64,000 nt of DNA, from positions 15,701-79,700 of the forward strand of contig CAWJKF010000019.1 of assembly GCA_963843335.1 (NCBI GenBank). The letters run 5' to 3'. The position numbers were made by a program, and so were the translations under genes. The DNA is from an uncultured Chloroflexia bacterium (GTDB lineage Bacteria; Chloroflexota; Limnocylindria; Limnocylindrales; CSP1-4). How positions within the stretch are numbered: the stretch's first letter is position 1; the number at the start of each line of letters is the position of its first letter. The notes under the pieces are model-generated. The model was not told the origin of the DNA, made no database searches, and saw only the letters and a program-made list of their open reading frames with translations. Shown here piece after piece: positions 1 through 64,000 of this stretch.

Positions 1-242
1 CCATCGACCTGTGCCGACGATATGTCGACCAGGTCGTGCTCGTTGACGACGACGTCATCGCCGACGGCATGCGCTTCGCCTTGGGACGCATGAAGCAGCT
101 GCTCGAGCCCGCCGGGGCGGCCGCCCTGGGCGCGCTGCTCGCGGGTGCGGTGCCCATCCGGGATGGCGATGTGGTTTGCGTCATCGCGTCCGGCGGCAAC
201 GTGGACCTGGATCGGCTGCCCATACTGCTCGCGGACCCCTGA
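1..242 (+). CDS. PLP-dependent threonine/serine dehydratase, C-terminal fragment (5' end outside the window)
   Basis: The frame is open from the window edge. The tail ...LLEPAGAAALGALLAG...VCVIASGGNVDLDRL is typical of fold-type II dehydratases. Confidence 0.5.
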   Translation, partial: IDLCRRYVDQVVLVDDDVIADGMRFALGRMKQLLEPAGAAALGALLAGAVPIRDGDVVCVIASGGNVDLDRLPILLADP

Positions 243-250
243 TCGCATGA

Positions 251-683
251 TCAGTCGTAGCCCAGCTCCGTGAGCCGGGCGTCATCGATGCCGGCGTGGT
301 GCGCCAGCTCGTGGACCACGGTGCGCTCGATCTCCCAGGCGAGCTCGTCGGGATCGGGGAAGTCCTCCTCGAGGGGGATCCGGAACAGGGTGATGACGTT
401 GGGGAAGGGGACCTGGTCGGCACCCCAGGTGTTGAGCGGGGTGCCATCGTAGATGCCATACAGCCATCCGTCGGGATCGCCGTCCGCGTCGCGTGCCTGG
501 TCGGGTGTTGGCAGGTCCTCCACGACCACCGCGACGCTGTCCAGCAGGACCGCGAACTCCGGCGGCAGGCCGGTCGAGTGCCGCCTGGACCTGCTCCTCG
601 AACGCACCCGGGACGACGATGGGCGGCTCCACGCGGCGCTCCGGATGACGGCGTGCGAGCGAGCCACGACGGCGGATGGGCAT
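251..683 (-). pseudogene. Small metallopeptidase-family protein (HExxH: VVHELAHH) with one apparent frameshift near 571
   Basis: The N-terminal part (..PGAFEEQVQAALD) lies in frame 282..683. The rest (LPPEFAVLLDSVAVVVED...HELAHHAGIDD) lies in frame 251..667. The real start may be the GTG near 632. Confidence 0.6.
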
Positions 684-1701
684 CGCTGCCTATCCTAGCC
701 CGATGCTCTCCCACGACCAGCCAGGTCCCAGGCCAGGCGATGCGAGCGCCAACGACCGCATCCCCGCTGCGCCGCTCGCCGCCGACCCCGACGCGCAGCC
801 GGAGTCGATGGTGGTCCAGATGGGCTCCGGCGAACGCATCCACTACCTCGACTGGGGTACGCCGCCGATGCCCGGCCCCACCCTGCTGCTCCTCCACGGC
901 ATCGCCTCCACGGGCTGGAGCTGGGCGCCCGTCGCACGACGGCTGCATGGCCAGCTCCGGGTCCTGGCACTGGACATGCGTGGTCACGGCCTCTCCGAGG
1001 GTGCCCGGTCCGGGCTCGACCTGGACTCCCTTGCCTGGGATGCGCTCACGGTCCTCGCCGCCAACGGCGCTGGCGTGGAGGCGGATGGCCCGCCGGCGAT
1101 CATCGCGGGCCACGGGCTGGGCGCGATGGTGGCCGCGACCGCGGCGCGCACTCCAGCCCGCGTCGGTGGCGGGTGTCGCCCTCGTCGATGGGGGCTGGGA
1201 GGACCTCGGCGTATCGACCCGGCTGAGCCCCGAGGAGTTCCTCGCGGGACTGTCGCGAGCCGCCCGAGGTGATGGCATCGATGGATGCCTTCCTCGCCGA
1301 CCGACGTGACTTCGATCCGGCGTCGTGGGACGCGGACCAGGAGCGCGCGGCGCGGGCGCAGGTGGACCAGAAGCATGCCGGTCATGTGGCGCTCATCACG
1401 CGCCAGGCGACGTTCCGGGGACTGGTCGGACTCGATGTTCGGCTATCGACCCGATGGAGACCCTGTCGGCCAGCGCCGCCCCGCTGCTCGTCCTGGTGGC
1501 GGGGGCGGGCACCGCCGATGACGAGACCGCCCGGGAGCGGGAGCTGGCCCTCGACGACGTGCTCGCGGCGCGGCGCGCGGCCGGACTGGCCCGACGCGCG
1601 GGTCGTGCGGCTGCCCGGCACCGGCCACAACCTGATGCGCTATCGGCCCGCCGGAGGTGAGCGCCGAGCTGCTTGCGCTCGGTCGCGGCGCGGCGCGCTA
1701 G
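676..1701 (+). pseudogene. Alpha/beta-fold hydrolase broken by at least 5 frame changes
   Basis: LLLLHGIASTGWSWAPVARRL...LALDMRGHGLSE...IAGHGLGAMVA is followed by pieces in the other two frames (GVALVDGGWEDLG.., MASMDAFLADRRDF.., PLLVLVAG.., RVVRLPGTGHNLM..). Breaks are near 1165, 1258, 1425-1450, 1590 and 1655. Confidence 0.6.
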
Positions 1702-1704
1702 GAT

Positions 1705-1995
1705 GTGAGCGTGCCTGACATCATGATCGTGCTCATCATCGTGCTCGTCGCCGTGGTCTTCATCCGCGGCCCCAAGATGCTGCCGAAGCTGGGCGAGGCG
1801 CTGGGTCGGACCGTCAAGGACACCCGCGCGGAGTTCGAGAAGAAGTCGGACGACGATCCACCGGACCTGCCGCGTAGCTGGCGCCCGGATGTCCCGATGC
1901 GCGGGCTCGAGCGTGAGCGACCTGCCCGACCACGTGCGACGGTCGGTCGATGCCATCGAGCGCGAGGTCGGCGACAGCTACCTCTCCGCGCGTGA
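1705..1995 (+). CDS. tatA: Twin-arginine translocase TatA/E-family subunit (3' end uncertain)
   Basis: The N-terminal TM helix plus amphipathic helix, [41 protein letters not shown], fits TatA. The Arg-rich tail overlapping folE looks out of frame, so a shorter product is possible. Confidence 0.55.
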
Positions 1996-2617
1996 CATCG
2001 AGGGGTCGATGCCCTGGCTGCCCGAGGACGCCGACGTCCCCGACGGCGGCGGCCGGGTGGCCGATGCGATCCGGACGGTCATCGCGGGCATCGGCGAGGA
2101 TCCCGACCGGCAAGGCCTGGCGCGAACGCCCGCGCGCGTCGAGCGGATGTACGCGGAGCTGACCGCCGGCTATCACGTCGACCCGGACCGGCTCATCAAT
2201 GGCGCGATCTTCGACGTCGACTACAGCGAGATGGTCGTCGTCCGGGGCATCTCGTTCTCGTCCCTCTGCGAGCACCACCTGCTGCCGTTCTTCGGCACTG
2301 CGGCTGTCGCCTACATCCCGCGTGGCCGGGTCATCGGGCTGTCCAAGATCCCGCGCATCGTCGAGATGTACGCCCGCCGGCTGCAGGTCCAGGAGCGACT
2401 CACCCAGGAGATCGCCGACTTCCTGATGGCCCGCCTCGACCCCAAGGGCGTCGGCGTGGTCATCGAGGCGACCCACCTGTGTGCCACCATGCGCGGCGTG
2501 CGCAAGCCGGGCACGCTCATGACCACGAGCGCCGTGCTGGGCCTCTTCCGATCGAGCGACAAGAGCCGGGCGGAGTTCCTGAGCCACCTCGACCGGCCGT
2601 CGCCGAACCTGCCCTGA
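1889..2617 (+). CDS. folE: GTP cyclohydrolase I (FolE type 1)
   Basis: [16 protein letters not shown]...[12 protein letters not shown]...[19 protein letters not shown]...[12 protein letters not shown]. The start codon is uncertain; a later start is possible. Confidence 0.85.
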
Positions 2618-2637
2618 CCAGGTGCCCTGACGCTCGG

Positions 2638-3321
2638 TCAGGCGGGCATGATGCGCAGGTCGCGGACGCCGCCCGTGATCTCCACCTCGTAGCGGTCCGG
2701 AGCCGTGTCGAGCGTCGGGTGTCTCGAGCCGCAGCGGCACCATGGACCTGGCGCAGTGTGCTGGGCGCCGAACCGCAGCTCGTGGATGCCCCCCTTGATG
2801 GACGCCCGGACCGCACACCCCGCCGGATATAGCAGGGTCACCTTGGCGGGGTTGCCCGCGATGTGGATGCGGCTGGTGCCGTCGGGCACCGGCAGGTCCA
2901 GCTCCAGCTCATCGACACCGCCCCGGATGTCGAACGACCGGAGCCGGAGGCCTCGGAGGTCTCCCGACAGCCCGGAGAGGCCGCCCCTGATATCGATGGT
3001 CCAGGGCACCTCAGGACTGAGGCCGATGCTCGCATGCCGGGCTCGCCAATCGAGCCGGCTGCGATAACGGACCGCGACGCTCCCTTCGCGGTTGGCCCGG
3101 ATGTCCGGGAGCGGGCCCGTGAAGGTCGCCCGGCACAGCTCCCCGGGATGGGCGCCGGTCGTCAGTCGGACGGTCGAACGGGCGAGCTCGGCGACCATCC
3201 GCGCGTCCGCGGCGGGACCCAACGGCGCGGCGCGCAGGGACACACGTGGCGCGCCGGACGCGAACACCAGGCGGCCGGCATCGATGTCGCCCAGGGGTGC
3301 CGTGAACATCTCGTCGACCAT
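2638..3321 (-). CDS. Hypothetical protein with repeated beta-strand-like IRGG/ISGG units (possibly toastrack/DUF4097-like)
   Basis: Good GC3 codon bias. Repeats include DIRGGLSGLSGDL, FDIRGGVDELELDL, IKGGIHELRF and EITGGVRDLRI. It may be the C-terminal domain of the upstream MarR gene if a frameshift near 3345 is an artefact. Confidence 0.45.
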   Translation of the reverse strand: MVDEMFTAPLGDIDAGRLVFASGAPRVSLRAAPLGPAADARMVAELARSTVRLTTGAHPGELCRATFTGPLPDIRANREGSVAVRYRSRLDWRARHASIGLSPEVPWTIDIRGGLSGLSGDLRGLRLRSFDIRGGVDELELDLPVPDGTSRIHIAGNPAKVTLLYPAGCAVRASIKGGIHELRFGAQHTAPGPWCRCGSRHPTLDTAPDRYEVEITGGVRDLRIMPA

Positions 3322-3805
3322 GCCGCCGCGCCTGCGCGCCCGCAGTCGCGCGGTCTCCTGCAGCGAACGCCTCCGATGCCCCCGCGATGAACAGGTCCAG
3401 GCCGGCCCGTTGCCGGGCGTCGAGCCGCGCCCGAATCGCTGCGATGGCGCGTTCGATGGGTCCATACGTCTCCCGGAACTCGTCCTCTCGACCAGGGACG
3501 CCTCGGACGAGCGTCCGGCGGCGATCGGCTGGATCCGCCTCGCGTCGCACGAGGTTCGCTCGCTCCAGGCGATCGAGCACGCCCGTGATGGCGCCACTGG
3601 TGAGACCGCTCAGCTCGGCCAGCCGACTCGCGGTCATGCCCGGCTCGGCGCGGGTCATCGCCAGGCAGCGCAGGTCCGTGACGTTGAGCCCGAGCAGCTC
3701 GGCGGCTGCCTCCTGGAACAGGGCGGCGCGCTCGGTCAGCCGCAGGAACTCGTCTGGGCCGGGAGGTCGGGGGACGGGTTGACAGGCTCGTGATTGGTCG
3801 TTCAT
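3322..3805 (-). CDS. MarR-family transcriptional regulator (3' end ambiguous)
   Basis: Winged-HTH region: LGLNVTDLRCLAMT...MTASRLAELSGLTSGAITGVLDRLERANLVRREADPADRRRTLV. Its own frame stays open to 3011. The frame of the downstream ORF continues the helix (..SLQETARLRA..), so either a fusion or a frameshift is possible. Confidence 0.7.
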
Positions 3806-3811
3806 AGTGCC

Positions 3812-3832
3812 GATATCTTAGCAACTAAGAGA
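3812..3832. promoter_or_regulatory. AT-rich imperfect palindrome ATATCTTAG-CAA-CTAAGAGAT between divergent MarR and ABC genes; candidate MarR operator
   Basis: The inverted repeat CTTAG/CTAAG (3817-3829) extends to 21 bp with one mismatch. It is the only AT-rich patch in a 32-bp divergent intergenic region. Confidence 0.45.
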
Positions 3833-3837
3833 TTACC

Positions 3838-4843
3838 GTGGTGAATAACGCACCGCATGAGGCCATGATGGCAGAAAGGACGACCGCCGTGACCGCGATC
3901 ATCGAGACGACGGGATTGCGCAAGAGCTTCGGCAAGGGAGAGACGGCGGTCGAGGCCGTGCGTGGGGTCGACCTGCGGGTCGAGACCGGCCAGGTCTTCG
4001 GCTTCCTGGGACCGAACGGAGCGGGCAAGACGACGACGTTGCGGATGCTCGTGACGCTGCTCACGCCGACCGCTGGCGAGGCGCGCGTCTGCGGCCTCGA
4101 CCTGCGCACGCAGTCGTCGGAGGTCCGACGGCGCATCGGGTACGTGGCCCAGGGGTTCTCGAGTGCCAAGGGGATGACCGGTCGCGGCGAGCTCGTGATG
4201 CAGGGCCGGATGTACGGCATGAACGCCCGGGACGCCCAGGCGCGTGCGGCCGAGGTGCTCCAGCACCTCGACCTCGTGGAGGCCGCGGACCGGACGACGG
4301 GCACCTACTCCGGAGGGCATGCGCCGGCGGCTGGACGTCGGTCTGGGCATCACCCACCGCCCGTCACTGCTGTTCCTCGACGAGCCCACGACCGGCCTCG
4401 ATCCCCAGGCACGCGCCGGGATGTGGCGCGAGATCGCCTCGCTCCGGGACAGCGGCACGACCGTGTTCCTGACGACGCACTACCTCGACGAGGCGGACGC
4501 GCTGTGCGACCGGCTGGCCATCATCGACCACGGCCGCATCGTCGTGGAGGGGACACCCGATGCCCTCAAGCGCCAGATCGCGGGCGATGTCGTGACCATC
4601 GGCGTCGACGACCGTTCCGATGACGTCCTCCGGCTGGTCGAGATGCAGTCCTTCGTGCGCGAGGCGGGCATCGCCGACGGCAAGGTACGTGCCTATGTCG
4701 ATCAGGGCGAGGCCGCGTTGCCCGCGATCCTCCGGCTCCTCGACGCCCAGGGCCTGGCACCCCAGGCGCTGTCGCTCCACCGACCGTCGCTCGACGACGT
4801 CTTCCTGCGCCAGACGGGCCGTTCGCTGCGCGACGCTGCCTGA
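3838..4843 (+). pseudogene. ABC transporter ATP-binding protein (DrrA/ABC-2 type), one frameshift near 4316
   Basis: Walker A GPNGAGKTTT. The signature YSGG|MRRRLD is split between frames at a GGG run. Walker B LLFLDEPTTGLD. Confidence 0.8.
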
Positions 4844-4889
4844 GCCCGGACACGACCACCACCAGACAGCATCCGAAAGGACCCTCCCA

Positions 4890-5649
4890 ATGCAGCTCAT
4901 CCGCGACACCTGGCTCCAGTTCCAGCGAGCCGCCTGGCTCACCCTCCACAACCCGGTATGGGTCGTGGTCGGGCTCACCCAGCCGATCCTCTATCTCGTC
5001 CTGTTCGCGCCGCTGCTCAAGTCGCTGGCCGGCCCGGGTATGACCGGGTCATCCGCCTTCAACCTGTTCGTGCCCGGGCTCATCATCCAGCTGGGCCTGT
5101 TCGGCGCCGCCTTCGTCGGCTTCGGCCTCATCGACGAGATGCGCGAAGGTGTCATCGAGCGGATGCGCGTCACGCCCACCAGCCGCCTCTCGCTGCTGCT
5201 GGGTCGGGCGCTGCGGGACGTCGCCGATCCTGGCCGCGCAGGCGGTGCTGCTCGTCCTCGTGGCGATCCCCTTCGGTCTCACGGTGAGCATCGAGGGCCT
5301 CGTGGTCGTGCTCGGGCTGCTGACGCTCATGGGCCTGCTCATGGCCTCCATCTCGTATGCCCTGGCGCTCAAGCTCCGGAGCGAGGATGCCCTGGCGCCG
5401 CTGCTCATGACCGTGACCCTGCCGCTGCTGCTGCTCTCGGGCGTGCTGCTGCCGTTGACCCTGGCGCCCGACTGGCTCAAGACGCTCGCATCGGTCAACC
5501 CACTGTCACACGCGGTGGACGCGGCGCGCGCCCTGTTCAACGGCCAGTTCGCGGACCCGAGCGTCATCCCGGGCGTGGTGCTCATGGCCGCGCTCGCCGC
5601 CGTCGGACTCTGGGTCGGCGGGCGTGCCTTCGATCGGATGGTCGCCTAG
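4890..5649 (+). pseudogene. ABC-2 type transporter permease, one frameshift at 5224-5226
   Basis: MQLIRDTWLQFQR...TPTSRLSLLLGRALRDVA | ILAAQAVLLVLVAIPFG...NPLSHAVDAARALF. The frames abut at GCC-G-ATC. Confidence 0.75.
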
Positions 5650-5921
5650 GGATCCTGGCCTCCCGGTGAGCGATCCGACCATCGAGGCTGCGGGAGCGCG
5701 GCACGCCCACGCTCGGAGGGCCACTGCCGATGGCCGAATGCTCACGGGTTGGGCATCCAAGCCACCGAGGAGATGCTTGTTGGTCGGATCGCCCATGGTG
5801 TGAGCATCGTGGCCGCGGCCCACGCAAGCACGAGCACGAGCTCGATGCGGAGCGCCGCGCCGCCCCCGGGGCAGGCGCAGGCGGCCCTGACCGACCGCGG
5901 GGCGCCGCTATCATCGGGGCC

Positions 5922-6329
5922 ATGGCCGAACGTCCCATCAAGGTGCTCATCGCCAAGCCGGGCCTCGACGGCCACGACCGTGGCGCCAAGGTGCTCGCGC
6001 GAGGCTTGCGCGATGAAGGATTCGAGGTCGTCTACACGGGCATCCGCCAGACGCCCGAGATGATCGTGTCGGCGGCCGTGCAGGAGGACGTGGACGTCGT
6101 GGGGCTCTCGATCCTGTCGGGTGCCCACCTCACCCTCCTGCCGCGCATCACCGGGCTGCTGCGTGACCAGGGCATGACCGATGTCCTGGTCACCGCGGGC
6201 GGCATCATCCCCGACGAGGATGTGCCCACGCTCCAGGCCGCCGGCGTGGCCGCGGTCTTCGGCCCGGGCACGAGCATCGCGCAGGTCGCGGACTACCTGC
6301 GCACGAACGTCCGACCGCGCGACAGGTGA
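5922..6329 (+). CDS. Cobalamin-binding domain protein (methylmalonyl-CoA mutase small/C-terminal subunit)
   Basis: [35 protein letters not shown]...[13 protein letters not shown] (DxHxxG B12-binding motif). Confidence 0.8.
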
Positions 6330-7312
6330 CCGATCCTGGCCGGGAGCTGGCCACGGCCGCCCGCGCGGGCGACCGGCGGGCGCTCGGTCGATTGCTGACG
6401 GCGGTCGAGGACCGGACCTCGGCGGCACGCGCTGCTCTCGAGATGCTGTATCCCCTGGCCGGCGCGGCCCATCTGGTGGGCATCACGGGGCCACCCGGGG
6501 CGGGCAAGAGCACGCTCGCGACCGCACTCGTGGCCGCGGCCAGGGAGCAAGGGCGCACGGTGGCGGTCCTCGCGGTGGACCCATCGAGCCCCATCACGGG
6601 CGGCGCGATCCTGGGTGATCGTGTCCGGATGCAGCAGCATGCCGCCGACGACGGGGTCTTCATCCGTTCCATGGCCGCGCGCGGGCATGCCGGTGGGCTC
6701 GCGGTCGCGACCGTCGATGCCGCATCGGTGCTCGACGCCTGTGGCTTCGGCCTGGTCATCATCGAGACCGTCGGCACGGGCCAGGGCGAGGTGGAGATCG
6801 CCTCGCTCGCGGACACGACCGTCGTCGTCCAGGCACCCGAGATGGGCGACGAGGTCCAGGCGCTCAAGGCGGGCCTGCTGGAGGTCGCGGATATCGTCGC
6901 CGTCACCAAGGCGGACCGACCCGGCGCCGATCACGCGGCCGCGGCCCTCCGGGCGATGCTCACGGTCGGCGCCCAGCAGGACCTGGCGATGGGTGATCGG
7001 CCGCATCCCCGACGTCCTGAGGTCCTGCTGGTGTCGGCGCTCACTGGCGTCGGCGTGCCGGAGCTGCTTGCCGCCATCGACCGGCGCGCGCCGCAGCTCG
7101 ACGATCCGGGGAGCTTGACCGCCGCGCGCATCCGCGCCGAGGCACAGGTCCTGGGCCTGGTCATGGATCGCGTCCGGGTCCGGTTGACGGACGGGACCGC
7201 CCGCGCCGACCTCGACGGGCTGGTGGATGCCGTCGCCGGTCACCGCCTGGATCCGGAGACCGCCGCGGACCGACTGCTGGCAGGGCTCCAGGGCGACAGG
7301 CCACATGCCTGA
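6326..7312 (+). CDS. meaB: Methylmalonyl-CoA mutase-associated GTPase MeaB/ArgK
   Basis: P-loop GPPGAGKST...[20 protein letters not shown]...[11 protein letters not shown]...VTKADR. GTG start with a 4-nt overlap onto the upstream gene. Confidence 0.85.
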
Positions 7313-8213
7313 GCTCACCTTCCGCAGGCTCGGGGCGGGCGACACCTGGACGGCGTACGCCATCTTCCGGCGCTCGCTCGCCGACCTGCTCGTTCGACAG
7401 GGACAGAGCTGGCCATGGGTCGAGCAGGACGAGGCCGAGTGGCTGAAGTGGCGACCCCTGTACGAGCACCTCGAGGCGACCGCGGATGAGGCCTGGGGCG
7501 CCGAGCTCGATGGGCAGCTGGTCGGCTACGCCCGGTCGATCCGGCGTGGTGACACCCGCGAGCTGACCGAGTTCTTCACGCTGCCGGAGGCTCAAGGCCG
7601 AGGTGTCGGACGCGAGCTGCTGTCGCGGGTGTTCCACGCCACCGATGTCCGGCATCGGTCGATCCTGGCGACCTCCGACCCTGCTGCGCTGTCCCGGTAC
7701 CTCCGCCACGGGATGCGCCCGACGACGGTGCTGTATGCCTTCGAGGGTCGGCCGGTGGCCGCGCCCGCGCCGCTCCGTGAGGGATTGGCAGCCCACCCGA
7801 TGGCGGCGATGGCCGCCGCCGAGCGCTTCACCCGGATCGCCTCCATCGACGAGCGCATCCTGGGTGCGCGTCGCGACCCCGACCACGCGTGGCTCGGCAG
7901 CCGTGGCCCGGGCTGGATCCTCATGCGCGGCGACACCCCGGTGGGCTACGCCTACGGCGGCAGCCGGCAGGGCCCCATCGCCACCCTCGACCCCATCGAC
8001 ATGCCCGGCGCCATCAGCCTGGTGGAGCGGGATGCGTTGGCCCGGAGCGACGAGCCGCTCTCGCTCACAGTGCCACTCGCCAACGTCGCAGCCACCGACT
8101 GGCTCCTGGCGCGACGCTACCGGCTGGACCCGTTCACGATGCACCTGCTCGAGGATCACCCTGTGGTCGCCGCCGACCGCTATATCCTGACCAGCCCGCC
8201 GTTCTTCCTGTAG
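7305..8213 (+). CDS. GNAT-family N-acetyltransferase (two-domain)
   Basis: LVGYARSIRRGDTRELTEFFTLPEAQGRGVGRELL acetyl-CoA-binding-type motif. The start overlaps the meaB stop by 8 nt. Confidence 0.55.
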   Translation: MPELTFRRLGAGDTWTAYAIFRRSLADLLVRQGQSWPWVEQDEAEWLKWRPLYEHLEATADEAWGAELDGQLVGYARSIRRGDTRELTEFFTLPEAQGRGVGRELLSRVFHATDVRHRSILATSDPAALSRYLRHGMRPTTVLYAFEGRPVAAPAPLREGLAAHPMAAMAAAERFTRIASIDERILGARRDPDHAWLGSRGPGWILMRGDTPVGYAYGGSRQGPIATLDPIDMPGAISLVERDALARSDEPLSLTVPLANVAATDWLLARRYRLDPFTMHLLEDHPVVAADRYILTSPPFFL

Positions 8214-8215
8214 CG

Positions 8216-9079
8216 GTGGAGCGATGCAGCGTCCTGGTCTGCGGCGCCGGCCAGATGGGCCACGGCATCGCCCAGACCCTGGCGCTCGCCGGACATGGGG
8301 TCCGCCTGTTCGAGCCTGAGCGTGCTCGCGCGGAGGCCGGCCAGGCGCGCATCGCGACCAACCTGGACCGCCTCGTGGCGTCGGGCCGACTGACCCCGGA
8401 GCTGGCGGCCGAGGCTCGGTCACGGATGTCCATCGCGCCGGACCTCGCCGCCGGCGTGGCGGGCATCGACATCGCCATCGAGGCGGTCATCGAGGATGCG
8501 GCGACCAAGCGGATCCTGTTCGCGGAGCTGGACCGGCTGGCGCGGCCAGACGCGGTCCTCGCCTCGAACACGAGCTCGCTCTCGATCGCGGCGCTGGCCG
8601 GGGCCACCCGAGCGGACCGGCGTTCGCGGGTCATCGGGATGCACTTCTTCAATCCGGTCCCGGTGATGCCCCTCGTGGAGATCATCCCGGGCCCGGACAC
8701 CAGCGACGCGACCGTGGGGATGGTCCGGGGGCTCGCGGAGTCGATGGCCAAGACCCCGCTGCTGAGCGCCGACCGACCGGGCTTCATCGTCAACCGGGCA
8801 CTCTTCCCGCTGCTCGCGGAGGCGATGCGGGAGCTGGAGGAGGGGGTGGCGACCGCCGACGACATCGATGCTGCGGCGCGTCTGGGGCTCGGCCATCCGC
8901 TCGGTCCATTGGCACTCGCGGATCGCATCGGCCTCGACGTCTGCCTGGGCATCCTGGAGGTCCTGGCGTCCACCCTCGACGAGCACCGCTTCCGGCCGCC
9001 GGACATCCTCCGGGCGTTGGTCGCGGCCGGCCATCTGGGCCGCAAGACGGGGGAGGGGTTCCACCGCTATCCCGCGTGA
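8216..9079 (+). CDS. hbd: 3-hydroxybutyryl-CoA / 3-hydroxyacyl-CoA dehydrogenase
   Basis: VCGAGQMGHGIAQ Rossmann motif, ...SNTSSLSI...GMHFFNPVPVMPLVEII...PGFIVNR...LGLGHPLGPLALAD. GTG start at 8216. Confidence 0.8.
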   Translation: MERCSVLVCGAGQMGHGIAQTLALAGHGVRLFEPERARAEAGQARIATNLDRLVASGRLTPELAAEARSRMSIAPDLAAGVAGIDIAIEAVIEDAATKRILFAELDRLARPDAVLASNTSSLSIAALAGATRADRRSRVIGMHFFNPVPVMPLVEIIPGPDTSDATVGMVRGLAESMAKTPLLSADRPGFIVNRALFPLLAEAMRELEEGVATADDIDAAARLGLGHPLGPLALADRIGLDVCLGILEVLASTLDEHRFRPPDILRALVAAGHLGRKTGEGFHRYPA

Positions 9080-9115
9080 CCGGCCCCGGGATCGATCGGC
9101 CGAGGTCGCCCGTGC

Positions 9116-9817
9116 CTACGTCGGGACGGGGGCCAGCGCGGTGCGCACCTGGAACCGCTCCGGATTCGGCGCGTCCGGCAGCGCGTCCCGGAGCCAGCCG
9201 GCGACGCGGATGGTGGCGGATGCCGCACCCTCCGGGCGTGGGCTCGGAAACGTGATGGCACCGTATGCGCCCGGACGGATGAGGGCCGCACGATGGAGGC
9301 CGCCGAGGCCCTCGGCATCGGGTGTCACGAACCCGGTCTGGGGCGTCGGCAGCTCCTGCCACGACATCGGCTGCCCCGAGCTGTCGAGGTAGTGGATCGA
9401 CGACGGGCCGGGGTCGAGCTCGAACTCCACCGGGTCGGTGCCGCCTGCGATGGCCAGCAGCGTGATGCTCGCACTGCCGTCCGCCTCGACCGCTGGCAGG
9501 TGCGCGTGGAAGGTGACGATCGCTCGCGGGCTCGCGCGACACACGTCCGCGACCCGCTCGGCGAGGGCGAGCAGGTCGGCGCGAGCCGGATCGGTTGGCG
9601 TTCGCAGGTCGATGGTATGGGGCCCGACACCCGCGGCGGTCAGCCGACCCGACTCGTCGTCGGTGGGTCGGCACATGAAGCTGCCGATGGTGGCGTCCTC
9701 GTGGCGCGGGCCACGGACGACCAGCCAGATGGTGCCATCGTCGAACAGTGCCAGCTCCTCGTCCACGGAGGTCGGCGCCGGTGTCTGCCACCGGAACGAC
9801 GTGAGCCGACGCATCAC
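9116..9817 (-). CDS. Hypothetical protein (233 aa), translationally coupled to the upstream metallopeptidase-like gene
   Basis: Strong GC3 bias and no motif I recognise. ATGA start/stop overlap at 9814-9817. Confidence 0.6.
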   Translation of the reverse strand: MMRRLTSFRWQTPAPTSVDEELALFDDGTIWLVVRGPRHEDATIGSFMCRPTDDESGRLTAAGVGPHTIDLRTPTDPARADLLALAERVADVCRASPRAIVTFHAHLPAVEADGSASITLLAIAGGTDPVEFELDPGPSSIHYLDSSGQPMSWQELPTPQTGFVTPDAEGLGGLHRAALIRPGAYGAITFPSPRPEGAASATIRVAGWLRDALPDAPNPERFQVRTALAPVPT

Positions 9818-11968
9818 GTGACCTCGGCCGTGAACTTCTTCTCGAACATGGTCGTGAGCTTGTCGTTGAACTGGCTGACCATCGGCCCGAACTGGTCGGC
9901 CCGGAGCGCGGTCGTCCTGTTCGAGCCCATGAGCCCCTGGTAGCTGTAGGTGACGTCCTGGGCCGGTGCCGTGCCGCCCGGCGCAGCGAGTGGATCGCGC
10001 CCACCGCCCGCGGTCGCGGCCTTGTCCGCATCGAGGCGCGCCTTCATCGCCGCCACCATCGCGACCATGTTCGGGTCGGGCGTACCCAGGGCCGCGACTC
10101 CTGCCGCGGGCGTGGTCATGATCCGGTTCACCTCGGTGTCGATGGTCGCCTGGAGATCGCTGACACTGGTGGTGAGGATGGGGTTGACGGTCGTGGCGAT
10201 GAGCTCTGTGGCCACCTCCCGTGACGCCGATCGTGCCGCGTTCGTGACCATCTGGTAGGCACGCGCGTACAGCTCCCGGGCATGCCCCATCTTCGGACTT
10301 GCCGCCACCCCGGGTGGCAGAGCCGCTGCCGCGGCTGCAGCGCTGGCGGCTGCCGCCTTGAGCGTGGCGACCATCTTGGTCGAGAACGCGGCCGCGGTGA
10401 CACCGGTCTCGACCGCGGATCCCGCCGCACCCCAGGTCGCGGGCAGCGCCGTCAGCTTCCCGGTCAGGCTCGACGGTGGCGCGACCGTGGGCAACCCGGG
10501 AGCCGCCGCCGCTCCCACGGTGCTCGTGGCCAGGCCGGCGGCCGGGGTCGCCTGCGCACCACCAGCGGCGGTCGTGGCCGGGATCGAGCCCTGGACGTTG
10601 ACCTTGACATCCCCGAGTCCGGTGACCGCGACGTTGGCGCTGCCTGCATCCAGGAACGCCTGCCAGTAGCGGTCCTGGATCTGCTTGGTCAGGGCTGCGG
10701 TCGAGAAGCCTGCCTCCACGCCCTCGTCGGCCCGGCTGATGTTGCTGAAGTTCGCGGTCGTCTCGAACGCCACCACGCCCGGCACGCTCGCGCCCAGCTT
10801 GGGGTCGGCGCCCGCGGTCAGCTGCGCCGTGAGCTCGTTGCGGACGTCGGCGCTCACCACGCTCTCCCGGGCCGCGGCGGCCATGCGTGCCTTGACCAGC
10901 TTGCGCTTGGCCCGCAGCGCCTGGGTGACCTCCGGCAGGGTCGCCGACAGCTGCGTGTACATCGGCTGTCGAAGTGCGGCAAGCACCATCCGTTGGACCG
11001 TCGTCCGGTCGAGGGCCGCCCGGGCGCTCGGCGCCGTATCGGGCGCGGCCTGGTGGATGAGCGCGTTCAGTTGCTCGTTGCTCTGGCTGTACTCATCGGG
11101 GATGCCCAGCAGGTGCCCGTACTCATGGGCAGCGATGACTTTGTCGTCACCGCTGTAGCCGCCCTTGTTCATGTACCAGTTGCCGGAATCGATCGGCTGT
11201 CCGGGTGACCCGGCCACGATCGACGGTGGGTGGACGATGATCCGGGCATCCTCGGGCTCCGCGGCGCCGAACACCGGGATGGACCGGAAGGTGACGGGCA
11301 ACCGTTTCCGGGTGTTGTCGGTGGTCAGGTTCCACTCCTCGCCCACGAGCGTGAGATGGCCGTTCCAGTGGGCCACGGCTCCGGTCGCGATGTCGGTCGC
11401 CCATGCCCGGCGCGGATCGGACGCCGGGTATCTCCGCTGGGTCGCCCGTGAGCTTGCCCAGCGGCGGCGTGTCCGGTGCCGCGCCCGGGGCGTTCGGGTC
11501 AGCGCTGTTCCGGGACTGGCTCAGGAATTTGATGCGGATGGAGATCGTGACACCGGAGTCGCCGCTGCGGGTCATCTCGTACGTCGACTTGCCCCCGAAC
11601 GATCCGGCGGTCGCCTTGCCCGTGGCGGGATCGTTGGTGTTGTAGAGGGTCTCGCTGCGTTTGGGAGCGATGGGCACACGCTGCGCGACCGAGCGCATCA
11701 CGCTGTTGACGGCGCGATTGCCCACGGTCCGCTGGAGCGCGAGCAGCTGCCGGCCAGAGAGCCCGTAGGGTGGGGTCGGCGGCGCCGTCGTGCCTGCCGC
11801 AGGGCGCGTCAGCACCTCGGCCATCTGGGTCGGCTCGAGGGATGCCGGCTCAGGAGCCTCGGGCACCCGCGTCCCGCCGTCCGTGCGGGCAGGTGCGGCC
11901 AGGGCTCGGGCGTGGTTGTCCGCAGCAGGACCCGGTCGAGCACCCTCGTGTGCGTGCGCGCCTGACAT
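9814..11968 (-). pseudogene. Effector-like protein: N-terminal LLALQRTVGNRAV motif, HExxH Zn-metallopeptidase motif (AAHEYGHLLGIPDEY), long Ala-rich helical C-terminal half; one frameshift near 11415-11430
   Basis: Two ORFs (11147..11977 and 9814..11376) join as ..LGKLTGDPAEIP|..DPRRAWATDIATGAVAHWNGHL. An LQRxxGNxA N-terminus followed by a metallopeptidase-like domain is the layout I associate with DUF4157-type proteins. Confidence 0.6.
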
Positions 11969-11993
11969 CCTGGGCACGGTATCAGGGGTCCTG

Positions 11994-12021
11994 CCTGCCC
12001 GGACAGGGACCTTCGGGCAGG
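11994..12021 (-). terminator. Hairpin CCTGCCCG-N12-CGGGCAGG 16 nt after the trpG stop; putative operon terminator (no U-tract)
   Basis: Perfect 8-bp stem read directly, located between trpG and the next minus-strand gene. Confidence 0.4.
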
Positions 12022-12036
12022 CGTTCGGACGTGGCG

Positions 12037-12678
<642 letters not shown>

Positions 12679-12682
<4 letters not shown>

Positions 12683-14168
12683 GACTCGCTCCCTACGCCG
12701 GCAGCGGCCGCCATCGTGGCTTCCGCCTGGGCGAGCGCCGTGAGCACCGCCCCTGCCTTCGCGGCGACCTCCGCCGACTCGCGCGCCGGGACCGAGTCGG
12801 CGACGATCCCCGCACCAGCATGCACGAAGGCGGTCCCGTCCCGAAGCACGACGCTCCGGATGGTGATGGCGATCTCCGTGTCGTCCGGCGAGAAGTAGCC
12901 GACCGCACCGCCATAGGCGCCACGCCTGGCGCCTTCCACCTCCGCGATCGCCTGCATCGCCCGCACCTTGGGTGCACCGCTGAGCGTGCCCGCCGGGAAC
13001 GTGGCGCGGACCGCATCGAACGCGTCCCGGTCGGCGCGCAGCCGTCCGCGCACCTCCGAGACGAGATGCATGACGTGGGAGTAGCGCTCCACGCCATACA
13101 GCAGCGGCCATTCGACCGTGCCCGGCTCCGCCACGCGCCCGACATCGTTGCGGGCGAGGTCGACGAGCATCGCGTGCTCGGCGAGCTCCTTCTCGTCGGC
13201 ACGCAGGTCCGCCTCCAGCTGCGCGTCGCGGACCGGGTCGTCGGATCGCGGCCGCGTCCCGGCGAGCGGCCGCGTGACGACCTCGCCATCGCGGACCCGG
13301 ACGAGCAGCTCCGGCGAGGCGCCCAGGATGGAGCTGCCGGGACCCAGGTCGAGCGCGAACAGGTAGGGCGACGGGTTGATGCGCCGGAGCGCGCGATAGA
13401 TGGTCAACGCGGGCGCCCGGTTGGGCACCGTGAACCGTCGGGCGGGCACCACCTGGAGCATCTCGCCCGCGTGGATGTCCTCGACGAGCTTGGCGACACC
13501 TGCCTCGTAGACCGGGTCGGCAGCCGGCGGGACGTGGCGGACGGCCCGCTGGCCAGCACCCGACAGGCGTGTCGGCACCTCGTCGGGGAGGGGATCGGCA
13601 AGCTGCGCAGCGACCGATGCGAGCCGCCCGTCCGCGTCGTCGTCCAGCAGCGTCGCGAGGGTCGCGGTCTGGGCGAGGTGGTCGAACGCGATGACCACCG
13701 AGGGCATGTGGAACAGCGCCTCGGGCAGGCCCACCGGGTCGGCATCGGGCACCGGCAGCCGCTCCCAGCGGGCGGCGGCGTCATAGGCGACGAAGCCGAT
13801 GCCCGCCGACAGCGGCAATGGGAATCCGGACGCCTCGGCAGCGCGGCGGCAGCACGCGCCGAAGCGCCTCCAGCGGGTCCGCCTCGGGGAAGCGCTCCAG
13901 CTCCCGGTAGTCGGCGTCCCAGACCACGGCTTCGCCCTGGTCGCACGATGAGCGTTCGGCCCCGGACGCCCACGAACGAGTAGCGGCCGTACCGCGCGCC
14001 ACCCTCGACGCTCTCGAGGATGAATGCCAGCCGGTCCTTGAGCCGCAGCGCGGCCGCGACGGGGGTGAGCGTGTCGGCGCTCAGCTCGATGACGGCGATC
14101 CTGCCGCCGCCGGGTGCCCGGTCTGCGGCCAGCGCGTCCCCGGTCCCTGGTGCCACCGGTGCGATCAC
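12679..14168 (-). pseudogene. trpE: Anthranilate synthase component I, two frameshifts (near 13960 and 13855)
   Basis: LESVEGGARYGRYSFVG | ..DADYRELE..DPLEALRR.. | GFVAYDAA...LQVVPARRF...INPSPYLF...GTRPR...[18 protein letters not shown]...[17 protein letters not shown]...[15 protein letters not shown] overlap with aroQ. Confidence 0.85.
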
Positions 14169-14611
14169 GGTGTGCCCTCCACGATGTCGATGAGTCGGTC
14201 CACAGCCTCCAGGTAGCCCTGCCAGCCCTTGCCCATCACGGTGCCGGTCACGGCAGGTTGGATGACCGACACCTGTCGCCACGCTTCGCGGATCCGGATG
14301 TCGCTGATGTGGATCTCGATGGCCGGGGTCTCCGCGGCCACCAACGCGTCGTGCAACGCATAGCTGGTGTGGGTGAACGCGCCGGGGTTGATGACCACGC
14401 CATCGTAGTCGCGCTGCTCCAGGCGGTCGATGAGCGCGCCTTCGTGGTTGGACTGGAAGGCATCCAGGGTCGAGCCGCGGGCCGTCGCCCGGTCGCGGCA
14501 CGCCTCGACGACCTGGGCCAGGGTCGTCGAGCCGTAGATCTCCGGCTGGCGCAGGCCCAGCCGTCCCAGGTTGGGGCCGTTGAGCAGCAGGATCGCATCA
14601 TGCCCGGTCAC
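14165..14611 (-). CDS. aroQ: Type II 3-dehydroquinate dehydratase
   Basis: ILLLNGPNLGRLGLRQPEIYG...FQSNHEGALID...VINPGAFTHTSYALHDA...EIHISD. Confidence 0.9.
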   Translation of the reverse strand: MTGHDAILLLNGPNLGRLGLRQPEIYGSTTLAQVVEACRDRATARGSTLDAFQSNHEGALIDRLEQRDYDGVVINPGAFTHTSYALHDALVAAETPAIEIHISDIRIREAWRQVSVIQPAVTGTVMGKGWQGYLEAVDRLIDIVEGTP

Positions 14612-16235
14612 CGCGGGCGAAGGGTGTGATCCGGTCGAGCGCGAGGTCCAGCTCCGACTCGGTCACGTCATCCACGTCGACGACGCTGCCGATGGCCATC
14701 GGCAGGATCCAGCGCTGCCGACCGCGGACCCGCTTCTTGTCCGAACCCAGGGCATCCCGGACGGCGGCCCGGTCGAAGGAGCGGGTGCAGGCGATAGCCC
14801 AGCCGGCGGAGCAGCGTCATCGATGCGCTCCGACGAGGCCCGACTCCGCGCCACGACACTCGGCGATGGCGGTGACCGCCCGCAGGCCGAGCACGACCGC
14901 CTGGCCATGTGGCAGCCGATAGCGGCTCTCGATCTCCAGAGCATGGCCAAGCGTGTGGCCCAGGTTGAGCGTCCGCCGCTCACCCGATTCGAACGGGTCC
15001 CGGTCGACGACTCCCAGCTTGAGGCGCATCGCGCGCTCGACCATCGCATAGCGTGCCGCCTCGTCGGGCGACCCGCCCGACTCGTCGCCGAGCGCGGCCT
15101 GCCCGCGGGTCTCGAGCAGCGACCACAGCCAGGGGTCGCCGATGATGGCCGACTTGAGCACCTCCGCCAGGCCGTCGAGCAGCAGCTCGCGAGGCAGCGT
15201 CCGCAGCGCCGCCACGTCGCCGATGACGGCCACGGGCGGCCAGAAGGCCCCGGCCGCATTCTTGGCCGCGGCGAGGTCGACGGCCACCTTGCCACCGATG
15301 GCCGAGTCGGACTGGGCGAGCCACGTGGTCGGCACCTGGATGAGCGGCGCACCCCGGAGGTAGAACGCCGCGGCCGTGCCGACGAGGTCGCCGGTGGTGC
15401 CGCCACCGACCGCGATCCAGGCATCGCCACGTTCCGCACGCAGCGCCGCCGCCGACTCCAGCAGCCGCTCCACGGAGCTCATCCGCTTGCCCCGCTCCCC
15501 CGCGGTGATGCGGAGCTGCCGCTCCCCCGGGAGTGCGGCCATGAGCCCGGGGAGTGCCGCGGCCGCCCGCTCGTCGGCCACGACCACGGGCGCGCCCGTG
15601 GACAGACCGGCCACGAGCGGGCCGAGCGTCGCGGCATCCAGGTCGCGGCCGTAGACGACGCGCGCCGTTCGGGGTCCCATCGGATGGTCGCGCCGGGCCT
15701 GTGCGTCGTACAGCCGCCGGGCGCCCGACCGTGGCCGGGATGCCGCGGCCAGCACCGCCGCCGCAACGGCCCGGGTGCTGCCCGCCGACTCCACCCGGTG
15801 GTCTGCTGCGGCGTAGAAGGGTTCCCGTGCCTTCCGCAGGCGCGCGAGCGCGGCGAGCGGGTCCCGCGCCACGAGCGGGCGGCGTTCGCCGGAGCGACGC
15901 ACCCGCTCTGCGAGCCGCTCGTCCGGGGCGTCGAGCCAGACGGCCGTGCCCGCCTCCCAGAGCGCCCAGCGGCTGAGCGGGTCGATGACCGCGCCACCGC
16001 CGGTGGCGATGACGGCGCCCGGGACATCCGCCGCGCGGCGCACCTCGGCCGCCTCGATCTGGCGGAACCGGGCCTCGCCGTCGCGCTCGATGATGTGCGC
16101 CGGCGAGCTGCCGGTCTCGGCCTTGATGCGCGCGTCGAGGTCGATGAACGGTCGACCGAGCGACTCGGCGACCAGGCGGCCGACGCTGCTCTTGCCGCTC
16201 GCGGACAGCCCCACGAGGACGATGGCGTCAGGCAT
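14598..16235 (-). pseudogene. Bifunctional shikimate kinase / 3-dehydroquinate synthase (AroK-AroB fusion). Two compensating frameshifts (near 14822 and 14778) create an in-frame stop at 14817
   Basis: AroK part: LVGLSASGKSSVGRLVAESLGRPFIDLD...ATGGGAV. AroB part: GGGTTGDLVG..AA.YLRGAPLIQVPTTWLAQSDSAIGGKVAVD...NLGHTLGHALE. The C-terminus resumes as ..FDRAAVRDALGSDKKRV..WILPMAIG. Confidence 0.85.
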
Positions 16236-17010
16236 CGACGCTCGCCCCCACCGCGTCCCGCAGCGCCGCCCGCATCGCGTCGATCGGCGCAGGCACGCCC
16301 AGCCACAGCTCGAGGCTCCTCCACGCCTGGCCCAGGAGCATCCCGCCGCCGCCCCGGGCGGTCGCTCCGGCGGCGCGAGCCTCACGGACGAGGCGTGTCG
16401 GGCTGGGTCGGTAGACCAGGTCGAACACGGCCAGGTCGGGCCGCAGCAGGTCCGCGGGCACGGGCGACTCGTCCGACCCGGTGCCCACGGGTGTGGCGTT
16501 GATGACCAGGTCCGCCGACGCGAGGAGCTCGGGGAGCCGGTCCCAGGAGCCATCGGCGCGGGCGACCCGGACGAGCGCGCCGTCGAGCCGGGTGACGGCG
16601 AGCTCGACCGCGCGGGACGCGCCACCGGCGCCCAGGAGCACGACCCGCCCGAGCCCGTTCGGCCGCAGCAGTCGCAGCTCGTCCATGAGCGCCGGCAGGT
16701 CCGTGTTGTGGCCGATGAGCCGTCCGTCGTCCCGGACCACGCAGTTGACGGCGTTCGCCTGCTGGGCATCGGGCGAGATGTCGTCGACGAGCTGTGCCAC
16801 CGCCGCCTTGTGGGGGATGGTCACGTTGGCACCGCCCGCGTCGGGATCCCGCAGCGCATCCAGCGCGTTCGGCAGCTCGGCCGCCGGGACGTCCCGGATC
16901 GTGTACCGGTGCGGCAGTCCCAGCGCTGCGAACGCGGCGGCCATCATCGCGGGTGATGCCGAATAGGCGATGCCCTGGCCGAGCAGCCCGAACCGGAGCG
17001 CATCGGTCAT
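16228..17010 (-). CDS. aroE: Shikimate dehydrogenase
   Basis: GQGIAYSASPAMMAAAF...NVTIPHK...NTD...LLGAGGASRAV...VINATPVG. Confidence 0.85.
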   Translation of the reverse strand: MTDALRFGLLGQGIAYSASPAMMAAAFAALGLPHRYTIRDVPAAELPNALDALRDPDAGGANVTIPHKAAVAQLVDDISPDAQQANAVNCVVRDDGRLIGHNTDLPALMDELRLLRPNGLGRVVLLGAGGASRAVELAVTRLDGALVRVARADGSWDRLPELLASADLVINATPVGTGSDESPVPADLLRPDLAVFDLVYRPSPTRLVREARAAGATARGGGGMLLGQAWRSLELWLGVPAPIDAMRAALRDAVGASVDA

Positions 17011-18289
17011 GCGTCCGTGCCGACCACGGGCGTCGCTTCGGCCGCGGCATCGTCCGGCAGCGAGGAGACGATCGGCGTTCCGTCCGTCGTCCCGGCGGTG
17101 CCACGCGGACCCTGGGACCGAAGCCGGCGACGCCGCACCGCGGCCAGGACGTCACCCATGGTGTCGCCACCGAACGTCGCCAGCAGCGCATCGGCGAGCA
17201 CGAGCGCGATCATCGCCTCGCCCACGACCGCGGCGCGCGGCAGGATGGCGACGTCGCTCCGCTCGATGTGCGCCCGTCCTGGCTGGCCGGTCGCGAGGTC
17301 GACGGAATCGAGCGGCTTGCGCAGCGTGGCCACCGGCTTGACCGCGGCGCGCACCACGATCGGCTCGCCGTTGCTCATGCCGCCCTCGACGCCCCCGGCG
17401 CGGTTGGAGCGCCGGCCCCAGGACGGTCGGCCCGGGTCGACCTCGTCGTGGACGGCGCTGCCACGACGCGCCAGCACCCCGAAGCCAAGGCCGATCTCGA
17501 CGCCCTTGACCGCCTGGATGCCCATGGTCGCGGCGGCGAGCGCGGTGTCCAGGCGGGTATCCCATTCGGCGTTCGAGCCGACGCCGATGGGCATCCCTTC
17601 GACCACGACCACGAAGCTGCCACCGATGGAGTCGCCCGCCTCGATGACCGCATCCACCTCGGCCATCATCGCCGCCTCGGCCACCGGGTCCGGGCACCGG
17701 AGCGGCGTGGGGTCGATGCGGTCGCGCTGCCACCAGCCATCCCCGATGCGGTCGAGCGGGTCGTCCCCGTCCGGGAACGCCCGGATGGGTCCCAGCTGGT
17801 CCACGAAGCTCCAGATCGTCACGCCGGACGCCGCGAGCAGCTGCCGGCAGACCGATCCCGCCGCGACCCGGGGTGCCGTGGATCGGGCCGACGCGCGTTC
17901 GAGCACCTCCCGGATATCGGGCGTGTCGTACTTGATGGCGCCCGCGAGGTCCGCGTGACCCGGCCGGGCCAGCGTGATGGGCTGGGGCCGCCTCCCTCGG
18001 GGATGGGCTCGACCGACATCCGCTCGGTCCAGCTCTTCCAGTCCAGGTTGGCGACGCTGAAGGCGAGCGGCGAGCCGAGCGTGCGCCCGAAGCGCAGACC
18101 CGCGCTCCACTCGACCCGGTCGCGCTCGATCCTCATCCGCCGGCCGCTGCCGTAGCCGTGCTGTCGACGGGCCAGGTCGCGGTCGACCTCCCTGGTCGAC
18201 ACGCGCAGCCCGGCCGGCAGGCCATCGAGGATGCCGCTCATGCCCGGGCCGTGCGACTCGCCAGCGGTGAGCAGCCGGAGCCGGTTCAT
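17007..18289 (-). pseudogene. aroC: Chorismate synthase, one frameshift (single-base deletion in a C-run) near 17990
   Basis: LTAGESHGPGMSGILDGLPAG...RRQHGYGSGRRM.. | ..RPGHADLAGAIKY...ERASARSTAPRVAAG...MSNGEPIVVRAAVKP. Confidence 0.85.
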
Positions 18290-19695
18290 CGGCTGGTGCC
18301 CACTGCCGCCGGGCCGCCGCCGGTGAGCAGCGCCAGGTCGGTCCAGAAGGTGGGGTAGGAGACCTCCGCACAGGCCGGGTCATCGATGGTCACGCCATCC
18401 GCGACCCCCGTCAGCGCTGCGATCGCGAAGGCCATCGCGATGCGATGGTCGCCGTCGGTGACGATGGTCGCCCCGGCTGGTCGTCCGCTGCGCGACGCGC
18501 CGGGCGTGACGCGCCAGCCATCGTGGAGCTCCTCGGCGTCGACGCCGATGGCCGCGAGGCCATCGACCACGAGCGCGATGCGATCCGATTCCTTGGTCCG
18601 CAGCTCCCCGGCGTCGTGGAGCTCGGATGGGCCGTCCGCAGCCGCCATGACGATGGCCAGGAGCGGCAGCTCGTCGATGAGGTCGGCGACCCGGATGCCA
18701 CCGAGGCGGATGCCGTGGATGGGCTGGCCGCCGCGGATGACCAGGTCCCCCACGGGTTCGGGACCGGTGGGGTCGCTCGCCGAGACGGTGATGTCGGCGC
18801 CCATCTCGCGCAGCACATCGATGACGGCGGTGCGGCTGGGGTTGAGGCCCACGTCGCGGATGCGCAGCTCGGCGTCCGGATGGAGCGCGGCCGCCGCCAG
18901 CCAGAACGCGGCGGACGAGATGTCGCCCGGGACATCGATATCGCGGGCCGCGAAGCCCGCCGGACCGGTGATCGTGGTCGTGAAGCCGTCGCGCGCCACG
19001 GGCACGCCCAGCCAGGCCAGCAGCCGCTCGGTGTGGTCGCGGGTCGGCCCCGGGGTCGTGATGGTCGTCCGTCCATCCGCGGCCAGCGCCGCGAGGGTGA
19101 CCGCACCCAGCACCTGGGCGCTCGCGACCGGCAGGTCGTGGTGCAGCGCCCGCAGCGGTCGCGCGCCCCGGATGGTCACCGGCGCGTGGCCGTCCACCGT
19201 CGAGACCGAGGCACCCATCTGGCGCAGCGGCACCGCGACCCGCTCCATCGGCCGGCGCGACAGCGACGCGTCGCCGGTCTGGCGTGCCGCCGCGACCCGC
19301 CCCGCGAGCGCACCCATGGAGAGGCGCATGCTCGTGCCGGCATTGCCGTGGTCAAGCAGCTCGCCGCCGACGCCCGGCAGGCAGGCCGCGATGCGGGTAC
19401 CGCCGCCGCGCACCCGGTAGCGCGTCACACCGTCATGGTCGTGCGACTCCTCGAGGATGGCGCCCAGCGTCGTGAGCACGCTCGCGGTGCTCCGGACGTC
19501 CCCGCCCGGCGCGGGGATGCGCACGTCCGCCTCGCCCTCGCCGAGGGCATCGAACAGCAGCGCACGGTGCGCGATCGACTTGTCGCCGGGCAGCCGCAGC
19601 TCCCCCCGGATACGAGCAGCCGGCTCCACCCGGCCGGAGGGGGTCGCCATGGACCCGCCCACCCGGCCGATGCCTGGGTCTCCGGCGTCGGTCAC
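18286..19695 (-). CDS. aroA: 3-phosphoshikimate 1-carboxyvinyltransferase (EPSP synthase)
   Basis: LRLPGDKSIAHRALL...LDHGNAGTSMRL...GDISSAAFW...LRTKESDRI...DHRIAMAFAIA. GTGA and ATGA overlaps with both neighbours. The alternative ATG start at 19653 is also in frame. Confidence 0.9.
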   Translation of the reverse strand: MTDAGDPGIGRVGGSMATPSGRVEPAARIRGELRLPGDKSIAHRALLFDALGEGEADVRIPAPGGDVRSTASVLTTLGAILEESHDHDGVTRYRVRGGGTRIAACLPGVGGELLDHGNAGTSMRLSMGALAGRVAAARQTGDASLSRRPMERVAVPLRQMGASVSTVDGHAPVTIRGARPLRALHHDLPVASAQVLGAVTLAALAADGRTTITTPGPTRDHTERLLAWLGVPVARDGFTTTITGPAGFAARDIDVPGDISSAAFWLAAAALHPDAELRIRDVGLNPSRTAVIDVLREMGADITVSASDPTGPEPVGDLVIRGGQPIHGIRLGGIRVADLIDELPLLAIVMAAADGPSELHDAGELRTKESDRIALVVDGLAAIGVDAEELHDGWRVTPGASRSGRPAGATIVTDGDHRIAMAFAIAALTGVADGVTIDDPACAEVSYPTFWTDLALLTGGGPAAVGTSR

Positions 19696-21046
19696 GCCAC
19701 GGAGCCTGCGGTGGGCAGCCGCTCCGCCTGTGCGGCGGCATCGGCCGCGGCCTGGCGCCGCTGCGCGGAGCGGGCGGCACGGATGATGGCCGAGTAGACC
19801 TGCTCCCGCTCGTCCGAGGTCAGGACGCTGCCTTCCGACGAGACGGCGCGCTCCATGAGGGCCCGCTCGCGACCCACGTCATGGCCATGGTCGTCACCTT
19901 CGCGGGTCTGCTGCACCGCGACGGCCAGCTGGGCCCGCTCCTCGACGAGCGCCGCGAGGCGGCGTCGACGTCATCGATGCGACCCCGCAGCCGGGCGAGG
20001 TCACCGGGCACGATGGCCTGCGCATGCGTGCTGGCGGCAGCCGGCTGGCGCAGGTACTCGAAGCGGCGCAGGTCGTCCATCAGGTCGCCGAACTCGGGGA
20101 ACGAGAGCGACTGCTCGGAGTCCGAGCGGGCACGCGGCGGGTCGGGATGGACCTCGATGATGAGGCCGTCGGCCCCCGCGGCGGCGCCGGCGACGGCCAT
20201 CGGCCGCACCAGGGAGCGGTGTCCGGTGGCGTGCGACGGGTCGACGATGACCGGCAGGTGGGTCCGCTCGCGGAGCACCGGCACGGCGGTCAGATCGAGC
20301 GTGTTCCGGGTCGACGGGTCGAAGCTCCGGATGCCCCGCTCGCACATCACCACGTTGGGATTGCCTGCCGCGAGGATGTACTCGGCGGCCATCAGCCATT
20401 CCTCGATGGTCGCGGACAGGCCACGCTTGAGCAGCACCGGCAGCCGGCTCCGGCCGACCGCCTTGAGCAGCACGAAGTTCTGCATGTTCCGGGCGCCGAC
20501 CTGGAGCATGTCGATGTAGTCCTCGAAGACGGGCACATCGGCGGGGTTGGTGACCTCGGTCACGATGGGCAGTCCGACCTCGTCCCGGACATCGGCCAGC
20601 AGCTTGAGCCCTTCGATCTCCATCCCCTGGAAGGCATACGGGGAGCTGCGCGGCTTGAAGGCGCCGCCGCGCAGGATGGTGGCGCCCTCGCGCTTGACCC
20701 AGCGGGCCGTGGCCGTGAGCTGCTCGCGCGACTCGACCGCGCAGGGACCGGCCATGACCGCGATCGGCGCGCCACCACCGATGACCACATCCCGGACCTT
20801 GACCCGCGTCCGGTCCGGGTGATGCTCGCGGCTCGCCAGCTTGTACGGCTTGGAGACGCGCATGACCTGCTCCACGCCGGGCATCGATACGACGTGCTCG
20901 ACGCGTTCCACCCCGGCGCCGACGACACCGATCACGCTGCGTTCCTCTCCGACCATGACGTAGGCCTCGAGGCCCTCCGCCTCGATGGCCTTCTTGACGT
21001 CCTCGACCAGCGCGCTGTCGACGCCGGTCCGCATCACCACGATCAT
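19692..21046 (-). pseudogene. Three-domain DAHP synthase: N-terminal ACT/ferredoxin-like domain, type I-beta catalytic core and C-terminal AroQ chorismate mutase; one frameshift near 19960
   Basis: MIVVMRTGVDSALVEDVKKAIEAEGLEAYV..VSKPYKLASREHHP (Thermotoga-type regulatory domain). Core: AGPCAVESREQ...LRGGAFKPRSSPYAFQG...DPSHATG. Then LARLRGRIDDVDAA | LAALVEERAQLAVAV...RERALMERA...IIRAARSAQ (CM-like). Confidence 0.8.
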
Positions 21047-21074
21047 CCTGCTCACCGCCCTGTGTGATCCCGGG

Positions 21075-21109
21075 AAAACAAAAACGCAGGGGCCTTGCGG
21101 CTCCTGCGT
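21075..21109 (-). terminator. Intrinsic terminator (attenuator) inside the 5' leader of the aromatic operon
   Basis: The sense strand reads ACGCAGG-A-GCC[GCAA]GGC-C-CCTGCGT followed by TTTTTGTTTT. It lies 29 nt upstream of the DAHP synthase ATG and downstream of the promoter and leader ORF. Confidence 0.7.
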
Positions 21110-21163
21110 CTGCGGGCACGACTGCCTCTGCTGCCGAGCGCTGCTCGGCGGCATCCGTACCCG

Positions 21164-21193
21164 CTAGGCGTAAAACCAGAAGTGCTGAGTCAT
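21164..21193 (-). CDS. Candidate leader peptide MTQHFWFYA (Phe-Trp-Phe-Tyr run)
   Basis: ATG ACT CAG CAC TTC TGG TTT TAC GCC TAG read directly from the reverse complement. The ATG lies 10 nt after the -10 box, so the mRNA would be leaderless or nearly so. Confidence 0.6.
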   Translation of the reverse strand: MTQHFWFYA

Positions 21194-21203
21194 CAGGGTC
21201 GGG

Positions 21204-21232
21204 ACGATACCGGTGTGTCGTGCCCTTGTCAA
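21204..21232 (-). promoter_or_regulatory. Sigma-70-type promoter TTGACA-17 nt-TATCGT for the aromatic operon
   Basis: -35 at 21232-21227 and -10 at 21209-21204 on the minus strand, read directly. Confidence 0.6.
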
Positions 21233-21312
21233 CGGCAGCGATGAGCCCTGCGGACGACCAAGGCCGGTGCGAGGGGGATCCGAGCACATGGGACGCATGA
21301 CCTTGCTCGCCG

Positions 21313-22032
21313 TCACTCGACGGGGGACATCGCCTGTCGGATCTGATCGTTGGCACGGTCGCTGGCACGACCCATCACCGTTCGCGCAACGACGGCATCT
21401 CCCGCGGCGATGGCGTCCACGAGCTCACGGTATTCGGTCACCGCCGTGTCGATGAACCCCGTCGCCCAGGGCACTCGCGCGACCCAGGCCTGGAGCAGCG
21501 TCCTGATGGTTGCCACGGCGCCCGACAGGACGTCGTTGCCGGCGACTTCAGCGATCGCTCGCAGCAATGCCGCCTGTGCCGACCCGAACCGGACCGGGTC
21601 GTGCCGGGCCGCCTTCATGGCCGCGACGCTCGCGCGCAGGTCGGCGATGTCACGGTCATCGTGTCGTTGTGCGGCAAGCCCGACGAGGATCACGTCCAGG
21701 TGGCGTCGTGCTTCGAGCAGGTCGATGACATCGTGGACTCCCAGCGCCAGGCCCCACTCGATCGACTGCGGCAGGATCTCGGCGTCGATCCGCTTCACAT
21801 ATGTCCCGTCGCCGAGCCGCACCTCGAGCAGGCCGAGCAGGGTGAGCGACTTGAGGGCCTCCCGGATGACGGACCTGCCGACCCCGAGCGTCTCGGCCAG
21901 CTTGCGCTCCGGCGGAAGCCGGTCACCGGGCTGGACGCGTCCGGACAGCAGGTAGTCGAGCAGCTGGCGACTGATCGACACGGACGTGCCTTCGCGCTGG
22001 GAGAGATCGATCGGCCCGAGCTCACCGATCAT
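21313..22032 (-). CDS. GntR-family (FadR subfamily) transcriptional regulator
   Basis: N-terminal wHTH: PGDRLPPERKLAETLGVGRSVIREALKSLTLLGLLEVRLGDGTYV, plus an all-helical FCD-like C-terminal domain. Confidence 0.85.
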   Translation of the reverse strand: MIGELGPIDLSQREGTSVSISRQLLDYLLSGRVQPGDRLPPERKLAETLGVGRSVIREALKSLTLLGLLEVRLGDGTYVKRIDAEILPQSIEWGLALGVHDVIDLLEARRHLDVILVGLAAQRHDDRDIADLRASVAAMKAARHDPVRFGSAQAALLRAIAEVAGNDVLSGAVATIRTLLQAWVARVPWATGFIDTAVTEYRELVDAIAAGDAVVARTVMGRASDRANDQIRQAMSPVE

Positions 22033-22805
22033 GGGCGCACCTGCTCGCCCGGGACGTCATCACGGTCGGTTGGCGGCACCTGTCCTTGCTCTTCGAGCGT
22101 CCCCCACAGGCGCTTCCGGGCGCCCTCCATGTGCTCGAGCATGGCGGCTCGCGCCGCCTGCGCGTCACCCTGCTCGATGGCCTCGTAGACCGCTGCGTGC
22201 TCGGCCCACGTCGCTGGGCGTGACCCGGGCGCATATGCCACCCGGGTGATCCACACCTCCAGCAGACTTCGGATGCTGCGCATGATCTGCCCCAGCGATT
22301 GGTTGCCGGTCGCGCCGGCGATGCCGAGGTGGAATGCCACATCGGCCCGGACGAACTCGTCGTTGTCCATCGTCACCTGCATGGTCGCGAGATCGCGGTG
22401 CATCTCGTGCAGCGCTGCCGCATCGCGACGCTCCGCGGCGAGGCCCGCGAGGACGACCTCGAGCTCGGAACGCGCCTCGACCAGGTCCTGGGACTGCTTG
22501 GCGCCGAGGCGAAGACCCCACTCGATGGCCAGCGGCAGCAGCGGCGAATCGGTCCGCTTGAGGTAGGTCCCATCCCCCTGCCGGACGTCGATCAACCCGA
22601 GCACCGCCAGGGACTTGATCGCCTGGCGGACGTGCGACCGGGCGACGCCCAGCATCTCGGCGAGCTGGCGCTCGGACGGGAGGCGCTGCCCTGGCTTGAC
22701 CCGGCCGGAGATCAGGTAGTCCAACAGCCGGCGCGTGACCTCGGAAGAGATGGGCTCGCGTGCCTGTTGGGCGACAGGTTGGAGGCCGGGCAGCATGGTC
22801 GTCAT
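22029..22805 (-). CDS. GntR-family (FadR subfamily) transcriptional regulator, tandem paralogue
   Basis: PGQRLPSERQLAEMLGVARSHVRQAIKSLAVLGLIDVRQGDGTYL plus an FCD-like domain. 4-nt overlap with the downstream GntR gene. Confidence 0.85.
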   Translation of the reverse strand: MTTMLPGLQPVAQQAREPISSEVTRRLLDYLISGRVKPGQRLPSERQLAEMLGVARSHVRQAIKSLAVLGLIDVRQGDGTYLKRTDSPLLPLAIEWGLRLGAKQSQDLVEARSELEVVLAGLAAERRDAAALHEMHRDLATMQVTMDNDEFVRADVAFHLGIAGATGNQSLGQIMRSIRSLLEVWITRVAYAPGSRPATWAEHAAVYEAIEQGDAQAARAAMLEHMEGARKRLWGTLEEQGQVPPTDRDDVPGEQVRP

Positions 22806-22850
22806 TCTAGGCAGCGGCCCGGGTCGTCTGGTGGGCGTCCCAAAGCGAGC

Positions 22851-23711
22851 TCATGCATCGTCCCTGACCGAGGTGGATCGCGGGTCGGCATCGGTGAGGG
22901 GCCTGGAGCGTCGATCCGCCGGGTCCAGCCACGCGAAGGTGTCCGCGGCATCCGCCGAGGGACGATACTCGAGGCCGACGAACCCGCCGTATCCGACGTG
23001 CTCGAGTTCCTCGAGCACACGAGTGACGGCGACCTCACCGGTCCCGGGTCGCCCTCGATCGGGCACGTCGGCGACCTGCACATGGCCGATGTCCGCGCCC
23101 TGGGCGCGGATCCGAGCGACGAGATCCCCTTGGGCTCGCTGCACGTGGTAGATGTCGAACAGGATCCGAACGGGCGTCCCTGCGGCGTCAGCGGCACGCC
23201 GTGTGAGCGTGACCGCATCTTCCACGCGCGTGAGCCCGTAGTGAGGGAAGTCCGTTGGATTGAGCGGCTCCAGCACGAGCAGCGCGCCAGCCGCCGCGAC
23301 ACGCGGCGCCGCGATCGCGAGACTGGCGACCGCCGACTCCTCCAGCACGTCCCGTGCGACACCCGGAGGCGGCACGCCAAAGTGGCTGTTGACGATGGTG
23401 CCGCCCAGCCGCCGGACCACCTCGGCGGTCGCGTCGACGTTATCGATGAAGCGGGAGCGCTCCTCGGGGCGGCAGAGGAGCCCGTGGTGACCCGCGGCCG
23501 GGTCGCCCAGGTCGAGATTGAGCAGGACCAGCTGGACACCGGCAGCATCGAATGCCTCGACCAGGTCGTCCACGTCGCGAAGTGCCGGGACCGGCCCATC
23601 GAATGGCCACCACATCTCGACCGCGTCGAACCCGGCGGCGGCCGCGGCGGCCGGGCGGCCCAGCAGCGGGACGTCCGGGAAGAGGATCGAGATGTTGGCG
23701 TCGAAGCGCAT
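22851..23711 (-). CDS. Hydroxypyruvate isomerase-family TIM-barrel protein (Hyi / 2-oxo-tetronate isomerase OtnI-like)
   Basis: MRFDANISILFPDVPLLGRPAAAAAAGFDAVEMWWPF...LEPLN...HVQVADVPDRG.PGTGE...GYGGFVGLEY. Confidence 0.75.
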   Translation of the reverse strand: MRFDANISILFPDVPLLGRPAAAAAAGFDAVEMWWPFDGPVPALRDVDDLVEAFDAAGVQLVLLNLDLGDPAAGHHGLLCRPEERSRFIDNVDATAEVVRRLGGTIVNSHFGVPPPGVARDVLEESAVASLAIAAPRVAAAGALLVLEPLNPTDFPHYGLTRVEDAVTLTRRAADAAGTPVRILFDIYHVQRAQGDLVARIRAQGADIGHVQVADVPDRGRPGTGEVAVTRVLEELEHVGYGGFVGLEYRPSADAADTFAWLDPADRRSRPLTDADPRSTSVRDDA

Positions 23712-23833
23712 GTCGCGGACCCCCGGTTCAGTGCCCGACAGCGGGCTCGGTCACGGCCCAGGTCTCACGACCCCGGCTCGCGGTCATCCGTTGGATCCCG
23801 TTGGCTCGCATCACCACGTCCGCATCGTCACCG

Positions 23834-24796
23834 TCATGTGCTCGGGTGAGCCACCCGTGCCTTGAGGTCCAATGCGTCGTGCGCCGCCTTGACGACACCC
23901 GCGGTGGACAGCCCGAGGTGCTCGAGGAGCTCCAGGTATGGCCCGGTCGTGCCGAACCTGTCGTCGATGCCGACCCGGATGATGGGCACCGGATAGGTGC
24001 CACCCAGTGCCTCGGCGACCGCACCCCCGAGCCCACCGACGATGCTGTGCTCCTCCGCGGTGACAAGCGCCCCGGTCTCCTGGGCCGCCGCCAGGATCGT
24101 CGTGGTATCGAGCGGCTTGATGGTGTGGACCTCCACCACCCGGGCATGGATCCCCTCGGCCGACAGCAGCTCCGCGGCTTCGAGGCATCGGCTGAGCATG
24201 ATGCCGGTGCCGACCAGGGTGACATCGGCGCCAGGTCGGTGGACCATCGCCGTGCCGATCCGGGGGGCGTAGGTGTCGTCGAACAGGACGGGCACCTCAT
24301 TGCGGTTCAGGCGCACGTAGACCGGGCCGGGCCAGGCCGCGATCTGCGGCAGCAGCCTGGTGACGGCCATGGCATCGGCAGGTACGACGATCGTCATGCC
24401 GGGCAATGCGCGCATGATCGCGATGTCGGCGATCGCGTGATGCGTGGGCCCGTCGAACGAGTCCGACACACCAGCATAGGCGCCCATGAGCTTGACCGGC
24501 GCACCGCCATAGCAACAGTGGGTCCGGACCATCTCGAGGGCCCGGGTGGCCAGCAGGAACGCGAACGTATTGGCGATCGCCACGCGCCCGGTGTAGGCCA
24601 CCCCGGCGGCGACGTCCACCAGCGACTGCTCGGCGATGCCGACATTGAGGAATTGGTCCGGGAACGCCTCCGCGAACTGATAGCTGAAGTCCGAGTTGGA
24701 GACGTCCGCCGAGAGGACGACCACGTCGTCGCGGGCACGTCCAAGCTCGACGAGGGCCTGGCCGTATGCCGGGCGCATGGGCGCCATCGGGGTCAT
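23834..24796 (-). CDS. Transketolase, C-terminal (pyrimidine-binding) subunit
   Basis: FPDQFLNVGIAEQSLV..AAG.A..G...FA.F....A.E.VR...GAYAGVSDSFDGPTHHAIADIAIMRALPGM. ATGA overlap with the N-terminal subunit gene. Confidence 0.85.
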   Translation of the reverse strand: MTPMAPMRPAYGQALVELGRARDDVVVLSADVSNSDFSYQFAEAFPDQFLNVGIAEQSLVDVAAGVAYTGRVAIANTFAFLLATRALEMVRTHCCYGGAPVKLMGAYAGVSDSFDGPTHHAIADIAIMRALPGMTIVVPADAMAVTRLLPQIAAWPGPVYVRLNRNEVPVLFDDTYAPRIGTAMVHRPGADVTLVGTGIMLSRCLEAAELLSAEGIHARVVEVHTIKPLDTTTILAAAQETGALVTAEEHSIVGGLGGAVAEALGGTYPVPIIRVGIDDRFGTTGPYLELLEHLGLSTAGVVKAAHDALDLKARVAHPST

Positions 24797-25728
24797 GCCG
24801 TGACCTCTTCGCCCAACTCGACCAGCGAGCTTCGGAGTTCGCTGCGCGCCTGCTGATACTGCTCCGCGTTCGGTATGCCACCGTGCCAGCGATGGTCGTA
24901 CTCCATGAAGCTGACCCCGCGCCCCTTGGTGGTGCGGGCGAGGATGACCGACGGCCGGGCGTGGACCTCGTCGGCGCGGTCGAGCGCGTCCAGCACCTCG
25001 CGCACGTTGTGCCCGTGCACCTCCTGCACGTGCCAGCCGAACGAGCGCCATCGATCCGCGAGTGGCTCGGTCGGCATGACGTCCGCCGTGGCGCCCGTCT
25101 GCTGGATGCCGTTCACGTCCACGATCGCGGTGAGGTTCCCGAGGCGGTACTTCGCCGCGAACATGACGCCCTCCCAGACGATGCCGGCGTCGAGCTCGCC
25201 ATCCCCCAGGAGGACATACACGCGCGCACGGGTCGCACGAGCCGACGGCGCGCTCGCCGCGGATGGCTTCGGGATGCCCCGGGAGAGTGACCACGCCATG
25301 CCGGCGCCGACAGCGATCCCGTGCCCCAGCGGCCCGGCCACCATCTCGACACCGGGCAGCTTGAGGTCCGGGTGCCCCTCCAGACGTGTCGGGAAATGAC
25401 GGAACGTCGTCAGCTCCGCTACCGGGAAGAACCCGGCGCGGGCGAGGACCGCATAGAGGATCGGGGCGGCATGGCCCTTGGACAGCAGGAACCGATCCCG
25501 CTCTGGCCAGCCCGGGTCCGCCGGATCGACCCGCAGGTGGTGGAAGTAGAGCGCCGCGATGATCTCCGCCGACGAGAACGGGCCACCCAGATGCCCGGTC
25601 TGGGCGCGGTAGACCATGTCCAGGACATCCATCCTGAGGTGCTGGGCCCGCCTCGCGAGGTCGAGCGCGAGCTCGTCCGTGTGTTGGTGCATCCGTGTGC
25701 CTCGCACCGCAGGGTTGGCCGCTGTCAT
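24793..25728 (-). CDS. Transketolase, N-terminal (TPP-binding) subunit
   Basis: TGHLGGPFSSAEIIAALYFHHL...DRFLLSKGHAAPILYA...GPLGHGIAVGAG...LLGDGELDAGIVWE. The start may instead be the ATG at 25692. Confidence 0.8.
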   Translation of the reverse strand: MTAANPAVRGTRMHQHTDELALDLARRAQHLRMDVLDMVYRAQTGHLGGPFSSAEIIAALYFHHLRVDPADPGWPERDRFLLSKGHAAPILYAVLARAGFFPVAELTTFRHFPTRLEGHPDLKLPGVEMVAGPLGHGIAVGAGMAWSLSRGIPKPSAASAPSARATRARVYVLLGDGELDAGIVWEGVMFAAKYRLGNLTAIVDVNGIQQTGATADVMPTEPLADRWRSFGWHVQEVHGHNVREVLDALDRADEVHARPSVILARTTKGRGVSFMEYDHRWHGGIPNAEQYQQARSELRSSLVELGEEVTA

Positions 25729-25741
25729 GGCGCCCGTGTAT

Positions 25742-25753
25742 TGGTCAACCGGT
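25742..25753. promoter_or_regulatory. TGGTCAACCGGT box (copy 1 of 3), followed by the GGTGCACC palindrome, upstream of the transketolase operon
   Basis: The exact 12-mer is shared with 27421-27432 and 52046-52057. On the minus strand it contains TTGACC. Confidence 0.45.
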
Positions 25754-25802
25754 GCACCAGTGTACCACACGGCGACAGCGGCACCCGGACCAGGCGGGCG
25801 TG

Positions 25803-26649
25803 TCAGGCGCGGGCGAGTGGCAGGACCTCACGGGGGATGAGCGTGCGCAGGTACGAGATCGCCTGCCGTGCGGCCTCGTCCGCCGATGGGTATGGCAGGA
25901 TCCTCGACGGAGACCCAGTCGTCGTATCCGATGGTCCGCAATGCGCCCAGGATGGCCGGGAAGTCGGTATGCGCCTGGCCCGGCGCCCAGCGATTGCTGT
26001 CCGCGAGGTGGCAATACCCGACCATCGGCCCGGCCGCGACCAGGCTGTCCGCGATCGATACATCCTCGATGTTCATGTGGAAGACATCCGGGTGGAGCTT
26101 GACGTTCGCGTGCCCGATGCGGCGAACGAGGGCGATGCCATCGGGGTCGACGCTGTTGATGTAGTTGAGCTCGTATCGGTTGACAGGCTCAAGGACCAGG
26201 TCGATGCCGACCGACCCTGCGTGGTCGGCGATCCGGCGGATCCCGGCCGCGAAGCGGGCCTCCGCCCTTGCCGTCGTGTCGCCGTCGGGGACTCCGCCGC
26301 GAACTCGTCCGATGTTGATGCGCGTGGCGCCGAGCTCGGCGGCCAGGTCGGCGAGCCCGATGAGGATGGCGACGGCGCGATCGCGTGTCGCCTGGTCGGC
26401 ACTGGTCAGCCAGACGCGCTGCTCGGCGAACACCCGGCCACTGGTGATGGCCGCAATGCCCATCCCGTGGTCGGACAGCAGCCGCTTGACCTCGTCCGGC
26501 TGGACATCGTCCGCCCGGCCAAGGGCGAGCTCCACCCCGTCGTAGCCGAGGCGGGCCGCCTTGGGGATCGTGACGTCGAGCCGGTCACGAAAGACCACGA
26601 ACGCCGAGGGCTGGGCGTCGTGGGGTGCGATCGCCAGGGCGATCTTCAC
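25803..26649 (-). pseudogene. Sugar phosphate isomerase/epimerase (xylose-isomerase-like TIM barrel), one frameshift at 25902
   Basis: AARLGYDGVELA...LEPVNRYE.NYINS...HLADSNRWAPGQGH-like...GYDDWVSVE | ILPYPSADEAARQAISYL. The frames abut at GAG-G-ATC. Confidence 0.75.
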
Positions 26650-27350
26650 GATGACACCTCGTGCTTGGCCGTCACGACCTCGACGGCATCAGGGAGGATG
26701 GTCCGCCGGACGTCGGCGAGCGCGAGCTGTGGACTGGCGAGGACCGGGACGGGCGGTGGGGAGGCGGCGAGGAGCGGCAGCACGCGCGCCATCGTGGCCT
26801 GGGCGAGGACCACGACATCGACGCCGCTCGCTGCGGCTCGCACGGCCTCGACCACGAGCCGGTCGTGCGTCTCGACATCTCCCGAGACGAGTGCCGCCAG
26901 GGCCCCGTCGACCAGCCAGGGGACGATCTCGACATGCGCGCCGGAGCCGGCCGCCGCCGTTTCCAGGAGCACCCGCGATGGCCCGAGCGTGGTGGTCGCG
27001 GTGGCGACGAGCGCGATGCGATGGCCACTGCGCACGGCCGTGGCCGCCATCGCGTCGTCGATCGCGAAGATGGGGATGGTCGCCGTCGGACGCACCTGAC
27101 CGACCGAGAGGGACACCGTCGAGCAGGTCACCAGGACTGCCGCCGCGCCGATCGCCTCTGCCAGTCGAACGTGCTGCAGCAATCGCTCATCGTCTTCGGG
27201 GTCGCCGTGACCTCGCCGCCTGATCCGCTCGAGCATCGGCTCATCCAGGACGTGGAGCAGACGGCACTCGGGTATCTGCTCGGCGCTCCACGCAGTGAAC
27301 GAGGGCACCAGGACAGGCATCGTATGCACCAGCACCAGGGTCGGGGCCAT
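26646..27350 (-). CDS. Asp/Glu/hydantoin racemase-family protein
   Basis: VLVHTMP...AAAVLVTCSTVS...IALVATATT...DVVVLAQATMA layout. This is a family-level call only. Confidence 0.5.
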   Translation of the reverse strand: MAPTLVLVHTMPVLVPSFTAWSAEQIPECRLLHVLDEPMLERIRRRGHGDPEDDERLLQHVRLAEAIGAAAVLVTCSTVSLSVGQVRPTATIPIFAIDDAMAATAVRSGHRIALVATATTTLGPSRVLLETAAAGSGAHVEIVPWLVDGALAALVSGDVETHDRLVVEAVRAAASGVDVVVLAQATMARVLPLLAASPPPVPVLASPQLALADVRRTILPDAVEVVTAKHEVSS

Positions 27351-27420
27351 CGTGCCTTCCTGTCGCGGGCCCATCGTGCCCTCCTGCGTTTCGGCCGCGC
27401 CAGTCGCTTTGATGGTCCAC

Positions 27421-27449
27421 TGGTCAACCGGTCATCCATTCTGTATGAT
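27421..27449. promoter_or_regulatory. TGGTCAACCGGT box (copy 2) with a plus-strand TATGAT -10 element (27444-27449) in the divergent intergenic region
   Basis: Read directly. The box occupies the -35 position relative to TATGAT (17-nt spacer). Confidence 0.45.
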
Positions 27450-27513
27450 ACGCCAAGCGGACAGTCGAAGGAACCGTCGGCCAGATCCGCCTCGGGACAA
27501 GGAGTCGCGCAGG

Positions 27514-28296
27514 ATGTCGGAGATGGAGCGCATCGGCCAGGTCCTTCGCGAGGCGGAGGCATCCCGCACCGCGGTCGGACCGGTCTCGGACCTCATCGAG
27601 GGCGGGCTGACGCTCGACCAGGCGCACGCCATCTGCGAGGCGAACATCGCGCGCCGGGAAGCCGCCGGCGAGCGCATCGTGGGCTACAAGGTCGGCTTCA
27701 CGAACATCGCGGTGCGCGAGAAGATGGGCCTCCCTGACTCGACCTACGGATACCTCATGGGGAGCATGGTCCTGGAGTCTGGCGGCGTGCTGGACACGAC
27801 CGCGCTGGTCGCCCCCAGGATCGAGTCCGAGATCTGCGTCCGCCTCGCACGGGACCTTGCTGGACCGGGTGTGACGGCTGCCGATGTCCTCGCGGCGAGT
27901 GACGCGGTCCGCGCATCCTTCGAGATCTGCGACGCCAGGATCCGCGACTGGAAGTGCCCGTACCCCGATTTCTTCGCCGACAACGGATTCTCGGCGCGGA
28001 TCGTGCTCGGTGGCACCGGCTGGGTGCCGACGGGGCAGGTCGACCTGCTGAACGAGTCCGTCGTGATCTCCAGGGACGGGGCACCGTTCGCCGAGGGGAG
28101 GGGTGAGATGGCCCTGGGCAGTCCGGCGAATGCCGTCGCCTGGGTGGCCAACAAGCTGTCCGAGCGTGGTCGCATGCTCGCAGCGGGCATGCTGGTCATG
28201 ACCGGGACGCTCACCCCCATCACCCCGATCCAGGCTGGCTCGACGTATCTCGGGGCGTTCTCCACGCTTGGCACCGTCGAGATGACCTTCACCTGA
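27514..28296 (+). CDS. 2-keto-4-pentenoate hydratase / 2-oxohepta-3-ene-1,7-dioate hydratase-family protein
   Basis: LTLDQAHAI...GERIVGYKVGFTN...PRIESEICVRL...MLVMTGTLTP. AAGGAG RBS 10 nt upstream. Confidence 0.7.
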   Translation: MSEMERIGQVLREAEASRTAVGPVSDLIEGGLTLDQAHAICEANIARREAAGERIVGYKVGFTNIAVREKMGLPDSTYGYLMGSMVLESGGVLDTTALVAPRIESEICVRLARDLAGPGVTAADVLAASDAVRASFEICDARIRDWKCPYPDFFADNGFSARIVLGGTGWVPTGQVDLLNESVVISRDGAPFAEGRGEMALGSPANAVAWVANKLSERGRMLAAGMLVMTGTLTPITPIQAGSTYLGAFSTLGTVEMTFT

Positions 28297-28348
28297 CCCC
28301 GATCCGTGATGGACGGGCGGAGCCCGTCGCCTGACAGGGAGGCCCGTC

Positions 28349-29312
28349 GTGACCCCAGACCGCACCACGCTCCTGGAGATGTACCGCCGGATGGTCCGCA
28401 TCCGACAGTTCGAGCTGGCCGCGACCGACATCTTCAAGCGAGGACAGCTCAAGGGCACCGTCCACACGTACATCGGCATGGAGGCCTCCGGGGTCGGTGT
28501 CTGCATGGCGCTCCGAGGACGACGACCTCATCGCGGGAACGCATCGAAGCCACGGCCACAACATCGCCAAGGGTGCCGACCTGCGGCGCATGATGGCGGA
28601 GCTCCTGGGCAAGGAGACCGGCTACTGCAAAGGGCGCGGTGGATCGATGCATATCGCCGCGTTCGAGACCGGCAGCCTGGGCGCGCTGGCCGTCGTCGGC
28701 AGCGGCATCCCGCTCGCGGTCGGGGCGGGTCTGGCATTCCAGATGCGCGGCGAGGACGCGCGTCGCGGTGCCGTTCACAGGTGACGCGGGGTCCAATACC
28801 GGCAATTGGCACGAATCGCATGAACATGGCCGCCGCGTGGGGCCTGCCGGTCGTGTTCGTGCTCGAGAACAACCACTTCGGGGTCTCGACCCGCATCGAG
28901 GACGTCGTCAAGGAGCCCGACCTGTCACGCCGCGCGGCCGGCTACGGCATGCCCAGCATCCGTGTCGATGGCTTCGATGTCCTCGCGGTCCACGAGGCCG
29001 CCACCGAGGCCATCGAGCGCGCGCGCTCAGGTGGGGGTCCGACCCTGCTGGTCACCGAGAGCTATCGGGTCGATGGCCACTATGCGGGTGAGCCAGAGGT
29101 CTACCGCGACAAGGCCGAGGTGGCCGAGTACCGGGCCAAGGACCCGATCGTGCGCTTCCGCGCCCACCTCATCGACGAGGGCCTCGTCGCGGCCGCCGAG
29201 CTGGATGGCGTGGACGCGGAGGTCGCGGCACTCGATCGAGGGGTCCATCGCCTTCGCCAAGGCGAGCCCCGAGCCCGACGCGGCCACGGCCCTCGACTAC
29301 ATCTACGGCTGA
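28349..29312 (+). pseudogene. TPP-dependent 2-oxoacid/acetoin dehydrogenase E1 alpha subunit, four frameshifts (near 28513, 28763, 28818 and 29234)
   Basis: [15 protein letters not shown]...[15 protein letters not shown]...GRGGSMHI...[10 protein letters not shown]...AAAWGLPVVFVLENNHFGVST...GYGMPSIRVDG. GGAGG RBS before the GTG at 28349. Confidence 0.8.
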
Positions 29313-29430
29313 GAGAAGGAGCCGAAGATGACCACGCCCACGCGCGATACCGTCTCACTCGCCGGGAACGTGCCGGCGATGTCGCCAGACACGATCCGCC
29401 AGGTCCCCGACGGGGTGCCCGGCGAAGCTC

Positions 29431-30422
29431 ATGAGCTACCAGGAAGCGATCCGCGAGGCACTCCGCGAGGAGATGCGCCGCGACCCGTCGGTCTTCCTCA
29501 TGGGCGAGGACATCGCCAAGCACGGCGGCGCCTTCGGCGTGACCAGGACCCTGTTCGACGAGTTCGGGGCGGACCGGGTCCGCAACACGCCCATCTCGGA
29601 GAACACCATCGTGGGTGCCGCGACGGGCGCGGCCCTCGTCGGGATGCGCCCGGTCGCGGAGATCATGTTCGTCGACTTCAGCGGCCTGGCCATGGACCAG
29701 ATCGCGACCCAGGCGGCCAAGCTTCGCTTCATGACCGGCGGCCAGTGCCTCGGTCCCGTGGGTGCTGCGGATGCCCCAGGGCGGCGGTGCCGGCAAGAGC
29801 ACGGCAGCCCAGCACAGCCAGAGCCTTGAGGTCTGGTTCGCCCACATCCCGGGCCTCAAGGTCGTGTTGCCGTCGACGCCTTACGACGCCAAGGGCCTCA
29901 TGAAGGCCGCCATCCGTGACAACGACCCGGTGGTCTTCCTGGAGCACAAGCTGCTGTATGCGTTCAAGGGCCTCGTGCCGGACGAGGACTACGTGCTGCC
30001 GCTGGGCAAGTGCGATGTCAAGCGTGAAGGCACCGACGTGACGGTCGTGGCCTCCGGCTACATGGTCTGGCACGCGATGGTCGCCGCCCAGGCGCTCGAG
30101 CACGAGGGGATCAGCGTCGAGGTCGTCGACGTACGGACCGTGTCACCCCTGGACGCACGGGACGATCGGCGCGTCCGCCCGCAAGACCGGGCGCGTGGTC
30201 GCGGTCGCGGAGGCGTGTGAGCAATACGGTCCCGCGAACGAGTGGGCCATGGTCGCCGTCGAGCAGGCGTGGGACCGGCTGCAGGCCCCCGTCGTCCGCG
30301 TGGCTGGCCGTAACTCCCCCATCCCCTTCGCCAACAGCCTCGAGAACGGCGTCTGGCCGGGGACGCAGGATGTCATCGACGCGATCCGCACCGTGATGGC
30401 CGGGCGCGCGTCAGGCTCATGA
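29431..30422 (+). pseudogene. E1 beta subunit, two frameshifts (near 29750 and 30164)
   Basis: MSYQEAIREALREEMRRDPSVFLMGEDI...NTPISENTIVG...[29 protein letters not shown]...[11 protein letters not shown] | [15 protein letters not shown] strong RBS plus ATG at 29328 could be the true start if a third frameshift sits near 29430. Confidence 0.8.
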
Positions 30423-30461
30423 GAACCAGGCCGTCCGGAGCCGGCAGAAGGAGGGCGCTAC

Positions 30462-30740
30462 ATGGCCACTGAGGTCTTCATCTCCAAGATGACCGACTTC
30501 ATGGAAGAGGCCACGATCCTGTCGTGGCTCGTCGCTGATGGCGACCACGTGGACGAGGGCCAGGCGATCCTGGAGCTCGAGACGGACAAGGCGACGGCGG
30601 AGCTGGAAGCGCCGGCGACGGGGTACCTGGTCGGGATCCGTGCAGGCGCGGTGACCGGGGCGGTGATACGGGTCGGCGAGACGATCGCGTACATCGTCGA
30701 CATGCCTGACGACGCGGTAGCAGCCCTGCCGCCGCTCTGA
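30462..30740 (+). CDS. Free-standing biotinyl/lipoyl-attachment domain protein (92 aa)
   Basis: EATILSWLVADGDHVDEGQAILELETDKATAELEAPATGYL contains the lipoyl-lysine motif ETDKA. There is no E2 catalytic domain and no E3 gene nearby. Confidence 0.8.
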   Translation: MATEVFISKMTDFMEEATILSWLVADGDHVDEGQAILELETDKATAELEAPATGYLVGIRAGAVTGAVIRVGETIAYIVDMPDDAVAALPPL

Positions 30741-30785
30741 CCATCCCAATGTCGTGCCGCAGCGGGCGCGACCGGAGGCGCACAA

Positions 30786-31568
30786 GTGGAACTCAACGGA
30801 CGCGTGGCGCTCGTGACCGGAGCCGCGAGCGGCATCGGTCACGGCATCGCCCAGCACCTCCATGGCCACGGGATGTCCGTGGCACTCCTGGACAGCGACC
30901 CACACGTCATCGACCTCGCGTCAGACCTGGACGCGGATGGCCGACCGGCGATGGGACTGGTCGTGGACGTGACGGATACGAGGAGCGTGCGCGAGGCGTT
31001 CGAGCGCGCCGAGGCGGAGCTCGGGCCACCGTGGCTGCTCGTCAACTGCGCCGGCGTGTACGCCTCGGGACCCACGGTCGACCTGTCCGAGGCCGACTGG
31101 GACCGGTGCATCGGGGTGGACCTCAAGGGTGTGTTCCTGTGCTCGCAGGCGGCCCTCCGGACCATGATCCCCCATGGTGGAGGACGGATCGTCAGCATCA
31201 CCTCCATCGCTGGCCGCATCGCCCGACCGGCGCAGATCGCCTACTGCGCCGCCAAGGCGGGGGCCGACCACTTCACCCGGTGCCTCTCCATCGAGGTCGC
31301 CGGTCAGGGTGTGACGGTCAACTCCATCGCGCCCGGGATGACCCAGTCGCACATGCTGGATGCGGTCATCAGCCGGGGGGCGAGCCCGCAAGCGCTCCTG
31401 GCCCTCATCCCGGACGGTCACTTCGCGGTCCCCGAGGACCATGCTGCCCTGGTGGCCTGGCTGGCCAGCGACGAGGCCGCACACGTCACCGGCCAGGTCA
31501 TCAGCGTCGACGGCGGCCAGTCGCTCTACCAGCCCATCGCGACCGGAGCGCTCACGTCCAGGGAGTGA
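30786..31568 (+). CDS. SDR-family oxidoreductase
   Basis: VTGAASGIGHGIA...NCAG...SIAG....YCAAKAG. Confidence 0.85.
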   Translation: MELNGRVALVTGAASGIGHGIAQHLHGHGMSVALLDSDPHVIDLASDLDADGRPAMGLVVDVTDTRSVREAFERAEAELGPPWLLVNCAGVYASGPTVDLSEADWDRCIGVDLKGVFLCSQAALRTMIPHGGGRIVSITSIAGRIARPAQIAYCAAKAGADHFTRCLSIEVAGQGVTVNSIAPGMTQSHMLDAVISRGASPQALLALIPDGHFAVPEDHAALVAWLASDEAAHVTGQVISVDGGQSLYQPIATGALTSRE

Positions 31569-31645
31569 CGGGGGGCTTCCTGCGCCATGGGCGGGGACGC
31601 CCTCGTCGGGCTGACACGCTGCTCTAGCCTGGCGGTAGCAGAGAC

Positions 31646-32677
31646 ATGAAGGCACTGATGAAGGTCGCTCCAGAACCTGGGCTCGAGATCGTCGACATCC
31701 CGATGCCCCGGATCGAGCATCCCGATGACGTGCTCTTCAAGGTCGAGTTCTGTGCCATCTGCGTTGGCGAGACCAAGGTCTACGACTGGAACCAGTGGGC
31801 GGCGAGCGACCCGACGCTGCAACTTCCCGCCGTACTCGGCCACGAGGCGTCCGGGACGGTCGTTGACGTCGGCTCCGGCGTGAAGGGCCTCCGGCCCGGT
31901 GACCGCATCGTCAACGACCCCCTGATCCACTGCGGTCGCTGTCGACAGTGCCGCGCTGGATTCACCAACATGTGCGAGGAGCGCGAGATCTACGGCAAGC
32001 GGCGCGGCGCATTCGCCGAGTTCGCGGTCCTGCCCGAGAGCGCGATCTGTTCCTTGAGCGACAGACTGAGTCTGGAGGAGGGCGCGCTGCTGGAGAACCT
32101 CGGCATCGCCGTGCACGCATGCGAGGTCGAGCCCCATGATCCCGGTGACTGGGCCGTCATCATCGGAGCCGGCCCGATCGGGATCCTCGCCGCGCAGACG
32201 CTCGTGGCCTGGGGGATGAACGTCGTGGTGACCGACCTCGTCGATGCGCGGATCGCCTTCGCGCGTGCGTGGTCGGGTGCGACCGTCATCGACCTGAAGG
32301 AGGAGGATCCGATCCAGCGGGTGCTGGACCTTACGGCAGGTCGAGGCGCCGACTTCATCATCGAGATGGCAGCCAACCAGGCCGCTATGGACCAGGCATT
32401 CGAGATGGTCAGGATCCGCGGCACCGTCGTGACCATCGGCACCTTCAACGGACCGATCTCGTTCAATCCGTTCTTCGCGTTGTCGCGACGAGAGGTCACG
32501 CTTCGGAGCGCCATGGGCCGGACTGGAGAGACGTGGCGCCGGATGGCGCAGCTCATCGAGTCGGACAAGCTCCGACTGCGGCCGCTGATCGACGAGATCT
32601 TGGCGCTCGATCAGTTCGTTCAGGGGTTCGAGCTGGTCAAGGGGCACCAGGTGCAGAAGATCCTGCTGCGACCCTGA
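31646..32677 (+). CDS. Zinc-dependent medium-chain alcohol/polyol dehydrogenase
   Basis: CAICVGE...[10 protein letters not shown]...GDRV...[12 protein letters not shown]...GAGPIG. Confidence 0.85.
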
Positions 32678-32706
32678 GATGCTCCCAAGCGTGGTGACCG
32701 CTCCGG

Positions 32707-33651
32707 CTATCCCCGGTCTGCCAGGTACTGCTCCTGGAGCGCGTTGATGAGCCAGACCATGGCGTCATTGAGGGGCGTCGGGATACCGCTCGCCTGACCC
32801 GCGGCCGTGATCGCGCCATTGATGACGTCGATCTCCGTGCGGCGACCCGCCTCGACATCCTGGAGCATCGACGACCGCCCTCCGATGGCCCGGTCGAGCA
32901 GGCTGGTGATGGCATCCCACCGCTCCGACTCGTCCAGGTCGATGCCGGCTGCCCTGGCCACCGCGGCCACCTCGCCGAGGAGGCCGCGCATCACGGCCCT
33001 GCTGCCCTCGTGGCGGTTGAGCTCGTGCGCCGGGAACCGCAGGAGGGCCGAGGTCGGCAGGGTGCACACGTTGAGCGCGAGCTTCTTCCAGATCTCGTTC
33101 ACGATGGTGGTCGATGTCGCCACCTCGATGCCGGCGTTGGAGAAGGCGGCGGCGACCGCCGCCAGTCGCTCGGTGGCGCTGCCGTCCAGCTCACCGATGT
33201 GCGTGAGTCCGGATCCCGTGTGCTTGACCTGACCGGGACCCGTGAGCGTGGCCGAGTGGTATGTCAGCCCGACGAGCACGCGCTCCAGGCCCGCGACACT
33301 CCCGATCCGATCCGCGTTGCCCCACCCATTCTGGAGGGACAGGATCGCCGTTTCCGGCCCCAGGAGCGGAGCTGCCGATCGGATGGCCGCCTCCGTGTGA
33401 TAGCTCTTGACGACGGACATCACCAGGTCGACCGGACCGACGGAGGCGGGGTCCGACGTCGCACGTACCCGGATCAGTGACTGGCTGCCGTCGGCCTCGG
33501 TGATCGTCAGCGCGCCATCGTTGATGGCTGCGACCGTGTCCGGTCGCACGTCGATGAGGCTCACGTCCAGGCCGGAACGCGCCAGGTAGCCACCCAGGAG
33601 CCCACCCATCGCGCCACCACCGCCCAGCACCGCGACCTTCAGGGATGCCAT
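32707..33651 (-). CDS. 2-dehydropantoate 2-reductase (PanE/ApbA) family oxidoreductase
   Basis: KVAVLGGGGAMGG...VKSYHTE...LQNG.GN...EIWKKLALN...SMLQDVEAGRRTEID. Confidence 0.75.
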   Translation of the reverse strand: MASLKVAVLGGGGAMGGLLGGYLARSGLDVSLIDVRPDTVAAINDGALTITEADGSQSLIRVRATSDPASVGPVDLVMSVVKSYHTEAAIRSAAPLLGPETAILSLQNGWGNADRIGSVAGLERVLVGLTYHSATLTGPGQVKHTGSGLTHIGELDGSATERLAAVAAAFSNAGIEVATSTTIVNEIWKKLALNVCTLPTSALLRFPAHELNRHEGSRAVMRGLLGEVAAVARAAGIDLDESERWDAITSLLDRAIGGRSSMLQDVEAGRRTEIDVINGAITAAGQASGIPTPLNDAMVWLINALQEQYLADRG

Positions 33652-33733
33652 GTCGATACCTCCGTGGATGTGAGCGAGCTGCCGATGGCTCGAGGAAGCG
33701 GGGAAGGGTGCGCCCCGGTGTCGCGAGAGCGCC

Positions 33734-35728
33734 TCATCCCGGGCGCCACTGCAGGCTCGCCACGGCGTAGGCGCTCAGGGACAGGGGTATCGGCGAGGTC
33801 GCGACCGCGTCGTCGCCGGACGCCCGGAAGGCGTCCGGGTGCGCGCTGGCCACACTCACCCTGCCCACATCGAGCATCCGGACGCGCCATCTCCCGGTCG
33901 ACGCCATCCCGGGCCGCAGCAGGACGTCGATGCGATCGCGGGTCAGGTTGGCGACGAGGACGACCGGACCATCCGGCGACGTGGCCGCCAGGGCCGCGAC
34001 CCGGCGGGGGTCGGAGATGACGACGGCCAAGGCCGACCCGCCGCGACACCCCGCGAGGTCCGCCAGCACATGCCACACCGGGTAGATGGCGCCCGGTGTC
34101 GACAGGAAATGGTCGGGTGCGGCGGACCCGTCCCGGCGCTCCATCACGCCTCGCCAGCCGGTCGTCTCATAGAGCGTCACGCTCGTGGCGCCGGATACCA
34201 GCATCCCGGCCAGTGCACCCACCGACCACGCGGCAGTGAACAGCGAGGGCTGGCGGACATCGACCTGGGGCGGCATCCCGCCCGGTCGCTCCCGGCCAGC
34301 CGGCCAGGGACCGTTGACCGTGGCCAGCGTGACCGGCCCGACGCGGACGGGCCGGCCGCCGACGGCATCCGCGGCCGTGCGCACCTGCTGGTCGAGCCCG
34401 AGCAGGTTCTCCATCACGGTCCGGTCATCATCCCGGTGGACGGTCGGTGCGAACGGCACCCCGACCATGCCCAGCGCGGCCGCGTCGACGGGCGCACGGT
34501 TGAGCGCGGCAAGCGTGCCCACCATGGAGCCGACCGGCACGCCCGGCAGGACGCTGGACAGCCGCTCGCGTGCGACCACGACCACCGCCGCCGGCGTCCC
34601 CGAGTCGACCGGACCGTCACCCGGCGCGCGGACCAGGATCGCCTCCAGCAGGTCGCCCAGCGGCGCGAGCAACCCAGCGGCTCGCTCCAGCCCGTCACCG
34701 CCTCGACCTAGGAGTAGCTCGACCTCCAGGCGTGCTCCCACGGCGATCGCGTCGGCCGAGGCCGAGGCCAGCCGGGCCGTCACGTCGGCCGACCCGGCCC
34801 CGCCCGCGTCGACGACGACCCGGAGGTGCCCCGGGTGGAGGCTGGCCACGCGTGCGATCTCGTCGCCGGCCAGCCGCAGCCCATCGCTGGCGACACCCAG
34901 GCCCAGGGTGGGGAGCCGCGACCCCGGCTGATCGCCGATGTCCACGGTCACCATCGCGGCCGCGGACGGTGCCGTCGGGCGGGCCGGCGGTGCACTCGAC
35001 GCATCGGCAGCGAAGCCGATCCTGACCTGCTGGGTGATGCGGTCCCCGGCGACCGCGGCCAGGGGCGCCGGTCGCTGGAGGGGCGTGGAGTAGGTCTTGA
35101 ACGTGGCATCGGCGAAGTTGCGCTGGTCCTCCGTCTCGAACTCGTCACCCGAGCAGTCGAGCGTGACGGTCAGGCCATCGGCGCGGTCGATCTCCAGTCG
35201 CCGGAACGGTTCCAGCATGCCCGTCAGGCGCCCGCCGCGCTCCCGTTGCGGGGCGATATCGACCGGGAACGTCCCCTGGCGCGCGACGCCGTCGTCGCCA
35301 CCGGAGGTGCGATAGGGGCGGCCCGCGAAGTCGCTCACCGAATGCAGGACATTGAAGCCGATCCGGTTGTACCGGAAGTCGTTGGCTGCGACGCCGTCGA
35401 AGGCGTAGCTGATGCTGCCCTCCGGGGTACCGAGGATGATGCCGGCCCACGAGAGGTCCATGCCCGCCCCGATGTTCCGGGCACGGAAGGTCACCCGGAA
35501 GCCGGTCGGGTCCTGGATGATCGACAGGTCATCGACCGCCGCCGGGATGGTGTTCCATGCCTCATCCCGGACGGCCACGAACACCAGGTTGGCCAGCTCG
35601 GCTTCGCCGTGCCGGACATCGCGCAGCTCGATGCCGTCGAGCTCGCAGGTCACAGGCCCCGCGTGGAGCACCTGCGTCGGTGTCGGTGGCGTGCGCCGCC
35701 CCGTCAGCTGGACCTCGGTATCCATCAC
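33734..35728 (-). CDS. Hypothetical protein, 664 aa, uninterrupted, no motif I recognise
   Basis: Single long ORF with strong GC3 bias. ATGA overlap with the upstream aldolase gene, so it is part of the operon. Confidence 0.75.
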   Translation of the reverse strand: MMDTEVQLTGRRTPPTPTQVLHAGPVTCELDGIELRDVRHGEAELANLVFVAVRDEAWNTIPAAVDDLSIIQDPTGFRVTFRARNIGAGMDLSWAGIILGTPEGSISYAFDGVAANDFRYNRIGFNVLHSVSDFAGRPYRTSGGDDGVARQGTFPVDIAPQRERGGRLTGMLEPFRRLEIDRADGLTVTLDCSGDEFETEDQRNFADATFKTYSTPLQRPAPLAAVAGDRITQQVRIGFAADASSAPPARPTAPSAAAMVTVDIGDQPGSRLPTLGLGVASDGLRLAGDEIARVASLHPGHLRVVVDAGGAGSADVTARLASASADAIAVGARLEVELLLGRGGDGLERAAGLLAPLGDLLEAILVRAPGDGPVDSGTPAAVVVVARERLSSVLPGVPVGSMVGTLAALNRAPVDAAALGMVGVPFAPTVHRDDDRTVMENLLGLDQQVRTAADAVGGRPVRVGPVTLATVNGPWPAGRERPGGMPPQVDVRQPSLFTAAWSVGALAGMLVSGATSVTLYETTGWRGVMERRDGSAAPDHFLSTPGAIYPVWHVLADLAGCRGGSALAVVISDPRRVAALAATSPDGPVVLVANLTRDRIDVLLRPGMASTGRWRVRMLDVGRVSVASAHPDAFRASGDDAVATSPIPLSLSAYAVASLQWRPG

Positions 35729-36585
35729 CCACCCGCCCTCTGCGGTGCCCGGTCGAGCAGGCCACGACTGCCGATCCGGTCGATGATCTGCGATGTCGCG
35801 GCGGCGACTGCCTGCCGCGCCCCTGCCAATGTATCCACCAGCTCCTCGCGTCGCTCATCCATCAGCGCTTCCCGGTAGGCAACCCGCAGCGCCGTATTGA
35901 CGTTGACCTTGCAGATGCCGAGGGCGATCGCGGCCTGGAGCTGCACGTCGTCCAGGCCCGACCCGCCGTGCAGCACGAGCGGCACCTCGGTGACGTCCCT
36001 GATCGCCCGCAGCCGGTCCAGATCGAGCGTCGGGGGCGCCGCCGTGGAGCCATGGACGTTGCCGATGCTCACCGCCAGGAGGTCGGCGCCGCTCGTGACC
36101 AGGAAGTCGGCAACGACATCCGGGTCCGTCAGTCGCGCGGTCCGCGCTTCCACGGTCCAGCCGTCCTCGCCCCCCGCCAGCCGGCCCAGCTCTGCCTCCA
36201 CTTCCGATCCGGCCGCGTGCGCCACTGCAGACAGCCCCTGGACGAACCGGGCATTCTCCTGGAGCTCGAGTCGTGAGCCGTCGACCATGACCCCGTCCAG
36301 ACCGCTGGCGACACCGTGGCGGACGATGGCCCCATCCCCGCAGTGATCGAGGTGCACGGCGACAGGCACGGCTGCAGCGTCCGCGAGGACCCGCAGGCCG
36401 GCCACGAGCGGCCACAGCCCATCCCCGGCACCGTCCGGATGGACCTGGAGGATCATCGGTGTGCGCGCGGTCTCGGCAGCCTCGAGCACCCCTGCCGCCT
36501 GGTCGAGCGTGTACACGTTGCAGGCTGCGACGGCACACCCGGCCGCGGACGCCTGGCGCAGCATCGCCGAGAGGCGGCCCTTCAT
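35725..36585 (-). CDS. Class II fructose/tagatose-bisphosphate aldolase-family protein (FbaA/GatY/KbaY-like)
   Basis: AACNVYTLDQAAGVLEAAE..RTPMILQV...VAVHLDHC...VMVDGS...EAELG...AVSIGNVHG...PLVLHGGSG. Confidence 0.8.
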   Translation of the reverse strand: MKGRLSAMLRQASAAGCAVAACNVYTLDQAAGVLEAAETARTPMILQVHPDGAGDGLWPLVAGLRVLADAAAVPVAVHLDHCGDGAIVRHGVASGLDGVMVDGSRLELQENARFVQGLSAVAHAAGSEVEAELGRLAGGEDGWTVEARTARLTDPDVVADFLVTSGADLLAVSIGNVHGSTAAPPTLDLDRLRAIRDVTEVPLVLHGGSGLDDVQLQAAIALGICKVNVNTALRVAYREALMDERREELVDTLAGARQAVAAATSQIIDRIGSRGLLDRAPQRAGG

Positions 36586-38009
36586 GACCCGACCCCGGAC
36601 AATCGGAGGACCGCCTCTCGGAGCGCTTCGGGGCCGCCGACATTCCCCGGGAAGACGCCCAACGGCAGGCCAGGCCAGCGGGATCGGGGACCGCATGACC
36701 AGAGCGGCACACCCGGCAGCAAGGGCCCCACGATCGTCGCTTCGTCGACCTGCAGGCCCGTGGTCGCCACGTCGCTGCTCGTGATGCCGCCCTTGGCGAT
36801 GATCCAGGCCGGCCGCGTCTCGACGCGGCCCACGATGGTGACCAGGGCAGCCGACACGAGTGCCGAGATGTCCAGGTCGGCATCGGCATCGGCACCCCGC
36901 ATCAGCTCCCGGGAGGTCGCCACCACGGGCGTGCGGCCGTCCCGCAACACGGACTCGGCATGCCTCGTGATGGCCATCAGGCGCTGCTCCCGCTCCACCT
37001 CCCCCAACGCGAGCAGCTCGGCCACGGGCAACTCCAGGTGGGTGAGCGGGACAGGCGGATCGGCCAGCAGGCGCTCCAGCTGCGCGGTGGTGGTCGGCAC
37101 ATGGGACCCCACGACCACCAGGCCCGGGAGTCCCCACTGCAGCTCAGCCCGCGACAGTGGCGAGACCGTCGGCCGTCCGGCCCTGGCGCGGACGTACGAG
37201 GCTGCCGTGCGGCCGACGAGCGGCAGGCCCTGGCGCTCCGCGAGCAGGGAGCCGAGTGCCACGACCTCGATGTCCCGTTCGTCCGCCGCGTCCGTGGCGA
37301 GGACACCCGACGGCGGTAGCGCCAGCAGCGCGTCTCGAACGCAGGCGGGACCGTCCGTGCGGATGCGTTCGAGCCCGAGGACCGCGACACTGCGAGCCCG
37401 CGGTTCGTAACCAGACGCCGCAGCAGCCGCCGTTCGCTCCGTGACCCAATCCCGGAGGTCGGACGACCGGTACCCGAAGACCGGGTCGCGAGCGAACTCG
37501 GTCTCCGCGACGGGCGCCAGCCCGTCTGCGCGTCGGAGGTAGTGGATGCCACCGACGGTCAGGCGGCCGCCATCGCCGAAGTAGGGTGCCAGGAGCACCC
37601 GAGCGTCGGACATGCCCATCGCGTCCACGAGGGCATCCAGCTCGAGCGGGAAGTGACCACGGAGGGTCGAGTCGCTCCGGCTCACCACCGCCCAGGCGCG
37701 AGCGGCGCCGACCGCGGAGTCGCGCAATGCCCGCCCGATGGCATCGGCCAGCGTGACCGCATCGCGTGGCGGCAGGCTTCGGCTGTTGGTCAGCAGGAAC
37801 GCGAGCGGCAGGTCGGTGGCCAGGGTCTCCGCCAGCCGCGCGGTGGTCCAGCGCGTGAGGACCGGCACGTCGCGGACCGTCTGGGTGCCGGTCGGGTCAT
37901 CGTCGAGCGCCACCACGAGCGTGGACAGGCCAAGCTCTCGGATCCCCGGCAAGGGGTCCTCGGGCCAGACCGGCAGGGCCAGCAGCTCGTCAACGGCAGA
38001 CGGGCTCAT
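36582..38009 (-). CDS. Four-carbon acid-sugar kinase family protein (DUF1537; OtnK/DtnK/OiaK-like)
   Basis: N-terminus: VVALDDDPTGTQTV...LTNSRS. C-terminus: IIAKGGITSSDVAT...GVFPGNVGGPEAL. Confidence 0.75.
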   Translation of the reverse strand: MSPSAVDELLALPVWPEDPLPGIRELGLSTLVVALDDDPTGTQTVRDVPVLTRWTTARLAETLATDLPLAFLLTNSRSLPPRDAVTLADAIGRALRDSAVGAARAWAVVSRSDSTLRGHFPLELDALVDAMGMSDARVLLAPYFGDGGRLTVGGIHYLRRADGLAPVAETEFARDPVFGYRSSDLRDWVTERTAAAAASGYEPRARSVAVLGLERIRTDGPACVRDALLALPPSGVLATDAADERDIEVVALGSLLAERQGLPLVGRTAASYVRARAGRPTVSPLSRAELQWGLPGLVVVGSHVPTTTAQLERLLADPPVPLTHLELPVAELLALGEVEREQRLMAITRHAESVLRDGRTPVVATSRELMRGADADADLDISALVSAALVTIVGRVETRPAWIIAKGGITSSDVATTGLQVDEATIVGPLLPGVPLWSCGPRSRWPGLPLGVFPGNVGGPEALREAVLRLSGVGS

Positions 38010-38067
38010 GTCGTGCGCGCGATATCCGCGCCCACCCGGTCGGCACCAGCCTGGTAGCGCACGACCC

Positions 38068-39093
38068 TCACGTCCTGATCGCCTCGCCGGATGCGGCTGA
38101 TGTGTAGGCCGCCTCCACCAGGGCCAGGGTGCGCAGATTGTCGGCCGCCGTGGTCTCCGCCTGGTGGGTGCCCCGGATATGGCCCAACAGATCCGTGATG
38201 CAGGGCTCGATGGCCGCCTGTGGCACCGCGTACTGCGGGTCGACCCAGGACCATGCCGGCGGCCCGACGTCCCGGCTCCTGGTGCCGTCCCTGGTCGTGA
38301 CGCGCAGCTCGTGCGGGGCCCGCAGCTCCAGCGTGCCGCCGGTCCCTTCGACGCGGATGAGCAGCTCGGGGAACGGATCGTGTTCCAGCACGGTCGCGAA
38401 CGACATCTCGCAGCTGACCGTCACGTCGTCACCCATCCGGAGCAGGACGGTCGCGACATCCTCGCCCGCGATACCGGGTTGGATGCTCTGGGTCCGCGCT
38501 GTGAGCAGGGACGCTTCGCCGAACAGGAAACGCGCGACGTCCAGGAGGTGGACACCCAGGTCGGCGAGGATCATCCGCGGCAGCTCGCGCAGGAAGGGCT
38601 GCCTGACGAACACTGGGAAGCCGGTCGTGAACTCGAGGCGCGCCCGGAACGGAGCCCCGATGGCTCCGCCGTGGAGCTCGGCAGCGAGCTGGCGCACCGG
38701 GGCCTGCCAGCGGAAGTTCTCGTGGACCAGCAGCGTCACGCCCTTCGCCTCGCAGTAGGCAGCGCTCCGTCGAGCGGTGTCGAGATCGGACGCCAGCGGC
38801 TTCTGGCAGATGACCGCCAGCCCCTGATCGGCCGCCAGCCGGATGAGGTTGGCATGCGTGTCGGGTGCCGTGATGATGTCCACCACATCCAGGCCACCCG
38901 CGGCCAGCATCGCCGCGGGATCGTCGTACACCGCGGGGATACCGAACCGCTGGGCGAGCGCCTGCGCGGGAGCGAGCGACCGGTTGGCGATGGCGACCAC
39001 GCGCGCGTCCTGGTGCTCGGCCCAGCCGGCGAGCTGGTATCCCGCCCAGAACCCCGCGCCGATGACCCCCACGCGGGTGGGCGACGCAGTCAC
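38068..39093 (-). CDS. Gfo/Idh/MocA-family NAD(P)-dependent oxidoreductase
   Basis: RVGVIGAGFWAGYQLAGW...VVAIANR...VICQKPLA...LVHENFRWQ. Confidence 0.85.
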   Translation of the reverse strand: MTASPTRVGVIGAGFWAGYQLAGWAEHQDARVVAIANRSLAPAQALAQRFGIPAVYDDPAAMLAAGGLDVVDIITAPDTHANLIRLAADQGLAVICQKPLASDLDTARRSAAYCEAKGVTLLVHENFRWQAPVRQLAAELHGGAIGAPFRARLEFTTGFPVFVRQPFLRELPRMILADLGVHLLDVARFLFGEASLLTARTQSIQPGIAGEDVATVLLRMGDDVTVSCEMSFATVLEHDPFPELLIRVEGTGGTLELRAPHELRVTTRDGTRSRDVGPPAWSWVDPQYAVPQAAIEPCITDLLGHIRGTHQAETTAADNLRTLALVEAAYTSAASGEAIRT

Positions 39094-39890
39094 GCCGCCG
39101 TTTCCTCCACCCGATGATCGTCGCCGTCGATGACCAGCACCTGGTTCGGCTGGAGGGCGATCGGCACGCGCTGGCCGGTCGTGTCGCGCTCCCTGACGGC
39201 CGCCAGGAACCTGGCCACGTCGGCATCGGCAAGCCGGGTCGCATCGTAGTGACTCGCGATGGCGTACTTGACACCCAGTAGCTCGGCCGCGATCGCGGCC
39301 TCCTCCGGGTCCATCTCTCCGGTCACGACCTGGCCGGCCCCCGTGTAGACGCTGGGCAGCAGGTCATACGGCTGGGCGCAGCCCATCAGGCCAACGGTCG
39401 GCCGGTGCAGCTCTCCGATGAAGCGCATGTCACCAAAGACCGCGGTGTCCCCGGAGTGGTAGATCCGAACGCCCGGCTCCGTCTCCACGATGAAGCTCAA
39501 CGGGAAGCCGGGGACCCTGAATTCGTCCCTGAGCGTCGTGCCCGCCCAATGCTGGCACTGGACCGGCCGGATGAGCAGATCGCCGATCTGGATCTTGATG
39601 CCCCACATGGTGCGGCGGACCTGCGCGGCTGGCACCCCTCGTTCCATCAGGAGCAGCTCGCTGTCCGCCCCGCAGACCACGGAGGCGCCCGTCCGGATGG
39701 CGATCTCCGCGGTGTCGCCGAGGTGGTCGATGGGCGGGTGGCTGACCAGGATGACGTCCGGCGCCTCCAGGTCATCCGGGCCGCAGGGTGCCGTGCTGGA
39801 ACCCGTCAGGAACGGGTCGAAGAGGATGCGGTGCCGCGGGCCCACGACCTCGAACGCGGCCGTACCCAGGAATCGGATGCGCGTGGTCAC
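39090..39890 (-). CDS. MBL-fold metallo-hydrolase
   Basis: IRFLGTAAFEV....ILFDPF...VILVSHPPIDHLGD...HSGDT beta-lactamase-fold motifs. Confidence 0.7.
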   Translation of the reverse strand: MTTRIRFLGTAAFEVVGPRHRILFDPFLTGSSTAPCGPDDLEAPDVILVSHPPIDHLGDTAEIAIRTGASVVCGADSELLLMERGVPAAQVRRTMWGIKIQIGDLLIRPVQCQHWAGTTLRDEFRVPGFPLSFIVETEPGVRIYHSGDTAVFGDMRFIGELHRPTVGLMGCAQPYDLLPSVYTGAGQVVTGEMDPEEAAIAAELLGVKYAIASHYDATRLADADVARFLAAVRERDTTGQRVPIALQPNQVLVIDGDDHRVEETAA

Positions 39891-40870
39891 GTACGTATCT
39901 CCCTGCGACTCCCGTCGCGTGTGGCCATCGCGCGACGGGCAGCCGCGGCGATGTCCTCTGGCTGCATCCCGTGATGGGTGAACAGGTCATTGATGCCACC
40001 GCTGTCCACCCAGCGGTCGCGAACGCCGATGCGCTCGACCGGCACCGGCCGACGCTCGGACAACACCTCCGTCACGGCCGCGCCGAAGCCGCCCAGGATG
40101 GTGGCGTTCTCGGCGGTCACCGCGCAGCCGGTGCGGGTCGTGGAGCTGACGATGAGCGCTGCATCGATGGGCTTGATGGATGCGAGGTGGACGACCTCCG
40201 CACGGATGCCGTCGGTCGCGAGCAGGTCGGCTGCCCGGACACACAGGCTGGTCATGACGCCCGTTCCGAAGAGGGTGACATCGGTGCCCTCCCGGATGGT
40301 CTCGCCGCGCCCCCACTCGAAGGAGTGGCCGGGTGCGAACAGGTCATCGACCGTGAGCCGGGTGACCCGGAAGTAGACCGGGCCGGGCGTGGCCATGGCC
40401 GTGCGCATGATCGCCCGCATGTCCGCGTTGTCTCCCGGATCCGCGACACGCATGTTCGGCAGCGCGCGCATGACCGCGATGTCCTCGATGCAGTTGTGGG
40501 ACGCACCAGCGCGACTGGTCGGTAGCCCAACGTACGAGCCGGGGATCTTCACGTTCAACGCGGGATAGCAGATGGAGATGGCGATCTGATCGAGTGCCCG
40601 ACGGGCCGCGAACACGGCGAACGTCGAGGGCACGGGCAGGAAGCCCTCGAGGGCGAGCCCGGCGGCGATGCCGAACAGGTCCTGCTCTGCGATCCCCACC
40701 TGGATGAACCGCGTCGGGAACGCGGCCTTGAACTTGTCGGCCTTGGAGGAGGTGTTGAGATCCGCGTCCAGCACGATCATGCGCGGCAGCTCCTGGCCGA
40801 GCTCCACGAGCGCGTTCCCGAAGGCGTCGCGCATCTCGAGCGTCATTCCGCCCGACTCATTCGCCGCCAT
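39887..40870 (-). CDS. Transketolase, C-terminal subunit (second copy)
   Basis: FPTRFIQVGIAEQDLFGIAAGLALEGFLP...ASHNCIEDIAVMRALPNM. Confidence 0.85.
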   Translation of the reverse strand: MAANESGGMTLEMRDAFGNALVELGQELPRMIVLDADLNTSSKADKFKAAFPTRFIQVGIAEQDLFGIAAGLALEGFLPVPSTFAVFAARRALDQIAISICYPALNVKIPGSYVGLPTSRAGASHNCIEDIAVMRALPNMRVADPGDNADMRAIMRTAMATPGPVYFRVTRLTVDDLFAPGHSFEWGRGETIREGTDVTLFGTGVMTSLCVRAADLLATDGIRAEVVHLASIKPIDAALIVSSTTRTGCAVTAENATILGGFGAAVTEVLSERRPVPVERIGVRDRWVDSGGINDLFTHHGMQPEDIAAAARRAMATRDGSRREIRT

Positions 40871-41775
40871 AGAAGACCTCCTTGGCCACCGGGTCGTTCA
40901 GGCGGGAGTAGCCCTCATCGGGATAGCCATAGTGTCGTGCCAGCTCGCGGAGCATCCGGTCCGCCATCGGCCCGTCGGGCGCGTGCGTGTGCCACTTGGG
41001 GTTGAACTCCGCGATGTCGACACCCTTGCCCTTGACCGTGTGGGCGACGATCACGATGGGCTGTCCATGGGGCAGGATCCAGCGGGCCCGATGGAAGGCG
41101 TCCGCCACCTCGTCGATATCGTGGCCGTCGACCTCCACCACCTCCCAGCCGAAGGCGCGCCACTTGTCAGCGAACGGCTCGACGCCCATCTGGTCGTGGG
41201 TGAATCCTTTGGCCATGACCTTGTTGTAGTCCACGACCGCGATGAGGTTGTCCAGCCGGTAGTGCGCGGCGGCCATCGCCGCCTCCCACACGTTGCCCTC
41301 GTTGGACTCGCCGTCACCCAGGATGCAGAACACGCGTGCGCGCGGGTCGAGCTTGTAACGCAGGCCAAGCGCGCGCCCGACGGCCACGGACAGCCCCATC
41401 CCCAGGGGACCGCCGGACGACTCCAGGCCTGGGGTCCGGAGCATGTCCGTGTGTCCCTCGAGCCGCCCGCCCAGCTCGCAGTAGCTGTACACGTCCGACT
41501 CCGGGAAGTAGCCGGCCAGTGCCAGCGCCGCGTACAGACCCGGTGACCCGTGCGCCTTGGACAGGATGAGCCGGTCCCGGCCCTCCCACGTGGGGTCATC
41601 CGGGCGTACCGACATGTGGTGGAAGTACAGGACGGCCAGCAGCTCTGCCATCGAGAACGAGCCGCCGATGTGACCCCATTGGGCCCAGGTCGATCATCTC
41701 CACCGAGAGCCGCCGGATGCGATAGGCCATATCCGCGATGTGTCCACGCTCGTCGACGGACAGATGCTCGCTCAT
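40857..41775 (-). pseudogene. Transketolase, N-terminal subunit (second copy), one frameshift near 41685
   Basis: MSEHLSVDERGHIADMAYRIRRLSVEMIDL | QWGHIGGSFSMAELLAVLYFHHM...SKAHGSPGLYA...GPLGMGLSVAVG...ILGDGESNEGNVWE. GGAGG RBS before the ATG at 41775. Confidence 0.8.
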
Positions 41776-43371
41776 GAACCTGCCTCCGCACCCGCCGGTG
41801 ATTTCGGCGTTGATCCGGAGCCACCAGTCACCTGCGGCCGGCGTGGTGAACTCGCCTCCGTCCGACTGCACTGACTGTTCCTGCCCGTTCGCCGCATCGA
41901 TCCACGCGGCGATGGATGCCTGCGGCAGCTGCTCCTGTCGGAGCGATACCGACCGGTCTTCGGGTATGTAGACCACGACCAGATCTCCCTCCGGGCTGCG
42001 TGCTGCGGCGATGTGGCGACGGCCACCAGGCTGCGCCGCCACCAGCTCCGGTGCCGGCACGAGCCGCCACCAGTCGATGGCCTCCAGGAGTCGGACCATA
42101 TGCCCGAGTCCCTCGGCACCGGGCATCAGCACCGCCTGCCGCCAGGCCATCGGTACGCCGGTCCCGGGATGGTTCAGCGGCTCGTGGGTACCGTCGCCCC
42201 AGTCCCACACCCCGTGGCCGCCGTACGTCACACCCGCCATCGGGGACACCAGCAGGGACCAGGCCAGGCGCTTGCGCACGTCGGCCGCCGAGAACGGTCG
42301 CTTGCTCTGGTAGGCCACGTGGCCCTCATAGGGCGGCTCAAGGTTGACGATCGGACGGGACCGAAGCTGCTGCCAGCCGGTCGCCGGCGGTCCCTCGACC
42401 AGCCAGCGCACGGTCGCCTCGTCGTCACCGTGGCCACTCTGGTAGCCCAGGAAGTCCAGCCAATCCTGATCGTCGAATTCCGGTCCGTACCACTGCATGC
42501 CGTTGGGATGCAGGGTCACCGGTGCGTGATCGACCGAGGCGAACACCTCGGCGCCGATGCGGCGCCACTTCTGCGCATGGGCGCCCGTGTACGGACCGTC
42601 GCCCGGCAGGATCCAGGCGACCGGGTACGCGTCCCAGCGCGCCACCATGTAGCGCGCCAGCAGCACCGCCTGGTCGTCGGGCAGGGCATACCCCGGGTTC
42701 ATGTCATTGACCGCCGGGTCGTCCCTGGTCCACTCGGCGGCCCAGAGGAGCACGGGCACACCCAGCAGCCCCGCCCGGGCAAGCGCCGCGACCTTGCCGT
42801 CTAGCCGGCGGAAGAACTCGGGGTCGATGGAGATCCGGTCGGTGCCCGTGAACGGCGCACGTCCATCCAGGTCGCCCGTGGCGACCAGCCAGCTCGTGGC
42901 CACCCACTGGACGGCGCTGAAGGACTGGCGCGTACGCTGGGCAACGTACCAGGCCCACTCCTCGTCGGTCGACAGCATCGGCCCATTCCAGGCCGTGTCA
43001 CCGATCCACAAGAACGGCGTGCCGTCGAGATGCGCGAAGTGGCGGCCCGAGTCGGCCACGCGGATGGGGCCGTGCCGATCGAAGCGGGAATCGCCCGCGG
43101 GGTCTCCCGCGGTCAGTGTCAGGACCTGGTCATGCAGGCCGTTGTCCGGTTGCCCCTCTACGCTCGTGACGCCGCGCCACTCACCGATCTCGTCGGGGGC
43201 GAAGCGGACACGCCAGGTATCGCCGCCGTCCCAGAACCCGTACACGCGACGAGACCGGCCCGTGGGTGACGTGAAGGTCGCGCGCAGCACGTGATCATGG
43301 ATCGAAGCACTACCGGTGTGCTCCGAATGCAGCTCGAACTCGACGGGCTGCCATACCGGGACCTGTGGCAC
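41772..43371 (-). CDS. DUF5060 + DUF4038-type glycoside hydrolase (GH140-like, apiosidase family); 3' end uncertain
   Basis: VEFEL....VYGFWDGGDTWRVRF (DUF5060-like), then GTPFLWIGDTAWNG...QWVATSW...LLWAAEW...LGYQSGH. In the main frame the ORF runs straight into the transketolase start. An ATGA-overlapping stop at 41772 exists in another frame. Confidence 0.6.
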
Positions 43372-43413
43372 GGTTTCCTCTCAGAGCGGGTGCAGGCCCG
43401 CGCGATACGCAGT

Positions 43414-43454
43414 TGGTATGCGGCATACCACCACATTGGTTGACCAATTGTCAA
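43414..43454. promoter_or_regulatory. Operator/promoter module (copy d): 17-bp perfect palindrome TGGTATGC-G-GCATACCA, palindrome ATTGGT-TG-ACCAAT, then a TTGACA box on the minus strand
   Basis: Read directly. About 45 bp align with the modules at 44286-44324 and 46761-46799. Confidence 0.55.
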
Positions 43455-44080
43455 GTCGATCCGAACAGGAGCGCCGCTCGGTTGTTGCCACCGATGAAAT
43501 AGAACTGACGGAAGAAGCGGCTCCGATTCGTCAGGATCGTGAACAGGACCACGAGCCCGAACATGATCCAGAAGGGGTACTGGAGGCCCAGGAACGAGCT
43601 CTGGCCCAGCCAGGAGAACCCGTGTCCGATAGTAGGTGACGCCCGTGCCAGCGACCAGCAGGGTGACGTTCCTGAAGATCCCGAGGGTGGCGAGCGTGGT
43701 GATGAGCGCGTTGATGTGGAGGCTGGTCGTGATGAGACTGTTGACCACGCCGCACGTCGCGCCCACCAGGATCCCGATCGGGATCGCCACGGGCACCGGT
43801 AGCAGATACTCCTTCACGAGCAGGCCGGCTACGACCCCGGAGAGCGCGAGCACGGCGCCAACGGAGAGATCGATCCGCCGCCGATCATCAGGATCGACAC
43901 CTCGATCGCGAGGATGCCGGTCTGCGCGGCGTCAAGCAGGACTGATGACACGTTGTTCTCGTTGAGAAATCGCTCCCCGTGGACGATCGCCATATAGATC
44001 GCTACGACGGCGACCAGCGTGCCCATCAGCACCGGACGCGAGTCGACGAGCAGGTCGGCCGCCCGTATCAGCCCGGCGCC
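43451..44080 (-). pseudogene. Remnant of a ribose-type sugar ABC permease: multiply frameshifted and truncated after ..FYFIGGNNRAALLFG
   Basis: The pieces LNENNVSSVLLDAAQTGILAIEVSILMIGGG / LALSGVVAGLL...VNSLITTSLHINALITTLATLGIF / ..RFFRQFYFIGGN are paralogous to the permease at 49269..50298. The last third or so is missing, and the stop TGA lies inside the TTGACA box. Confidence 0.6.
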
Positions 44081-44285
44081 GGGCGTCGATGCCCGGCTGC
44101 GGCAGAGCTTGGTGCCGGATCCGGTCCGGCCAGTGAGCCTGGTGTTGGTCCGCTCATGCCACCCGAGTCAGCTTCGATGGCCGGCGGGGCGTGGCGTCAA
44201 GGTGCATGGACGCGAAGCCTCCGAGGGACAGTCGCCGGCATCCTGCGCCGACTTGGGACAGATAAGGCCCGACCTGACGGTAGAC

Positions 44286-44324
44286 GGTATGTGGCATACC
44301 ATCATGGTTGCGGTCGGGTGTCAA
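44286..44324. promoter_or_regulatory. Operator/promoter module (copy e): GGTATGTGGCATACC ... TGTCAA
   Basis: Aligns with copies d and f. A plus-strand CTGACG-17 nt-TACCAT promoter for the epimerase gene is also possible. Confidence 0.5.
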
Positions 44325-44484
44325 GTCCGAACTCGTTGGGAGGTCATGTCGACGGTGCCAGCACAGGAAGGAGGCACGACGTCCTGGTGTGGCCGACGCG
44401 GCCGGACATCCGCGAGTGGTCCCATCACTCGTGGCCCGCATCCAGGGCGAGGCCTGAGACGCTCATGCCGAAGGGAGGGGAGAG

Positions 44485-45796
44485 CTGAAGGTCCTCATCA
44501 TCGGGGGGACCGGGCTCATCAGCTCGGCAGTCGTCCGGCAGCTTGTGGCCCGGGGCGACCGGGTCACTGTCCTGAACCGCGGCCAGGGTTGGCGGTCCGT
44601 GCCCGACGGTGTGGCCAGGTTGACGTGTGACCGGTCGGACGTCACCCGGTTCCGGACCACGATCGCGCGACAACGGACCATGGGATGTGGTCATCGACAT
44701 GATCTGCTTCCGGCCCGAAGAGGCCGAGGCATCGGCGAAGGCGGTCCAGGGACACGCTCGCCAATTCATCATGACGAGCACCATCGACGTCTACCGGAAG
44801 CCTGCGTCAACGTACCCATACACGGAGGCTGAGCCGCTCGGTGGACTGGGCGAGTACGCCCGGAACAAGGTCGCCTGCGAAGAGATTCTCTGGGCGGCAC
44901 AAGAACGTGGCGACCTGCCGTTGACGGTCATCCGCCCGGGCGCCACATATGGCCCCGGTCACGGACCGGTCCATATCCTGGGCGGCGCGTATGCCGACCG
45001 GCTGCTGAAGGGCAAGCCCATCGTCGTCCATGGGGACGGCAGCTCGTTCTGGCCTTCGTGCTACGCGGACGACCTGGCCGTGGCGTTCGCAGGCGCGGCA
45101 GGCAACGATCGGGCGATCGGCCGCGCCTATCACGCGACCGGCGAGGAGTGGGTCACTTGGGACCAGCACCACGCGATCGTCGCCAAGGCGATCGGAGCGG
45201 CCCCGCCGACCATCGTCCATATCCCGACCGACGCGCTCGCGCGTCTCGCACCCGACCGGACGTCGTGGGTGGTGGACAACTTCCAGTTCAATAACCTCTT
45301 CGACAACGCGCGCGCGCGCGCGGAGAGTCGTCCGGCAGCTTGTGGCCCGGCGCGACCGGGTCACCGTCTTCGACCGTGGGCAGGGTTGGCGGCCCGTGCC
45401 GACCGTGTGGCCAGGCTGGCGCGTGACCGATCAGACGTCACCCGGTTCCGGACCACGCTCGCGGACAACGGACCATGGGATGTGGTCATCGACATGATCT
45501 GCTTCCGGCCCGACGAGGCCGAGGCATCGGCGAAGGCGGTTCTGGTACACGCTCGCCGATTTATCATGACGAGCACCATCGACGTCTACCGGAAGCCTGC
45601 GTCAGCGTACCCATACACGGAGGTTGAGCCGCTCGGTGGACTCGGCTTCCGTCCCACCGTCCGCCTGCTGGATGGCGCAGCGCTCTGATTCCAGGCCATG
45701 CAGGCGTCGGGTCAACTCGTGAACAGCGACGACGACCGCTTCGAGGATGACCTCATCGCCCGCTGGGAGCGGGGCATCGAGTCGATGACCATGTGA
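44485..45796 (+). pseudogene. NAD-dependent epimerase/dehydratase-family gene inactivated by a frameshift (near 44666), a 317-bp internal insertion and an in-frame TGA (45686)
   Basis: KVLIIGGTGLISSAVVRQL...MTSTIDVY...YARNK...FDNARARAE[insert]LGFRPTVRLLDGAAL*FQAMQASGQLVNSDDDRFEDDLIARWERG. No ATG or GTG start is present; CTG at 44485 follows a GGGAGGGG RBS. Confidence 0.7.
45326..45642 (+). repeat. 317-bp direct, roughly 92%-identical copy of 44529-44847 (5' part of the same epimerase gene) inserted within its 3' part
   Basis: Manual alignment gives about 25 differences, including two 1-nt gaps, over 319 positions. The junctions carry CTCGGC microhomology. Confidence 0.8.
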
Positions 45797-45922
45797 TGTG
45801 GCGACGCAGCGGGAGGGTGGACACGCATGGCGTCTCCGCGACCGTGGTCGCACCCGGGTTCCTGTCAGACGCCCGTTTGCCGCTCCAGACTCACGAGCAG
45901 CGTCGATAGGCCGCGTTGTCCG

Positions 45923-46678
45923 TCATGCCTCCGACTCTGCAGCGATGGCATGCTGCAGTGTCTCTCGCAATTCGTCCATGTGCCTGTCCATCGTGTGCCG
46001 TGCCAGCTTCGGGTCACCAGACAGGACGGCCTCGTACACCGCCCGGTGGTGGGTGAGGCTTCGGCGCGGCGTCCCCGGGATCCGCAGACCCAGCACGCGC
46101 ACCTCCAGCATCAGCTGGGCGAGCGAGTCGAGGATGATGGAGAACAACTCGTTGTGGGTCGCCGCGGCGAGTGCCTGGTGAAAGGCCACGTCCTCCTTGA
46201 CGAACGCATCCGGGTCGTCGAGATGGGACTCGGCCGCGGCCAGGATCCCCTCGAGGACAGCAAGGTCATTCCGTGTCCGGCGGGCTGCGGCCAGGGCTGC
46301 GATCTCGGTCTCCAGCACCCGCCGTACCTCCGTCACCTTCTCGGCGTCAGAGCTGCTGGACTGCACCCGCAGCAACAGTCCCATCGACTCCGCCGCGGCG
46401 ACGGCGGACGGTGCCCGGACCACGGTGCCTCGTCCACCCTCGACCTCCACCAGGCGACGCGCCGCCAGCGCCCGAACCGCCTCGCGGATCACGGTGCGAC
46501 TGACACCGAACTGGCTGGCCAGCTCGCGTTCGGACGGGAGCCGATCACCCTCTCCCAGGCGGCTCTCGACGATCAGCCGCTCCAGCTCCACCACCACCCG
46601 ATTGGCCAGCGTCTCCTCGCGGGCCAACTCCGAGACCAGTCGCGGCGGATCAGTCCTCGCCGGCACGTTGGTGTCCAT
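45923..46678 (-). CDS. GntR-family (FadR subfamily) transcriptional regulator (third copy)
   Basis: GDRLPSERELASQFGVSRTVIREAVRALAARRLVEVEGGRGTVV plus an FCD-like C-terminal domain. Confidence 0.85.
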   Translation of the reverse strand: MDTNVPARTDPPRLVSELAREETLANRVVVELERLIVESRLGEGDRLPSERELASQFGVSRTVIREAVRALAARRLVEVEGGRGTVVRAPSAVAAAESMGLLLRVQSSSSDAEKVTEVRRVLETEIAALAAARRTRNDLAVLEGILAAAESHLDDPDAFVKEDVAFHQALAAATHNELFSIILDSLAQLMLEVRVLGLRIPGTPRRSLTHHRAVYEAVLSGDPKLARHTMDRHMDELRETLQHAIAAESEA

Positions 46679-46760
46679 GTGTGGAGCCTACTCCGTTCGA
46701 TGCTGGATCATGCCTGGGCTGTCATCCTCAGCGCCCTGCGCGGGCAGCGCGCGACCGCGT

Positions 46761-46799
46761 GGCATGCGGCATACCATCATGGATATGGCACGGTGTCAA
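46761..46799. promoter_or_regulatory. Operator/promoter module (copy f): GGCATGCGGCATACC ... TGTCAA, between GntR (minus strand) and a Zn-ADH gene (plus strand)
   Basis: Aligns with copies d and e. Confidence 0.5.
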
Positions 46800-46839
46800 G
46801 TCCGCTGTGTCGATGTCGCAGCTAGGAGCGAACGCAACG

Positions 46840-47865
46840 ATGAGACGATTGGTGACCCTCGCGCCCGGGCGCGTGGAACTCCAGGATGGGCCGGAGCCCG
46901 TCGTCGGGCCGGACGAAGCCCTGATCGCGGTGGAAGCTGTCGGCATCTGCGGATCGGACGTCCACCTGTTCACCGGCGAGCATCCCTATTCCCATTTCCC
47001 AAACGTGCAGGGCCATGAGTTCGCGGGGCGCGTCGTGTCACTGCCTGCCTCGTACCGCGGGCCGGCCGGGGTAGGGGACCGGGTCGCCATCGAGCCGTTG
47101 CTGATGTGCGGCGAGTGCCTGCCGTGTCGCAGGGGCCGGGGCAACTGCTGCCTGCGGATGCGGACCTACGGTGCGCAGATCGACGGCGGGCTCGCTGAGC
47201 GGATCGCGGTCAAGGCATCGTTGCTGTACCCCACAGGCGACCTGTCGGCCGAGCTGGCCGCCCTGGTGGAGCCGATGTCCATCGGCTTGCAGGCGACCGC
47301 CCGCAGTGGCATGACCGCGTCGGACACGGTCCTGGTATTCGGAGCCGGACCGATCGGGCAGGCGATCCTGCTGGCGGCTGCGGATATGGGAGCCCGGGTC
47401 ATGGTCGTGGACCGCATCGCGGCCCGCCTCCAGCTGGCGCGACGTCTGGGCGCTGACGCGGTCCTGGATGCCAGCACCGACGACACGCGGGATGCCGTGC
47501 TGGCCTGGACCGACGGGGACGGGCCGACGGTGGTGTTCGAGGCGACCGGAGTCCCCGCGGTGGTGGAGGGCGCCATCGACCTCGTGGCCAGCTCCGGGAC
47601 AGTGGTGGTCGTTGGCCTGTCGCGTCAGAACGTCGCGGTCCCGATGGTCGACCTGACCCGCAAGGAGCTGACCATCGTCGGGTCACGCAACAACATGGGC
47701 CAGTTCGGTCGGGCCGTGAGCCTGGTCCAGCGCCAGCCGGATCGGGTCGGACTGCTCATCAGTCACCGGTTCCCGCTTGAGCGTGCCCCGGAGGCCTTCG
47801 AGCTGGCCCACTCGTCGCCGCAGGTCACCGAGAAGATCATCATCGAGGTCGGCACGGGCGCGTGA
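46840..47865 (+). CDS. Zinc-dependent medium-chain dehydrogenase (sorbitol / L-idonate dehydrogenase-like)
   Basis: GICGSDVHLF.GEHP......GHEFAGRVV...CGECLPCRRGRGNCC...GAGPIGQ. AGGAG RBS. Confidence 0.85.
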   Translation: MRRLVTLAPGRVELQDGPEPVVGPDEALIAVEAVGICGSDVHLFTGEHPYSHFPNVQGHEFAGRVVSLPASYRGPAGVGDRVAIEPLLMCGECLPCRRGRGNCCLRMRTYGAQIDGGLAERIAVKASLLYPTGDLSAELAALVEPMSIGLQATARSGMTASDTVLVFGAGPIGQAILLAAADMGARVMVVDRIAARLQLARRLGADAVLDASTDDTRDAVLAWTDGDGPTVVFEATGVPAVVEGAIDLVASSGTVVVVGLSRQNVAVPMVDLTRKELTIVGSRNNMGQFGRAVSLVQRQPDRVGLLISHRFPLERAPEAFELAHSSPQVTEKIIIEVGTGA

Positions 47866-48085
47866 CGAGGCGCCGTGCTGACCATCGACGCAATGGGTTC
47901 TCCGGGACGGGCCTGATGACACTGGTGCGGACCGGGGACCCTCCACAGCGCCGAAATCGGTGTCCGGGCTCCAGCCCGCCCCTCGTGTCGGGACGGGCGA
48001 CCCACGGCATGTGTCGCGTCGCGGGAGGGGCAGCCACGGGCCGATCGGCCACCGACCCTTGCTCCGCACCGCCCATGACATGGAA

Positions 48086-48119
48086 GCTCCGCCGGCGACC
48101 CTCTGGTCTCCGGCGGAGC
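48086..48119. terminator. 10-bp-stem hairpin GCTCCGCCGG-N14-CCGGCGGAGC between convergent genes
   Basis: Read directly. It lies 16 nt beyond the solute-binding protein stop and has no U-tract. Confidence 0.4.
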
Positions 48120-48135
48120 GATCCGTTGGATGCGG

Positions 48136-49149
48136 CTATTGCTGGGTGGCGAGTGCTGCGAGCACCTTGTCGACGTTGTCCTTGGTCACGGCCAGGACAC
48201 CGGTGTCGATGATCGGCGGGATCGGCACGCCGCCGTCGGCGGCCGCGAGCCCGGAGGTCTTCAGGCCGTTGTGGTTGTAGTCGTACAGCATCTTGATGGC
48301 GTAGTAGATGAACAGCTCGCGATTCTGCACGATGATCGCGTTCGTCCAGCCTTCCTGCGCCGTCTTGAAGAACTCGGGGGTCTGCTCCATCGCGGTGACC
48401 TTGATGTCACCGGGCTGCTTGCCGGCTTCCTGGAGCGCCCGCACGATGCCGGCGCCGGACTCGGAGTCCATGCCCGCGAAGCCCGCGATATCCGGATGTG
48501 CTGCCAGCAGTGCGGCGGTCACTTCCGCGGCCTTCGCGGAGTCCCCGTTGTCGTCCTCGTTGGCGACGATCTCATACTTGCCGCCGCCGTTGGCGTTGAT
48601 GTAATCCGTGAAGCCCTGGACGCCTTCACGCATGTTGCCGGCGTTGATGATGGACATGACGGCGAGCTTGCCGCCGTCCGGCAGGGCTTCCATCATGGCC
48701 TTGGCCTGGGCAGCGCCGATGTTGGCCCAGATGGACCCGATATAGGCCAGCCGGCCGGAGTCAGGCAGATCGCCGTCGTCGACCACCGTGGGCACACCCG
48801 CGGCGATGCACTTCTTGACCGACTCGGTGAGGGACGGATCCCAGCCACCGACCACGGACACGCCAGCAGGCTTCTGGGCGCAGACCTGGTCGACGGCAGC
48901 GATGAATCCCGGGATGTCGAAGTCCGTCGGCCCCGCGACCTTGACCTTGATGCCGAGCTCGTTGGCGATCTTCTCCATGCCCACGTAGTCGTACTGCACG
49001 AACAGGGGCAGGTTCGCCTTGTTGGAGACCCAGTAGTAGGTCTCTGTCGCATCGGCCGGGCCGAACTCTGAGTCTTGCGCCTGGGCCGGGATGCCAGTGG
49101 CCATTATGGCCAGGCCCGCGACCAGCGCCATGGAAACGAAGCGCTTCAC
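48136..49149 (-). CDS. Sugar ABC transporter substrate-binding protein (ribose-binding-protein fold, secreted)
   Basis: Signal peptide MKRFVSMALVAGLAIMATGIPAQA, then the PBP type I pattern ..VSVVGGWDP...VPTVVDDGDLP... Confidence 0.85.
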   Translation of the reverse strand: MKRFVSMALVAGLAIMATGIPAQAQDSEFGPADATETYYWVSNKANLPLFVQYDYVGMEKIANELGIKVKVAGPTDFDIPGFIAAVDQVCAQKPAGVSVVGGWDPSLTESVKKCIAAGVPTVVDDGDLPDSGRLAYIGSIWANIGAAQAKAMMEALPDGGKLAVMSIINAGNMREGVQGFTDYINANGGGKYEIVANEDDNGDSAKAAEVTAALLAAHPDIAGFAGMDSESGAGIVRALQEAGKQPGDIKVTAMEQTPEFFKTAQEGWTNAIIVQNRELFIYYAIKMLYDYNHNGLKTSGLAAADGGVPIPPIIDTGVLAVTKDNVDKVLAALATQQ

Positions 49150-49268
49150 AGTGATCCTCCATCGGGGTGCGTGTGGATGGTCCGTCCGCCGGACAGGTCA
49201 GGCGCTGGTCGATAGGCGCTCCCTCACGACAGGTGCGCGCAGGCGGATGGGTGGAGGAGATGACCGCA

Positions 49269-50298
49269 TCACGTCCTGCGCGATCGCTTGAACCGGTCCA
49301 GTGATACCGCCAGGAGCAGCACGGAACCTGTGACGATCGGCTGCCAGAAGATGCCGATGCTATTGATGATCATGGCGTTCTGGACGAGCGCGATGAACAT
49401 CACGCCGAGCACGCCGCCGACGACCGAACCCTCGCCACCGCGGAGGCTTGCTCCGCCCAGCACGGCTGCCGTGATCACCGAGAGCTCGACGGAGATGCCA
49501 GCGGACACGACCGCGCTGTTGAGCCGCGAGGCGCCGATCACCCCAGCGAGTCCGGCCAGCAGGCCCATGATCACGAAGCCGATGACCGTGAGCCGGGCGA
49601 CCCTGATGCCCGAGAGCTTGGCGGCACGGGCGTTCCCGCCGATGAAGTAGAACTGTCGGAAGAATGCCGTCCGCGCGATGGCCCAGGCGAAGAAGCCGAC
49701 GACCGCGAGCATGATCCAGAACGGGGTCTGGAAGCCGAGGAAGACGGTCTGGCCGTAGGCCTTGAAGTCATCGCTGATGGGCGTGACCCCGGTGCCGGCC
49801 GTGACATACGTCAGACCGCGATAGATCGGCGAGGGTGCCCAGCGTCGCGATCAAGGCGTTGATGCCGACCCGCGTGACCAGGAAGCCGTTGAACGCTCCC
49901 GCGGCGACGCCGACCGCGAGGCCGACGAGCAGGCCTGCGGGCGCTGGGTATCCCCAGACGTGCACGACGACGCCGGCCCAGACGCCCGCCAGGGCGAGGA
50001 TCGACCCGATCGACAGGTCGAACACGCCCGCGATCATCAGCAGCATCATGCCCGTGACCAGGATGCCGTTCTGTGCGGCGTTGAGCATGACCGCCGAGAT
50101 ATTGCTGGACGTGGGGAAGTTGTTCGGATACAGGACCGACATCGCGACCACCAGGATCACGATGAGCACGGCCAGTGTGAGCGGCCGCGACTCCGCGAGC
50201 GTCACCAGCACCCGGGACGCCAGTGACGGACGAGGAGCCGCGCTCGTGGCGGAGGCCCCGACCTCCTCGGGTGCCAACTCGGCCGGGACGTCGTTCAT
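49269..50298 (-). pseudogene. Sugar ABC transporter permease (RbsC/AraH-like), one frameshift at 49827
   Basis: ..NISAVMLNAAQNGILVTGMMLLMIAGVFDLSIG...GINALIATLGTLA | IYRGLTYV...FYFIGGNARAAKLSGI...GGASLRGGEGS. The frames abut at GCC-G-ATC. Confidence 0.8.
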
Positions 50299-51867
50299 GC
50301 CACCCTCTCCACTGTTTCGAGCTGTGTGAATCTCGTGGCCAGGCGCAGCACGTCCTCTTCGGTCGCACCGTCACCCGGCAGCTCGCCGACGCTGCGTCCA
50401 GCCGCGATGACGATGATCCGGTCAGCGAGCGTCAGGACTTCAGGCAGATCGGAGGAGACGACCACGATGGCCAGCCCCCGTGCCTTGAGGTCGCCCAGGA
50501 TCCGGTAGATCTCGGCGCGCGCACCGACATCGACCCCACGCGTGGGTTCGTCGACGATGAGCAGGGCCGGCTCCGGTGCCAGCCACTTCGCGAGCAGGAC
50601 CTTCTGCTGGTTGCCGCCGGACAGGTTGTCCAGTGTCTGCCAGGGTGACGGCGTCGAGATCCGAAGCATCTTGATGAAGCGGTCCGCCAGCTCTTCGGTC
50701 ATCCGCTCCGAGATGACCCCCCGCCGGGACACCGTGTGCAGCACGGTGGCGGAGATGTTCTGGGCCACCGAATGGTTCAGGAACAGGCCGCCGTCCTTGC
50801 GATCCTCGGGCATCATGCCGATGCCGGCGGCGATGGCGTCCCAGGGTCCCCCGAAACGGACCTCGCGACCCTTCAGGCGGACGGTGCCTCCGGTCGGCCG
50901 TCGGACCCCGAAGATGGCCTCGCAGGCCTCCGACCGGCCCGACCCGACGAGGCCGGCAAGGCAGATCAGCTCGCCCGCGCGGACCGTGAACGAGATGTCC
51001 TCGACCACGGGCGGGGAAGCCAGGTGGTCGACCTGCAGGATCACGTCCCCAAGGGTCGGCGCTGGGCCACGCTGGAACAGCACGTCGCGACCGACCATCA
51101 GACGGATGAGTTCATCCATGCTCGTGCGCGACACGTCGCGTGTGCCGGTGGCGTGGCCGTCCTTGAGGACCGTCACGCGATCGCACAGCTCGAAGATCTT
51201 CGGCCAGGCGATGGCTGATGTAGATGATCGCGACGCCGGTCTCCTTGAGGCGCCGCAGCAGCACGAACAGGCTCTTGGTCTCCGTCAGCGTCAGGGCTGC
51301 GGTCGGCTCGTCGAGGATGAGCAGTCGGAGGTCGTGCGACAGGCCCTTGGCGATCTCCACGATCTGGGCCTGGGCCGCGGACAGCGAATACACCATCGCG
51401 CCCGGGTCGATCTCGACGCCCATGTCGTTCATGATCGCCTTGGTGCGCCGGCGGATCTCGGCCCGGTCCACGCGCCCGAAGGATTTGGTGACCGGGTGCC
51501 CTGCGAAGACGTTCTCGGCGACGGTCAATTGGGAGACGAGCGATCCCTCCTGATGGACGATGGCGATGCCGAGTCCCGCAGCCATGTGCTCGTCAAGGCC
51601 CCGCAGGGCTGTGCCGTCCAGCTCCATCTCGCCGGCATCCGGCGTGTACACGCCACCGATGACCTTGCCCAGGGTCGACTTTCCGGCACCGTTCTCCCCG
51701 AGCAGCGCGTGGATCTCGCCAGGCCGGACCTCGAGGGACACATCGTTGAGTGCCTGGACTCCGGGGAACTGCTTGGAGCAGCCCCGAACCTGGAGGCGGG
51801 GCACTTGGCCCGACGTGCCAGCGGCCGGTGTCGTGGGCAGACTGACAGGGTCGAGACCTCCGGTCAC
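50295..51867 (-). pseudogene. Sugar ABC transporter ATP-binding protein (two fused NBDs, RbsA-like), one frameshift at 51198
   Basis: GENGAGKSTL...LSAAQAQIVEIAK...LILDEPTAAL...YISHRLAE | IFELCDRVTVLKDG...GLVGSGRSE...LSGGNQQKV...IVDEPTRGVDVGA. Confidence 0.85.
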
Positions 51868-52023
51868 GGGACGAGGGCCTCGGACAGGACGCGCTCACCA
51901 CGAACGTCTGCCCCTGATGATCCGCTCACGCTTGCCACCGAACTCATCCGTCACCCTCCCGGGTCCTTGTCGACGCTCGGCTCGTGTCCTGCGAAGGCCC
52001 TGATCGGCCTGCTCGTTGGTTGC

Positions 52024-52065
52024 AGTATGGCATCAGCGACGGCAGTGGTCAACCGGTGTACCGGT
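52024..52065 (-). promoter_or_regulatory. Promoter TTGACC-17 nt-CATACT for the ABC operon, overlapped by TGGTCAACCGGT box copy 3 and ACCGGT-GT-ACCGGT
   Basis: -35 at 52052-52047 and -10 at 52029-52024 on the minus strand. The box spans 52046-52057. Confidence 0.5.
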
Positions 52066-52115
52066 CCATCTCCTACCATCTGCTGGCGATCCGTCACCGG
52101 CAGTACCGCGCTGTG

Positions 52116-52130
52116 GCATGTGGCATACCA
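52116..52130. promoter_or_regulatory. GGCATGTGGCATACC operator-like element (fourth copy of the GGyATGyGGCATACC motif)
   Basis: Read directly. It lies about 65 bp upstream of the ABC-operon -35 box. Confidence 0.45.
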
Positions 52131-52309
52131 CAGCCAACGACCGGCAGCCTATCGTGGCCACCCGGGTCAGGTCAAGCCGCCGGTGACCCGCCAAGTCGGT
52201 CCTCGACGATCCATCCCCCGGCCTGCGGGGTCGTCGTCGCCCGCGGCCCGACGGAGCTCGGGCGAGTCGACCACTGCGGCGGGGGCGGGACCCGAGGGCC
52301 GCCGAGACC

Positions 52310-53062
52310 CTATCGAATGAGCAGCCAGATGGCCACGACGGTGCCCACGCTGACGATCACGCCCCGCAGGATGGGCGCCGGCAGCCGGCGACCCACATAG
52401 GCACCCAGCTGGCCGCCCGCGATGGAGCCGATGGCCAGCAGCAGCGCCACGGTGATGTCGACGGGGGCGATGGCGAGGAAGAGGATGGCCGCTACGCCGT
52501 TGACCAGCGCGCTGATGACGTTCTTGAGGCCGTTGAGGCGCTGGAGGTCGTCGGTCAGGAAGATGGCCAGGAGGGTGATGAGGATGACGCCCTGTGCCGC
52601 ACCGAAGTAGCCACCGTAGATGCCCGTGAGGTAGACCCCGATGGTCAAGGGCAGCGGGTGGTCGGCGCGGGCGTGGCCGCGGCCGACCATGTACCGGGTG
52701 AGGCGTGGCTGCAGCGCCATGAGCCCGCAGGCGAAGAGGATGAGGAATGGCACGACCGTGCCGAAGACGCTCGCCGGGATGGCCAGCAGCAGGATGCCGC
52801 CGGTGAGGCCGCCCAGCACCCCGGCCGTACCCAGCCGGATCATGCGCGATCGCTGGCCCGACAGCTCGCGCCGGTAGCCGACCGCGCCGCTGATCGCGCC
52901 TGGCACCAGGCCCACGGTGTTGGACACGTTGGCGACGAGCGGCGGATAGCCGAAGGCCAGGAGGGTCGGGAACGTGATGAGCGACCCCGATCCGACGATG
53001 GTGTTGATGGCGCCCGCAGCCAGCCCGGCCGCCGCGATCGCGATGGCCTCGAACCCGGTCAA
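52310..53062 (-). CDS. TSUP (TauE/SafE) family membrane transporter
   Basis: Polytopic membrane protein: GAINTIVGSGSLITFPTLL...GGYFGAAQGVIL... Confidence 0.8.
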   Translation of the reverse strand: MTGFEAIAIAAAGLAAGAINTIVGSGSLITFPTLLAFGYPPLVANVSNTVGLVPGAISGAVGYRRELSGQRSRMIRLGTAGVLGGLTGGILLLAIPASVFGTVVPFLILFACGLMALQPRLTRYMVGRGHARADHPLPLTIGVYLTGIYGGYFGAAQGVILITLLAIFLTDDLQRLNGLKNVISALVNGVAAILFLAIAPVDITVALLLAIGSIAGGQLGAYVGRRLPAPILRGVIVSVGTVVAIWLLIR

Positions 53063-53101
53063 CGGGTGCCGCGGATGGACGGGTCCGACGCTGGAGCCAC
53101 G

Positions 53102-53598
53102 CTAGCGGTCGATCTCCACGAGCGGCACCCAGGCGTTGAGCATCGCCACGCCGACGCACAGGAGCGCCGCCGGCACGGTCCAGTAGAGGCCGCCACCGAT
53201 ACCCAGGATGAGCGACAGCCCGGCGGGCACGAACAGCAGCAGGACGACCACACCGAACGCTTCCTGGGTATCCGGCTGGTGGCGGTACTCGGGAGCGGTC
53301 GCCGCCCGCCGCCCGACGCTCCGGAAGCCCACGATCAGCGCGACACCCTCACCCAGGATGGCGAGCTCAGTCCCGAGCACGGCCGCCGACTGGCCAGGGA
53401 TGAGGTTGAAGGTGCAGGCAACGAGCACCGCGCCGAGCAGGATGATCGCCTCGGCGGCACGGCTCACGAGCCAGGGATAGCGCAGCACGGAGTGGATGTT
53501 CACGGACAGGCCACGAAGATGAGGCCGACGAGCACGGCAGCGGCTCCGAGCATCGCGATCGCGAACCCGTCCCAGTTGGCGACCTCATAGGCATCCAT
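53102..53598 (-). pseudogene. Hypothetical membrane protein. Either one gene with a 1-nt deletion at about 53503, or two GTGA-coupled small genes
   Basis: MDAYEVANWDGFAIAMLGAAAVLVGLIFVA(CP*) would continue as ..SVNIHSVLRYPWLVSRAAEAIILLGAVLV. There are four predicted TM segments in total. Confidence 0.45.
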
Positions 53599-53822
53599 GC
53601 GTTGCGGATGGTAGTCGGCGTCGTGCGGGCCCGCGGGGCGCCTCCAGCCTGGCCCGCGAGGCGCCTCCAGCCTGGCCGTCCCAGTCGCCATGCGCATCGC
53701 CCGGCCAACGAGGCGTCGTCGTTGGCCCGGTCACCCGCTGGGCGCATATCGCGGACTCGCGCGACGAACGCGCCGGGGTCATGCGCCACGCGGCGCACGA
53801 GCGGATCCCGAACCAGCGGCGG

Positions 53823-54209
53823 CTAGCCTGGCACCAGTCGGATGGTCGACCGGGAGGCGTCCACGGAGACGACCGTATCCACGATCGCGGCCCCGTGCCG
53901 ATCGTACTTGCGGTGGTACGCCTGATCGAGTGCCGCGGTCACGGAAGGGTCGGGCGACTCGAAGGACACGTCCCGCTCCGCGCCGAACATGCGGACACGA
54001 CCGTGCCCCGACTCGACGGCGCGCCGGTACCAGCCGTTCTGTGGCCCGTACGCCGAGCGCACGTAGAGGTCGTCGTCGAGGCGCACGAACCAGATGGTGA
54101 CGTACGGCCGGAAGCTGCCGTCGGGTCGACGGGACGTGATGTCCAGCTCCTCCACGTCGGTGGATCGGGACAGGTCGTCGGGCGTCCAGGTGGCCATCGA
54201 TGCCTCCAT
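53823..54209 (-). CDS. DUF2255-family protein
   Basis: TWTPDDL....EELDITSRRPDGSFRPYVTIWFVRLDDDLYVRSAYGPQNGWYRRA matches my memory of this family. Confidence 0.65.
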   Translation of the reverse strand: MEASMATWTPDDLSRSTDVEELDITSRRPDGSFRPYVTIWFVRLDDDLYVRSAYGPQNGWYRRAVESGHGRVRMFGAERDVSFESPDPSVTAALDQAYHRKYDRHGAAIVDTVVSVDASRSTIRLVPG

Positions 54210-54210
54210 C

Positions 54211-55227
<1,017 letters not shown>

Positions 55228-55463
55228 TCATGGCGGGTGTGGCCGCCATCGGGGCGTGATCACGCCCGTCGACGTTCTCGGGCGGGACGCGGAACGGATG
55301 GAGGCCGCCGTGGGTGGCGCGCATGCCTGCCATGGAACCACGGCTGACAGCGTCGTGTGTCCGGGCGCTCGAGCCAGGCCGGCGCGCCGGACATGCACGA
55401 GGGCCGGCAGATCACATGCCCGCGGCGCGCACATCGGTTCCGCGGGATACGTCATTTGCCCTG

Positions 55464-55492
55464 TTGACGTGGTTGTGAGTCATCACTAACAT
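55464..55492 (+). promoter_or_regulatory. Promoter TTGACG-17 nt-TAACAT; the -10 box ends 8 nt before the TetR ATG (leaderless transcript predicted)
   Basis: Read directly. Confidence 0.55.
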
Positions 55493-55500
55493 GCGCCGAC

Positions 55501-56079
55501 ATGACCTCTGCCGCATCCGTCGCGACCCCCGCTGTCCACCGCCTGACAGCCATCGACCGCCGTGAGGCGATCCTGCAGGCGGCCATGGAAGCGTTCGCGG
55601 AGACGGGTCTCCACGGCACCTCCACGGAGACCATCGCCCGCAACGTCGGCATCTCGCAGCCGTACCTGTTCCGGCTGTACGGGACCAAGAAGGAGCTGTT
55701 CCTGGCCGCCATCCGGCGGTGCTTCGACGACACCCTGGAGCGTTTCCGGGTGGCGGTCGAGGAGGGGACACCCGACATGCCCGTGCCACAGCGGATCGGG
55801 GACGCGTACGGCGAGATGCTCCGGGATGGCACCAAGCTCCGGATGCAGATGCAGTCGTACGCGGCCTGTGACGACCCCGATGTACGGGCAGCCGTCCAGA
55901 CAGGCTTCGGCGAGGTCACCGAGTACGTCGCGTCCGTGGCCGGGGTCGAGGCATTCCGTCTCGCCACCTTCATGGGTCGGGGCATGCTCCTCAACGTCAT
56001 GGCGTCGATGGACGTCCTGGATGCGACCGATGGCTGGGCCGCCATGCTGCGAGAGGGCTGCATGGCAGAGCCTCAGTGA
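55501..56079 (+). CDS. TetR/AcrR-family transcriptional regulator
   Basis: REAILQAAMEAFAETGLHGTSTETIARNVGISQPYLFRLYGTKKELF. Confidence 0.85.
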   Translation: MTSAASVATPAVHRLTAIDRREAILQAAMEAFAETGLHGTSTETIARNVGISQPYLFRLYGTKKELFLAAIRRCFDDTLERFRVAVEEGTPDMPVPQRIGDAYGEMLRDGTKLRMQMQSYAACDDPDVRAAVQTGFGEVTEYVASVAGVEAFRLATFMGRGMLLNVMASMDVLDATDGWAAMLREGCMAEPQ

Positions 56080-56156
56080 CCCGCGACCGGGACGACTCCC
56101 ACCGTTGACGCCGATATCCCAGCGATATAAATCCCACTGACACGGAGACCAGACCC

Positions 56157-57608
56157 TTGACCGAGCAACCACGATCCAACGCTCGTTGGACATTCATCAT
56201 CACGGCGACCGCGCTGCTGATGGTGGTCCTCGACAACCTCGTCGTGAGCACCGCGCTCCCGACCATCAAGGCCGACCTCAACGCCACGCTCGAGGGCCTG
56301 GAGTGGACGGTCAACGCCTACACCCTCACCTTCGCGGTGCTGCTGCTGCCCGCGGCCGCCCTGGGCGACCGCTTCGGCCGGCGACGGATGTTCGTGGCCG
56401 GGCTGACCCTGTTCACGCTCGCCTCGGCTGGCGCCGCGCTCTCCAACAGCATCGAGACGCTCATCATGGCCCGGGCCCTCCAGGGGACCGGTGCCGCGTT
56501 CGTCGTGCCCCTCACCCTGACGCTCCTGAGCGCGGCCGTGCCCGCCGAGCGACGTGGCGTGGCCCTCGGCGCCTGGGGCGCCATCGGCGGTCTTGCCGTG
56601 GCCCTCGGCCCCTTGGTCGGCGGCGCCATCGTGGAAGGCATCAACTGGCACTGGATCTTCTGGCTCAACGTGCCCATCGGCCTCGTGCTCATCCCGTTCG
56701 GCCTGCTGCGCCTGACGGAGAGCCGGGGACCCGCGGACAAGCTGGACCTGCCGGGCGTGCTGCTCGTCAGCGGCGGCCTCCTGGCCGTGGTCTGGGCCGT
56801 CATCAAGGGCAACGAGCTGGGCTGGACCAGCGCCCCCATCCTCATCAGCTTCGCCCTCGGCGTCGTGCTCCTCGCCGCGTTCGCGTGGTGGGAGCGACGC
56901 GCCATCGCGCCGATGCTGCCGCTCACCTTCTTCAAGAGCCGGGCCTTCTCGATGGCCAACCTGGCGTCCCTGCTGATGTACTTCGGGATGTTCGGCGCCG
57001 TCTTCCTGCTCAGCCAGTACCTCCAGATCGTGCTCCACAACTCGCCCTTCCAGGCGGGCCTGAAGATCCTGCCCTGGACCCTCGCGCCCATCTTCATCGC
57101 GCCCATCGCGGGCGCCTCCTCCGACCGCATCGGTGGTGGCGTGCTCATGGGTACCGGCCTCGCGATGCAGGCCATCGGCCTCGCGTGGCTGGGCCTGGTC
57201 GTGACGCCGACCGTGGACTACGCGCAGCTGGTGCTGCCGTTCATCATCTCGGGCATCGGCATGGGCCTCTTCTTCGCACCGGTCGCCAACGTCGTGCTGA
57301 GCGCCGTCCGACCCCAGGAGGAAGGTCAGGCCTCGGGTGCCAACAACGCCATCCGCGAGGTCGGCGGCGTCTTCGGGGTGGCCATCCTCGCCTCCGTGTT
57401 CAGCAGCTTCGGCGGCTACGCGACCCCGACCACGTTCGTGGACGGTCTCAAGCCGGCCATCCTCATCGGCGCCGCGTTCGTGGCCCTCGGCTCGGTGGCG
57501 GCCTTCGCCATCCCGCGCCAGGTGCGGATGGCGCATCCGGAGCTCGACGTCGAGGACGGCGTGGTGCCGGAAGGCGAGGCGGAGCAGGGCACGGTGCTCG
57601 CCTCGTAG
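56157..57608 (+). CDS. MFS transporter, DHA2 (EmrB/QacA, 14-TMS) type
   Basis: LMVVLDNLVVSTALPTI...LGDRFGRRRMF... with about 14 hydrophobic segments. TTG start with an ACGGAG RBS. Confidence 0.85.
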   Translation: MTEQPRSNARWTFIITATALLMVVLDNLVVSTALPTIKADLNATLEGLEWTVNAYTLTFAVLLLPAAALGDRFGRRRMFVAGLTLFTLASAGAALSNSIETLIMARALQGTGAAFVVPLTLTLLSAAVPAERRGVALGAWGAIGGLAVALGPLVGGAIVEGINWHWIFWLNVPIGLVLIPFGLLRLTESRGPADKLDLPGVLLVSGGLLAVVWAVIKGNELGWTSAPILISFALGVVLLAAFAWWERRAIAPMLPLTFFKSRAFSMANLASLLMYFGMFGAVFLLSQYLQIVLHNSPFQAGLKILPWTLAPIFIAPIAGASSDRIGGGVLMGTGLAMQAIGLAWLGLVVTPTVDYAQLVLPFIISGIGMGLFFAPVANVVLSAVRPQEEGQASGANNAIREVGGVFGVAILASVFSSFGGYATPTTFVDGLKPAILIGAAFVALGSVAAFAIPRQVRMAHPELDVEDGVVPEGEAEQGTVLAS

Positions 57609-57682
57609 CGCTTCGGGCCGTGCTGGCCCATCACCCTCGCGACCTCATCGACCCGGCGGCATCCCCGCCGGGTCGATGCCTG

Positions 57683-58246
57683 TCAGCGCAGTCGTTCGAG
57701 CGCGAGCCGCTGGAGTGCCACGACCGACATCGCGTCGGTGATGCGGCCATCCGTGACCATCCTCATCACCTCGTCGAAGGGCACCCAGTCGAGCGTCAGG
57801 TCCATCTCGGTCGACTCCAGCGCCGTCGGCCCGTGGGTCAGGTCCGTGGCCAGGAAGAGGGTCGCGAGCTCATCGGTCACCGAGTTGGAGATGTGCACCC
57901 GGGCGATCTCCCGCCACTGCGCAGCCTCGGCGCCGGCTTCCTCCCGCAGCTCCCGCCGGGCACCCGCGAGTGGCGACTCGCCGTCCGGCACGCCACCCTC
58001 CGGGATCTCCCACGATCGATGGTCCAGGGTGTAGCGATGCTGGGCCACGAGCGCCACCCGGTCCTGATCATCGATGGCGACGATACCGACCGCGCTGTTC
58101 CGGAAGTGGACCACGCCATAGATGCCCGGGGAGCCGTCGGGGCGCATGACCTCGTCGTGGAAGACCGTGATCCAGTCGTTCTCGTAGGCGACGGCACGCG
58201 ACCGTCGCCGCCACGGTCCGACCGGCGTCCCGTCGGGGTCGGTCAC
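57683..58246 (-). CDS. NUDIX hydrolase (ADP-ribose pyrophosphatase-like)
   Basis: Nudix box EIPEGGVPDGESPLAGARRELREEAGA. GTGA overlap with the upstream SDR gene. Confidence 0.8.
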   Translation of the reverse strand: MTDPDGTPVGPWRRRSRAVAYENDWITVFHDEVMRPDGSPGIYGVVHFRNSAVGIVAIDDQDRVALVAQHRYTLDHRSWEIPEGGVPDGESPLAGARRELREEAGAEAAQWREIARVHISNSVTDELATLFLATDLTHGPTALESTEMDLTLDWVPFDEVMRMVTDGRITDAMSVVALQRLALERLR

Positions 58247-58983
58247 CCGCGCGCCCGGGTCGCCGCGCTGGTCGGGGAGAGGGCCGTCCGGCCGCCATCG
58301 ACGCGCCAGCTGGCGCCCGTCACGTAGGCCGTCTCCGCGGACAGCAGCAGCGCCACGATGGCCGCGACCTCGTCCGCCTTCCCCATCCGACCCAGTGGCA
58401 CGTCCGGCCGCGCATCGGCCGGGAACGCGGCGGCGTCGAAGGGTGTGTCGATGGCCCCCGGGGCGACCACGTTCACGCGCACGCCATCCGGTCCGCCGAT
58501 GACCGCGAGCGACCGACAGAGTCCCTCGAGACCGGACTTCGCGGCCGCGTATGCGGGGGAGCGGAGCGGATCCTCCGCGGCTCCGACGATGCTGCCGATG
58601 AGGACCACCGATGCCCGGCCCATGACGAGCCGCGGCCAGCCCAGCCGCACGGCATCGAACGGCGCGGTCAGGTCGACCCGCAGCGCCTCTGCCCAATGGT
58701 CGGCGTCATCCCACGGCCCCGACGGGGGCACCCCGGCGGCACACACGAGACCCTGGATCGCGCCCGCATCGTCCGCGGCACGATCGAGCGCGGCCTGGAG
58801 GTCGGTCGGTGATGTGGCGTCGCCGACCACGAGCCGCGCCCCTGACGGTGCCACGGGTCGACGCACCAGGGCGGTGACGCTCCAGCCGTCTGCGAGCAGC
58901 CGCTCGGTCACGGCCCAGCCGATACCCGACGAGGCGCCGGTCACCAGGCAGTGGCGGGTCTGGGCAGGGTCGGCTCGGGTCAT
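58243..58983 (-). CDS. SDR-family oxidoreductase
   Basis: VTGASSGIGWAV...CAAG...YAAAKSG. Confidence 0.8.
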   Translation of the reverse strand: MTRADPAQTRHCLVTGASSGIGWAVTERLLADGWSVTALVRRPVAPSGARLVVGDATSPTDLQAALDRAADDAGAIQGLVCAAGVPPSGPWDDADHWAEALRVDLTAPFDAVRLGWPRLVMGRASVVLIGSIVGAAEDPLRSPAYAAAKSGLEGLCRSLAVIGGPDGVRVNVVAPGAIDTPFDAAAFPADARPDVPLGRMGKADEVAAIVALLLSAETAYVTGASWRVDGGRTALSPTSAATRARG

Positions 58984-59017
58984 GATCCGACATGCTAGCC
59001 GGCCGGGGGCAGCGGGG

Positions 59018-59126
59018 GGTTCGGCTCGGGTCGCGGGAGTGCCCATACCCACCCCGTGGGTGAGCCTTCCCGCGGCCCTGGCAGGTTCGGCCCGTCGGCC
59101 TGCCATACCCACCCCGTGGGTGGGCC
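59018..59126. repeat. Two tandem repeat units, each GGTTCGGCyCG..GTCG..(G)CCATACCCACCCCGTGGGTGrGCC and each containing the palindrome ACCCAC-CCC-GTGGGT; a third palindrome ACCCAC-CAT-GTGGGT lies at 59260-59274
   Basis: An identical 20-mer CCATACCCACCCCGTGGGTG occurs at 59043-59062 and 59103-59122, exactly 60 bp apart. Confidence 0.7.
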
Positions 59127-59471
59127 TGACCATCGACCGGCCTGGGCTGGCCGACCCGACCCACGGGAGACATCGATCATGCCGAACCTTGCTTCCTGGA
59201 CCGGAGTCACCCGTGCCATGGGTCAACGGTGCGCGTTCGCGTGCCTTCGGGTCGAACTCACCCACCATGTGGGTCGCCGCCGCCGTGGTCGCACCACGTC
59301 CCGGCAGGGTTGCGGTCTGGTAGCGCCCGGGTATCGGCTCGGTACCTTCGTCACGTCGCCGGACCGCCCCTCCGGTGTACCCTGTGGTCGATTGCGTCGC
59401 ATCGCGGGCCAGCCCGCCCAGCAGCACTCGGGGCTCGGCGCTCGCCGCTCATCACGAGGATCACCCATCCC

Positions 59472-60737
59472 ATGACCATCGAGCAGGCCACCCAGACCAT
59501 CAACACCTGGCATGTGGCACAACGCCAGTTCGACCGCGCGGCGGAGCTGCTGCACCTGGATCCGGGCATGCGCCTGGTGCTCCGGGAGCCCCAGCGGGAG
59601 TTCAAGGTCCACTTCCCGGTGAAGATGGATGACGGCAGCGTGCGGGTCTTCACCGGCTACCGCGTCCACCACAACATCGTGCGTGGACCCGCCAAGGGCG
59701 GCCTGCGGTACCACCAGGACGTCAACCTCGACGAGGTCAAGGCCCTCGCGATGTGGATGACCTGGAAGTGCGCCGTCGTGGGTATCCCCTTCGGTGGCGG
59801 CAAGGGTGGCGTGGCGGTCGATCCCAAGCAGCTGTCGAAGCGTGAGCTCGAGGGCCTCACGCGCCGGTTCGCGACCGAGCTGGGGGTGCTCATCGGTCCC
59901 GAGCGGGACATCCCGGCACCGGACGTCAACACCAATGCCCAGGTCATGGCCTGGATCATGGACACCTACTCGATGCACGCGGGGCACACGGTGCCCGGTG
60001 TCGTGACGGGCAAGCCGGTGTCACTGGGTGGCTCCGAGGGTCGCGCGGAGGCGACCGCGCGCGGCGCCGTCTACTGCATCGAGTCGGCCGCTGCGCACCT
60101 GGGCATGGTCATCGCGGGCTCGCGGGTCGTGGTCCAGGGCTTCGGCAACGCGGGCGCCACGTCCGCGGTCCTGCTCGCCGAGCTGGGTGCGCGCATCGTC
60201 GCGGTGTCTGACTCGTCGGGTGGCATCAGCAACCCGCGCGGCCTCGACGTCAAGGCGGTCCAGGCCTGGAAGGCGGAGCACGGCACCGTGCAGGGATTCC
60301 CGGGCGCCGTGGACGTGTCCAACCCGGACCTGCTGGAGCTCGACTGCGACATCCTGGTGCCGGCGGCCCTGGAGAACCAGATCACGCCGTCCAACGCCCG
60401 GCGCATCAAGGCGCGACTCATCGCGGAGGCCGCCAACGGCCCGACGACACCGGACGCGGACGACATCCTCGCCCAGCGCGGGGTGTTCCTCATCCCCGAC
60501 ATCCTGTGCAACGCCGGTGGCGTGACCGTCTCCTACTTCGAGTGGGTCCAGGACCTCAACCGCGACCACTGGACCGAGACGGTGGTCAACGCCAAGCTGC
60601 GGGAGATCATGGACCGCTCGTTCGGCGAGGTGCTCGCGATGGCCAAGCGCGAGACCTGCGACATGCGCACCGCCGCATACCTGCTGGCCGTCGATCGTGT
60701 CGCGAGCGCCACCGCGCTCCGGGGGCTGTACCCGTAG
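59472..60737 (+). CDS. gdhA: NAD(P)-specific glutamate dehydrogenase
   Basis: GPAKGGLRYHQ...MTWKCAVVGIPFGGGKGGV...VQGFGNAG... Confidence 0.9.
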   Translation: MTIEQATQTINTWHVAQRQFDRAAELLHLDPGMRLVLREPQREFKVHFPVKMDDGSVRVFTGYRVHHNIVRGPAKGGLRYHQDVNLDEVKALAMWMTWKCAVVGIPFGGGKGGVAVDPKQLSKRELEGLTRRFATELGVLIGPERDIPAPDVNTNAQVMAWIMDTYSMHAGHTVPGVVTGKPVSLGGSEGRAEATARGAVYCIESAAAHLGMVIAGSRVVVQGFGNAGATSAVLLAELGARIVAVSDSSGGISNPRGLDVKAVQAWKAEHGTVQGFPGAVDVSNPDLLELDCDILVPAALENQITPSNARRIKARLIAEAANGPTTPDADDILAQRGVFLIPDILCNAGGVTVSYFEWVQDLNRDHWTETVVNAKLREIMDRSFGEVLAMAKRETCDMRTAAYLLAVDRVASATALRGLYP

Positions 60738-60800
60738 AGCCCGCCGCGCCCCGGCCCGCCCGGCAGGTTCCGAGCGGCCCCCGGTGTACCATCCGGCGCG

Positions 60801-61412
60801 ATGCTCGACCACGAAGAACAGTTCCTGTTCAAGGAGGAGATCCTCCACCTGTCCAATGCCGTCGCGGAACCCGGGATGCTCGACAACGTCGAGGACCTGT
60901 TGACCGACGTCATCACCAGCCCCCGCTTCGATTCCGAGGTGTTCACGCTCGAACGCTCGCTCCAGGTGATGCTCGGCGCGCGCGCCGGCACGACGCTCGT
61001 GGGGCTGCTGACGGTCAGCCCTGACGTCTTCGACCAGGTCGCGGAGGTCCGCATCCCGAACGAGGTCCATGAGCGGCTGGTCGCGTGGCGGGCCCGGTTC
61101 GGCCTCGCCATCGACAACGCGCTCAACTTCCTCAACAACCCCGACGGCATCCAGGGCCACAACTTCGCGACCCAGATCGCGCATGTCGATGAGCGTCGGG
61201 TGCTGCAGGGCCGGCTGACCCTGGTGCGCTACAACAACGAGCCGCAGTTCTTCCTCGCGGACGCGAACGTCTTCTTCGGGCTCATCGTCGACCTGCTGGA
61301 GCGGCTTGGGCCCCACGCCGACGGGGACACCATCGACGAGGAGATGCTTACCCGACTCAAGGACGCGGTCGCCCTGGTGGAGCGGCGTACGACGGCGCAC
61401 GAGCGCTCCTGA
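60801..61412 (+). CDS. Hypothetical protein (203 aa)
   Basis: Clean ORF with acceptable codon bias and no recognisable motif. Confidence 0.55.
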   Translation: MLDHEEQFLFKEEILHLSNAVAEPGMLDNVEDLLTDVITSPRFDSEVFTLERSLQVMLGARAGTTLVGLLTVSPDVFDQVAEVRIPNEVHERLVAWRARFGLAIDNALNFLNNPDGIQGHNFATQIAHVDERRVLQGRLTLVRYNNEPQFFLADANVFFGLIVDLLERLGPHADGDTIDEEMLTRLKDAVALVERRTTAHERS

Positions 61413-61705
61413 CTCCGGGATCCACGACTTGTAGGTCATGGCCTACGGGTGGCAGGAGAGCGTGCGAGGCGCCGACCGGGGTCGGTCTCCCGTGGCCAGA
61501 GTCCGTAGGCCGTCGCCCGGGTCGCTGACCCAGCCCATGACTGAGTTCGACGCATATCGGGCTGTCGTCCGTCGATCTGCCCGCTCAACGCATGATCGGT
61601 CGCGGCTGATGCGTCCCGTGGGTCGACCTGACACACGGGCCCGCAGGCGCGTCGGACTCACCCAGGGGCCGGGTTGCCCTGCCCGGAAGATACCGACGTG
61701 CCGGG

Positions 61706-62339
61706 CTACGGTGAGCGACGCAGGACGCCCAGCCCCACGAGCCGTGCCCGGAGCGCATCCGCGTCCGTGAAATGGATAGCCTGGAAGCCGAGCTCCGCCG
61801 CGACCTCGACGTTCCGCGGCACGTCGTCGATGTAGACCGTCCGGGTCGGGATCGAGCTGGTAGCGGTCGATGAGTCGGCGCCAGATCTCCGGGTCAGGCT
61901 TGCGGATGCCTTCGTCACCCGAGACCACGATGCCCCGGAACCAGTCAAGGAACGGGAAGAGCGCCCGGGCCCGGGGGAACGTCTCGGCGGACCAGTTCGT
62001 GAGCGCGTATATCGGCGTGCCCTGGTCACGCACCTGGGCGAGGACCGCGACGCTGCCGGCGATGGGCCCAGCGAGCATGTCCTGCCAGCGCTCGGCGTAC
62101 ACCCGGATGAGCTCCTCGTGGTCGGGGTACTGGTCGATGAGCAGCGCAGTCGCTTCCGCCCAGGTCCGCCCGGCGTCCTGCTCGGCGTTCCAGTCGGGGC
62201 TGACGATGTCGCGCAGGAACACCTCCATCTCCTGGGGGTCGGCGAACATCTGACGATACAGATGGCGCGGGTCCCAGTCGATGAGCACGCCGCCAAGGTC
62301 GAAGACGACCGCGGTCGGGATGGCGGCTTGTTGGGTCAC
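61706..62339 (-). pseudogene. HAD-superfamily hydrolase, one frameshift near 61848
   Basis: AVVFDLGGVLIDW (DxG motif I)...ALTNWS...VVSGDEGIRKPDPEIW... | ..TVYIDDVPRNVE. Confidence 0.75.
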
Positions 62340-62697
62340 AGGTCGATGGTACCGGGAGGATGGGGGCACGTGGCTGACGAGTCGCGGAGCGGCTGATCGG
62401 GCCGCTGAGGTCCATCGGTGTGGGCATCCGTCCGCGTCCTGAGTCGCACGGCGCATCATCCGGCCGGTCGGCGGCCTCCCGAGTCGCTGGGCGCATCAAC
62501 GCGCCGATCGCCGCGCTCGATCGGCCTGATCACCCGCAGGGCGACTCAGGGCCCGAGGCCACGGCTCAGGCACAGGCCCCAGGCACAGGGCCCAGGTCGA
62601 CTGTGGGGCTCAGACCCGATCACGACCGGAGGGACGGGCCGGTCCCCACCCATGGCATGCTCACAGCTGTCGGAACGCTACGAGGACGAGACACGAG

Positions 62698-63805
62698 ATG
62701 ACGACACAGCTTCCCGTCGCGGAACCAGGGCTCTCCTGGGCGGTGACCCGCAACGATCACCCGTTGCCGGATGCCGAGCGCGAGGCCATCCTCGCCGAAC
62801 CCGGGCTTTGGCAAGCACTTCACCGACCACATGGTGGACATCTGCTGGTCGAAGGGCGGCGGCTGGCACCGGCCACGGGTATCGCCGTACGGACCCATCC
62901 AGCTCGATCCGGCGGCAGCGGTGCTCCATTACGCCCAGGAGATCTTCGAGGGGCTCAAGGCGTACCGCCATCCGGACGGCTCCATCTGGACCTTCCGACC
63001 GGAGGCGAACGCGGCCCGGCTGCGGCGCTCGGCCCGCCGGGTGGCGCTCCCCGAGCTGCCCACCGGGTATTTCCTCGACGCGCTCCGACAGCTGGTCGCG
63101 GTGGACGGCGCGTGGGTGCCCAGCACGCCCGAGACCAGCCTCTACCTTCGACCGTACATGTATGCCAAGGAGGCATTCCTGGGCGTCCGGCCGGCCGACA
63201 AGATCGCGTTCTATGTCATCGCCAGCCCGGCCGGTGCCTACTTCCCGGGCGGCGTGGAGCCCGTCAGCATCTGGCTCTCGACGCGCTATGCACGTGCAGC
63301 GCGTGGGGGCACCGGTGCCGCCAAGACCGGTGGCAACTACGCGGCCAGCCTGCTGCCGCAGGCGGAGGCGTACGAGCATCACTGCCAGCAGGTGCTGTTC
63401 CTCGACGACGCGGGCAACCTGGAAGAGCTGGGCGGCATGAACCTCATGCTCGTCCGGAGGGACGGTTCGATCATCACGCCCGAGTCGGACACCATCCTGG
63501 AGGGCATCACCCGCGACTCCATCCTGCGGCTCGCCGCGGACCGGGGCATCCCGGTCGAGCGTCGGACGGTGCCGCTGGCCGAGTGGCGCGACGGCGCCGC
63601 ATCCGGTGACATCGTGGGCGCGTTCGCGTGCGGCACGGCTGCCGTCGTGGTGCCCATCGGCAAACTGCTGGGCGAGGACGTCGAGATCGTCCACGAGGGT
63701 CCGGCGTCCCAGGCGCTCGCCCTGTCACTGCGCCAGGAGCTCACGGACATCCAGTACGGACGAGTCGACGATCGTCACGGTTGGCTGACCCGCCTCGACG
63801 CCTGA
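62698..63805 (+). pseudogene. ilvE: Branched-chain amino acid aminotransferase, one frameshift near 62808 (GGG run)
   Basis: ..AILAEPG | FGKHFTDHM...LHYAQEIFEGLKAYR...LYLRP...GGTGAAKTGGNYAAS...EELGGMNL...GITRDS...ACGTAAVV. Confidence 0.85.
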
Positions 63806-63851
63806 ATCGGCTCGCGAAGATGCGCCGACCCGGTCGATGGGCCTGATCCCG

Positions 63852-64000
63852 ATGCGCCAGGTGTATCTCGCCGCGACCGGCATGAACCGCGGCAAGACCA
63901 CGTTCGCGCTGGGACTCCTGGCGGCGCTCATGGACCGCGGTCTCGCGACCGGCTTCATGAAGCCCGTGGGCCAGCGGTACGCGGTCGTCGATGGCATCGC
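63852..64000 (+). CDS. BioD-like P-loop domain protein (phosphotransacetylase N-terminal / DRTGG-type), 5' fragment only
   Basis: MRQVYLAATGMNRGKTTFALGLLAALMDRGLATGFMKPVGQ resembles the N-terminus of long Pta-type proteins. It is truncated by the window edge. Confidence 0.35.
   Translation, partial: MRQVYLAATGMNRGKTTFALGLLAALMDRGLATGFMKPVGQRYAVVDGI

Follow-up and report, generated by a model that had tools for sequence, protein, structure and literature searches.

The window, as we call the whole 64-kb stretch of DNA analysed here, carries on its minus strand an operon for the shikimate and chorismate pathways, which begins with a gene for a DAHP synthase (DAHPS) fused to chorismate mutase (CM) and whose downstream genes account for all seven common-pathway enzymes together with CM and TrpE/TrpG, in agreement with what an initial annotation of this DNA had claimed (Table 1). 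Several operon genes are split between reading frames in this copy, and the frame between DAHPS and CM is broken by the loss of one C in a CCC run near position 19959, with the CM domain intact in the next frame. Several such breaks could mean that the operon copy of the window is decaying. However, due to the loss of a single C from a homopolymer and the presence of intact genes in the order DAHPS-CM, EPSPS, CS and SDH in relatives, these breaks are probably homopolymer errors of the long-read assembly.

Upstream of the DAHPS gene lies the only sigma-70-like promoter match found between 14 and 24 kb of the window, followed by a short leader ORF, the hairpin P1 and the intrinsic terminator T. 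The distance between the end of the -10 box and the ATG of the leader ORF is about 10 nt, with no Shine-Dalgarno (SD) sequence, and this spacing is retained in 38 of 38 unique leaders of the family described below, and the distance separating the TTGAC(A) box from the leader ATG is likewise constant at every related locus. With the transcription start assigned from sequence, a 5' UTR of about 2-4 nt is predicted, and hence a near-leaderless RNA. The initial annotation had placed the two promoter boxes with their 17-nt spacer, a leader ORF encoding MTQHFWFYA with codons for Phe, Trp and Tyr, and a hairpin followed by a terminator with its U-tract in this region; the boxes were found on the minus strand exactly where it had put them, and the ORF, hairpin and terminator are present as described. 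It had also drawn a parallel with the leaderless geometry of the TetR gene at 55501, and this gene is indeed a genuine one with the same promoter geometry.

Table 1. Features of the leader region and of the operon downstream of it (positions in the window)
Feature	Position	Strand	Remarks
-35 hexamer TTGACA	21232-21227	minus	sigma-70-like promoter match
-10 hexamer TATCGT	21209-21204	minus	17-nt spacer from the -35 box
Leader ORF ATG ACT CAG CAC TTC TGG TTT TAC GCC TAG	21193-21164	minus	MTQHFWFYA, 9 codons and UAG
Regulatory run UUC UGG UUU UAC	21181-21170	minus	Phe-Trp-Phe-Tyr
Hairpin P1	21164-21112	minus	about -37 kcal/mol; lower stem of 9-11 bp, internal loop, upper hairpin
Upper hairpin GCCGAGC-AGC-GCTCGGC	21149-21133	minus	upper part of the larger P1
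Candidate weak antiterminator AT	21116-21126 with 21099-21107	minus	P1 3' arm with T 5' arm
Terminator T, stem ACGCAGG-A-GCC[GCAA]GGC-C-CCTGCGT	21110-21083	minus	core 21109-21084, about -20 kcal/mol
U-tract of terminator T, TTTTGTTTT	ends at 21075	minus	
DAHP synthase, type I-beta	21046-19695	minus	first structural gene; N-terminal ferredoxin-like domain, chorismate mutase fusion
Rest of the operon	19695-12037	minus	EPSP synthase, chorismate synthase, shikimate dehydrogenase, shikimate kinase and DHQ synthase, DHQase II, TrpE, TrpG

Four of the nine codons of the leader ORF, which stands ahead of the shikimate/chorismate/TrpEG operon, specify aromatic amino acids, and no second run of four consecutive aromatic codons is present anywhere in the window when all six frames are read. 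The choice of codons within such runs is equally distinctive, as Phe is encoded in the genes of the window by TTC in 247 cases vs TTT in 5 (98% vs 2%), whereas the leaders use TTT 39 times and TTC 32 times (55% TTT). Such preference for the rare UUU codon in leaders fits the sensing of tRNA. The UUU-U stretch was also considered as a site of a +1 slip, and the other frames of the window do remain open across T, but this is given little weight, since open frames are expected at 70% GC.

Alignment of the regions upstream of orthologous DAHPS genes, which the initial annotation had suggested as a check, revealed a homologous unit with a conserved small ORF and conserved aromatic codons directly upstream of the DAHPS gene at 48 other loci, representing 38 unique leaders. 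All 48 loci belong to high-GC Limnocylindria-type Chloroflexota and none to Actinobacteria, and the closest homologs come from MAGs of Chloroflexota that bear the names Candidatus Limnocylindria or 'uncultured Chloroflexia'. The window itself derives from a Limnocylindria-type member of the Chloroflexota and not from an actinomycete. The shared layout consists of the -35 box, about 17 nt, the -10 box, about 10 nt, a start codon, two to four variable codons, three to five aromatic codons, P1, and T with a U6 tract, with leader ORFs of 8-12 codons in length. The peptide MTQHFWFYA is identical in L081 and has close variants in L161-L169 (MTQQFWFYA, MTHAFWFYA and MQSIFWFYG). N-terminal codons are free to vary in the alignment and the aromatic run is kept, and across the 38 unique leaders the start, frame and stop are maintained while changes inside the run replace one aromatic residue by another, giving rise to FWFY, YWYF, WFY, FYF, FFFY and YFWY. 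Some subfamilies carry Ile or Leu codons in place of aromatic ones and retain the pyrimidine run (for example IYLF).

Two types can be distinguished within this family. Type A (n=15), to which the window belongs, has ORFs of 8-9 codons that always contain Trp and have their stop at the base of P1, such as MTQHFWFYA, MTHAFWFYA, MQSIFWFYG, MTRYWYFS, MTYQWFYG and MNKFWFYV. Type B (n=23) has ORFs of 11-12 codons, for instance MSHYFYFRCPA, whose last codons CCG GCA UGA belong to the 5' arm of P1, with the stop located 9 nt inside P1. When only type B leaders were used to build a covariance model, it found every type A leader as well, with a single hit at each locus, located immediately ahead of DAHPS in all cases. 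The genes upstream of the leader vary, including GntR in the window and TauE, PadR, NUDIX or a sugar-binding regulator at other loci, whereas the shikimate operon downstream is constant across loci, which argues that the element belongs to the operon. No other leader/terminator unit was found in the related loci examined, and the window has no second T-run.

Within this layout, P1 and T are both well defined. The whole leader folds at -75.4 kcal/mol (z = -3.5 vs shuffles), and RNAalifold on the leader alignments supports both hairpins. The lower stem of P1 begins at the G of the UAG stop codon; it is invariant inside type A, with compensatory differences vs type B and L122, and the upper hairpin shows compensatory changes at columns 46/60 and 49/57 of alignment A1. 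The terminator is present in all family members; its lower 7 bp show no variation in type A, and covariation is seen at the top of its stem (columns 93/103). The lower stems of both hairpins are likewise free of variation within type B. Apart from the T-run of the terminator, neither strand of the window holds a stretch of at least five T's. The stem of T has an internal mismatch, and for this reason it escaped a simple scan for terminators. The linker from P1 to T measures 1 nt in type A, including the window, and 1-8 nt in type B, and the end of the U-tract is separated from the ATG of the DAHPS gene by 28 nt in the window, while at related loci the distance from T to the DAHPS start codon ranges from 31 to 131 nt. 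A comparison with Rfam covariance models, which took in Trp_leader, Phe_leader, His_leader, Leu_leader and others as well as T-boxes and riboswitches, gave no relevant match with E up to 10 for positions 19000-23000 of the window and 5700-6100 of L009.

The conserved ORF with its aromatic run, the terminator and the codon bias together point to a leader-peptide attenuator, which probably senses charged tRNA-Phe, tRNA-Trp and tRNA-Tyr ahead of the whole shikimate/chorismate operon. From the conserved start, frame and stop, the leaderless promoter geometry and the rare-codon bias, we infer that the leader ORF is translated. Transcription from the sigma-70-type promoter would thus yield a near-leaderless RNA, on which a ribosome would start at the 5'-proximal AUG and decode UUC-UGG-UUU-UAC. 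Termination at T would be the default outcome, and a ribosome held on the aromatic codons would allow more transcription to continue into DAHPS-CM and the genes behind it, and hence we infer that starvation would raise read-through.

The same conservation could in principle be explained without any sensing, with the ORF being incidental or encoding a peptide with a function of its own, the hairpins being kept for insulation, as an sRNA or as a protein-binding site, and the aromatic codons reflecting a constraint at the RNA level. Such a constraint could be read from the retention of the pyrimidine run in the subfamilies with Ile or Leu codons, and from the pairing of the aromatic stretch with the T 5' arm in truncated transcripts, designated helix P0, which is found in 93% of the cells of the type B alignment vs 56-74% in slid registers. 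However, P0 is no better than composition-matched controls (-6.7 kcal/mol native vs -7.1 kcal/mol shuffled) and pairs made across lineages are equally good, and hence P0 was rejected as a selected feature; its logic would also be the wrong way round, as a stalled ribosome would cover P0. Moreover, codon identity shifts while aromaticity, frame, start and stop persist, the bias towards the rare UUU fits tRNA sensing, and the aromatic leaders are tied specifically to the aromatic pathway in several lineages and operon arrangements. Taken with these observations, an explanation without sensing is very improbable.

With regard to how translation of the leader could be coupled to termination, an RNA helix that competes with T was searched for by masking the footprint of the ribosome, truncating the transcript before the T 3' arm and reading the pairing ensemble. 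This test replaced an earlier folding for the minimum free energy (MFE) with ribosome masks, in which T formed always and which was too strict, since trpL would behave alike. As positive controls, the test recovered the 2:3 helix of E. coli trpL and, in L102, L055 and L110, which are long leaders of other Chloroflexota, antiterminators with lengths of 12, 10 and 14 bp, respectively. In the short leaders it yielded a candidate weak antiterminator, AT, between the P1 3' arm and the T 5' arm, which after occlusion of the P1 5' arm pairs with a mean probability of 0.5-0.6 in 15 of 15 type A leaders and of 0.7-0.9 in the window. AT forms only once at least 4-5 nt of the P1 5' arm are occluded, with a sharp switch at alignment column 33-34. 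It consists of 3+2+3 bp with internal loops, at -6 to -11 kcal/mol, and shrinks to 3+2 bp in type B. Since dinucleotide shuffles reach the same stability (z = -0.44, that is about 0), the status of AT is uncertain. Searches by eye for pseudoknots between the loops of P1 and the arms of T, for an extended terminator, and for pairing of the P1 3' arm with sequence beyond the terminator revealed nothing conserved. Thus, of the ribosome-mediated attenuator proposed in the initial annotation, the ORF, the promoter spacing, P1 and T are conserved, but an antiterminator that depends on a stall was not convincingly found; the folding it had suggested, for a structure that excludes the T stem, gave in AT a helix with the right topology that does not rise above shuffles.

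AT is the basis of the main rival explanation of the coupling step, a classical attenuator of three hairpins, in which P1 would act as the 1:2 anti-antiterminator or pause hairpin and the P1 3' arm would pair with the T 5' arm as the 2:3 helix. A ribosome stalled at the last aromatic codon would mask the first 4-5 nt of P1 and allow AT to form, and a ribosome that finishes the ORF would be released fast, so that P1 re-forms and T terminates. This arrangement is consistent with the topology of AT and its sharp switch on occlusion in all 15 type A leaders, and the dual pairing would account for the invariant sequence of the P1 3' arm and the T 5' arm. A G-to-U change found in L004 and L084 makes T weaker and yet provides a pair in an alternative register of AT, and the threshold is reached from the last aromatic codon if a footprint of the nuclease type is assumed (+12 nt from the A site). 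However, AT resembles the helices of dinucleotide shuffles, while the same procedure yields 10-14 contiguous bp in E. coli trpL, L102, L055 and L110, and type B, which is homologous by the family model, is left with just 3+2 bp. When the footprint is taken from structures, with a helix allowed from +11, a stall on the aromatic codons never opens P1 and a ribosome at the stop codon does. Furthermore, only one of the four aromatic codons could act as the sensor. On balance the classical arrangement is unlikely, although it deserves serious consideration.

The first pair of P1 follows the beginning of the last aromatic codon by 7-8 nt in both types; P1 starts 5 nt past this codon, which places its base at about +12 in P-site numbering when the codon is in the A site. 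Structural work on the mRNA channel and the helicase of the ribosome places +12 just outside the stretch that must be single-stranded. The switch from P1 to AT requires 4-5 nt more occlusion and is hence reached only with the stop codon in the A site. Since a stall on the aromatic codons leaves P1 closed, abutting the entry site of the ribosome, and a ribosome at the stop codon opens it, the AT helix would invert the logic of regulation. The stop codon of type B leaders overlaps with an AUG (AUGA), from which a second ORF of 5-7 codons runs; its stop (UAG, UGA or UAA) is located in the apical loop of P1 in 21 of 23 leaders, and this second mini-ORF suggests that ribosomes may travel up P1.

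Because of this geometry and of the inverted logic that the classical helix would give, we tentatively prefer a reading of the coupling step in which P1 itself would act as a gate. As long as P1 is closed and a waiting ribosome sits at its base, beside T, efficient termination would be prevented, and a terminating ribosome that opens P1 would permit it. A more specific version, in which the short-leader family would be an attenuator without an RNA antiterminator and P1 would act sterically as the switch, is possible but somewhat doubtful. The parked ribosome or the bulk of P1, 1-8 nt from the T stem, would block the completion of T in the exit channel of the polymerase, while a ribosome past the aromatic run would unwind P1, leaving about 50 nt of slack up to the terminator so that T could form; in type B, such a ribosome would even reinitiate and run to the apex of P1. 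The gate is without precedent and its physical basis is hypothetical. The variation of the linker between P1 and T, from 1 to 8 nt in type B, speaks against the simple steric version, and the P1 sequence, which is not the same in type A, type B and L122, speaks against a gate that acts via a sequence-specific contact with RNA polymerase. Antitermination directed at the polymerase, of the kind seen with put-like cis-acting RNAs, enters here solely as a conceivable physical basis of the P1 gate. In such systems, a structured RNA binds the transcribing polymerase, which becomes resistant to downstream terminators.

Control at the level of translation was weighed as well, with the aromatic codons pairing to the ribosome-binding site (RBS) and start codon of DAHPS, a stall freeing this site, and T being a leaky constitutive terminator. 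Such a mechanism has been demonstrated for Ms5788A of M. smegmatis (bioRxiv 10.1101/834739). In the window, the full-length MFE structure pairs the Phe-Trp codons with CAGGA-UG and GGGCG, just upstream of and including the DAHPS AUG, in a codon-RBS duplex of -13.6 kcal/mol, and similar pairings occur at most related loci. However, native leader/RBS pairs reach -9.1 kcal/mol vs -10.3 kcal/mol for shuffled ones, and pairs made across lineages are as good, which marks the pairing as an effect of composition. Both the P0 and the codon-RBS pairings arise because pyrimidine-rich codons meet purine-rich segments. Translational control is also at odds with the spacing between T and the start codon, which varies by some hundred nucleotides among related loci, and the conserved T, which is the only canonical terminator of the window, would be left unexplained. 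Translational control is thus quite improbable.

Comparison with the mycobacterial system extends to its design. The poly-Cys short ORFs of the Ms5788A type act as leaderless amino-acid sensors that control translation via sequestration of the SD sequence (bioRxiv 10.1101/834739). They share with the window a leaderless short ORF, high GC content and an exceptionally stable leader structure in place of moderately stable competing hairpins. They have no terminator. The window, in contrast, has a canonical terminator as its conserved output, and its SD pairing does not exceed the composition control.

Leader-peptide attenuators are well established at trpL and pheL. As in these enterobacterial leaders, the window combines a run of codons for the end products, among them slowly decoded ones, with a 1:2 hairpin and an intrinsic terminator. 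Unlike trpL and pheL, its leader RNA is near-leaderless by prediction and has no SD sequence, and its ORF consists of 9 codons only and mixes three amino acids; its regulatory codons are located upstream of hairpin 1 and not inside it, and there is no significant 2:3 helix.

A closer parallel by position is the AroR leader upstream of aroF in C. glutamicum, which is reported to contain Phe-Tyr-Phe, with read-through increasing under Phe limitation (Neshat et al. 2014, as cited in PMC11802643 and PMC4046766). The initial annotation had mentioned such a leader, correctly according to these reports. Its judgement that the arrangement would be unusual has to be toned down, since aromatic leaders upstream of DAHP synthase genes were already known. 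The likeness is one of peptide and position, as a high-GC bacterium of Gram-positive type has a short leader with consecutive aromatic codons immediately ahead of the gene for a DAHP synthase; Phe-Tyr-Phe is the same motif as the FYF of type B, and the FWFY of the window adds Trp. The two cases differ in phylum and in what is controlled, as aroR controls aroF, which encodes a DAHP synthase of type I-alpha in a small operon, whereas here a type I-beta DAHPS-CM heads seven common-pathway genes and TrpEG.

The long leaders L102, L055 and L110, from Anaerolineae-type Chloroflexota, offer a comparison within the phylum. They likewise combine an aromatic-rich leader (with the stretches FVYLYFYF, FYSYYYF and FCYFYFGY, respectively) and a canonical terminator with an operon containing the same DAHPS family. 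In contrast to the window, their ORFs comprise 30-40 codons and run through hairpin 1:2, their antiterminators of 10-14 bp are of textbook form, formed on a stall and masked when the ribosome is at the stop, and they head an operon of CM(AroH), prephenate dehydratase and DAHPS. They are not detected by the covariance model of the short leaders.

No report of such an attenuator in Chloroflexota was found in the literature; the concept of the attenuator is known, and the short-leader family is new. Within one phylum and for the same pathway, a classical design with a long leader thus stands beside a stripped-down design without a detectable antiterminator, and the two side by side offer a natural system for studying how the position of a ribosome could be relayed to a terminator in the absence of competing helices. 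If true, a coupling of translation and intrinsic termination that acts sterically and is gated by a hairpin would be a mechanism undescribed so far. Physiologically, a single leader with mixed Phe, Trp and Tyr codons would gate all common-pathway genes together, which makes it a concrete and testable regulatory element for the whole aromatic pathway of uncultured soil Chloroflexota (Limnocylindria). The family model can also be used for the annotation of leaders in metagenomes, where the canonical terminator is a rare landmark at high GC.

One of the recurrent features of the type B leaders, which are 11-12 codons long, is a second ORF of 5-7 codons, whose AUG overlaps the stop codon of the leader peptide (AUGA) and which is present in 21 of the 23 leaders making up alignment A2. 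The stop codon of this second ORF (UAG, UGA or UAA) is located exactly in the apical loop of P1, the large hairpin behind the aromatic run, and this placement is found across at least eight different loop sequences. Among the type A leaders (8-9 codons), the kind to which the leader of the window belongs, 10 of 15 contain a UAG or UAA in the +1 frame in the apical loop, although it is absent from the window's own leader.

Further short-leader subfamilies encode peptides such as MCAIYLF(I/T)xPA and MH(H/D)IYLFTCPA, in which Ile and Leu codons are mixed among the aromatic codons. In the L122 locus, the leader comprises 19 codons (MFAYPFYFSRGLGVRGPSD) and the P1 sequence is completely different; its terminator stem is identical, GCAGAGG/CCUCUGC. 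A natural variant, MQSIFWSYG, carries a Phe-to-Ser exchange within the aromatic run (UUU to UCU) with the leader otherwise unchanged. In Anaerolineae-type Chloroflexota, long leaders of 30-40 codons with the aromatic runs NFVYLYFYF, NFYSYYYF and FCYFYFGY (L102, L055 and L110, respectively) are accompanied by textbook antiterminators of 10-14 bp plus a terminator, and the operon behind them encodes chorismate mutase (AroH type), prephenate dehydratase and DAHP synthase (DAHPS).

Coordinates of the features described, in the window and in related loci (L-numbers)
Feature	Location	Strand	Detail
GntR/FCD regulator genes and neighbours	21313-25770	-	
Open frame downstream of TrpG	9817-11520	-	568 codons
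TetR-family gene	55464-56079	+	Pfam TetR_N; TTGACG, 17 nt, TAACAT, 8 nt, ATG
ATG in the 5' arm of P1	21154 (within 21044-21154)	-	no in-frame stop before the DAHPS gene
Frame-broken operon segments (examples)	~19959; 17819-18383; 12679-14501; 12037-13111		
Type B second ORF (examples)	L009:5884-5906; L012:5894-5916		
Further leader subfamilies	L014:5841-5955; L021:358-472; L091:3844-3956; L103:1853-1967; L122:1129-1244		
Phe-to-Ser variant	L169:1031-1148		
Long aromatic leaders	L102:2548-2727; L055:2530-2695; L110:2560-2740		

On both strands of the whole 64-kb window, no T-run of five or more was found besides that of the attenuator terminator (from 21084), and ordinary gene ends in this genome evidently lack canonical U-tract terminators. 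Only two sites in the window exhibit the leaderless promoter-to-start geometry, namely the leader ORF and a TetR-family gene. An ATG within P1 lies in frame with the DAHPS gene, generating a spurious 444-codon ORF that spans P1 and the terminator; it lacks conservation among the remaining type A leaders and may be mistaken for the DAHPS start by gene callers.

Within the operon of the window (12037-21046), DAHPS/CM (chorismate mutase), chorismate synthase, TrpE and TrpG are each split over reading frames, and the single break inspected closely is caused by a 1-nt deletion within a CCC run. Such breaks could reflect a pseudo-operon in decay. However, since the same genes are unbroken in relatives, the breaks are probably homopolymer errors of long-read assembly.

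The region that directly precedes the leader promoter carries, in the same orientation, a tandem pair of GntR/FCD regulator genes, a xylose-isomerase-like TIM-barrel gene and a gene for a transketolase N-terminal domain, a neighbourhood not conserved among relatives. Erythrose-4-phosphate, a substrate of DAHP synthase, is a product of transketolase. Downstream of TrpG, the open frame on the same strand has no Pfam match; it exhibits a strong coding GC3 (0.88) and may be part of the shikimate operon.

Follow-up and report, generated by a model that had tools for sequence, protein, structure and literature searches.

A thiamine diphosphate-dependent E1 with a free-standing lipoyl carrier and no E2 core in an uncultured Chloroflexia operon

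A six-gene operon in a sugar-breakdown gene cluster of an uncultured soil Chloroflexia bacterium raises the question of how an E1 enzyme could work when its lipoyl domain is encoded as a separate small protein and neither an E2 core nor an E3 gene lies beside it. The operon occupies positions 27514–32677 of the window, the whole 64,000-nucleotide stretch of DNA that we analyzed, and all six genes listed in the first-pass annotation are present, each on the plus strand. The first encodes an intact 260-aa hydratase/decarboxylase of the FAH fold, MhpD/DmpE/DmpH-like (27514–28296; Pfam PF01557, FAA_hydrolase), whose top NCBIfam models (DmpE, MhpD and DmpH) all score well under cut-off (TIGR03220, 202 bits vs a cut-off of 409) and whose dN/dS is 0.14–0.31. 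It is followed by genes for E1 alpha, the thiamine-diphosphate-binding subunit (28349–29312), and E1 beta (29328–30422), of 319 and 363 aa after frame correction; a free-standing lipoyl carrier (30462–30740; 92 aa, PF00364 at 59 bits); a FabG-like SDR (30786–31568; 260 aa, from Pfam and NCBIfam profile matches); and a zinc-dependent medium-chain dehydrogenase of the threonine/polyol dehydrogenase type (Zn-ADH; 31646–32677, 343 aa).

Both E1 subunits are clear homologues of those of the alpha2beta2 PDH and branched-chain 2-oxoacid dehydrogenases (human PDHA1/PDHB, Geobacillus PDH E1, Thermus 2-oxoacid dehydrogenase). E1 alpha carries the same kind of thiamine diphosphate motif, GDAGSNTG, at about 28784–28807, as had been annotated, and its intact orthologue (P0001) matches human PDH E1 alpha at E 7e-60. 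E1 beta matches Geobacillus E1 beta at E 3e-87, and its orthologue P0002 reaches 371 bits with NF006667, exceeding the subfamily cut-off of 321. Unlike the alpha2beta2 enzymes, E1 alpha falls under the PDH equivalog cut-off (P0001, TIGR03182 at 338 bits, cut-off 394) and E1 beta, which starts at 29328 and not 29431, has a conserved N-terminal extension of 34 residues. The frame-corrected dN/dS values of E1 alpha (0.07–0.27) and E1 beta (0.09–0.17) are the lowest in the operon.

The operon and its contig also depart from those complexes in lacking an E2 catalytic core, an E3-binding domain and an E3. Profile searches of the 169-kb contig C19 in all frames returned no match for the E2 catalytic domain (PF00198) or for lipoamide dehydrogenase, and no acyltransferase gene was found in the window or contig, bearing out the claim that the window encodes neither an E2 core nor an E3. 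The lipoyl domain, of E2 type and with the DKA motif, is instead a separate 92-aa protein (ELETDKATAELEAP) whose lipoyl-lysine is K43, within ETDKA. Its 112 homologues span 50–161 aa, with 92–95 aa in nearly all, 63–91% identity and 32 invariant columns, and its dN/dS of 0.13–0.26 indicates purifying selection. The stand-alone lipoyl protein proposed in the annotation is thus genuine and conserved, and it is not a truncated gene, because more than 100 sequence clusters hold 92–95 aa under purifying selection. We rejected the idea that it is the 5' part of a disrupted E2, as this length is constant across clusters that include short-read assemblies, in which the carrier gene adjoins intact E1 genes. 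An E2 hidden by a frameshift beside the lipoyl gene was likewise rejected, since the contig has no E2 catalytic domain in any frame; the 45-nt gap from the lipoyl stop codon to the start of the SDR gene also leaves no room for one.

Outside this contig, profile searches of the genome found two E2 catalytic domains, one bona fide E3, LipA and LipB, so the absence of E2 and E3 holds for the window and the 169-kb contig but not for the genome. One E2 (C12:37512–38834) adjoins LipA and the genome's single E3, a dihydrolipoyl dehydrogenase (C12:34824–36224); LipB lies on contig C13. A cluster on C1 contains an 85-aa lipoyl ORF, then a TGA, then a catalytic-domain ORF without an E3-binding domain, and in a second genome (G015) the C1-type lipoyl and catalytic domains are separate genes in different frames. 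Judged from these reading frames, the C1-cluster E2 is split by nature and its catalytic domain is a free protein. The annotation had favored a non-canonical C-C cleavage; because the lipoyl and catalytic domains of one E2 in this genome are separate, free proteins, conventional chemistry with partners in trans is at least as likely. At the sister locus L127, the companion operon encodes a catalytic-domain-only E2 of the C1 type. A catalytic-domain gene lies nearby in just one of about ten lipoyl-only loci examined, with 32% identity to the catalytic domain of full-length E2 orthologues.

Our preferred reading, to which we assign a probability of roughly 55%, is a functional PDH-type module without an E2 core, in which a heterotetramer-type E1 acts with a separately encoded 92-residue lipoyl carrier and with partners in trans. 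E1 and thiamine diphosphate would act on a 2-oxo acid or alpha-hydroxyketone derived from sugar, by decarboxylation or cleavage (an acyloin or a 2-oxo sugar acid was the annotation's guess), and E1 would reductively acylate lipoyl-Lys43 of the carrier. A trans-acting acyltransferase, of which the split E2 already offers a candidate, would move the acyl group to CoA, and the genome's single dihydrolipoyl dehydrogenase would re-oxidize the dihydrolipoyl carrier. As in the glycine cleavage system, the components would be untethered, with no E2 core to hold them together. Our working model is the H protein of that system, a small free lipoyl protein that moves from a decarboxylase to an unloading enzyme and on to dihydrolipoyl dehydrogenase; unlike the H protein, the carrier gave no match to GCV_H in the Pfam profile search, and its putative loading enzyme uses thiamine diphosphate, not pyridoxal phosphate. 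E1 enzymes normally recognize their cognate lipoyl domain only, and E2 cores favor tethered domains, so operation in trans may be inefficient. A precedent comes from the corynebacterial and mycobacterial OdhA-AceF system, in which the lipoyl and acyltransferase domains of one reaction lie on different polypeptides and act in trans, so that the lipoyl domain of one enzyme works with the E2-type catalytic domain of another (PMC10415282, PMC7568260). In that system, however, E1o carries the catalytic domain as a fusion and a full E2p core bears the lipoyl domains, whereas here the lipoyl domain is entirely free.

The combination of E1 with a free lipoyl protein is a real, uncharacterized variant of a known enzyme system. 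In an E1 beta tree, eight lipoyl-only loci form a nine-locus clade (SH-aLRT 100) with L034, whose 409-aa E2 comprises lipoyl, E3-binding and catalytic domains. In Acidobacteriota, a normal E2 gene of full length comes after the orthologous E1 pair. Across five clusters, the lipoyl domains of full-length E2 proteins are 57–71% identical to the 92-aa carrier. Uncharacterized operons with the order E1 alpha-E1 beta-TIM barrel-E2, from Acidobacteriota and other soil bacteria (L034/L111, L126, L125), are similar in E1 alpha (77% identical to the intact orthologue from the related genome G002, used as query), E1 beta (86%), the lipoyl domain (58–62% identical) and their companions: split transketolase, TIM barrel, racemase, GntR and apionate-lactonase-like genes, with a GH140 apiosidase in L034/L111. 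They differ in having a complete E2 of 390–466 aa with E3-binding and catalytic domains and in lacking the MhpD-like hydratase. Since orthologous E1 genes in Acidobacteriota apiose clusters precede a full-length E2, the simplest origin of the module would be a normal E1-E2 system, still intact in those clusters, whose core the Chloroflexota lineage presumably lost. Recurrent neighbors of the module in two phyla are apionate-lactonase-like genes, GH140 apiosidase, split transketolases and TIM barrels resembling keto-sugar isomerases; at some loci its neighbors are an MttB-family methyltransferase, a corrinoid protein and aminotransferases, so the link to apiose is not universal.

This sugar context also bears on an alternative that we consider unlikely, namely a new E2-free chemistry in which the free lipoyl protein would carry acyl groups for enzymes encoded in the operon itself. 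E1 would then cleave a branched ketose or keto-acid of the apiose pathway, such as apulose or 3-oxo-isoapionate, oxidatively and in the manner of a transketolase, and the glycolyl or hydroxyacyl group on the carrier would be processed or released by the FabG-like SDR, the FAH-fold protein or a hydrolase. The order hydratase, E1 alpha, E1 beta, lipoyl, SDR is indeed fixed in five Chloroflexota loci, and the SDR follows the lipoyl gene in L002, L029, L031 and L032. The module occurs in apiose-type clusters without published lower-pathway enzymes, most loci have no linked acyltransferase, and the C-terminal tail of the carrier, PDExVxxLPPL, is conserved only in the free form. The top models for the SDR are carrier-protein-dependent FabG reductases (221 bits vs a cut-off of 222), although FabG-type matches are generic among SDRs. 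Against such chemistry, close orthologues use an ordinary full-length E2, which implies acyl-CoA as the product; the lipoyl-only loci L033 and L035 lack the hydratase and SDR, which therefore cannot serve as a general unloading device; and we know of no biochemical precedent for enzymes other than E2 acting on acyl-lipoyl proteins.

Under the preferred reading, with partners in trans, the module is co-regulated with a divergent companion operon (22851–27374, minus strand). Profile matches there identify an Asp/Glu-racemase-family gene (26646–27374), an IolO-like TIM-barrel epimerase (25828–26649), the N and C halves of a split transketolase (24793–25770 and 23834–24790) and a TIM barrel resembling hydroxypyruvate/2-oxo-tetronate isomerases (22851–23711), all on the minus strand. 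Genes of this operon also flank the E1-lipoyl unit in L027/L028, L032, L034, L035 and L127. The divergent intergenic region contains a box, TGGTCAACCGGT (27421–27432), predicted to overlap the -35 element of the region's sole sigma-70-like promoter, with the -10 element TATGAT at 27444–27449 (box and promoter together 27421–27449, plus strand). Exact copies of the box lie at 27421, at 25742 within the companion operon and at 52046; allowing up to two mismatches gave 15 matches vs 4.9 expected, a count reached in 0 of 100 shuffles. As TGGTC[A/G]ACCGGT, the box recurs about 80–150 nt upstream of the hydratase gene in L002, L003 and L029–L032. The shared control region that had been proposed for the operon and the divergent pair is therefore real and conserved upstream of orthologous operons.

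The same neighborhood weighs against an ordinary acetoin/2,3-butanediol unit, in which E1 would correspond to AcoA/AcoB, the lipoyl protein would be a remnant of AcoC, and the SDR and Zn-ADH would serve as butanediol dehydrogenases. The acetoin dehydrogenase E1, which cleaves a hydroxyketone and not a 2-oxo acid, is likewise of heterotetramer type; dehydrogenase genes are linked here too, and some Zn-ADHs of this type are (R,R)-butanediol dehydrogenases. The top NCBIfam match of the lipoyl protein is the N-terminus of acetoin-dehydrogenase E2 (NF011457, E 4e-17), and the SDR matches meso-butanediol dehydrogenase and acetoin reductase models at 159–173 bits. All of these NCBIfam matches, however, are far under the family cut-offs, and we found no linked AcoC hydrolase fold or acyltransferase (E2) domain, no AcoL and, among the neighbors scanned, no AcoR-type activator gene; nearby regulators are of the GntR/FCD type, and the promoter-like site is sigma-70-like and bears the shared box. 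The conserved neighbors are sugar-acid genes (split transketolase, keto-sugar epimerase/isomerase, apionate-lactonase-like), and the position of the Zn-ADH is not conserved: other loci lack it at the equivalent position, and G002 has an 89%-identical copy about 2 kb upstream of the operon. We regard an acetoin unit as improbable.

As assembled, E1 alpha contains four single-base insertions (near 28516, 28758, 28820 and 29230) and E1 beta three (near 29421, 29748 and 30157), as comparison with two orthologues revealed; removing all seven yields the stop-free E1 ORFs. These breaks had been overlooked in the first reading. In the same assembly, which has 21 contigs yet is only 73% complete, rpoC is split over at least three frames and rpoB over two, and a GC3-frame Viterbi scan returned 1317 frameshift candidates across the genome. 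The scan detected three candidates in the E1 region, and 6.7% of 2.1-kb windows have at least three; seven breaks in 2.1 kb lie in the upper tail for this genome, which leaves some probability of recent inactivation. Because rpoB and rpoC are also frameshifted, candidates number about 1300 genome-wide and the corrected E1 genes have dN/dS near 0.1, the seven breaks are, from this pattern, almost certainly long-read assembly errors. A decaying operon, with E1 genes that are true pseudogenes in this strain and a leftover lipoyl gene, would fit the clustering of the breaks between an intact hydratase and intact lipoyl, SDR and ADH genes, and the patchy occurrence of the module (3 of 25 genomes of the genus, 1 more among 200 of the class searched), but is very doubtful given that every break is an insertion while bacterial gene decay is generally deletion-biased, that the corrected genes lack in-frame stops and evolve under constraint, and that essential genes are broken likewise.

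The same E1 alpha-E1 beta-lipoyl triad, also without an E2, is already annotated in RefSeq on a Thermus thermophilus megaplasmid (NZ_LR027520), where an 82-aa 'biotin/lipoyl-containing protein' follows the E1 genes and precedes a TRAP transporter. It is likewise uncharacterized, and it differs from the module described here in its other neighbors and in an E1 beta that is only 52% identical and forms a separate long branch in the tree.

The metagenome-assembled genome under study (G000; 4.42 Mb in 21 contigs, ~70% G+C, estimated completeness 73%), whose relatives go by labels like 'uncultured Chloroflexia bacterium', encodes a six-gene operon on the plus strand at 27514–32677 of the window (G000:C19:15701–79700). 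In order, the genes specify an MhpD/DmpE-like protein of the FAH fold, an E1 alpha bearing the motif GDAGSNTG, an E1 beta (PF02779 and PF02780), a 92 amino acid lipoyl-domain protein (PF00364), a FabG-like SDR and a Zn-dependent dehydrogenase. Our six-frame search confirmed this arrangement, with a free lipoyl carrier and neither E2 nor E3 nearby, as the first-pass annotation had described it, and recovered both motifs cited there, GDAGSNTG and ELETDKATAELEAP. GDAGSNTG in E1 alpha and PF02779/PF02780 in E1 beta identify the pair as a heterotetrameric 2-oxoacid dehydrogenase E1; orthologous E1 alpha proteins match PF00676 (E1_dh), and the E1 subunits have homologues in the PDB. Among NCBIfam models, E1 alpha scored below the cut-off of the pyruvate dehydrogenase equivalog TIGR03182 (338 vs 393.85), as did E1 beta for NF008854 (375.9 vs 454), exceeding only the subfamily model NF006667 (370.7 vs 321). 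The hydratase scored at best 202 bits against the 408.8 of the 2-oxopent-4-enoate hydratase/4-oxalocrotonate decarboxylase equivalogs (MhpD, DmpE, DmpH), and only the fold-level assignment PF01557 passed. E1 beta begins with a conserved 34-residue extension (window 29328–29430), 12 positions of which are invariant among six orthologues. The extension can be aligned with the linker after the lipoyl domain of alphaproteobacterial PdhB (NF008854) and is common to loci with a lipoyl-only gene and loci with a full E2.

As assembled, the reading frame changes four times in E1 alpha and three times in E1 beta (six-frame view). Alignment to the intact orthologous operons of two other genomes (L002 from G002, L003 from G021) traced all seven breaks to single bases inserted in the window, near 28516, 28758, 28820, 29230, 29421, 29748 and 30157. 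Without these bases, the open frames span 319 amino acids (E1 alpha) and 363 amino acids (E1 beta) with zero stops, and dN/dS in the frame-corrected genes (0.07–0.27) is lower than anywhere else in the operon. Elsewhere in the same assembly (G000:C2:2161–9976), rpoC is broken into three or more reading frames, and rpoB into two. A GC3-based frame segmentation, which recovered the E1 breaks, gave 1317 frameshift candidates in the genome; these are clustered, with 6.7% of 2.1-kb windows holding three or more. The split rpoB and rpoC and the ~1300 candidates indicate that the assembly contains many single-base indel errors, which probably explain its 73% completeness. Taken with the seven insertions and the low dN/dS, they make it very likely that the E1 breaks are consensus or assembly errors and not gene decay. 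That the E1 genes of this strain are true pseudogenes is correspondingly improbable, given the open corrected frames, the low dN/dS and the similarly split rpoB/rpoC, and seeming pseudogenes in this long-read genome should not be trusted at face value.

The lipoyl protein is a stable gene and no truncated remnant. Searching 5.8 billion proteins returned 112 short homologues, nearly all of 92–95 amino acids and 63–91% identical; across 20 homologues, 32 columns are invariant, ETDKA included, and dN/dS is 0.13–0.26. Short-read assemblies contain intact genes for E1 alpha (319 amino acids) and E1 beta (363 amino acids) followed by the 92 amino acid lipoyl gene, which is therefore no artefact of the G000 assembly. 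This conserved length of 92–95 amino acids, short-read assemblies included, ruled out the earlier concern that the ORF might be the 5' part of a disrupted E2. The PF00364 match (59 bits), the DKA context and the presence of LipA and LipB in the genome define an E2-type lipoyl domain that is predicted to be lipoylated. Pfam gave only PF00364 and a weak PF13533 match, without GCV_H (PF01597), so the protein does not qualify as a glycine cleavage H protein. Its C-terminal tail, PDExVxxLPPL (window 30710–30737), is nearly invariant in the free form, occupies the position where a variable linker starts in full-length E2 relatives, and may be a docking peptide. Core-less E1 with a free carrier extends over more than 100 sequence clusters from genomes labelled Chloroflexota, Actinomycetota and Acidobacteriota. 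Lipoate-dependent dehydrogenases are usually presented as very large assemblies organised around an E2 core; the form seen here lacks that core, is conserved and is under selection.

Searching the whole genome in six frames, we found neither an E2 catalytic domain (PF00198) nor a lipoamide dehydrogenase on C19, the 169-kb contig that carries the operon. The lipoyl stop is followed after just 45 nt by the start of the SDR gene, and no hidden E2 catalytic gene lies near the lipoyl ORF. With no PF00198 on C19 and a lipoyl ORF that ends at 92 amino acids, a complete 2-oxoacid dehydrogenase complex is not encoded there. The lack of E2 and E3 that was noted for the window thus extends to C19 but not to the genome, in which E2, E3, LipA and LipB are all present outside this contig. 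The single E3 match above cut-off, unlinked to the operon, lies at C12:34824–36224 beside a full E2 (C12:37512–38834); LipA is at C12:39006–39890 and LipB on contig C13. E2 catalytic domains are also present on other contigs of G002 and G021.

A second E1 alpha/beta cluster of the genome, on contig C1, contains a split E2 on the minus strand (G000:C1:406940–407875; L123:862–1797), consisting of an 85 amino acid lipoyl ORF, an in-frame TGA and a ~225 amino acid catalytic-domain ORF without an E3-binding domain. In genome G015 (L008) the two are separate genes: the catalytic ORF starts at an ATG of its own, and the lipoyl ORF is read in a different frame. The lineage therefore already pairs an E2 catalytic domain with a lipoyl protein to which it is not tethered. 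In a sister locus of the module (L127), a 247 amino acid catalytic-domain-only gene lies within the companion operon, the divergent set that occupies 22851–27374 of the minus strand in the window. Its product shares 62% identity with the C1 type but just 32% with the catalytic domain of the full-length E2 orthologues, which places it in a different E2 lineage and marks it as a recruited enzyme, not the relic of the lost domain. No other lipoyl-only locus examined has a catalytic-domain-only E2 within reach. Because L127 alone has one, and from another E2 lineage, we rejected in-situ splitting of an ancestral E2.

A search for longer homologues revealed five clusters of full-length E2s (390–466 amino acids; lipoyl, E3-binding and catalytic domains) whose lipoyl domains are 57–71% identical to the 92 amino acid protein. 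In the Acidobacteriota locus L034/L111, E1 alpha shares 77% and E1 beta 86% identity with the intact orthologue from G002 that served as query, and the E1 pair is followed by a TIM-barrel gene and then a 409 amino acid E2. The locus L126 has the same order of E1 pair, TIM barrel and E2. In a quick maximum-likelihood tree of E1 beta, eight lipoyl-only loci and L034 formed one clade (SH-aLRT 100), apart from 48 canonical-E2-linked E1s and the genome's own paralogues. A second Acidobacteriota locus, from a short-read assembly (L035), has a lipoyl-only gene with a GntR gene directly after it. The simplest reading would be an ordinary E1–E2 system from which the E3-binding and catalytic domains were lost, perhaps on more than one occasion. 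The close relatives with a full E2 allow a direct comparison of tethered and core-less forms. The module is rare: of 25 genomes sampled from the genus, 3 have it, and a search of 200 genomes of the class added a single orthologue (84% identity). Two genomes of the class-level search, G141 and G185, are unpublished; they gave matches at paralogue level only, and none of the conclusions depends on them. In L126 (1107–7394), the E2 gene is directly followed by a second E1 alpha/beta pair, with a KARI-fold gene, URO-D-like genes and rhaM nearby.

The reading we favour, with a probability of roughly 0.55, is a core-less module in which E1 loads the free carrier, an acyltransferase unloads it in trans and Lpd, the dihydrolipoyl dehydrogenase, re-oxidises it. 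E1 would decarboxylate or cleave a sugar-derived 2-oxo acid or alpha-hydroxyketone and would reductively acylate Lys43 of the carrier. The acyl group would then pass to CoA, with a free catalytic-domain E2 or the housekeeping E2 as candidates for unloading, before Lpd re-oxidised the carrier. By analogy, such a system may well resemble the glycine cleavage system in its dissociated components, although the carrier here lacks the GCV_H match. In corynebacterial OdhA/AceF, lipoyl and catalytic domains sit on different polypeptides (PMC10415282, PMC7568260), as we propose here. A complex prediction for E1 alpha, E1 beta and the lipoyl protein, using intact G002 orthologues and alignments, gave a score of 0.19 (mark, 0.32), which weighs neither for nor against a complex. 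The system is suited to asking whether E1 can act with a lipoyl domain that is not tethered, and which enzyme unloads the carrier.

Recurring neighbours of the E1–lipoyl unit are an IolO-like TIM-barrel epimerase, an Asp/Glu-racemase-family protein, a split transketolase, a hydroxypyruvate/2-oxo-tetronate-isomerase-like TIM barrel, GntR/FCD regulators and apionate-lactonase-like genes; L111 adds a GH140 apiosidase and a TonB receptor, and in the window a convergent downstream operon begins with an apionate-lactonase-like gene (664 amino acids). The module lies in gene clusters for apiose, a sugar of plant cell walls, with a lower pathway other than that published, and may therefore supply a missing catabolic step. 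A carrier-tethered pathway that dispenses with E2 altogether is unlikely. We are still more doubtful that such a pathway forms an undescribed lower branch in the catabolism of D-apiose or a related branched sugar acid, with the lipoyl protein as a true acyl carrier; there, E1 would oxidatively cleave a branched ketose or keto acid in transketolase-like fashion and pass a two-carbon unit to lipoate, the product being handled without an E2 core. The apiose link is frequent but not universal, since at other module loci an MttB-family methyltransferase, a corrinoid protein and aminotransferases adjoin, which hints at a second metabolic context. In an Actinomycetota locus (L033:6076–12533) and in another assembly (L027/L028), the genes flanking the E1 alpha–E1 beta–lipoyl unit encode a class IV aminotransferase, a GntR protein, an MttB-family methyltransferase and a corrinoid-binding protein.

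Ordinary acetoin/butanediol catabolism is very unlikely: AcoC acyltransferase and AcoL are linked to AcoAB in the AcoABCL system, whereas neither is linked here, E3 included, and NF011457 matches the lipoyl part only (59.8 bits vs a cut-off of 307), its hydrolase-part matches being weak and elsewhere in the genome. A separate AcoC-type hydrolase-fold acyltransferase was likewise rejected as a complement, as only weak alpha/beta-hydrolase matches were found, none operon-linked.

The control-region box noted in the first-pass annotation, TGGTCAACCGGT, is real. It is over-represented, with exact copies at window positions 27421, 25742 and 52046, and TGGTC[A/G]ACCGGT is conserved 5' of the hydratase gene across six orthologous loci. 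The box overlaps the -35 of the region's only promoter-like site. The copy at 25742–25753 precedes the split transketolase genes, that at 52046–52057 belongs to a third locus, and the three copies suggest a small regulon.

RefSeq already labels such small genes 'lipoyl domain-containing protein'. Our literature search (stand-alone, truncated-E2 and apiose transketolase/lactonase themes) yielded no publication describing an E1 paired with a free E2-type lipoyl protein and no characterisation of free-lipoyl triads, those of Thermus thermophilus plasmids included. A Thermus thermophilus plasmid (L118; NZ_LR027520.1:102410–121399) provides an independent example in a cultured organism, with E1 alpha, E1 beta and an 82 amino acid 'biotin/lipoyl-containing protein' followed by a TRAP transporter, without E2. 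In G000 itself, a small Biotin_lipoyl ORF on contig C18 (G000:C18:43039–43251; L120:1270–1731) lies directly 5' of an HpcH/HpaI-aldolase/malate-synthase-like/DUF6986 gene and may represent a further case of a free carrier alongside a C–C lyase.

What the first reader, a model, noticed from the sequence alone, without database searches (positions are those of the whole stretch)
32707..43454. Eleven-kb coupled operon resembling, but not matching, known D-apiose/D-apionate and tetronate pathways
The minus-strand order has nearly every junction overlapping:
1. GH140-like hydrolase (DUF5060 + DUF4038; the characterised family member is an apiosidase acting on rhamnogalacturonan-II)
2. Split transketolase N and C subunits
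3. MBL-fold hydrolase
4. Gfo/Idh/MocA oxidoreductase
5. DUF1537 acid-sugar kinase
6. Class II FBP/tagatose-BP-type aldolase
7. 664-aa unknown protein
8. PanE-type ketoacid reductase

Published work on D-apiose catabolism describes two relevant routes. One is a transketolase route that uses a split transketolase. The others are oxidative routes via apionate that use a DUF1537 kinase and then RuBisCO-like proteins for the C-C chemistry.

Here the two toolkits are merged and no RuBisCO-like protein is present. A class II aldolase of the FbaA family sits next to the kinase instead. This is not the FucA-type decarboxylase of the tetronate pathways. PanE normally reduces a branched 2-oxo acid, which would suit a branched-chain sugar acid.

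The combination suggests an undescribed variant route for a plant-cell-wall branched or acid sugar.
Basis: partly seen in the sequence, partly recalled or inferred. Interest (0 to 1): 0.7.

Follow-up and report, generated by a model that had tools for sequence, protein, structure and literature searches.

The report
Apiose-sugar operon with unusual lower pathway
This is a bacterial operon for taking up and oxidising the plant cell-wall sugar D-apiose; its first steps match the known route, but its later steps use a conserved, uncharacterised enzyme set instead of the published RuBisCO-like enzymes.

Summary
All nine genes are present on the minus strand, 32707-43371, and six of eight junctions overlap.

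The "664-aa unknown" is not unknown. It belongs to the D-apionate lactonase (ApnL) family. The Gfo/Idh/MocA gene groups with proteins that JGI names D-apiose dehydrogenase. The hydrolase is GH140-like and has no obvious signal peptide. Apioside import, apiose release and oxidation to D-apionate are therefore well supported.

The published next steps are ApnO, OiaK and a RuBisCO-like or xylose-isomerase-fold decarboxylase. They are absent from all 64 kb. In their place sit a PanE-type dehydrogenase with intact catalytic residues, a DUF1537 kinase outside the OiaK, OtnK and DtnK models, a class II aldolase-family protein, an MBL hydrolase and a split transketolase.

- A DUF1537 + PF01116 pair is already a characterised tetronate module (2-OtnK/2-OtnC, Guo 2024).
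- Limnocylindrales relatives carry ApnO-OiaK-RLP beside the same cluster.
- The transketolase N gene is frameshifted, and the GH140 ORF reads into it. Both are most likely long-read indels.
- Two operator motifs link this operon to the ABC transporter and to a second transketolase cluster.

Verdict: a new variant of a known pathway. The chemistry of the lower half is unresolved.

The parts
43414..43448 (-). Promoter/operator region upstream of the GH140 gene. It holds the palindrome TGGTATGCCGCATACCA (43414-43430) and ATTGGTCAACCAAT (43435-43448), which overlaps a TTGACA box.
   Evidence: Sequence read. Motif enrichment. Both motifs are conserved upstream of GH140 in L085, and the palindrome also in L086.
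41772..43371 (-). GH140-like (apiosidase-family) glycoside hydrolase with an N-terminal DUF5060 domain and no obvious signal peptide by eye. As sequenced, the ORF runs on to 41596 because the expected TGA at 41774-41772 is out of frame by one nucleotide.
   Evidence: Pfam PF13204 1.4e-63 and PF16586 8.3e-18. PDB 8T9W 'Apiosidase' 1.2e-27 and 3KZS/5MSY 5e-20. Junction analysis.
40857..41775 (-). Split transketolase, N-terminal (ThDP-binding) subunit. It is interrupted by a 1-nt insertion at about 41688-41691.
   Evidence: Three-frame translation. 92% identity to the intact L001 gene on both sides of the shift. Comparison with L003.
39887..40870 (-). Split transketolase, C-terminal (pyrimidine-binding plus C) subunit.
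   Evidence: Pfam PF02779 and PF02780. 86% identical to L001. 34% identical to E. coli AptB.
39090..39890 (-). MBL-fold metal-dependent hydrolase (PRK00685/UPF0173-like). Possibly a second lactonase.
   Evidence: Pfam Lactamase_B_2 5.4e-21. NCBIfam NF001911 134 bits, below its cut-off of 144. Lies beside PanE in 7 of 8 PanE-containing ApnL loci.
38068..39093 (-). Gfo/Idh/MocA oxidoreductase, a probable D-apiose 1-dehydrogenase (ApsD-like).
   Evidence: Pfam. Homologues at 52-76% identity are named 'D-apiose dehydrogenase' by JGI. Relatives at 48-53% identity sit in canonical ApnL-ApnO-OiaK-RLP loci.
36582..38009 (-). DUF1537 family kinase, long form (475 aa). It is not OiaK, OtnK or DtnK. Its substrate is inferred to be an oxidised apionate derivative.
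   Evidence: Pfam SBD_N and NBD_C. NCBIfam gives only DtnK 50.6 bits and OtnK 30.7 bits, with no OiaK hit. The clade is large and its genomic contexts vary.
35725..36585 (-). Class II aldolase-family protein (PF01116), 2-OtnC-like. Its start overlaps the kinase stop (ATGA) and its stop overlaps the ApnL start (GTGA).
   Evidence: Pfam 4.8e-75. All NCBIfam hits fall below their cut-offs. 44-52% identical to FBA proteins in FAH-kinase-FBA modules, against 33-39% to those in LtnD-kinase-FBA modules.
33734..35728 (-). ApnL-family lactonase (D-apionolactonase-like).
   Evidence: NCBIfam NF049900 E = 1.3e-62, 212 bits, residues 6-602 against model positions 3-591 of 595, below the 750-bit equivalog cut-off. 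PF25837/8/9 and JGI names.
32707..33651 (-). PanE/ApbA-family 2-hydroxyacid/2-oxoacid oxidoreductase. Proposed to oxidise D-apionate at C2.
   Evidence: Pfam. TIGR00745 255 bits, but below every equivalog cut-off. The residues aligning with E. coli KPR N98, K176, N180, S244 and E256 are invariant.
45923..46687 (-). GntR/FCD-family regulator. The palindrome TGGTATGCCGCATGCCA lies in its own upstream region (46760-46776).
   Evidence: Pfam. Motif search.
46681..47865 (+). Zn-dependent polyol/sugar dehydrogenase, divergent from the GntR gene. The start codon is uncertain.
   Evidence: Pfam and NCBIfam. Homologues at 38-49% identity lie in other ApnL loci. An ADH also sits next to PanE on the P0009 contig.
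48136..51894 (-). ABC importer: ATPase (50295-51894, frameshift near 51200), permease (49269-50298, frameshift near 49827) and the Peripla_BP_4 solute-binding protein (48136-49149).
   Evidence: Pfam. 87-97% identity to intact L001 genes on both sides of each shift.
52046..52130 (-). Upstream region of the ABC operon. It carries both operator motifs: TGGTCAACC (52046-52054) and TGGTATGCCACATGCCA (52114-52130).
21313..27432 (-). Probable co-regulated second module: Asp/Glu racemase, xylose-isomerase-like TIM, split transketolase 2 (N and C), a second TIM, and two GntR genes. TGGTCAACC lies about 50 nt upstream of the racemase start (27421-27429).
   Evidence: Pfam. L054 has the homologous TK2(65%)-TIM-TIM-racemase-GntR set in one operon with ApnO and ApnL. 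Motif search.

Best explanation
The operon is part of a GntR-controlled island for using D-apiose or apiosides. The host is probably a high-GC Chloroflexota (Limnocylindria-like) bacterium.

Upper pathway, assigned by homology plus conserved context:
1. The ABC system (48136-51894) imports an apioside or free apiose.
2. The GH140-like hydrolase, which has no obvious signal peptide, releases D-apiose.
3. The Gfo/Idh/MocA enzyme (ApsD-like) oxidises apiose to D-apionolactone.
4. The 664-aa ApnL-family lactonase opens the lactone to D-apionate. The MBL hydrolase may act on a second lactone.

Lower pathway, inferred. The published trio (ApnO oxidoisomerase, OiaK kinase, RuBisCO-like decarboxylase) appears to be replaced:
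1. The PanE-type dehydrogenase oxidises C2 of D-apionate, which is a close analogue of pantoate, to 2-oxo-apionate. It may also isomerise it.
2. The long DUF1537 kinase phosphorylates a terminal CH2OH group.
3. The class II aldolase-family protein, a relative of the tetronate enzyme 2-OtnC, does the metal-dependent C-C chemistry (decarboxylation and/or retro-aldol) that leads to DHAP.
4. The split transketolase either cleaves the C2-C3 bond of the branched keto compound or handles a C1, C2 or C4 by-product such as formaldehyde, glycolaldehyde or L-erythrulose.

The individual lower-pathway reactions are guesses. The gene-to-pathway association is what the data support.
For: Upper pathway:
- GH140: Pfam 1.4e-63; PDB apiosidases 8T9W and 5MSY.
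- Gfo homologues are named D-apiose dehydrogenase. A Gfo of this type lies in 20 of 80 ApnL loci.
- ApnL model hit over the full length, with family names and domains.

Cluster conservation: L001-L003, L005, L085 and L086.

Lower pathway:
- No ApnO, OiaK, RLP or FAH in the 64 kb. The kinase does not match the OiaK model, whereas the relative's second DUF1537 does, at 416 bits.
- PanE keeps the residues that align with the KPR catalytic residues.
- PanE+MBL(+FAH) recur next to ApnL in Gaiellales, Thermoleophilia and Opitutus loci without ApnO.
- L106 packs MBL-FAH-kinase-FBA-PanE into 4.6 kb. L009 places kinase-FBA beside ApnL-PanE-MBL-FAH.
- Precedent for a DUF1537 + PF01116 pair acting as kinase and decarboxylase on a 2-oxo acid sugar comes from PMC12540250 and PMC12994016.

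Co-regulation: two operator motifs are shared by the GH140, ABC, GntR and TK2 promoters. Counts are 4 sites against 0.04 expected and 4 against 0.23 expected. Both are conserved upstream of GH140 in L085, and the palindrome also in L086.
Against: - Limnocylindrales relatives (L001, L005; 59-94% identical gene by gene) carry ApnO-OiaK-RLP beside the same cluster. The extra genes are therefore not simply substitutes there, and this genome could hold the canonical genes outside the window.
- The ApnL-like protein scores 212 bits against a 750-bit equivalog cut-off. In a rough NJ tree it falls among family members with non-canonical neighbours, so its substrate could differ.
- C3 of apionate is fully substituted. 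A 2-OtnC-type enediol isomerisation therefore cannot run as it does for tetronates.
- The FAH gene found in the closest relative L085 and in L001 is missing here.
- The kinase's nearest relatives at 46-60% identity sit in varied contexts.
- TK-N and the GH140 3' end are out of frame as sequenced.
- The Carter 2018 paper itself could not be read. Its content is taken from memory and from secondary sources.
Confidence: 0.5

Rival explanations
1. Canonical pathway elsewhere, accessory module here. The organism degrades D-apionate with ApnO-OiaK-RLP or a TIM decarboxylase encoded outside this window. The PanE, kinase, aldolase, MBL and transketolase genes would then process something else. Candidates are a tetronate (as in the 3-step 2-OtnK/2-OtnC route), the C4 product L-erythrulose or its 1-phosphate, or the second moiety of the imported apioside.
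For: - L001-L003 and L005 hold both gene sets side by side.
- LtnD-kinase-FBA modules (FBA 33-39% identical) show that the pair works on tetronates.
- L094 has TK-kinase-FBA with no ApnL after it.
- FAH-kinase-FBA occurs with no ApnL within reach in L109 and L111.
Against: - No canonical gene lies within 64 kb here, nor within 21 kb in the closest relative L085.
- There is no LtnD-type dehydrogenase next to the pair. The window FBA is closer to the ApnL-linked class (44-52%) than to the tetronate class.
- The kinase/aldolase and aldolase/ApnL junctions overlap by 4 bp each, which suggests translational coupling.
Confidence: 0.3
2. Different sugar. The ApnL-like lactonase, the GH140-like hydrolase and the dehydrogenase act on another furanose or branched sugar and its lactone. 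The whole island would then be a pathway for that sugar rather than for apiose.
For: - The ApnL hit is far below the equivalog cut-off.
- Many ApnL-family loci have neighbours unrelated to known apiose enzymes, such as 2-Hacid_dh + HpcH aldolase + 3HCDH + SDR.
- The window protein falls in the non-canonical half of the NJ tree.
- Only a few GH140 members have been characterised.
Against: - Three independent apiose-linked families sit in one operon: GH140, ApsD-like Gfo and ApnL.
- The Gfo is 48-53% identical to those in canonical ApnO-OiaK-RLP loci.
- Limnocylindrales relatives of the cluster place OiaK and an OiaX-like RLP beside the same transporter.
Confidence: 0.12
3. Decaying locus. The frameshifts in TK-N, at the GH140 end, and in the ABC permease and ATPase are real, and the operon is a non-functional remnant.
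For: - There are at least four frame disruptions between 41.6 and 51.2 kb.
- A degraded second permease lies at 43460-44050.
- FAH is missing relative to L085.
Against: - The disrupted genes are 87-97% identical to intact orthologues on both sides of each shift.
- Related contigs from ENA samples ERZ250394xx-ERZ250395xx, with 'contig_N' names, are riddled with split genes. This is typical of long-read indel errors.
- Frameshifts also hit unrelated genes in the window, such as E1 alpha and beta.
Confidence: 0.08

Closest known systems
Oxidative D-apiose/D-apionate pathways (Carter et al. 2018, Nat Chem Biol 14:696): ApsD, ApnL, ApnO, OiaK, then an RLP decarboxylase, an RLP transcarboxylase/hydrolase or a xylose-isomerase-family decarboxylase
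   Same: - An ABC solute-binding protein lies nearby, under the same operator motifs, 4.8 kb upstream.
- A Gfo/Idh/MocA dehydrogenase of the ApsD type is present.
- An ApnL-family lactonase is present.
- A DUF1537 kinase follows an NAD(P)-dependent oxidation.
   Different: - The window has no ApnO (PGDH_C/F420_oxidored-like; PDB 5T57), no OiaK-type kinase, and no RLP.
- A PanE-family enzyme, a different DUF1537 clade and a PF01116 protein stand in their place.
- A split transketolase and an MBL hydrolase are added.
- The pathway details from Carter 2018 are recalled from memory and from secondary sources. The paper itself was not held.
Three-step L-threonate/D-erythronate route (Guo et al. 2024, BBRC 695:149440): LtnD/DenD, 2-oxo-tetronate kinase (DUF1537), 2-oxo-tetronate-4-P decarboxylase (F_bP_aldolase family)
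   Same: - An adjacent DUF1537 kinase and PF01116 protein.
- A dehydrogenase in the same cluster that makes a 2-oxo acid.
- DHAP as the likely end product.
   Different: - The dehydrogenase is PanE-family, not a beta-hydroxyacid dehydrogenase.
- The FBA is only 33-39% identical to those in LtnD-kinase-FBA loci.
- The cluster is embedded in apiose genes.
- The branched substrate has no C3-H, so the same chemistry cannot apply unchanged.
Non-oxidative D-apiose pathway (ApsI, AplK, AptA/AptB), as in Pectobacterium and E. coli ST131 (PMC13001218)
   Same: A split transketolase encoded near a sugar ABC transporter.
   Different: - There is no FGGY apulose kinase and no ApsI.
- The transketolase subunits are 34-41% identical to E. 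coli SE15 AptA/AptB. That is no more than the window's unrelated second transketolase.
GH140 beta-D-apiosidase BT1012 of Bacteroides thetaiotaomicron (RG-II degradation)
   Same: The same catalytic-domain family: PF13204, with a PDB 3KZS/5MSY match at 5e-20.
   Different: - It has an N-terminal DUF5060 domain and no obvious signal peptide, and it sits in a monosaccharide-catabolism operon rather than a PUL.
- Sequence identity is low.
- Catalytic residues were not checked.

Membership tests
GH140 (apiosidase family) | Catalytic domain matching PF13204/DUF4038, with similarity to solved apiosidases | tested here: met
   PF13204 215.9 bits against a cut-off of 26.5. 8T9W 1.2e-27 and 3KZS/5MSY 5.1e-20.
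GH140 (apiosidase family) | Hydrolysis of beta-D-apiofuranosyl linkages, with conserved catalytic acids | not tested
   Catalytic residues were not mapped. Activity needs an enzyme assay.
ApnL, D-apionate lactonase (EC 3.1.1.115) | Full-length match to the ApnL model and the three Apionate_lact domains | tested here: met
   NF049900 E = 1.3e-62 over residues 6-602. The identical database protein P0001 carries PF25837/8/9.
ApnL, D-apionate lactonase (EC 3.1.1.115) | Score above the NCBIfam equivalog cut-off, meaning the same function can be assumed | tested here: not met
   212 bits against a cut-off of 750. The protein falls in the non-canonical half of the family tree.
ApsD, D-apiose 1-dehydrogenase (EC 1.1.1.420) | Gfo/Idh/MocA protein co-located with ApnL and orthologous to annotated ApsD | tested here: met
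   Pfam. JGI names on homologues at 52-76% identity. Relatives at 48-53% identity lie in canonical loci. The JGI names are automatic annotations, not assays.
Canonical apionate lower pathway | ApnO oxidoisomerase present | tested here: not met
   tblastn with the L001 ApnO-like protein found nothing in the window. The PanE-like protein does not match PDB 5T57 at E <= 1.
Canonical apionate lower pathway | OiaK-type DUF1537 kinase | tested here: not met
   The window kinase has no NF042436 hit at E <= 1e-3. The L001 paralogue scores 416 bits.
Canonical apionate lower pathway | RuBisCO-like protein, or xylose-isomerase-fold decarboxylase, in the operon | tested here: not met
   No RLP in the 64 kb. 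Two TIM-barrel genes exist, but in the separate TK2 cluster at 22851-26688.
Non-oxidative apiose pathway (AptAB) | FGGY apulose kinase and apiose isomerase next to the transketolase | tested here: not met
   E. coli AplK gives no hit in the window.
Non-oxidative apiose pathway (AptAB) | Transketolase orthologous to AptA/AptB | tested here: inconclusive
   41% and 34% identity for TK1, 36% and 37% for TK2. No tree with outgroups was made.
Three-step tetronate route (2-OtnK/2-OtnC) | Adjacent DUF1537 kinase and F_bP_aldolase-family protein | tested here: met
Three-step tetronate route (2-OtnK/2-OtnC) | LtnD/DenD-type (NAD_binding_2) dehydrogenase in the cluster, and close similarity to such clusters | tested here: not met
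   No E. coli LtnD homologue was found in the window. The window FBA is 33-39% identical to LtnD-linked FBAs, against 44-52% to FAH-linked ones.
PanE/ApbA ketopantoate reductase family | Both Pfam domains present, and catalytic Lys176/Glu256 plus substrate-binding Asn98, Asn180 and Ser244 conserved | tested here: met
   The residue roles are from my knowledge of E. coli KPR.
PanE/ApbA ketopantoate reductase family | Being the pantothenate-biosynthetic enzyme itself | tested here: inconclusive
   It passes the TIGR00745 subfamily cut-off but falls below all equivalog cut-offs. Its operon context is catabolic.

The most novel reading that the evidence does not exclude
This would be a fifth route for D-apiose catabolism. 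In it, D-apionate is oxidised at C2 by a PanE-family dehydrogenase and phosphorylated by a new DUF1537 clade. The branched carbon skeleton is then taken apart without any RuBisCO-like enzyme, by a class II aldolase-family enzyme and/or a ThDP-dependent split transketolase. Possible outcomes are DHAP + CO2 + a C1 unit, or DHAP + a glyoxylate-level C2 unit. The module (PanE, MBL, FAH, kinase, FBA) would be widespread in soil Chloroflexota and Actinomycetota.
Probability: 0.35. Interest if true: 0.7.

Novelty: new variant of a known kind. Interest (0 to 1): 0.55.

Why it matters
D-apiose occurs in the cell-wall pectins of higher plants (rhamnogalacturonan-II, apiogalacturonan) and in many plant glycosides. 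Its known bacterial routes were worked out mainly in Proteobacteria and gut bacteria.

The ApnL family turns up in hundreds of soil and sediment MAGs. Only about a fifth of the 80 loci examined have a recognisable canonical lower pathway beside it. A conserved PanE, MBL, FAH, DUF1537 and class II aldolase set next to ApnL points to at least one uncharacterised way of dismantling a branched five-carbon acid.

If confirmed, it would give new functions to large unassigned clades of DUF1537, PF01116 and PanE proteins. It would also improve carbon-cycling annotation for Chloroflexota and Actinomycetota.

Tried and rejected
- GH140-transketolase fusion protein. The window ORF and an 836-aa gene call in L086 suggested a fusion. 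I rejected it. In L003, and in the correct frame of L086, the hydrolase ends with a TGA that overlaps the TK-N start. The window has 40 nt rather than 39 nt before that TGA, and L086's 'fusion' passes through a garbled stretch.
- PanE-like enzyme as a disguised ApnO. It gives no sequence match to 5T57. The two may share only the Rossmann/6PGDH-type fold. I did not run a profile-profile comparison.
- Identifying the kinase's substrate from close homologues. Contexts at 46-60% identity are too varied to help.
- Ligand of the solute-binding protein from PDB relatives. Only generic sugar-binding proteins came up.
- Promoter and terminator scan. It was uninformative in this high-GC DNA.
- Finding the source contig by exact protein look-up. 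Nothing was on record.
- Reading the primary papers. Carter 2018 and Zhang 2016 are not held. One literature search was swamped by OCR noise.
- Anti-correlation of PanE and ApnO in ApnL loci. The numbers are too small for a meaningful test: 8 loci against 13-15, with overlap in one lineage only.

Full report
**Observation**

The window is about 70% G+C. On the minus strand between 32707 and 43371 there are nine consecutive genes.

- GH140-like hydrolase: PF13204 'Apiosidase' 1.4e-63, plus DUF5060.
- Split transketolase N and C subunits.
- MBL-fold hydrolase.
- Gfo/Idh/MocA oxidoreductase.
- DUF1537 kinase: SBD_N and NBD_C.
- PF01116 class II aldolase: 4.8e-75.
- A 664-aa protein with no hit in the local Pfam copy.
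- A PanE/ApbA reductase.

Six of the eight junctions overlap. They are ATGA or GTGA overlaps, or 14 bp. Two junctions are short gaps of 58 and 82 bp.

The same order recurs on independent metagenomic and MAG contigs: L001-L003, L005, L085 and L086. The cluster is therefore real and conserved.

**Sequence quality**

TK-N is broken by a one-nucleotide insertion near 41688-41691. Its first 30 or so codons lie in the frame of the GH140 ORF and the rest lie in another frame.

The GH140 ORF has no stop before the TK-N ATG at 41775. In L003, and in the correct frame of L086, the hydrolase ends with a TGA that overlaps the TK-N start. The window is one nucleotide longer in the last 40 nt.

The ABC permease and ATPase are also split, near 49827 and 51200. 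Even so, they are 87-97% identical to intact orthologues on both sides of each break. Unrelated genes such as E1 alpha and beta are split too.

The nearest relatives come from ENA assemblies with 'contig_N' names, and their genes are fragmented throughout.

I conclude that these are long-read indel errors rather than pseudogenes or a real GH140-transketolase fusion. This needs resequencing to settle.

**Upper pathway**

The '664-aa unknown' matches NCBIfam NF049900, D-apionate lactonase ApnL. The match has E = 1.3e-62 and covers residues 6-602 against model positions 3-591 of 595. At 212 bits it is below the 750-bit equivalog cut-off.

The identical database protein carries the newer Pfam domains Apionate_lact_N, M and C. 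Many homologues are named D-apionolactonase by JGI.

Homologues of the Gfo/Idh/MocA protein at 52-76% identity are named D-apiose dehydrogenase. Relatives at 48-53% identity sit in canonical ApnL-ApnO-OiaK-RLP loci.

The hydrolase matches solved apiosidases: 8T9W at 1.2e-27, and 3KZS/5MSY (BT1012) at 5e-20. Its N-terminus shows no obvious signal peptide by eye.

A Peripla_BP_4 ABC importer lies upstream.

Import of an apioside or of apiose, intracellular release of apiose, oxidation to the lactone and hydrolysis to D-apionate are therefore well supported by homology and context. None of these steps has been shown biochemically.

**Lower pathway**

The published routes continue with ApnO (PDB 5T57; a PGDH_C/F420_oxidored-like protein) and OiaK. 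They finish with a RuBisCO-like decarboxylase or transcarboxylase, or a xylose-isomerase-family decarboxylase. This description comes from Carter 2018, recalled from memory and supported. The paper itself was not held.

None of these enzymes is in the 64-kb window.

The window kinase gives only 50.6 bits to DtnK and 30.7 bits to OtnK, and has no OiaK hit. A second DUF1537 in the relative L001 scores 416 bits to OiaK, and its RLP scores 482 bits to the OiaX model.

The PanE-like protein does not match 5T57. It does keep the residues that align with the ketopantoate-reductase catalytic and substrate-binding residues N98, K176, N180, S244 and E256.

D-apionate is 2,3,4-trihydroxy-3-hydroxymethylbutanoate. 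It is a close analogue of pantoate, so oxidation at C2 by this enzyme is chemically reasonable. This is an inference.

A DUF1537 kinase next to a PF01116 protein is already a characterised module. In the three-step L-threonate/D-erythronate route, 2-oxo-tetronate kinase and 2-oxo-tetronate-4-phosphate decarboxylase yield DHAP, and the decarboxylase has an F_bP_aldolase domain. This is Guo et al. 2024, as described in PMC12540250 and PMC12994016.

A metagenome scan with the window aldolase found two context classes:
- LtnD-kinase-FBA loci, with FBA 33-39% identical. These fit the tetronate route.
- FAH-kinase-FBA loci, with FBA 44-52% identical. PanE and MBL flank them in L106, which carries MBL-FAH-kinase-FBA-PanE on 4.6 kb.

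The window protein belongs with the second class.

**Genome-neighbourhood analysis**

I fetched 80 ApnL-family loci from species-representative genomes. I clustered their neighbouring ORFs and named the clusters with Pfam. Four recurring contexts emerged:
- Gfo + ApnO + OiaK + RLP, in 7-8 loci.
- Gfo + ApnO + xylose-isomerase-like TIM, in 7-10 loci.
- PanE + MBL, with or without FAH, an NAD-dependent epimerase-family protein, 3HCDH and SDR, in 8-9 loci. These are mostly Gaiellales and Thermoleophilia, plus one Opitutus.
- 2-Hacid_dh + HpcH aldolase, in 10-11 loci, overlapping the third type.

PanE+MBL lies with ApnO only in the Limnocylindrales lineage. That lineage has both sets: L005 and L001-L003, in the order TK-N, TK-C, MBL, Gfo, FAH, kinase, FBA, ApnL | GntR | PanE, ABC | ApnO, OiaK, RLP.

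The closest relative of the window is L085, whose kinase is 82% identical. It has the same order plus FAH, with PanE after ApnL, and shows no canonical genes in 21 kb. L086 lacks both FAH and PanE. A JGI contig carries PanE-ADH | MBL-FAH-kinase(59%)-ApnL.

The association of ApnL with PanE, MBL, FAH, a DUF1537 kinase and often a PF01116 protein is therefore conserved across phyla. To my knowledge it has not been characterised.

**Limits on the mechanism**

C3 of apionate carries no hydrogen. The enediol isomerisation presumed for 2-OtnC cannot operate on it.

I can see three possible solutions:
- Hydroxymethyl migration, as in ApnO or KARI.
- Retro-aldol loss of formaldehyde, leading into tetronate-type chemistry.
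- ThDP-dependent C2-C3 cleavage by the transketolase, releasing DHA(P).

I could not discriminate between these.

The transketolase subunits are only 34-41% identical to E. coli SE15 AptA/AptB. These were retrieved using PMC13001218. No apulose kinase is present. 'Merged toolkits' is therefore not demonstrated.

The kinase's wider clade is large, and its contexts are mixed.

**Regulation and extent**

Upstream of GH140 lie two motifs: TGGTATGCCGCATACCA and ATTGGTCAACCAAT.

The first motif recurs at 44285, at 46760 (the GntR/Zn-ADH divergent region) and at 52114 (upstream of the ABC operon). That is 4 sites against 0.04 expected.

The core of the second motif, TGGTCAACC, recurs at 52046, at 27421 and at 25742. 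That is 4 sites against 0.23 expected. The site at 27421 lies about 50 nt upstream of the racemase gene that heads a second cluster.

Both motifs are conserved upstream of GH140 in L085, and the palindrome also in L086.

The second cluster runs racemase, TIM, TK-N2, TK-C2, TIM, GntR, GntR at 21313-27432. A homologue in Caldilineaceae L054 is operonic with ApnO and ApnL.

**Verdict**

The apiose interpretation is strengthened for the upper pathway. The 'undescribed variant' idea is plausible for the lower pathway but unproven. It is weakened by the presence of canonical genes next to the same cluster in relatives.

I rate it a new variant of a known kind, with interest 0.55.

Noticed in passing
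window 21313-27432 (minus strand): A second split-transketolase cluster: Asp/Glu racemase, xylose-isomerase-like TIM, TK-N2, TK-C2, a second TIM (31% identical to E. coli OtnI), and two GntR/FCD regulators. In Caldilineaceae L054 the homologous set (TK 65%, racemase 52% identical) is in one operon with ApnO and ApnL. Transketolases may therefore be a regular, undescribed part of oxidative apionate catabolism.
   Followed up: partly
window 43414-43448, 44285-44301, 46760-46776, 52046-52130, 27421-27429, 25742-25750: Two putative GntR-type operator motifs, TGGTATGCNGCATRCCA and TGGTCAACC, are strongly over-represented. They lie upstream of the GH140 operon, the ABC operon, the GntR/Zn-ADH pair and the TK2 cluster. 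Both are conserved upstream of GH140 in L085, and the palindrome also in L086.
   Followed up: partly
window 41688-41691, 41775-41812, ~49827, ~51200, 28349-30220, 44019-45688: Many genes are split by single-nucleotide frame changes while staying 87-97% identical to intact orthologues. This fits an unpolished long-read assembly. Any ORF-based reading of this window needs that caveat.
   Followed up: partly
window 34000-38000 versus 40000-50000: The similarity to Limnocylindrales L001 is mosaic. TK-N, TK-C, MBL, the SBP, the permease and the ATPase are 86-97% identical. ApnL, FBA and the kinase are only 59-69% identical. The less similar block has higher G+C (72.4% against about 67%). This suggests recombination or block replacement inside the operon.
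   Followed up: no
window 43460-44050 (minus) and 44019-45688 (plus): Between GH140 and the GntR gene lie a degraded second ABC permease (40-54% identity, in three frames) and a frameshifted NAD-dependent epimerase/dehydratase-family gene. They look like remnants of an older arrangement.
   Followed up: no
window 27514-32677 (plus strand): A cluster resembling an acetoin or 2-oxoacid dehydrogenase: an unknown protein, E1 alpha, E1 beta, a lipoyl-domain protein, an SDR and a Zn-ADH. It is transcribed divergently from the TK2 cluster across the region that holds a TGGTCAACC site, and it converges on the PanE gene. It may belong to the same island.
   Followed up: no
L009, L013, L017, L040, L052, L074 (Actinomycetota MAGs): Around an ApnL-family lactonase lies a large conserved island with no Gfo and no GH140 gene: SDR, PanE, MBL, FAH, HpcH aldolase, 3HCDH, 2-Hacid_dh, an epimerase-family protein and GntR, with FAH-kinase-FBA nearby. 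It is probably an uncharacterised sugar-acid pathway in its own right.
   Followed up: partly
protein P0248: A 594-aa protein with Gfo/Idh/MocA and FAA_hydrolase domains, 74% identical to the window Gfo. It is either a real fusion of the two adjacent genes or another read-through artefact.
   Followed up: no
window 12679-21163 (minus strand): A run of aromatic amino-acid biosynthesis genes lies downstream of the island: DAHP synthase, EPSP synthase, chorismate synthase, shikimate dehydrogenase, type II dehydroquinase and anthranilate synthase component I. It is ordinary housekeeping context.
   Followed up: no
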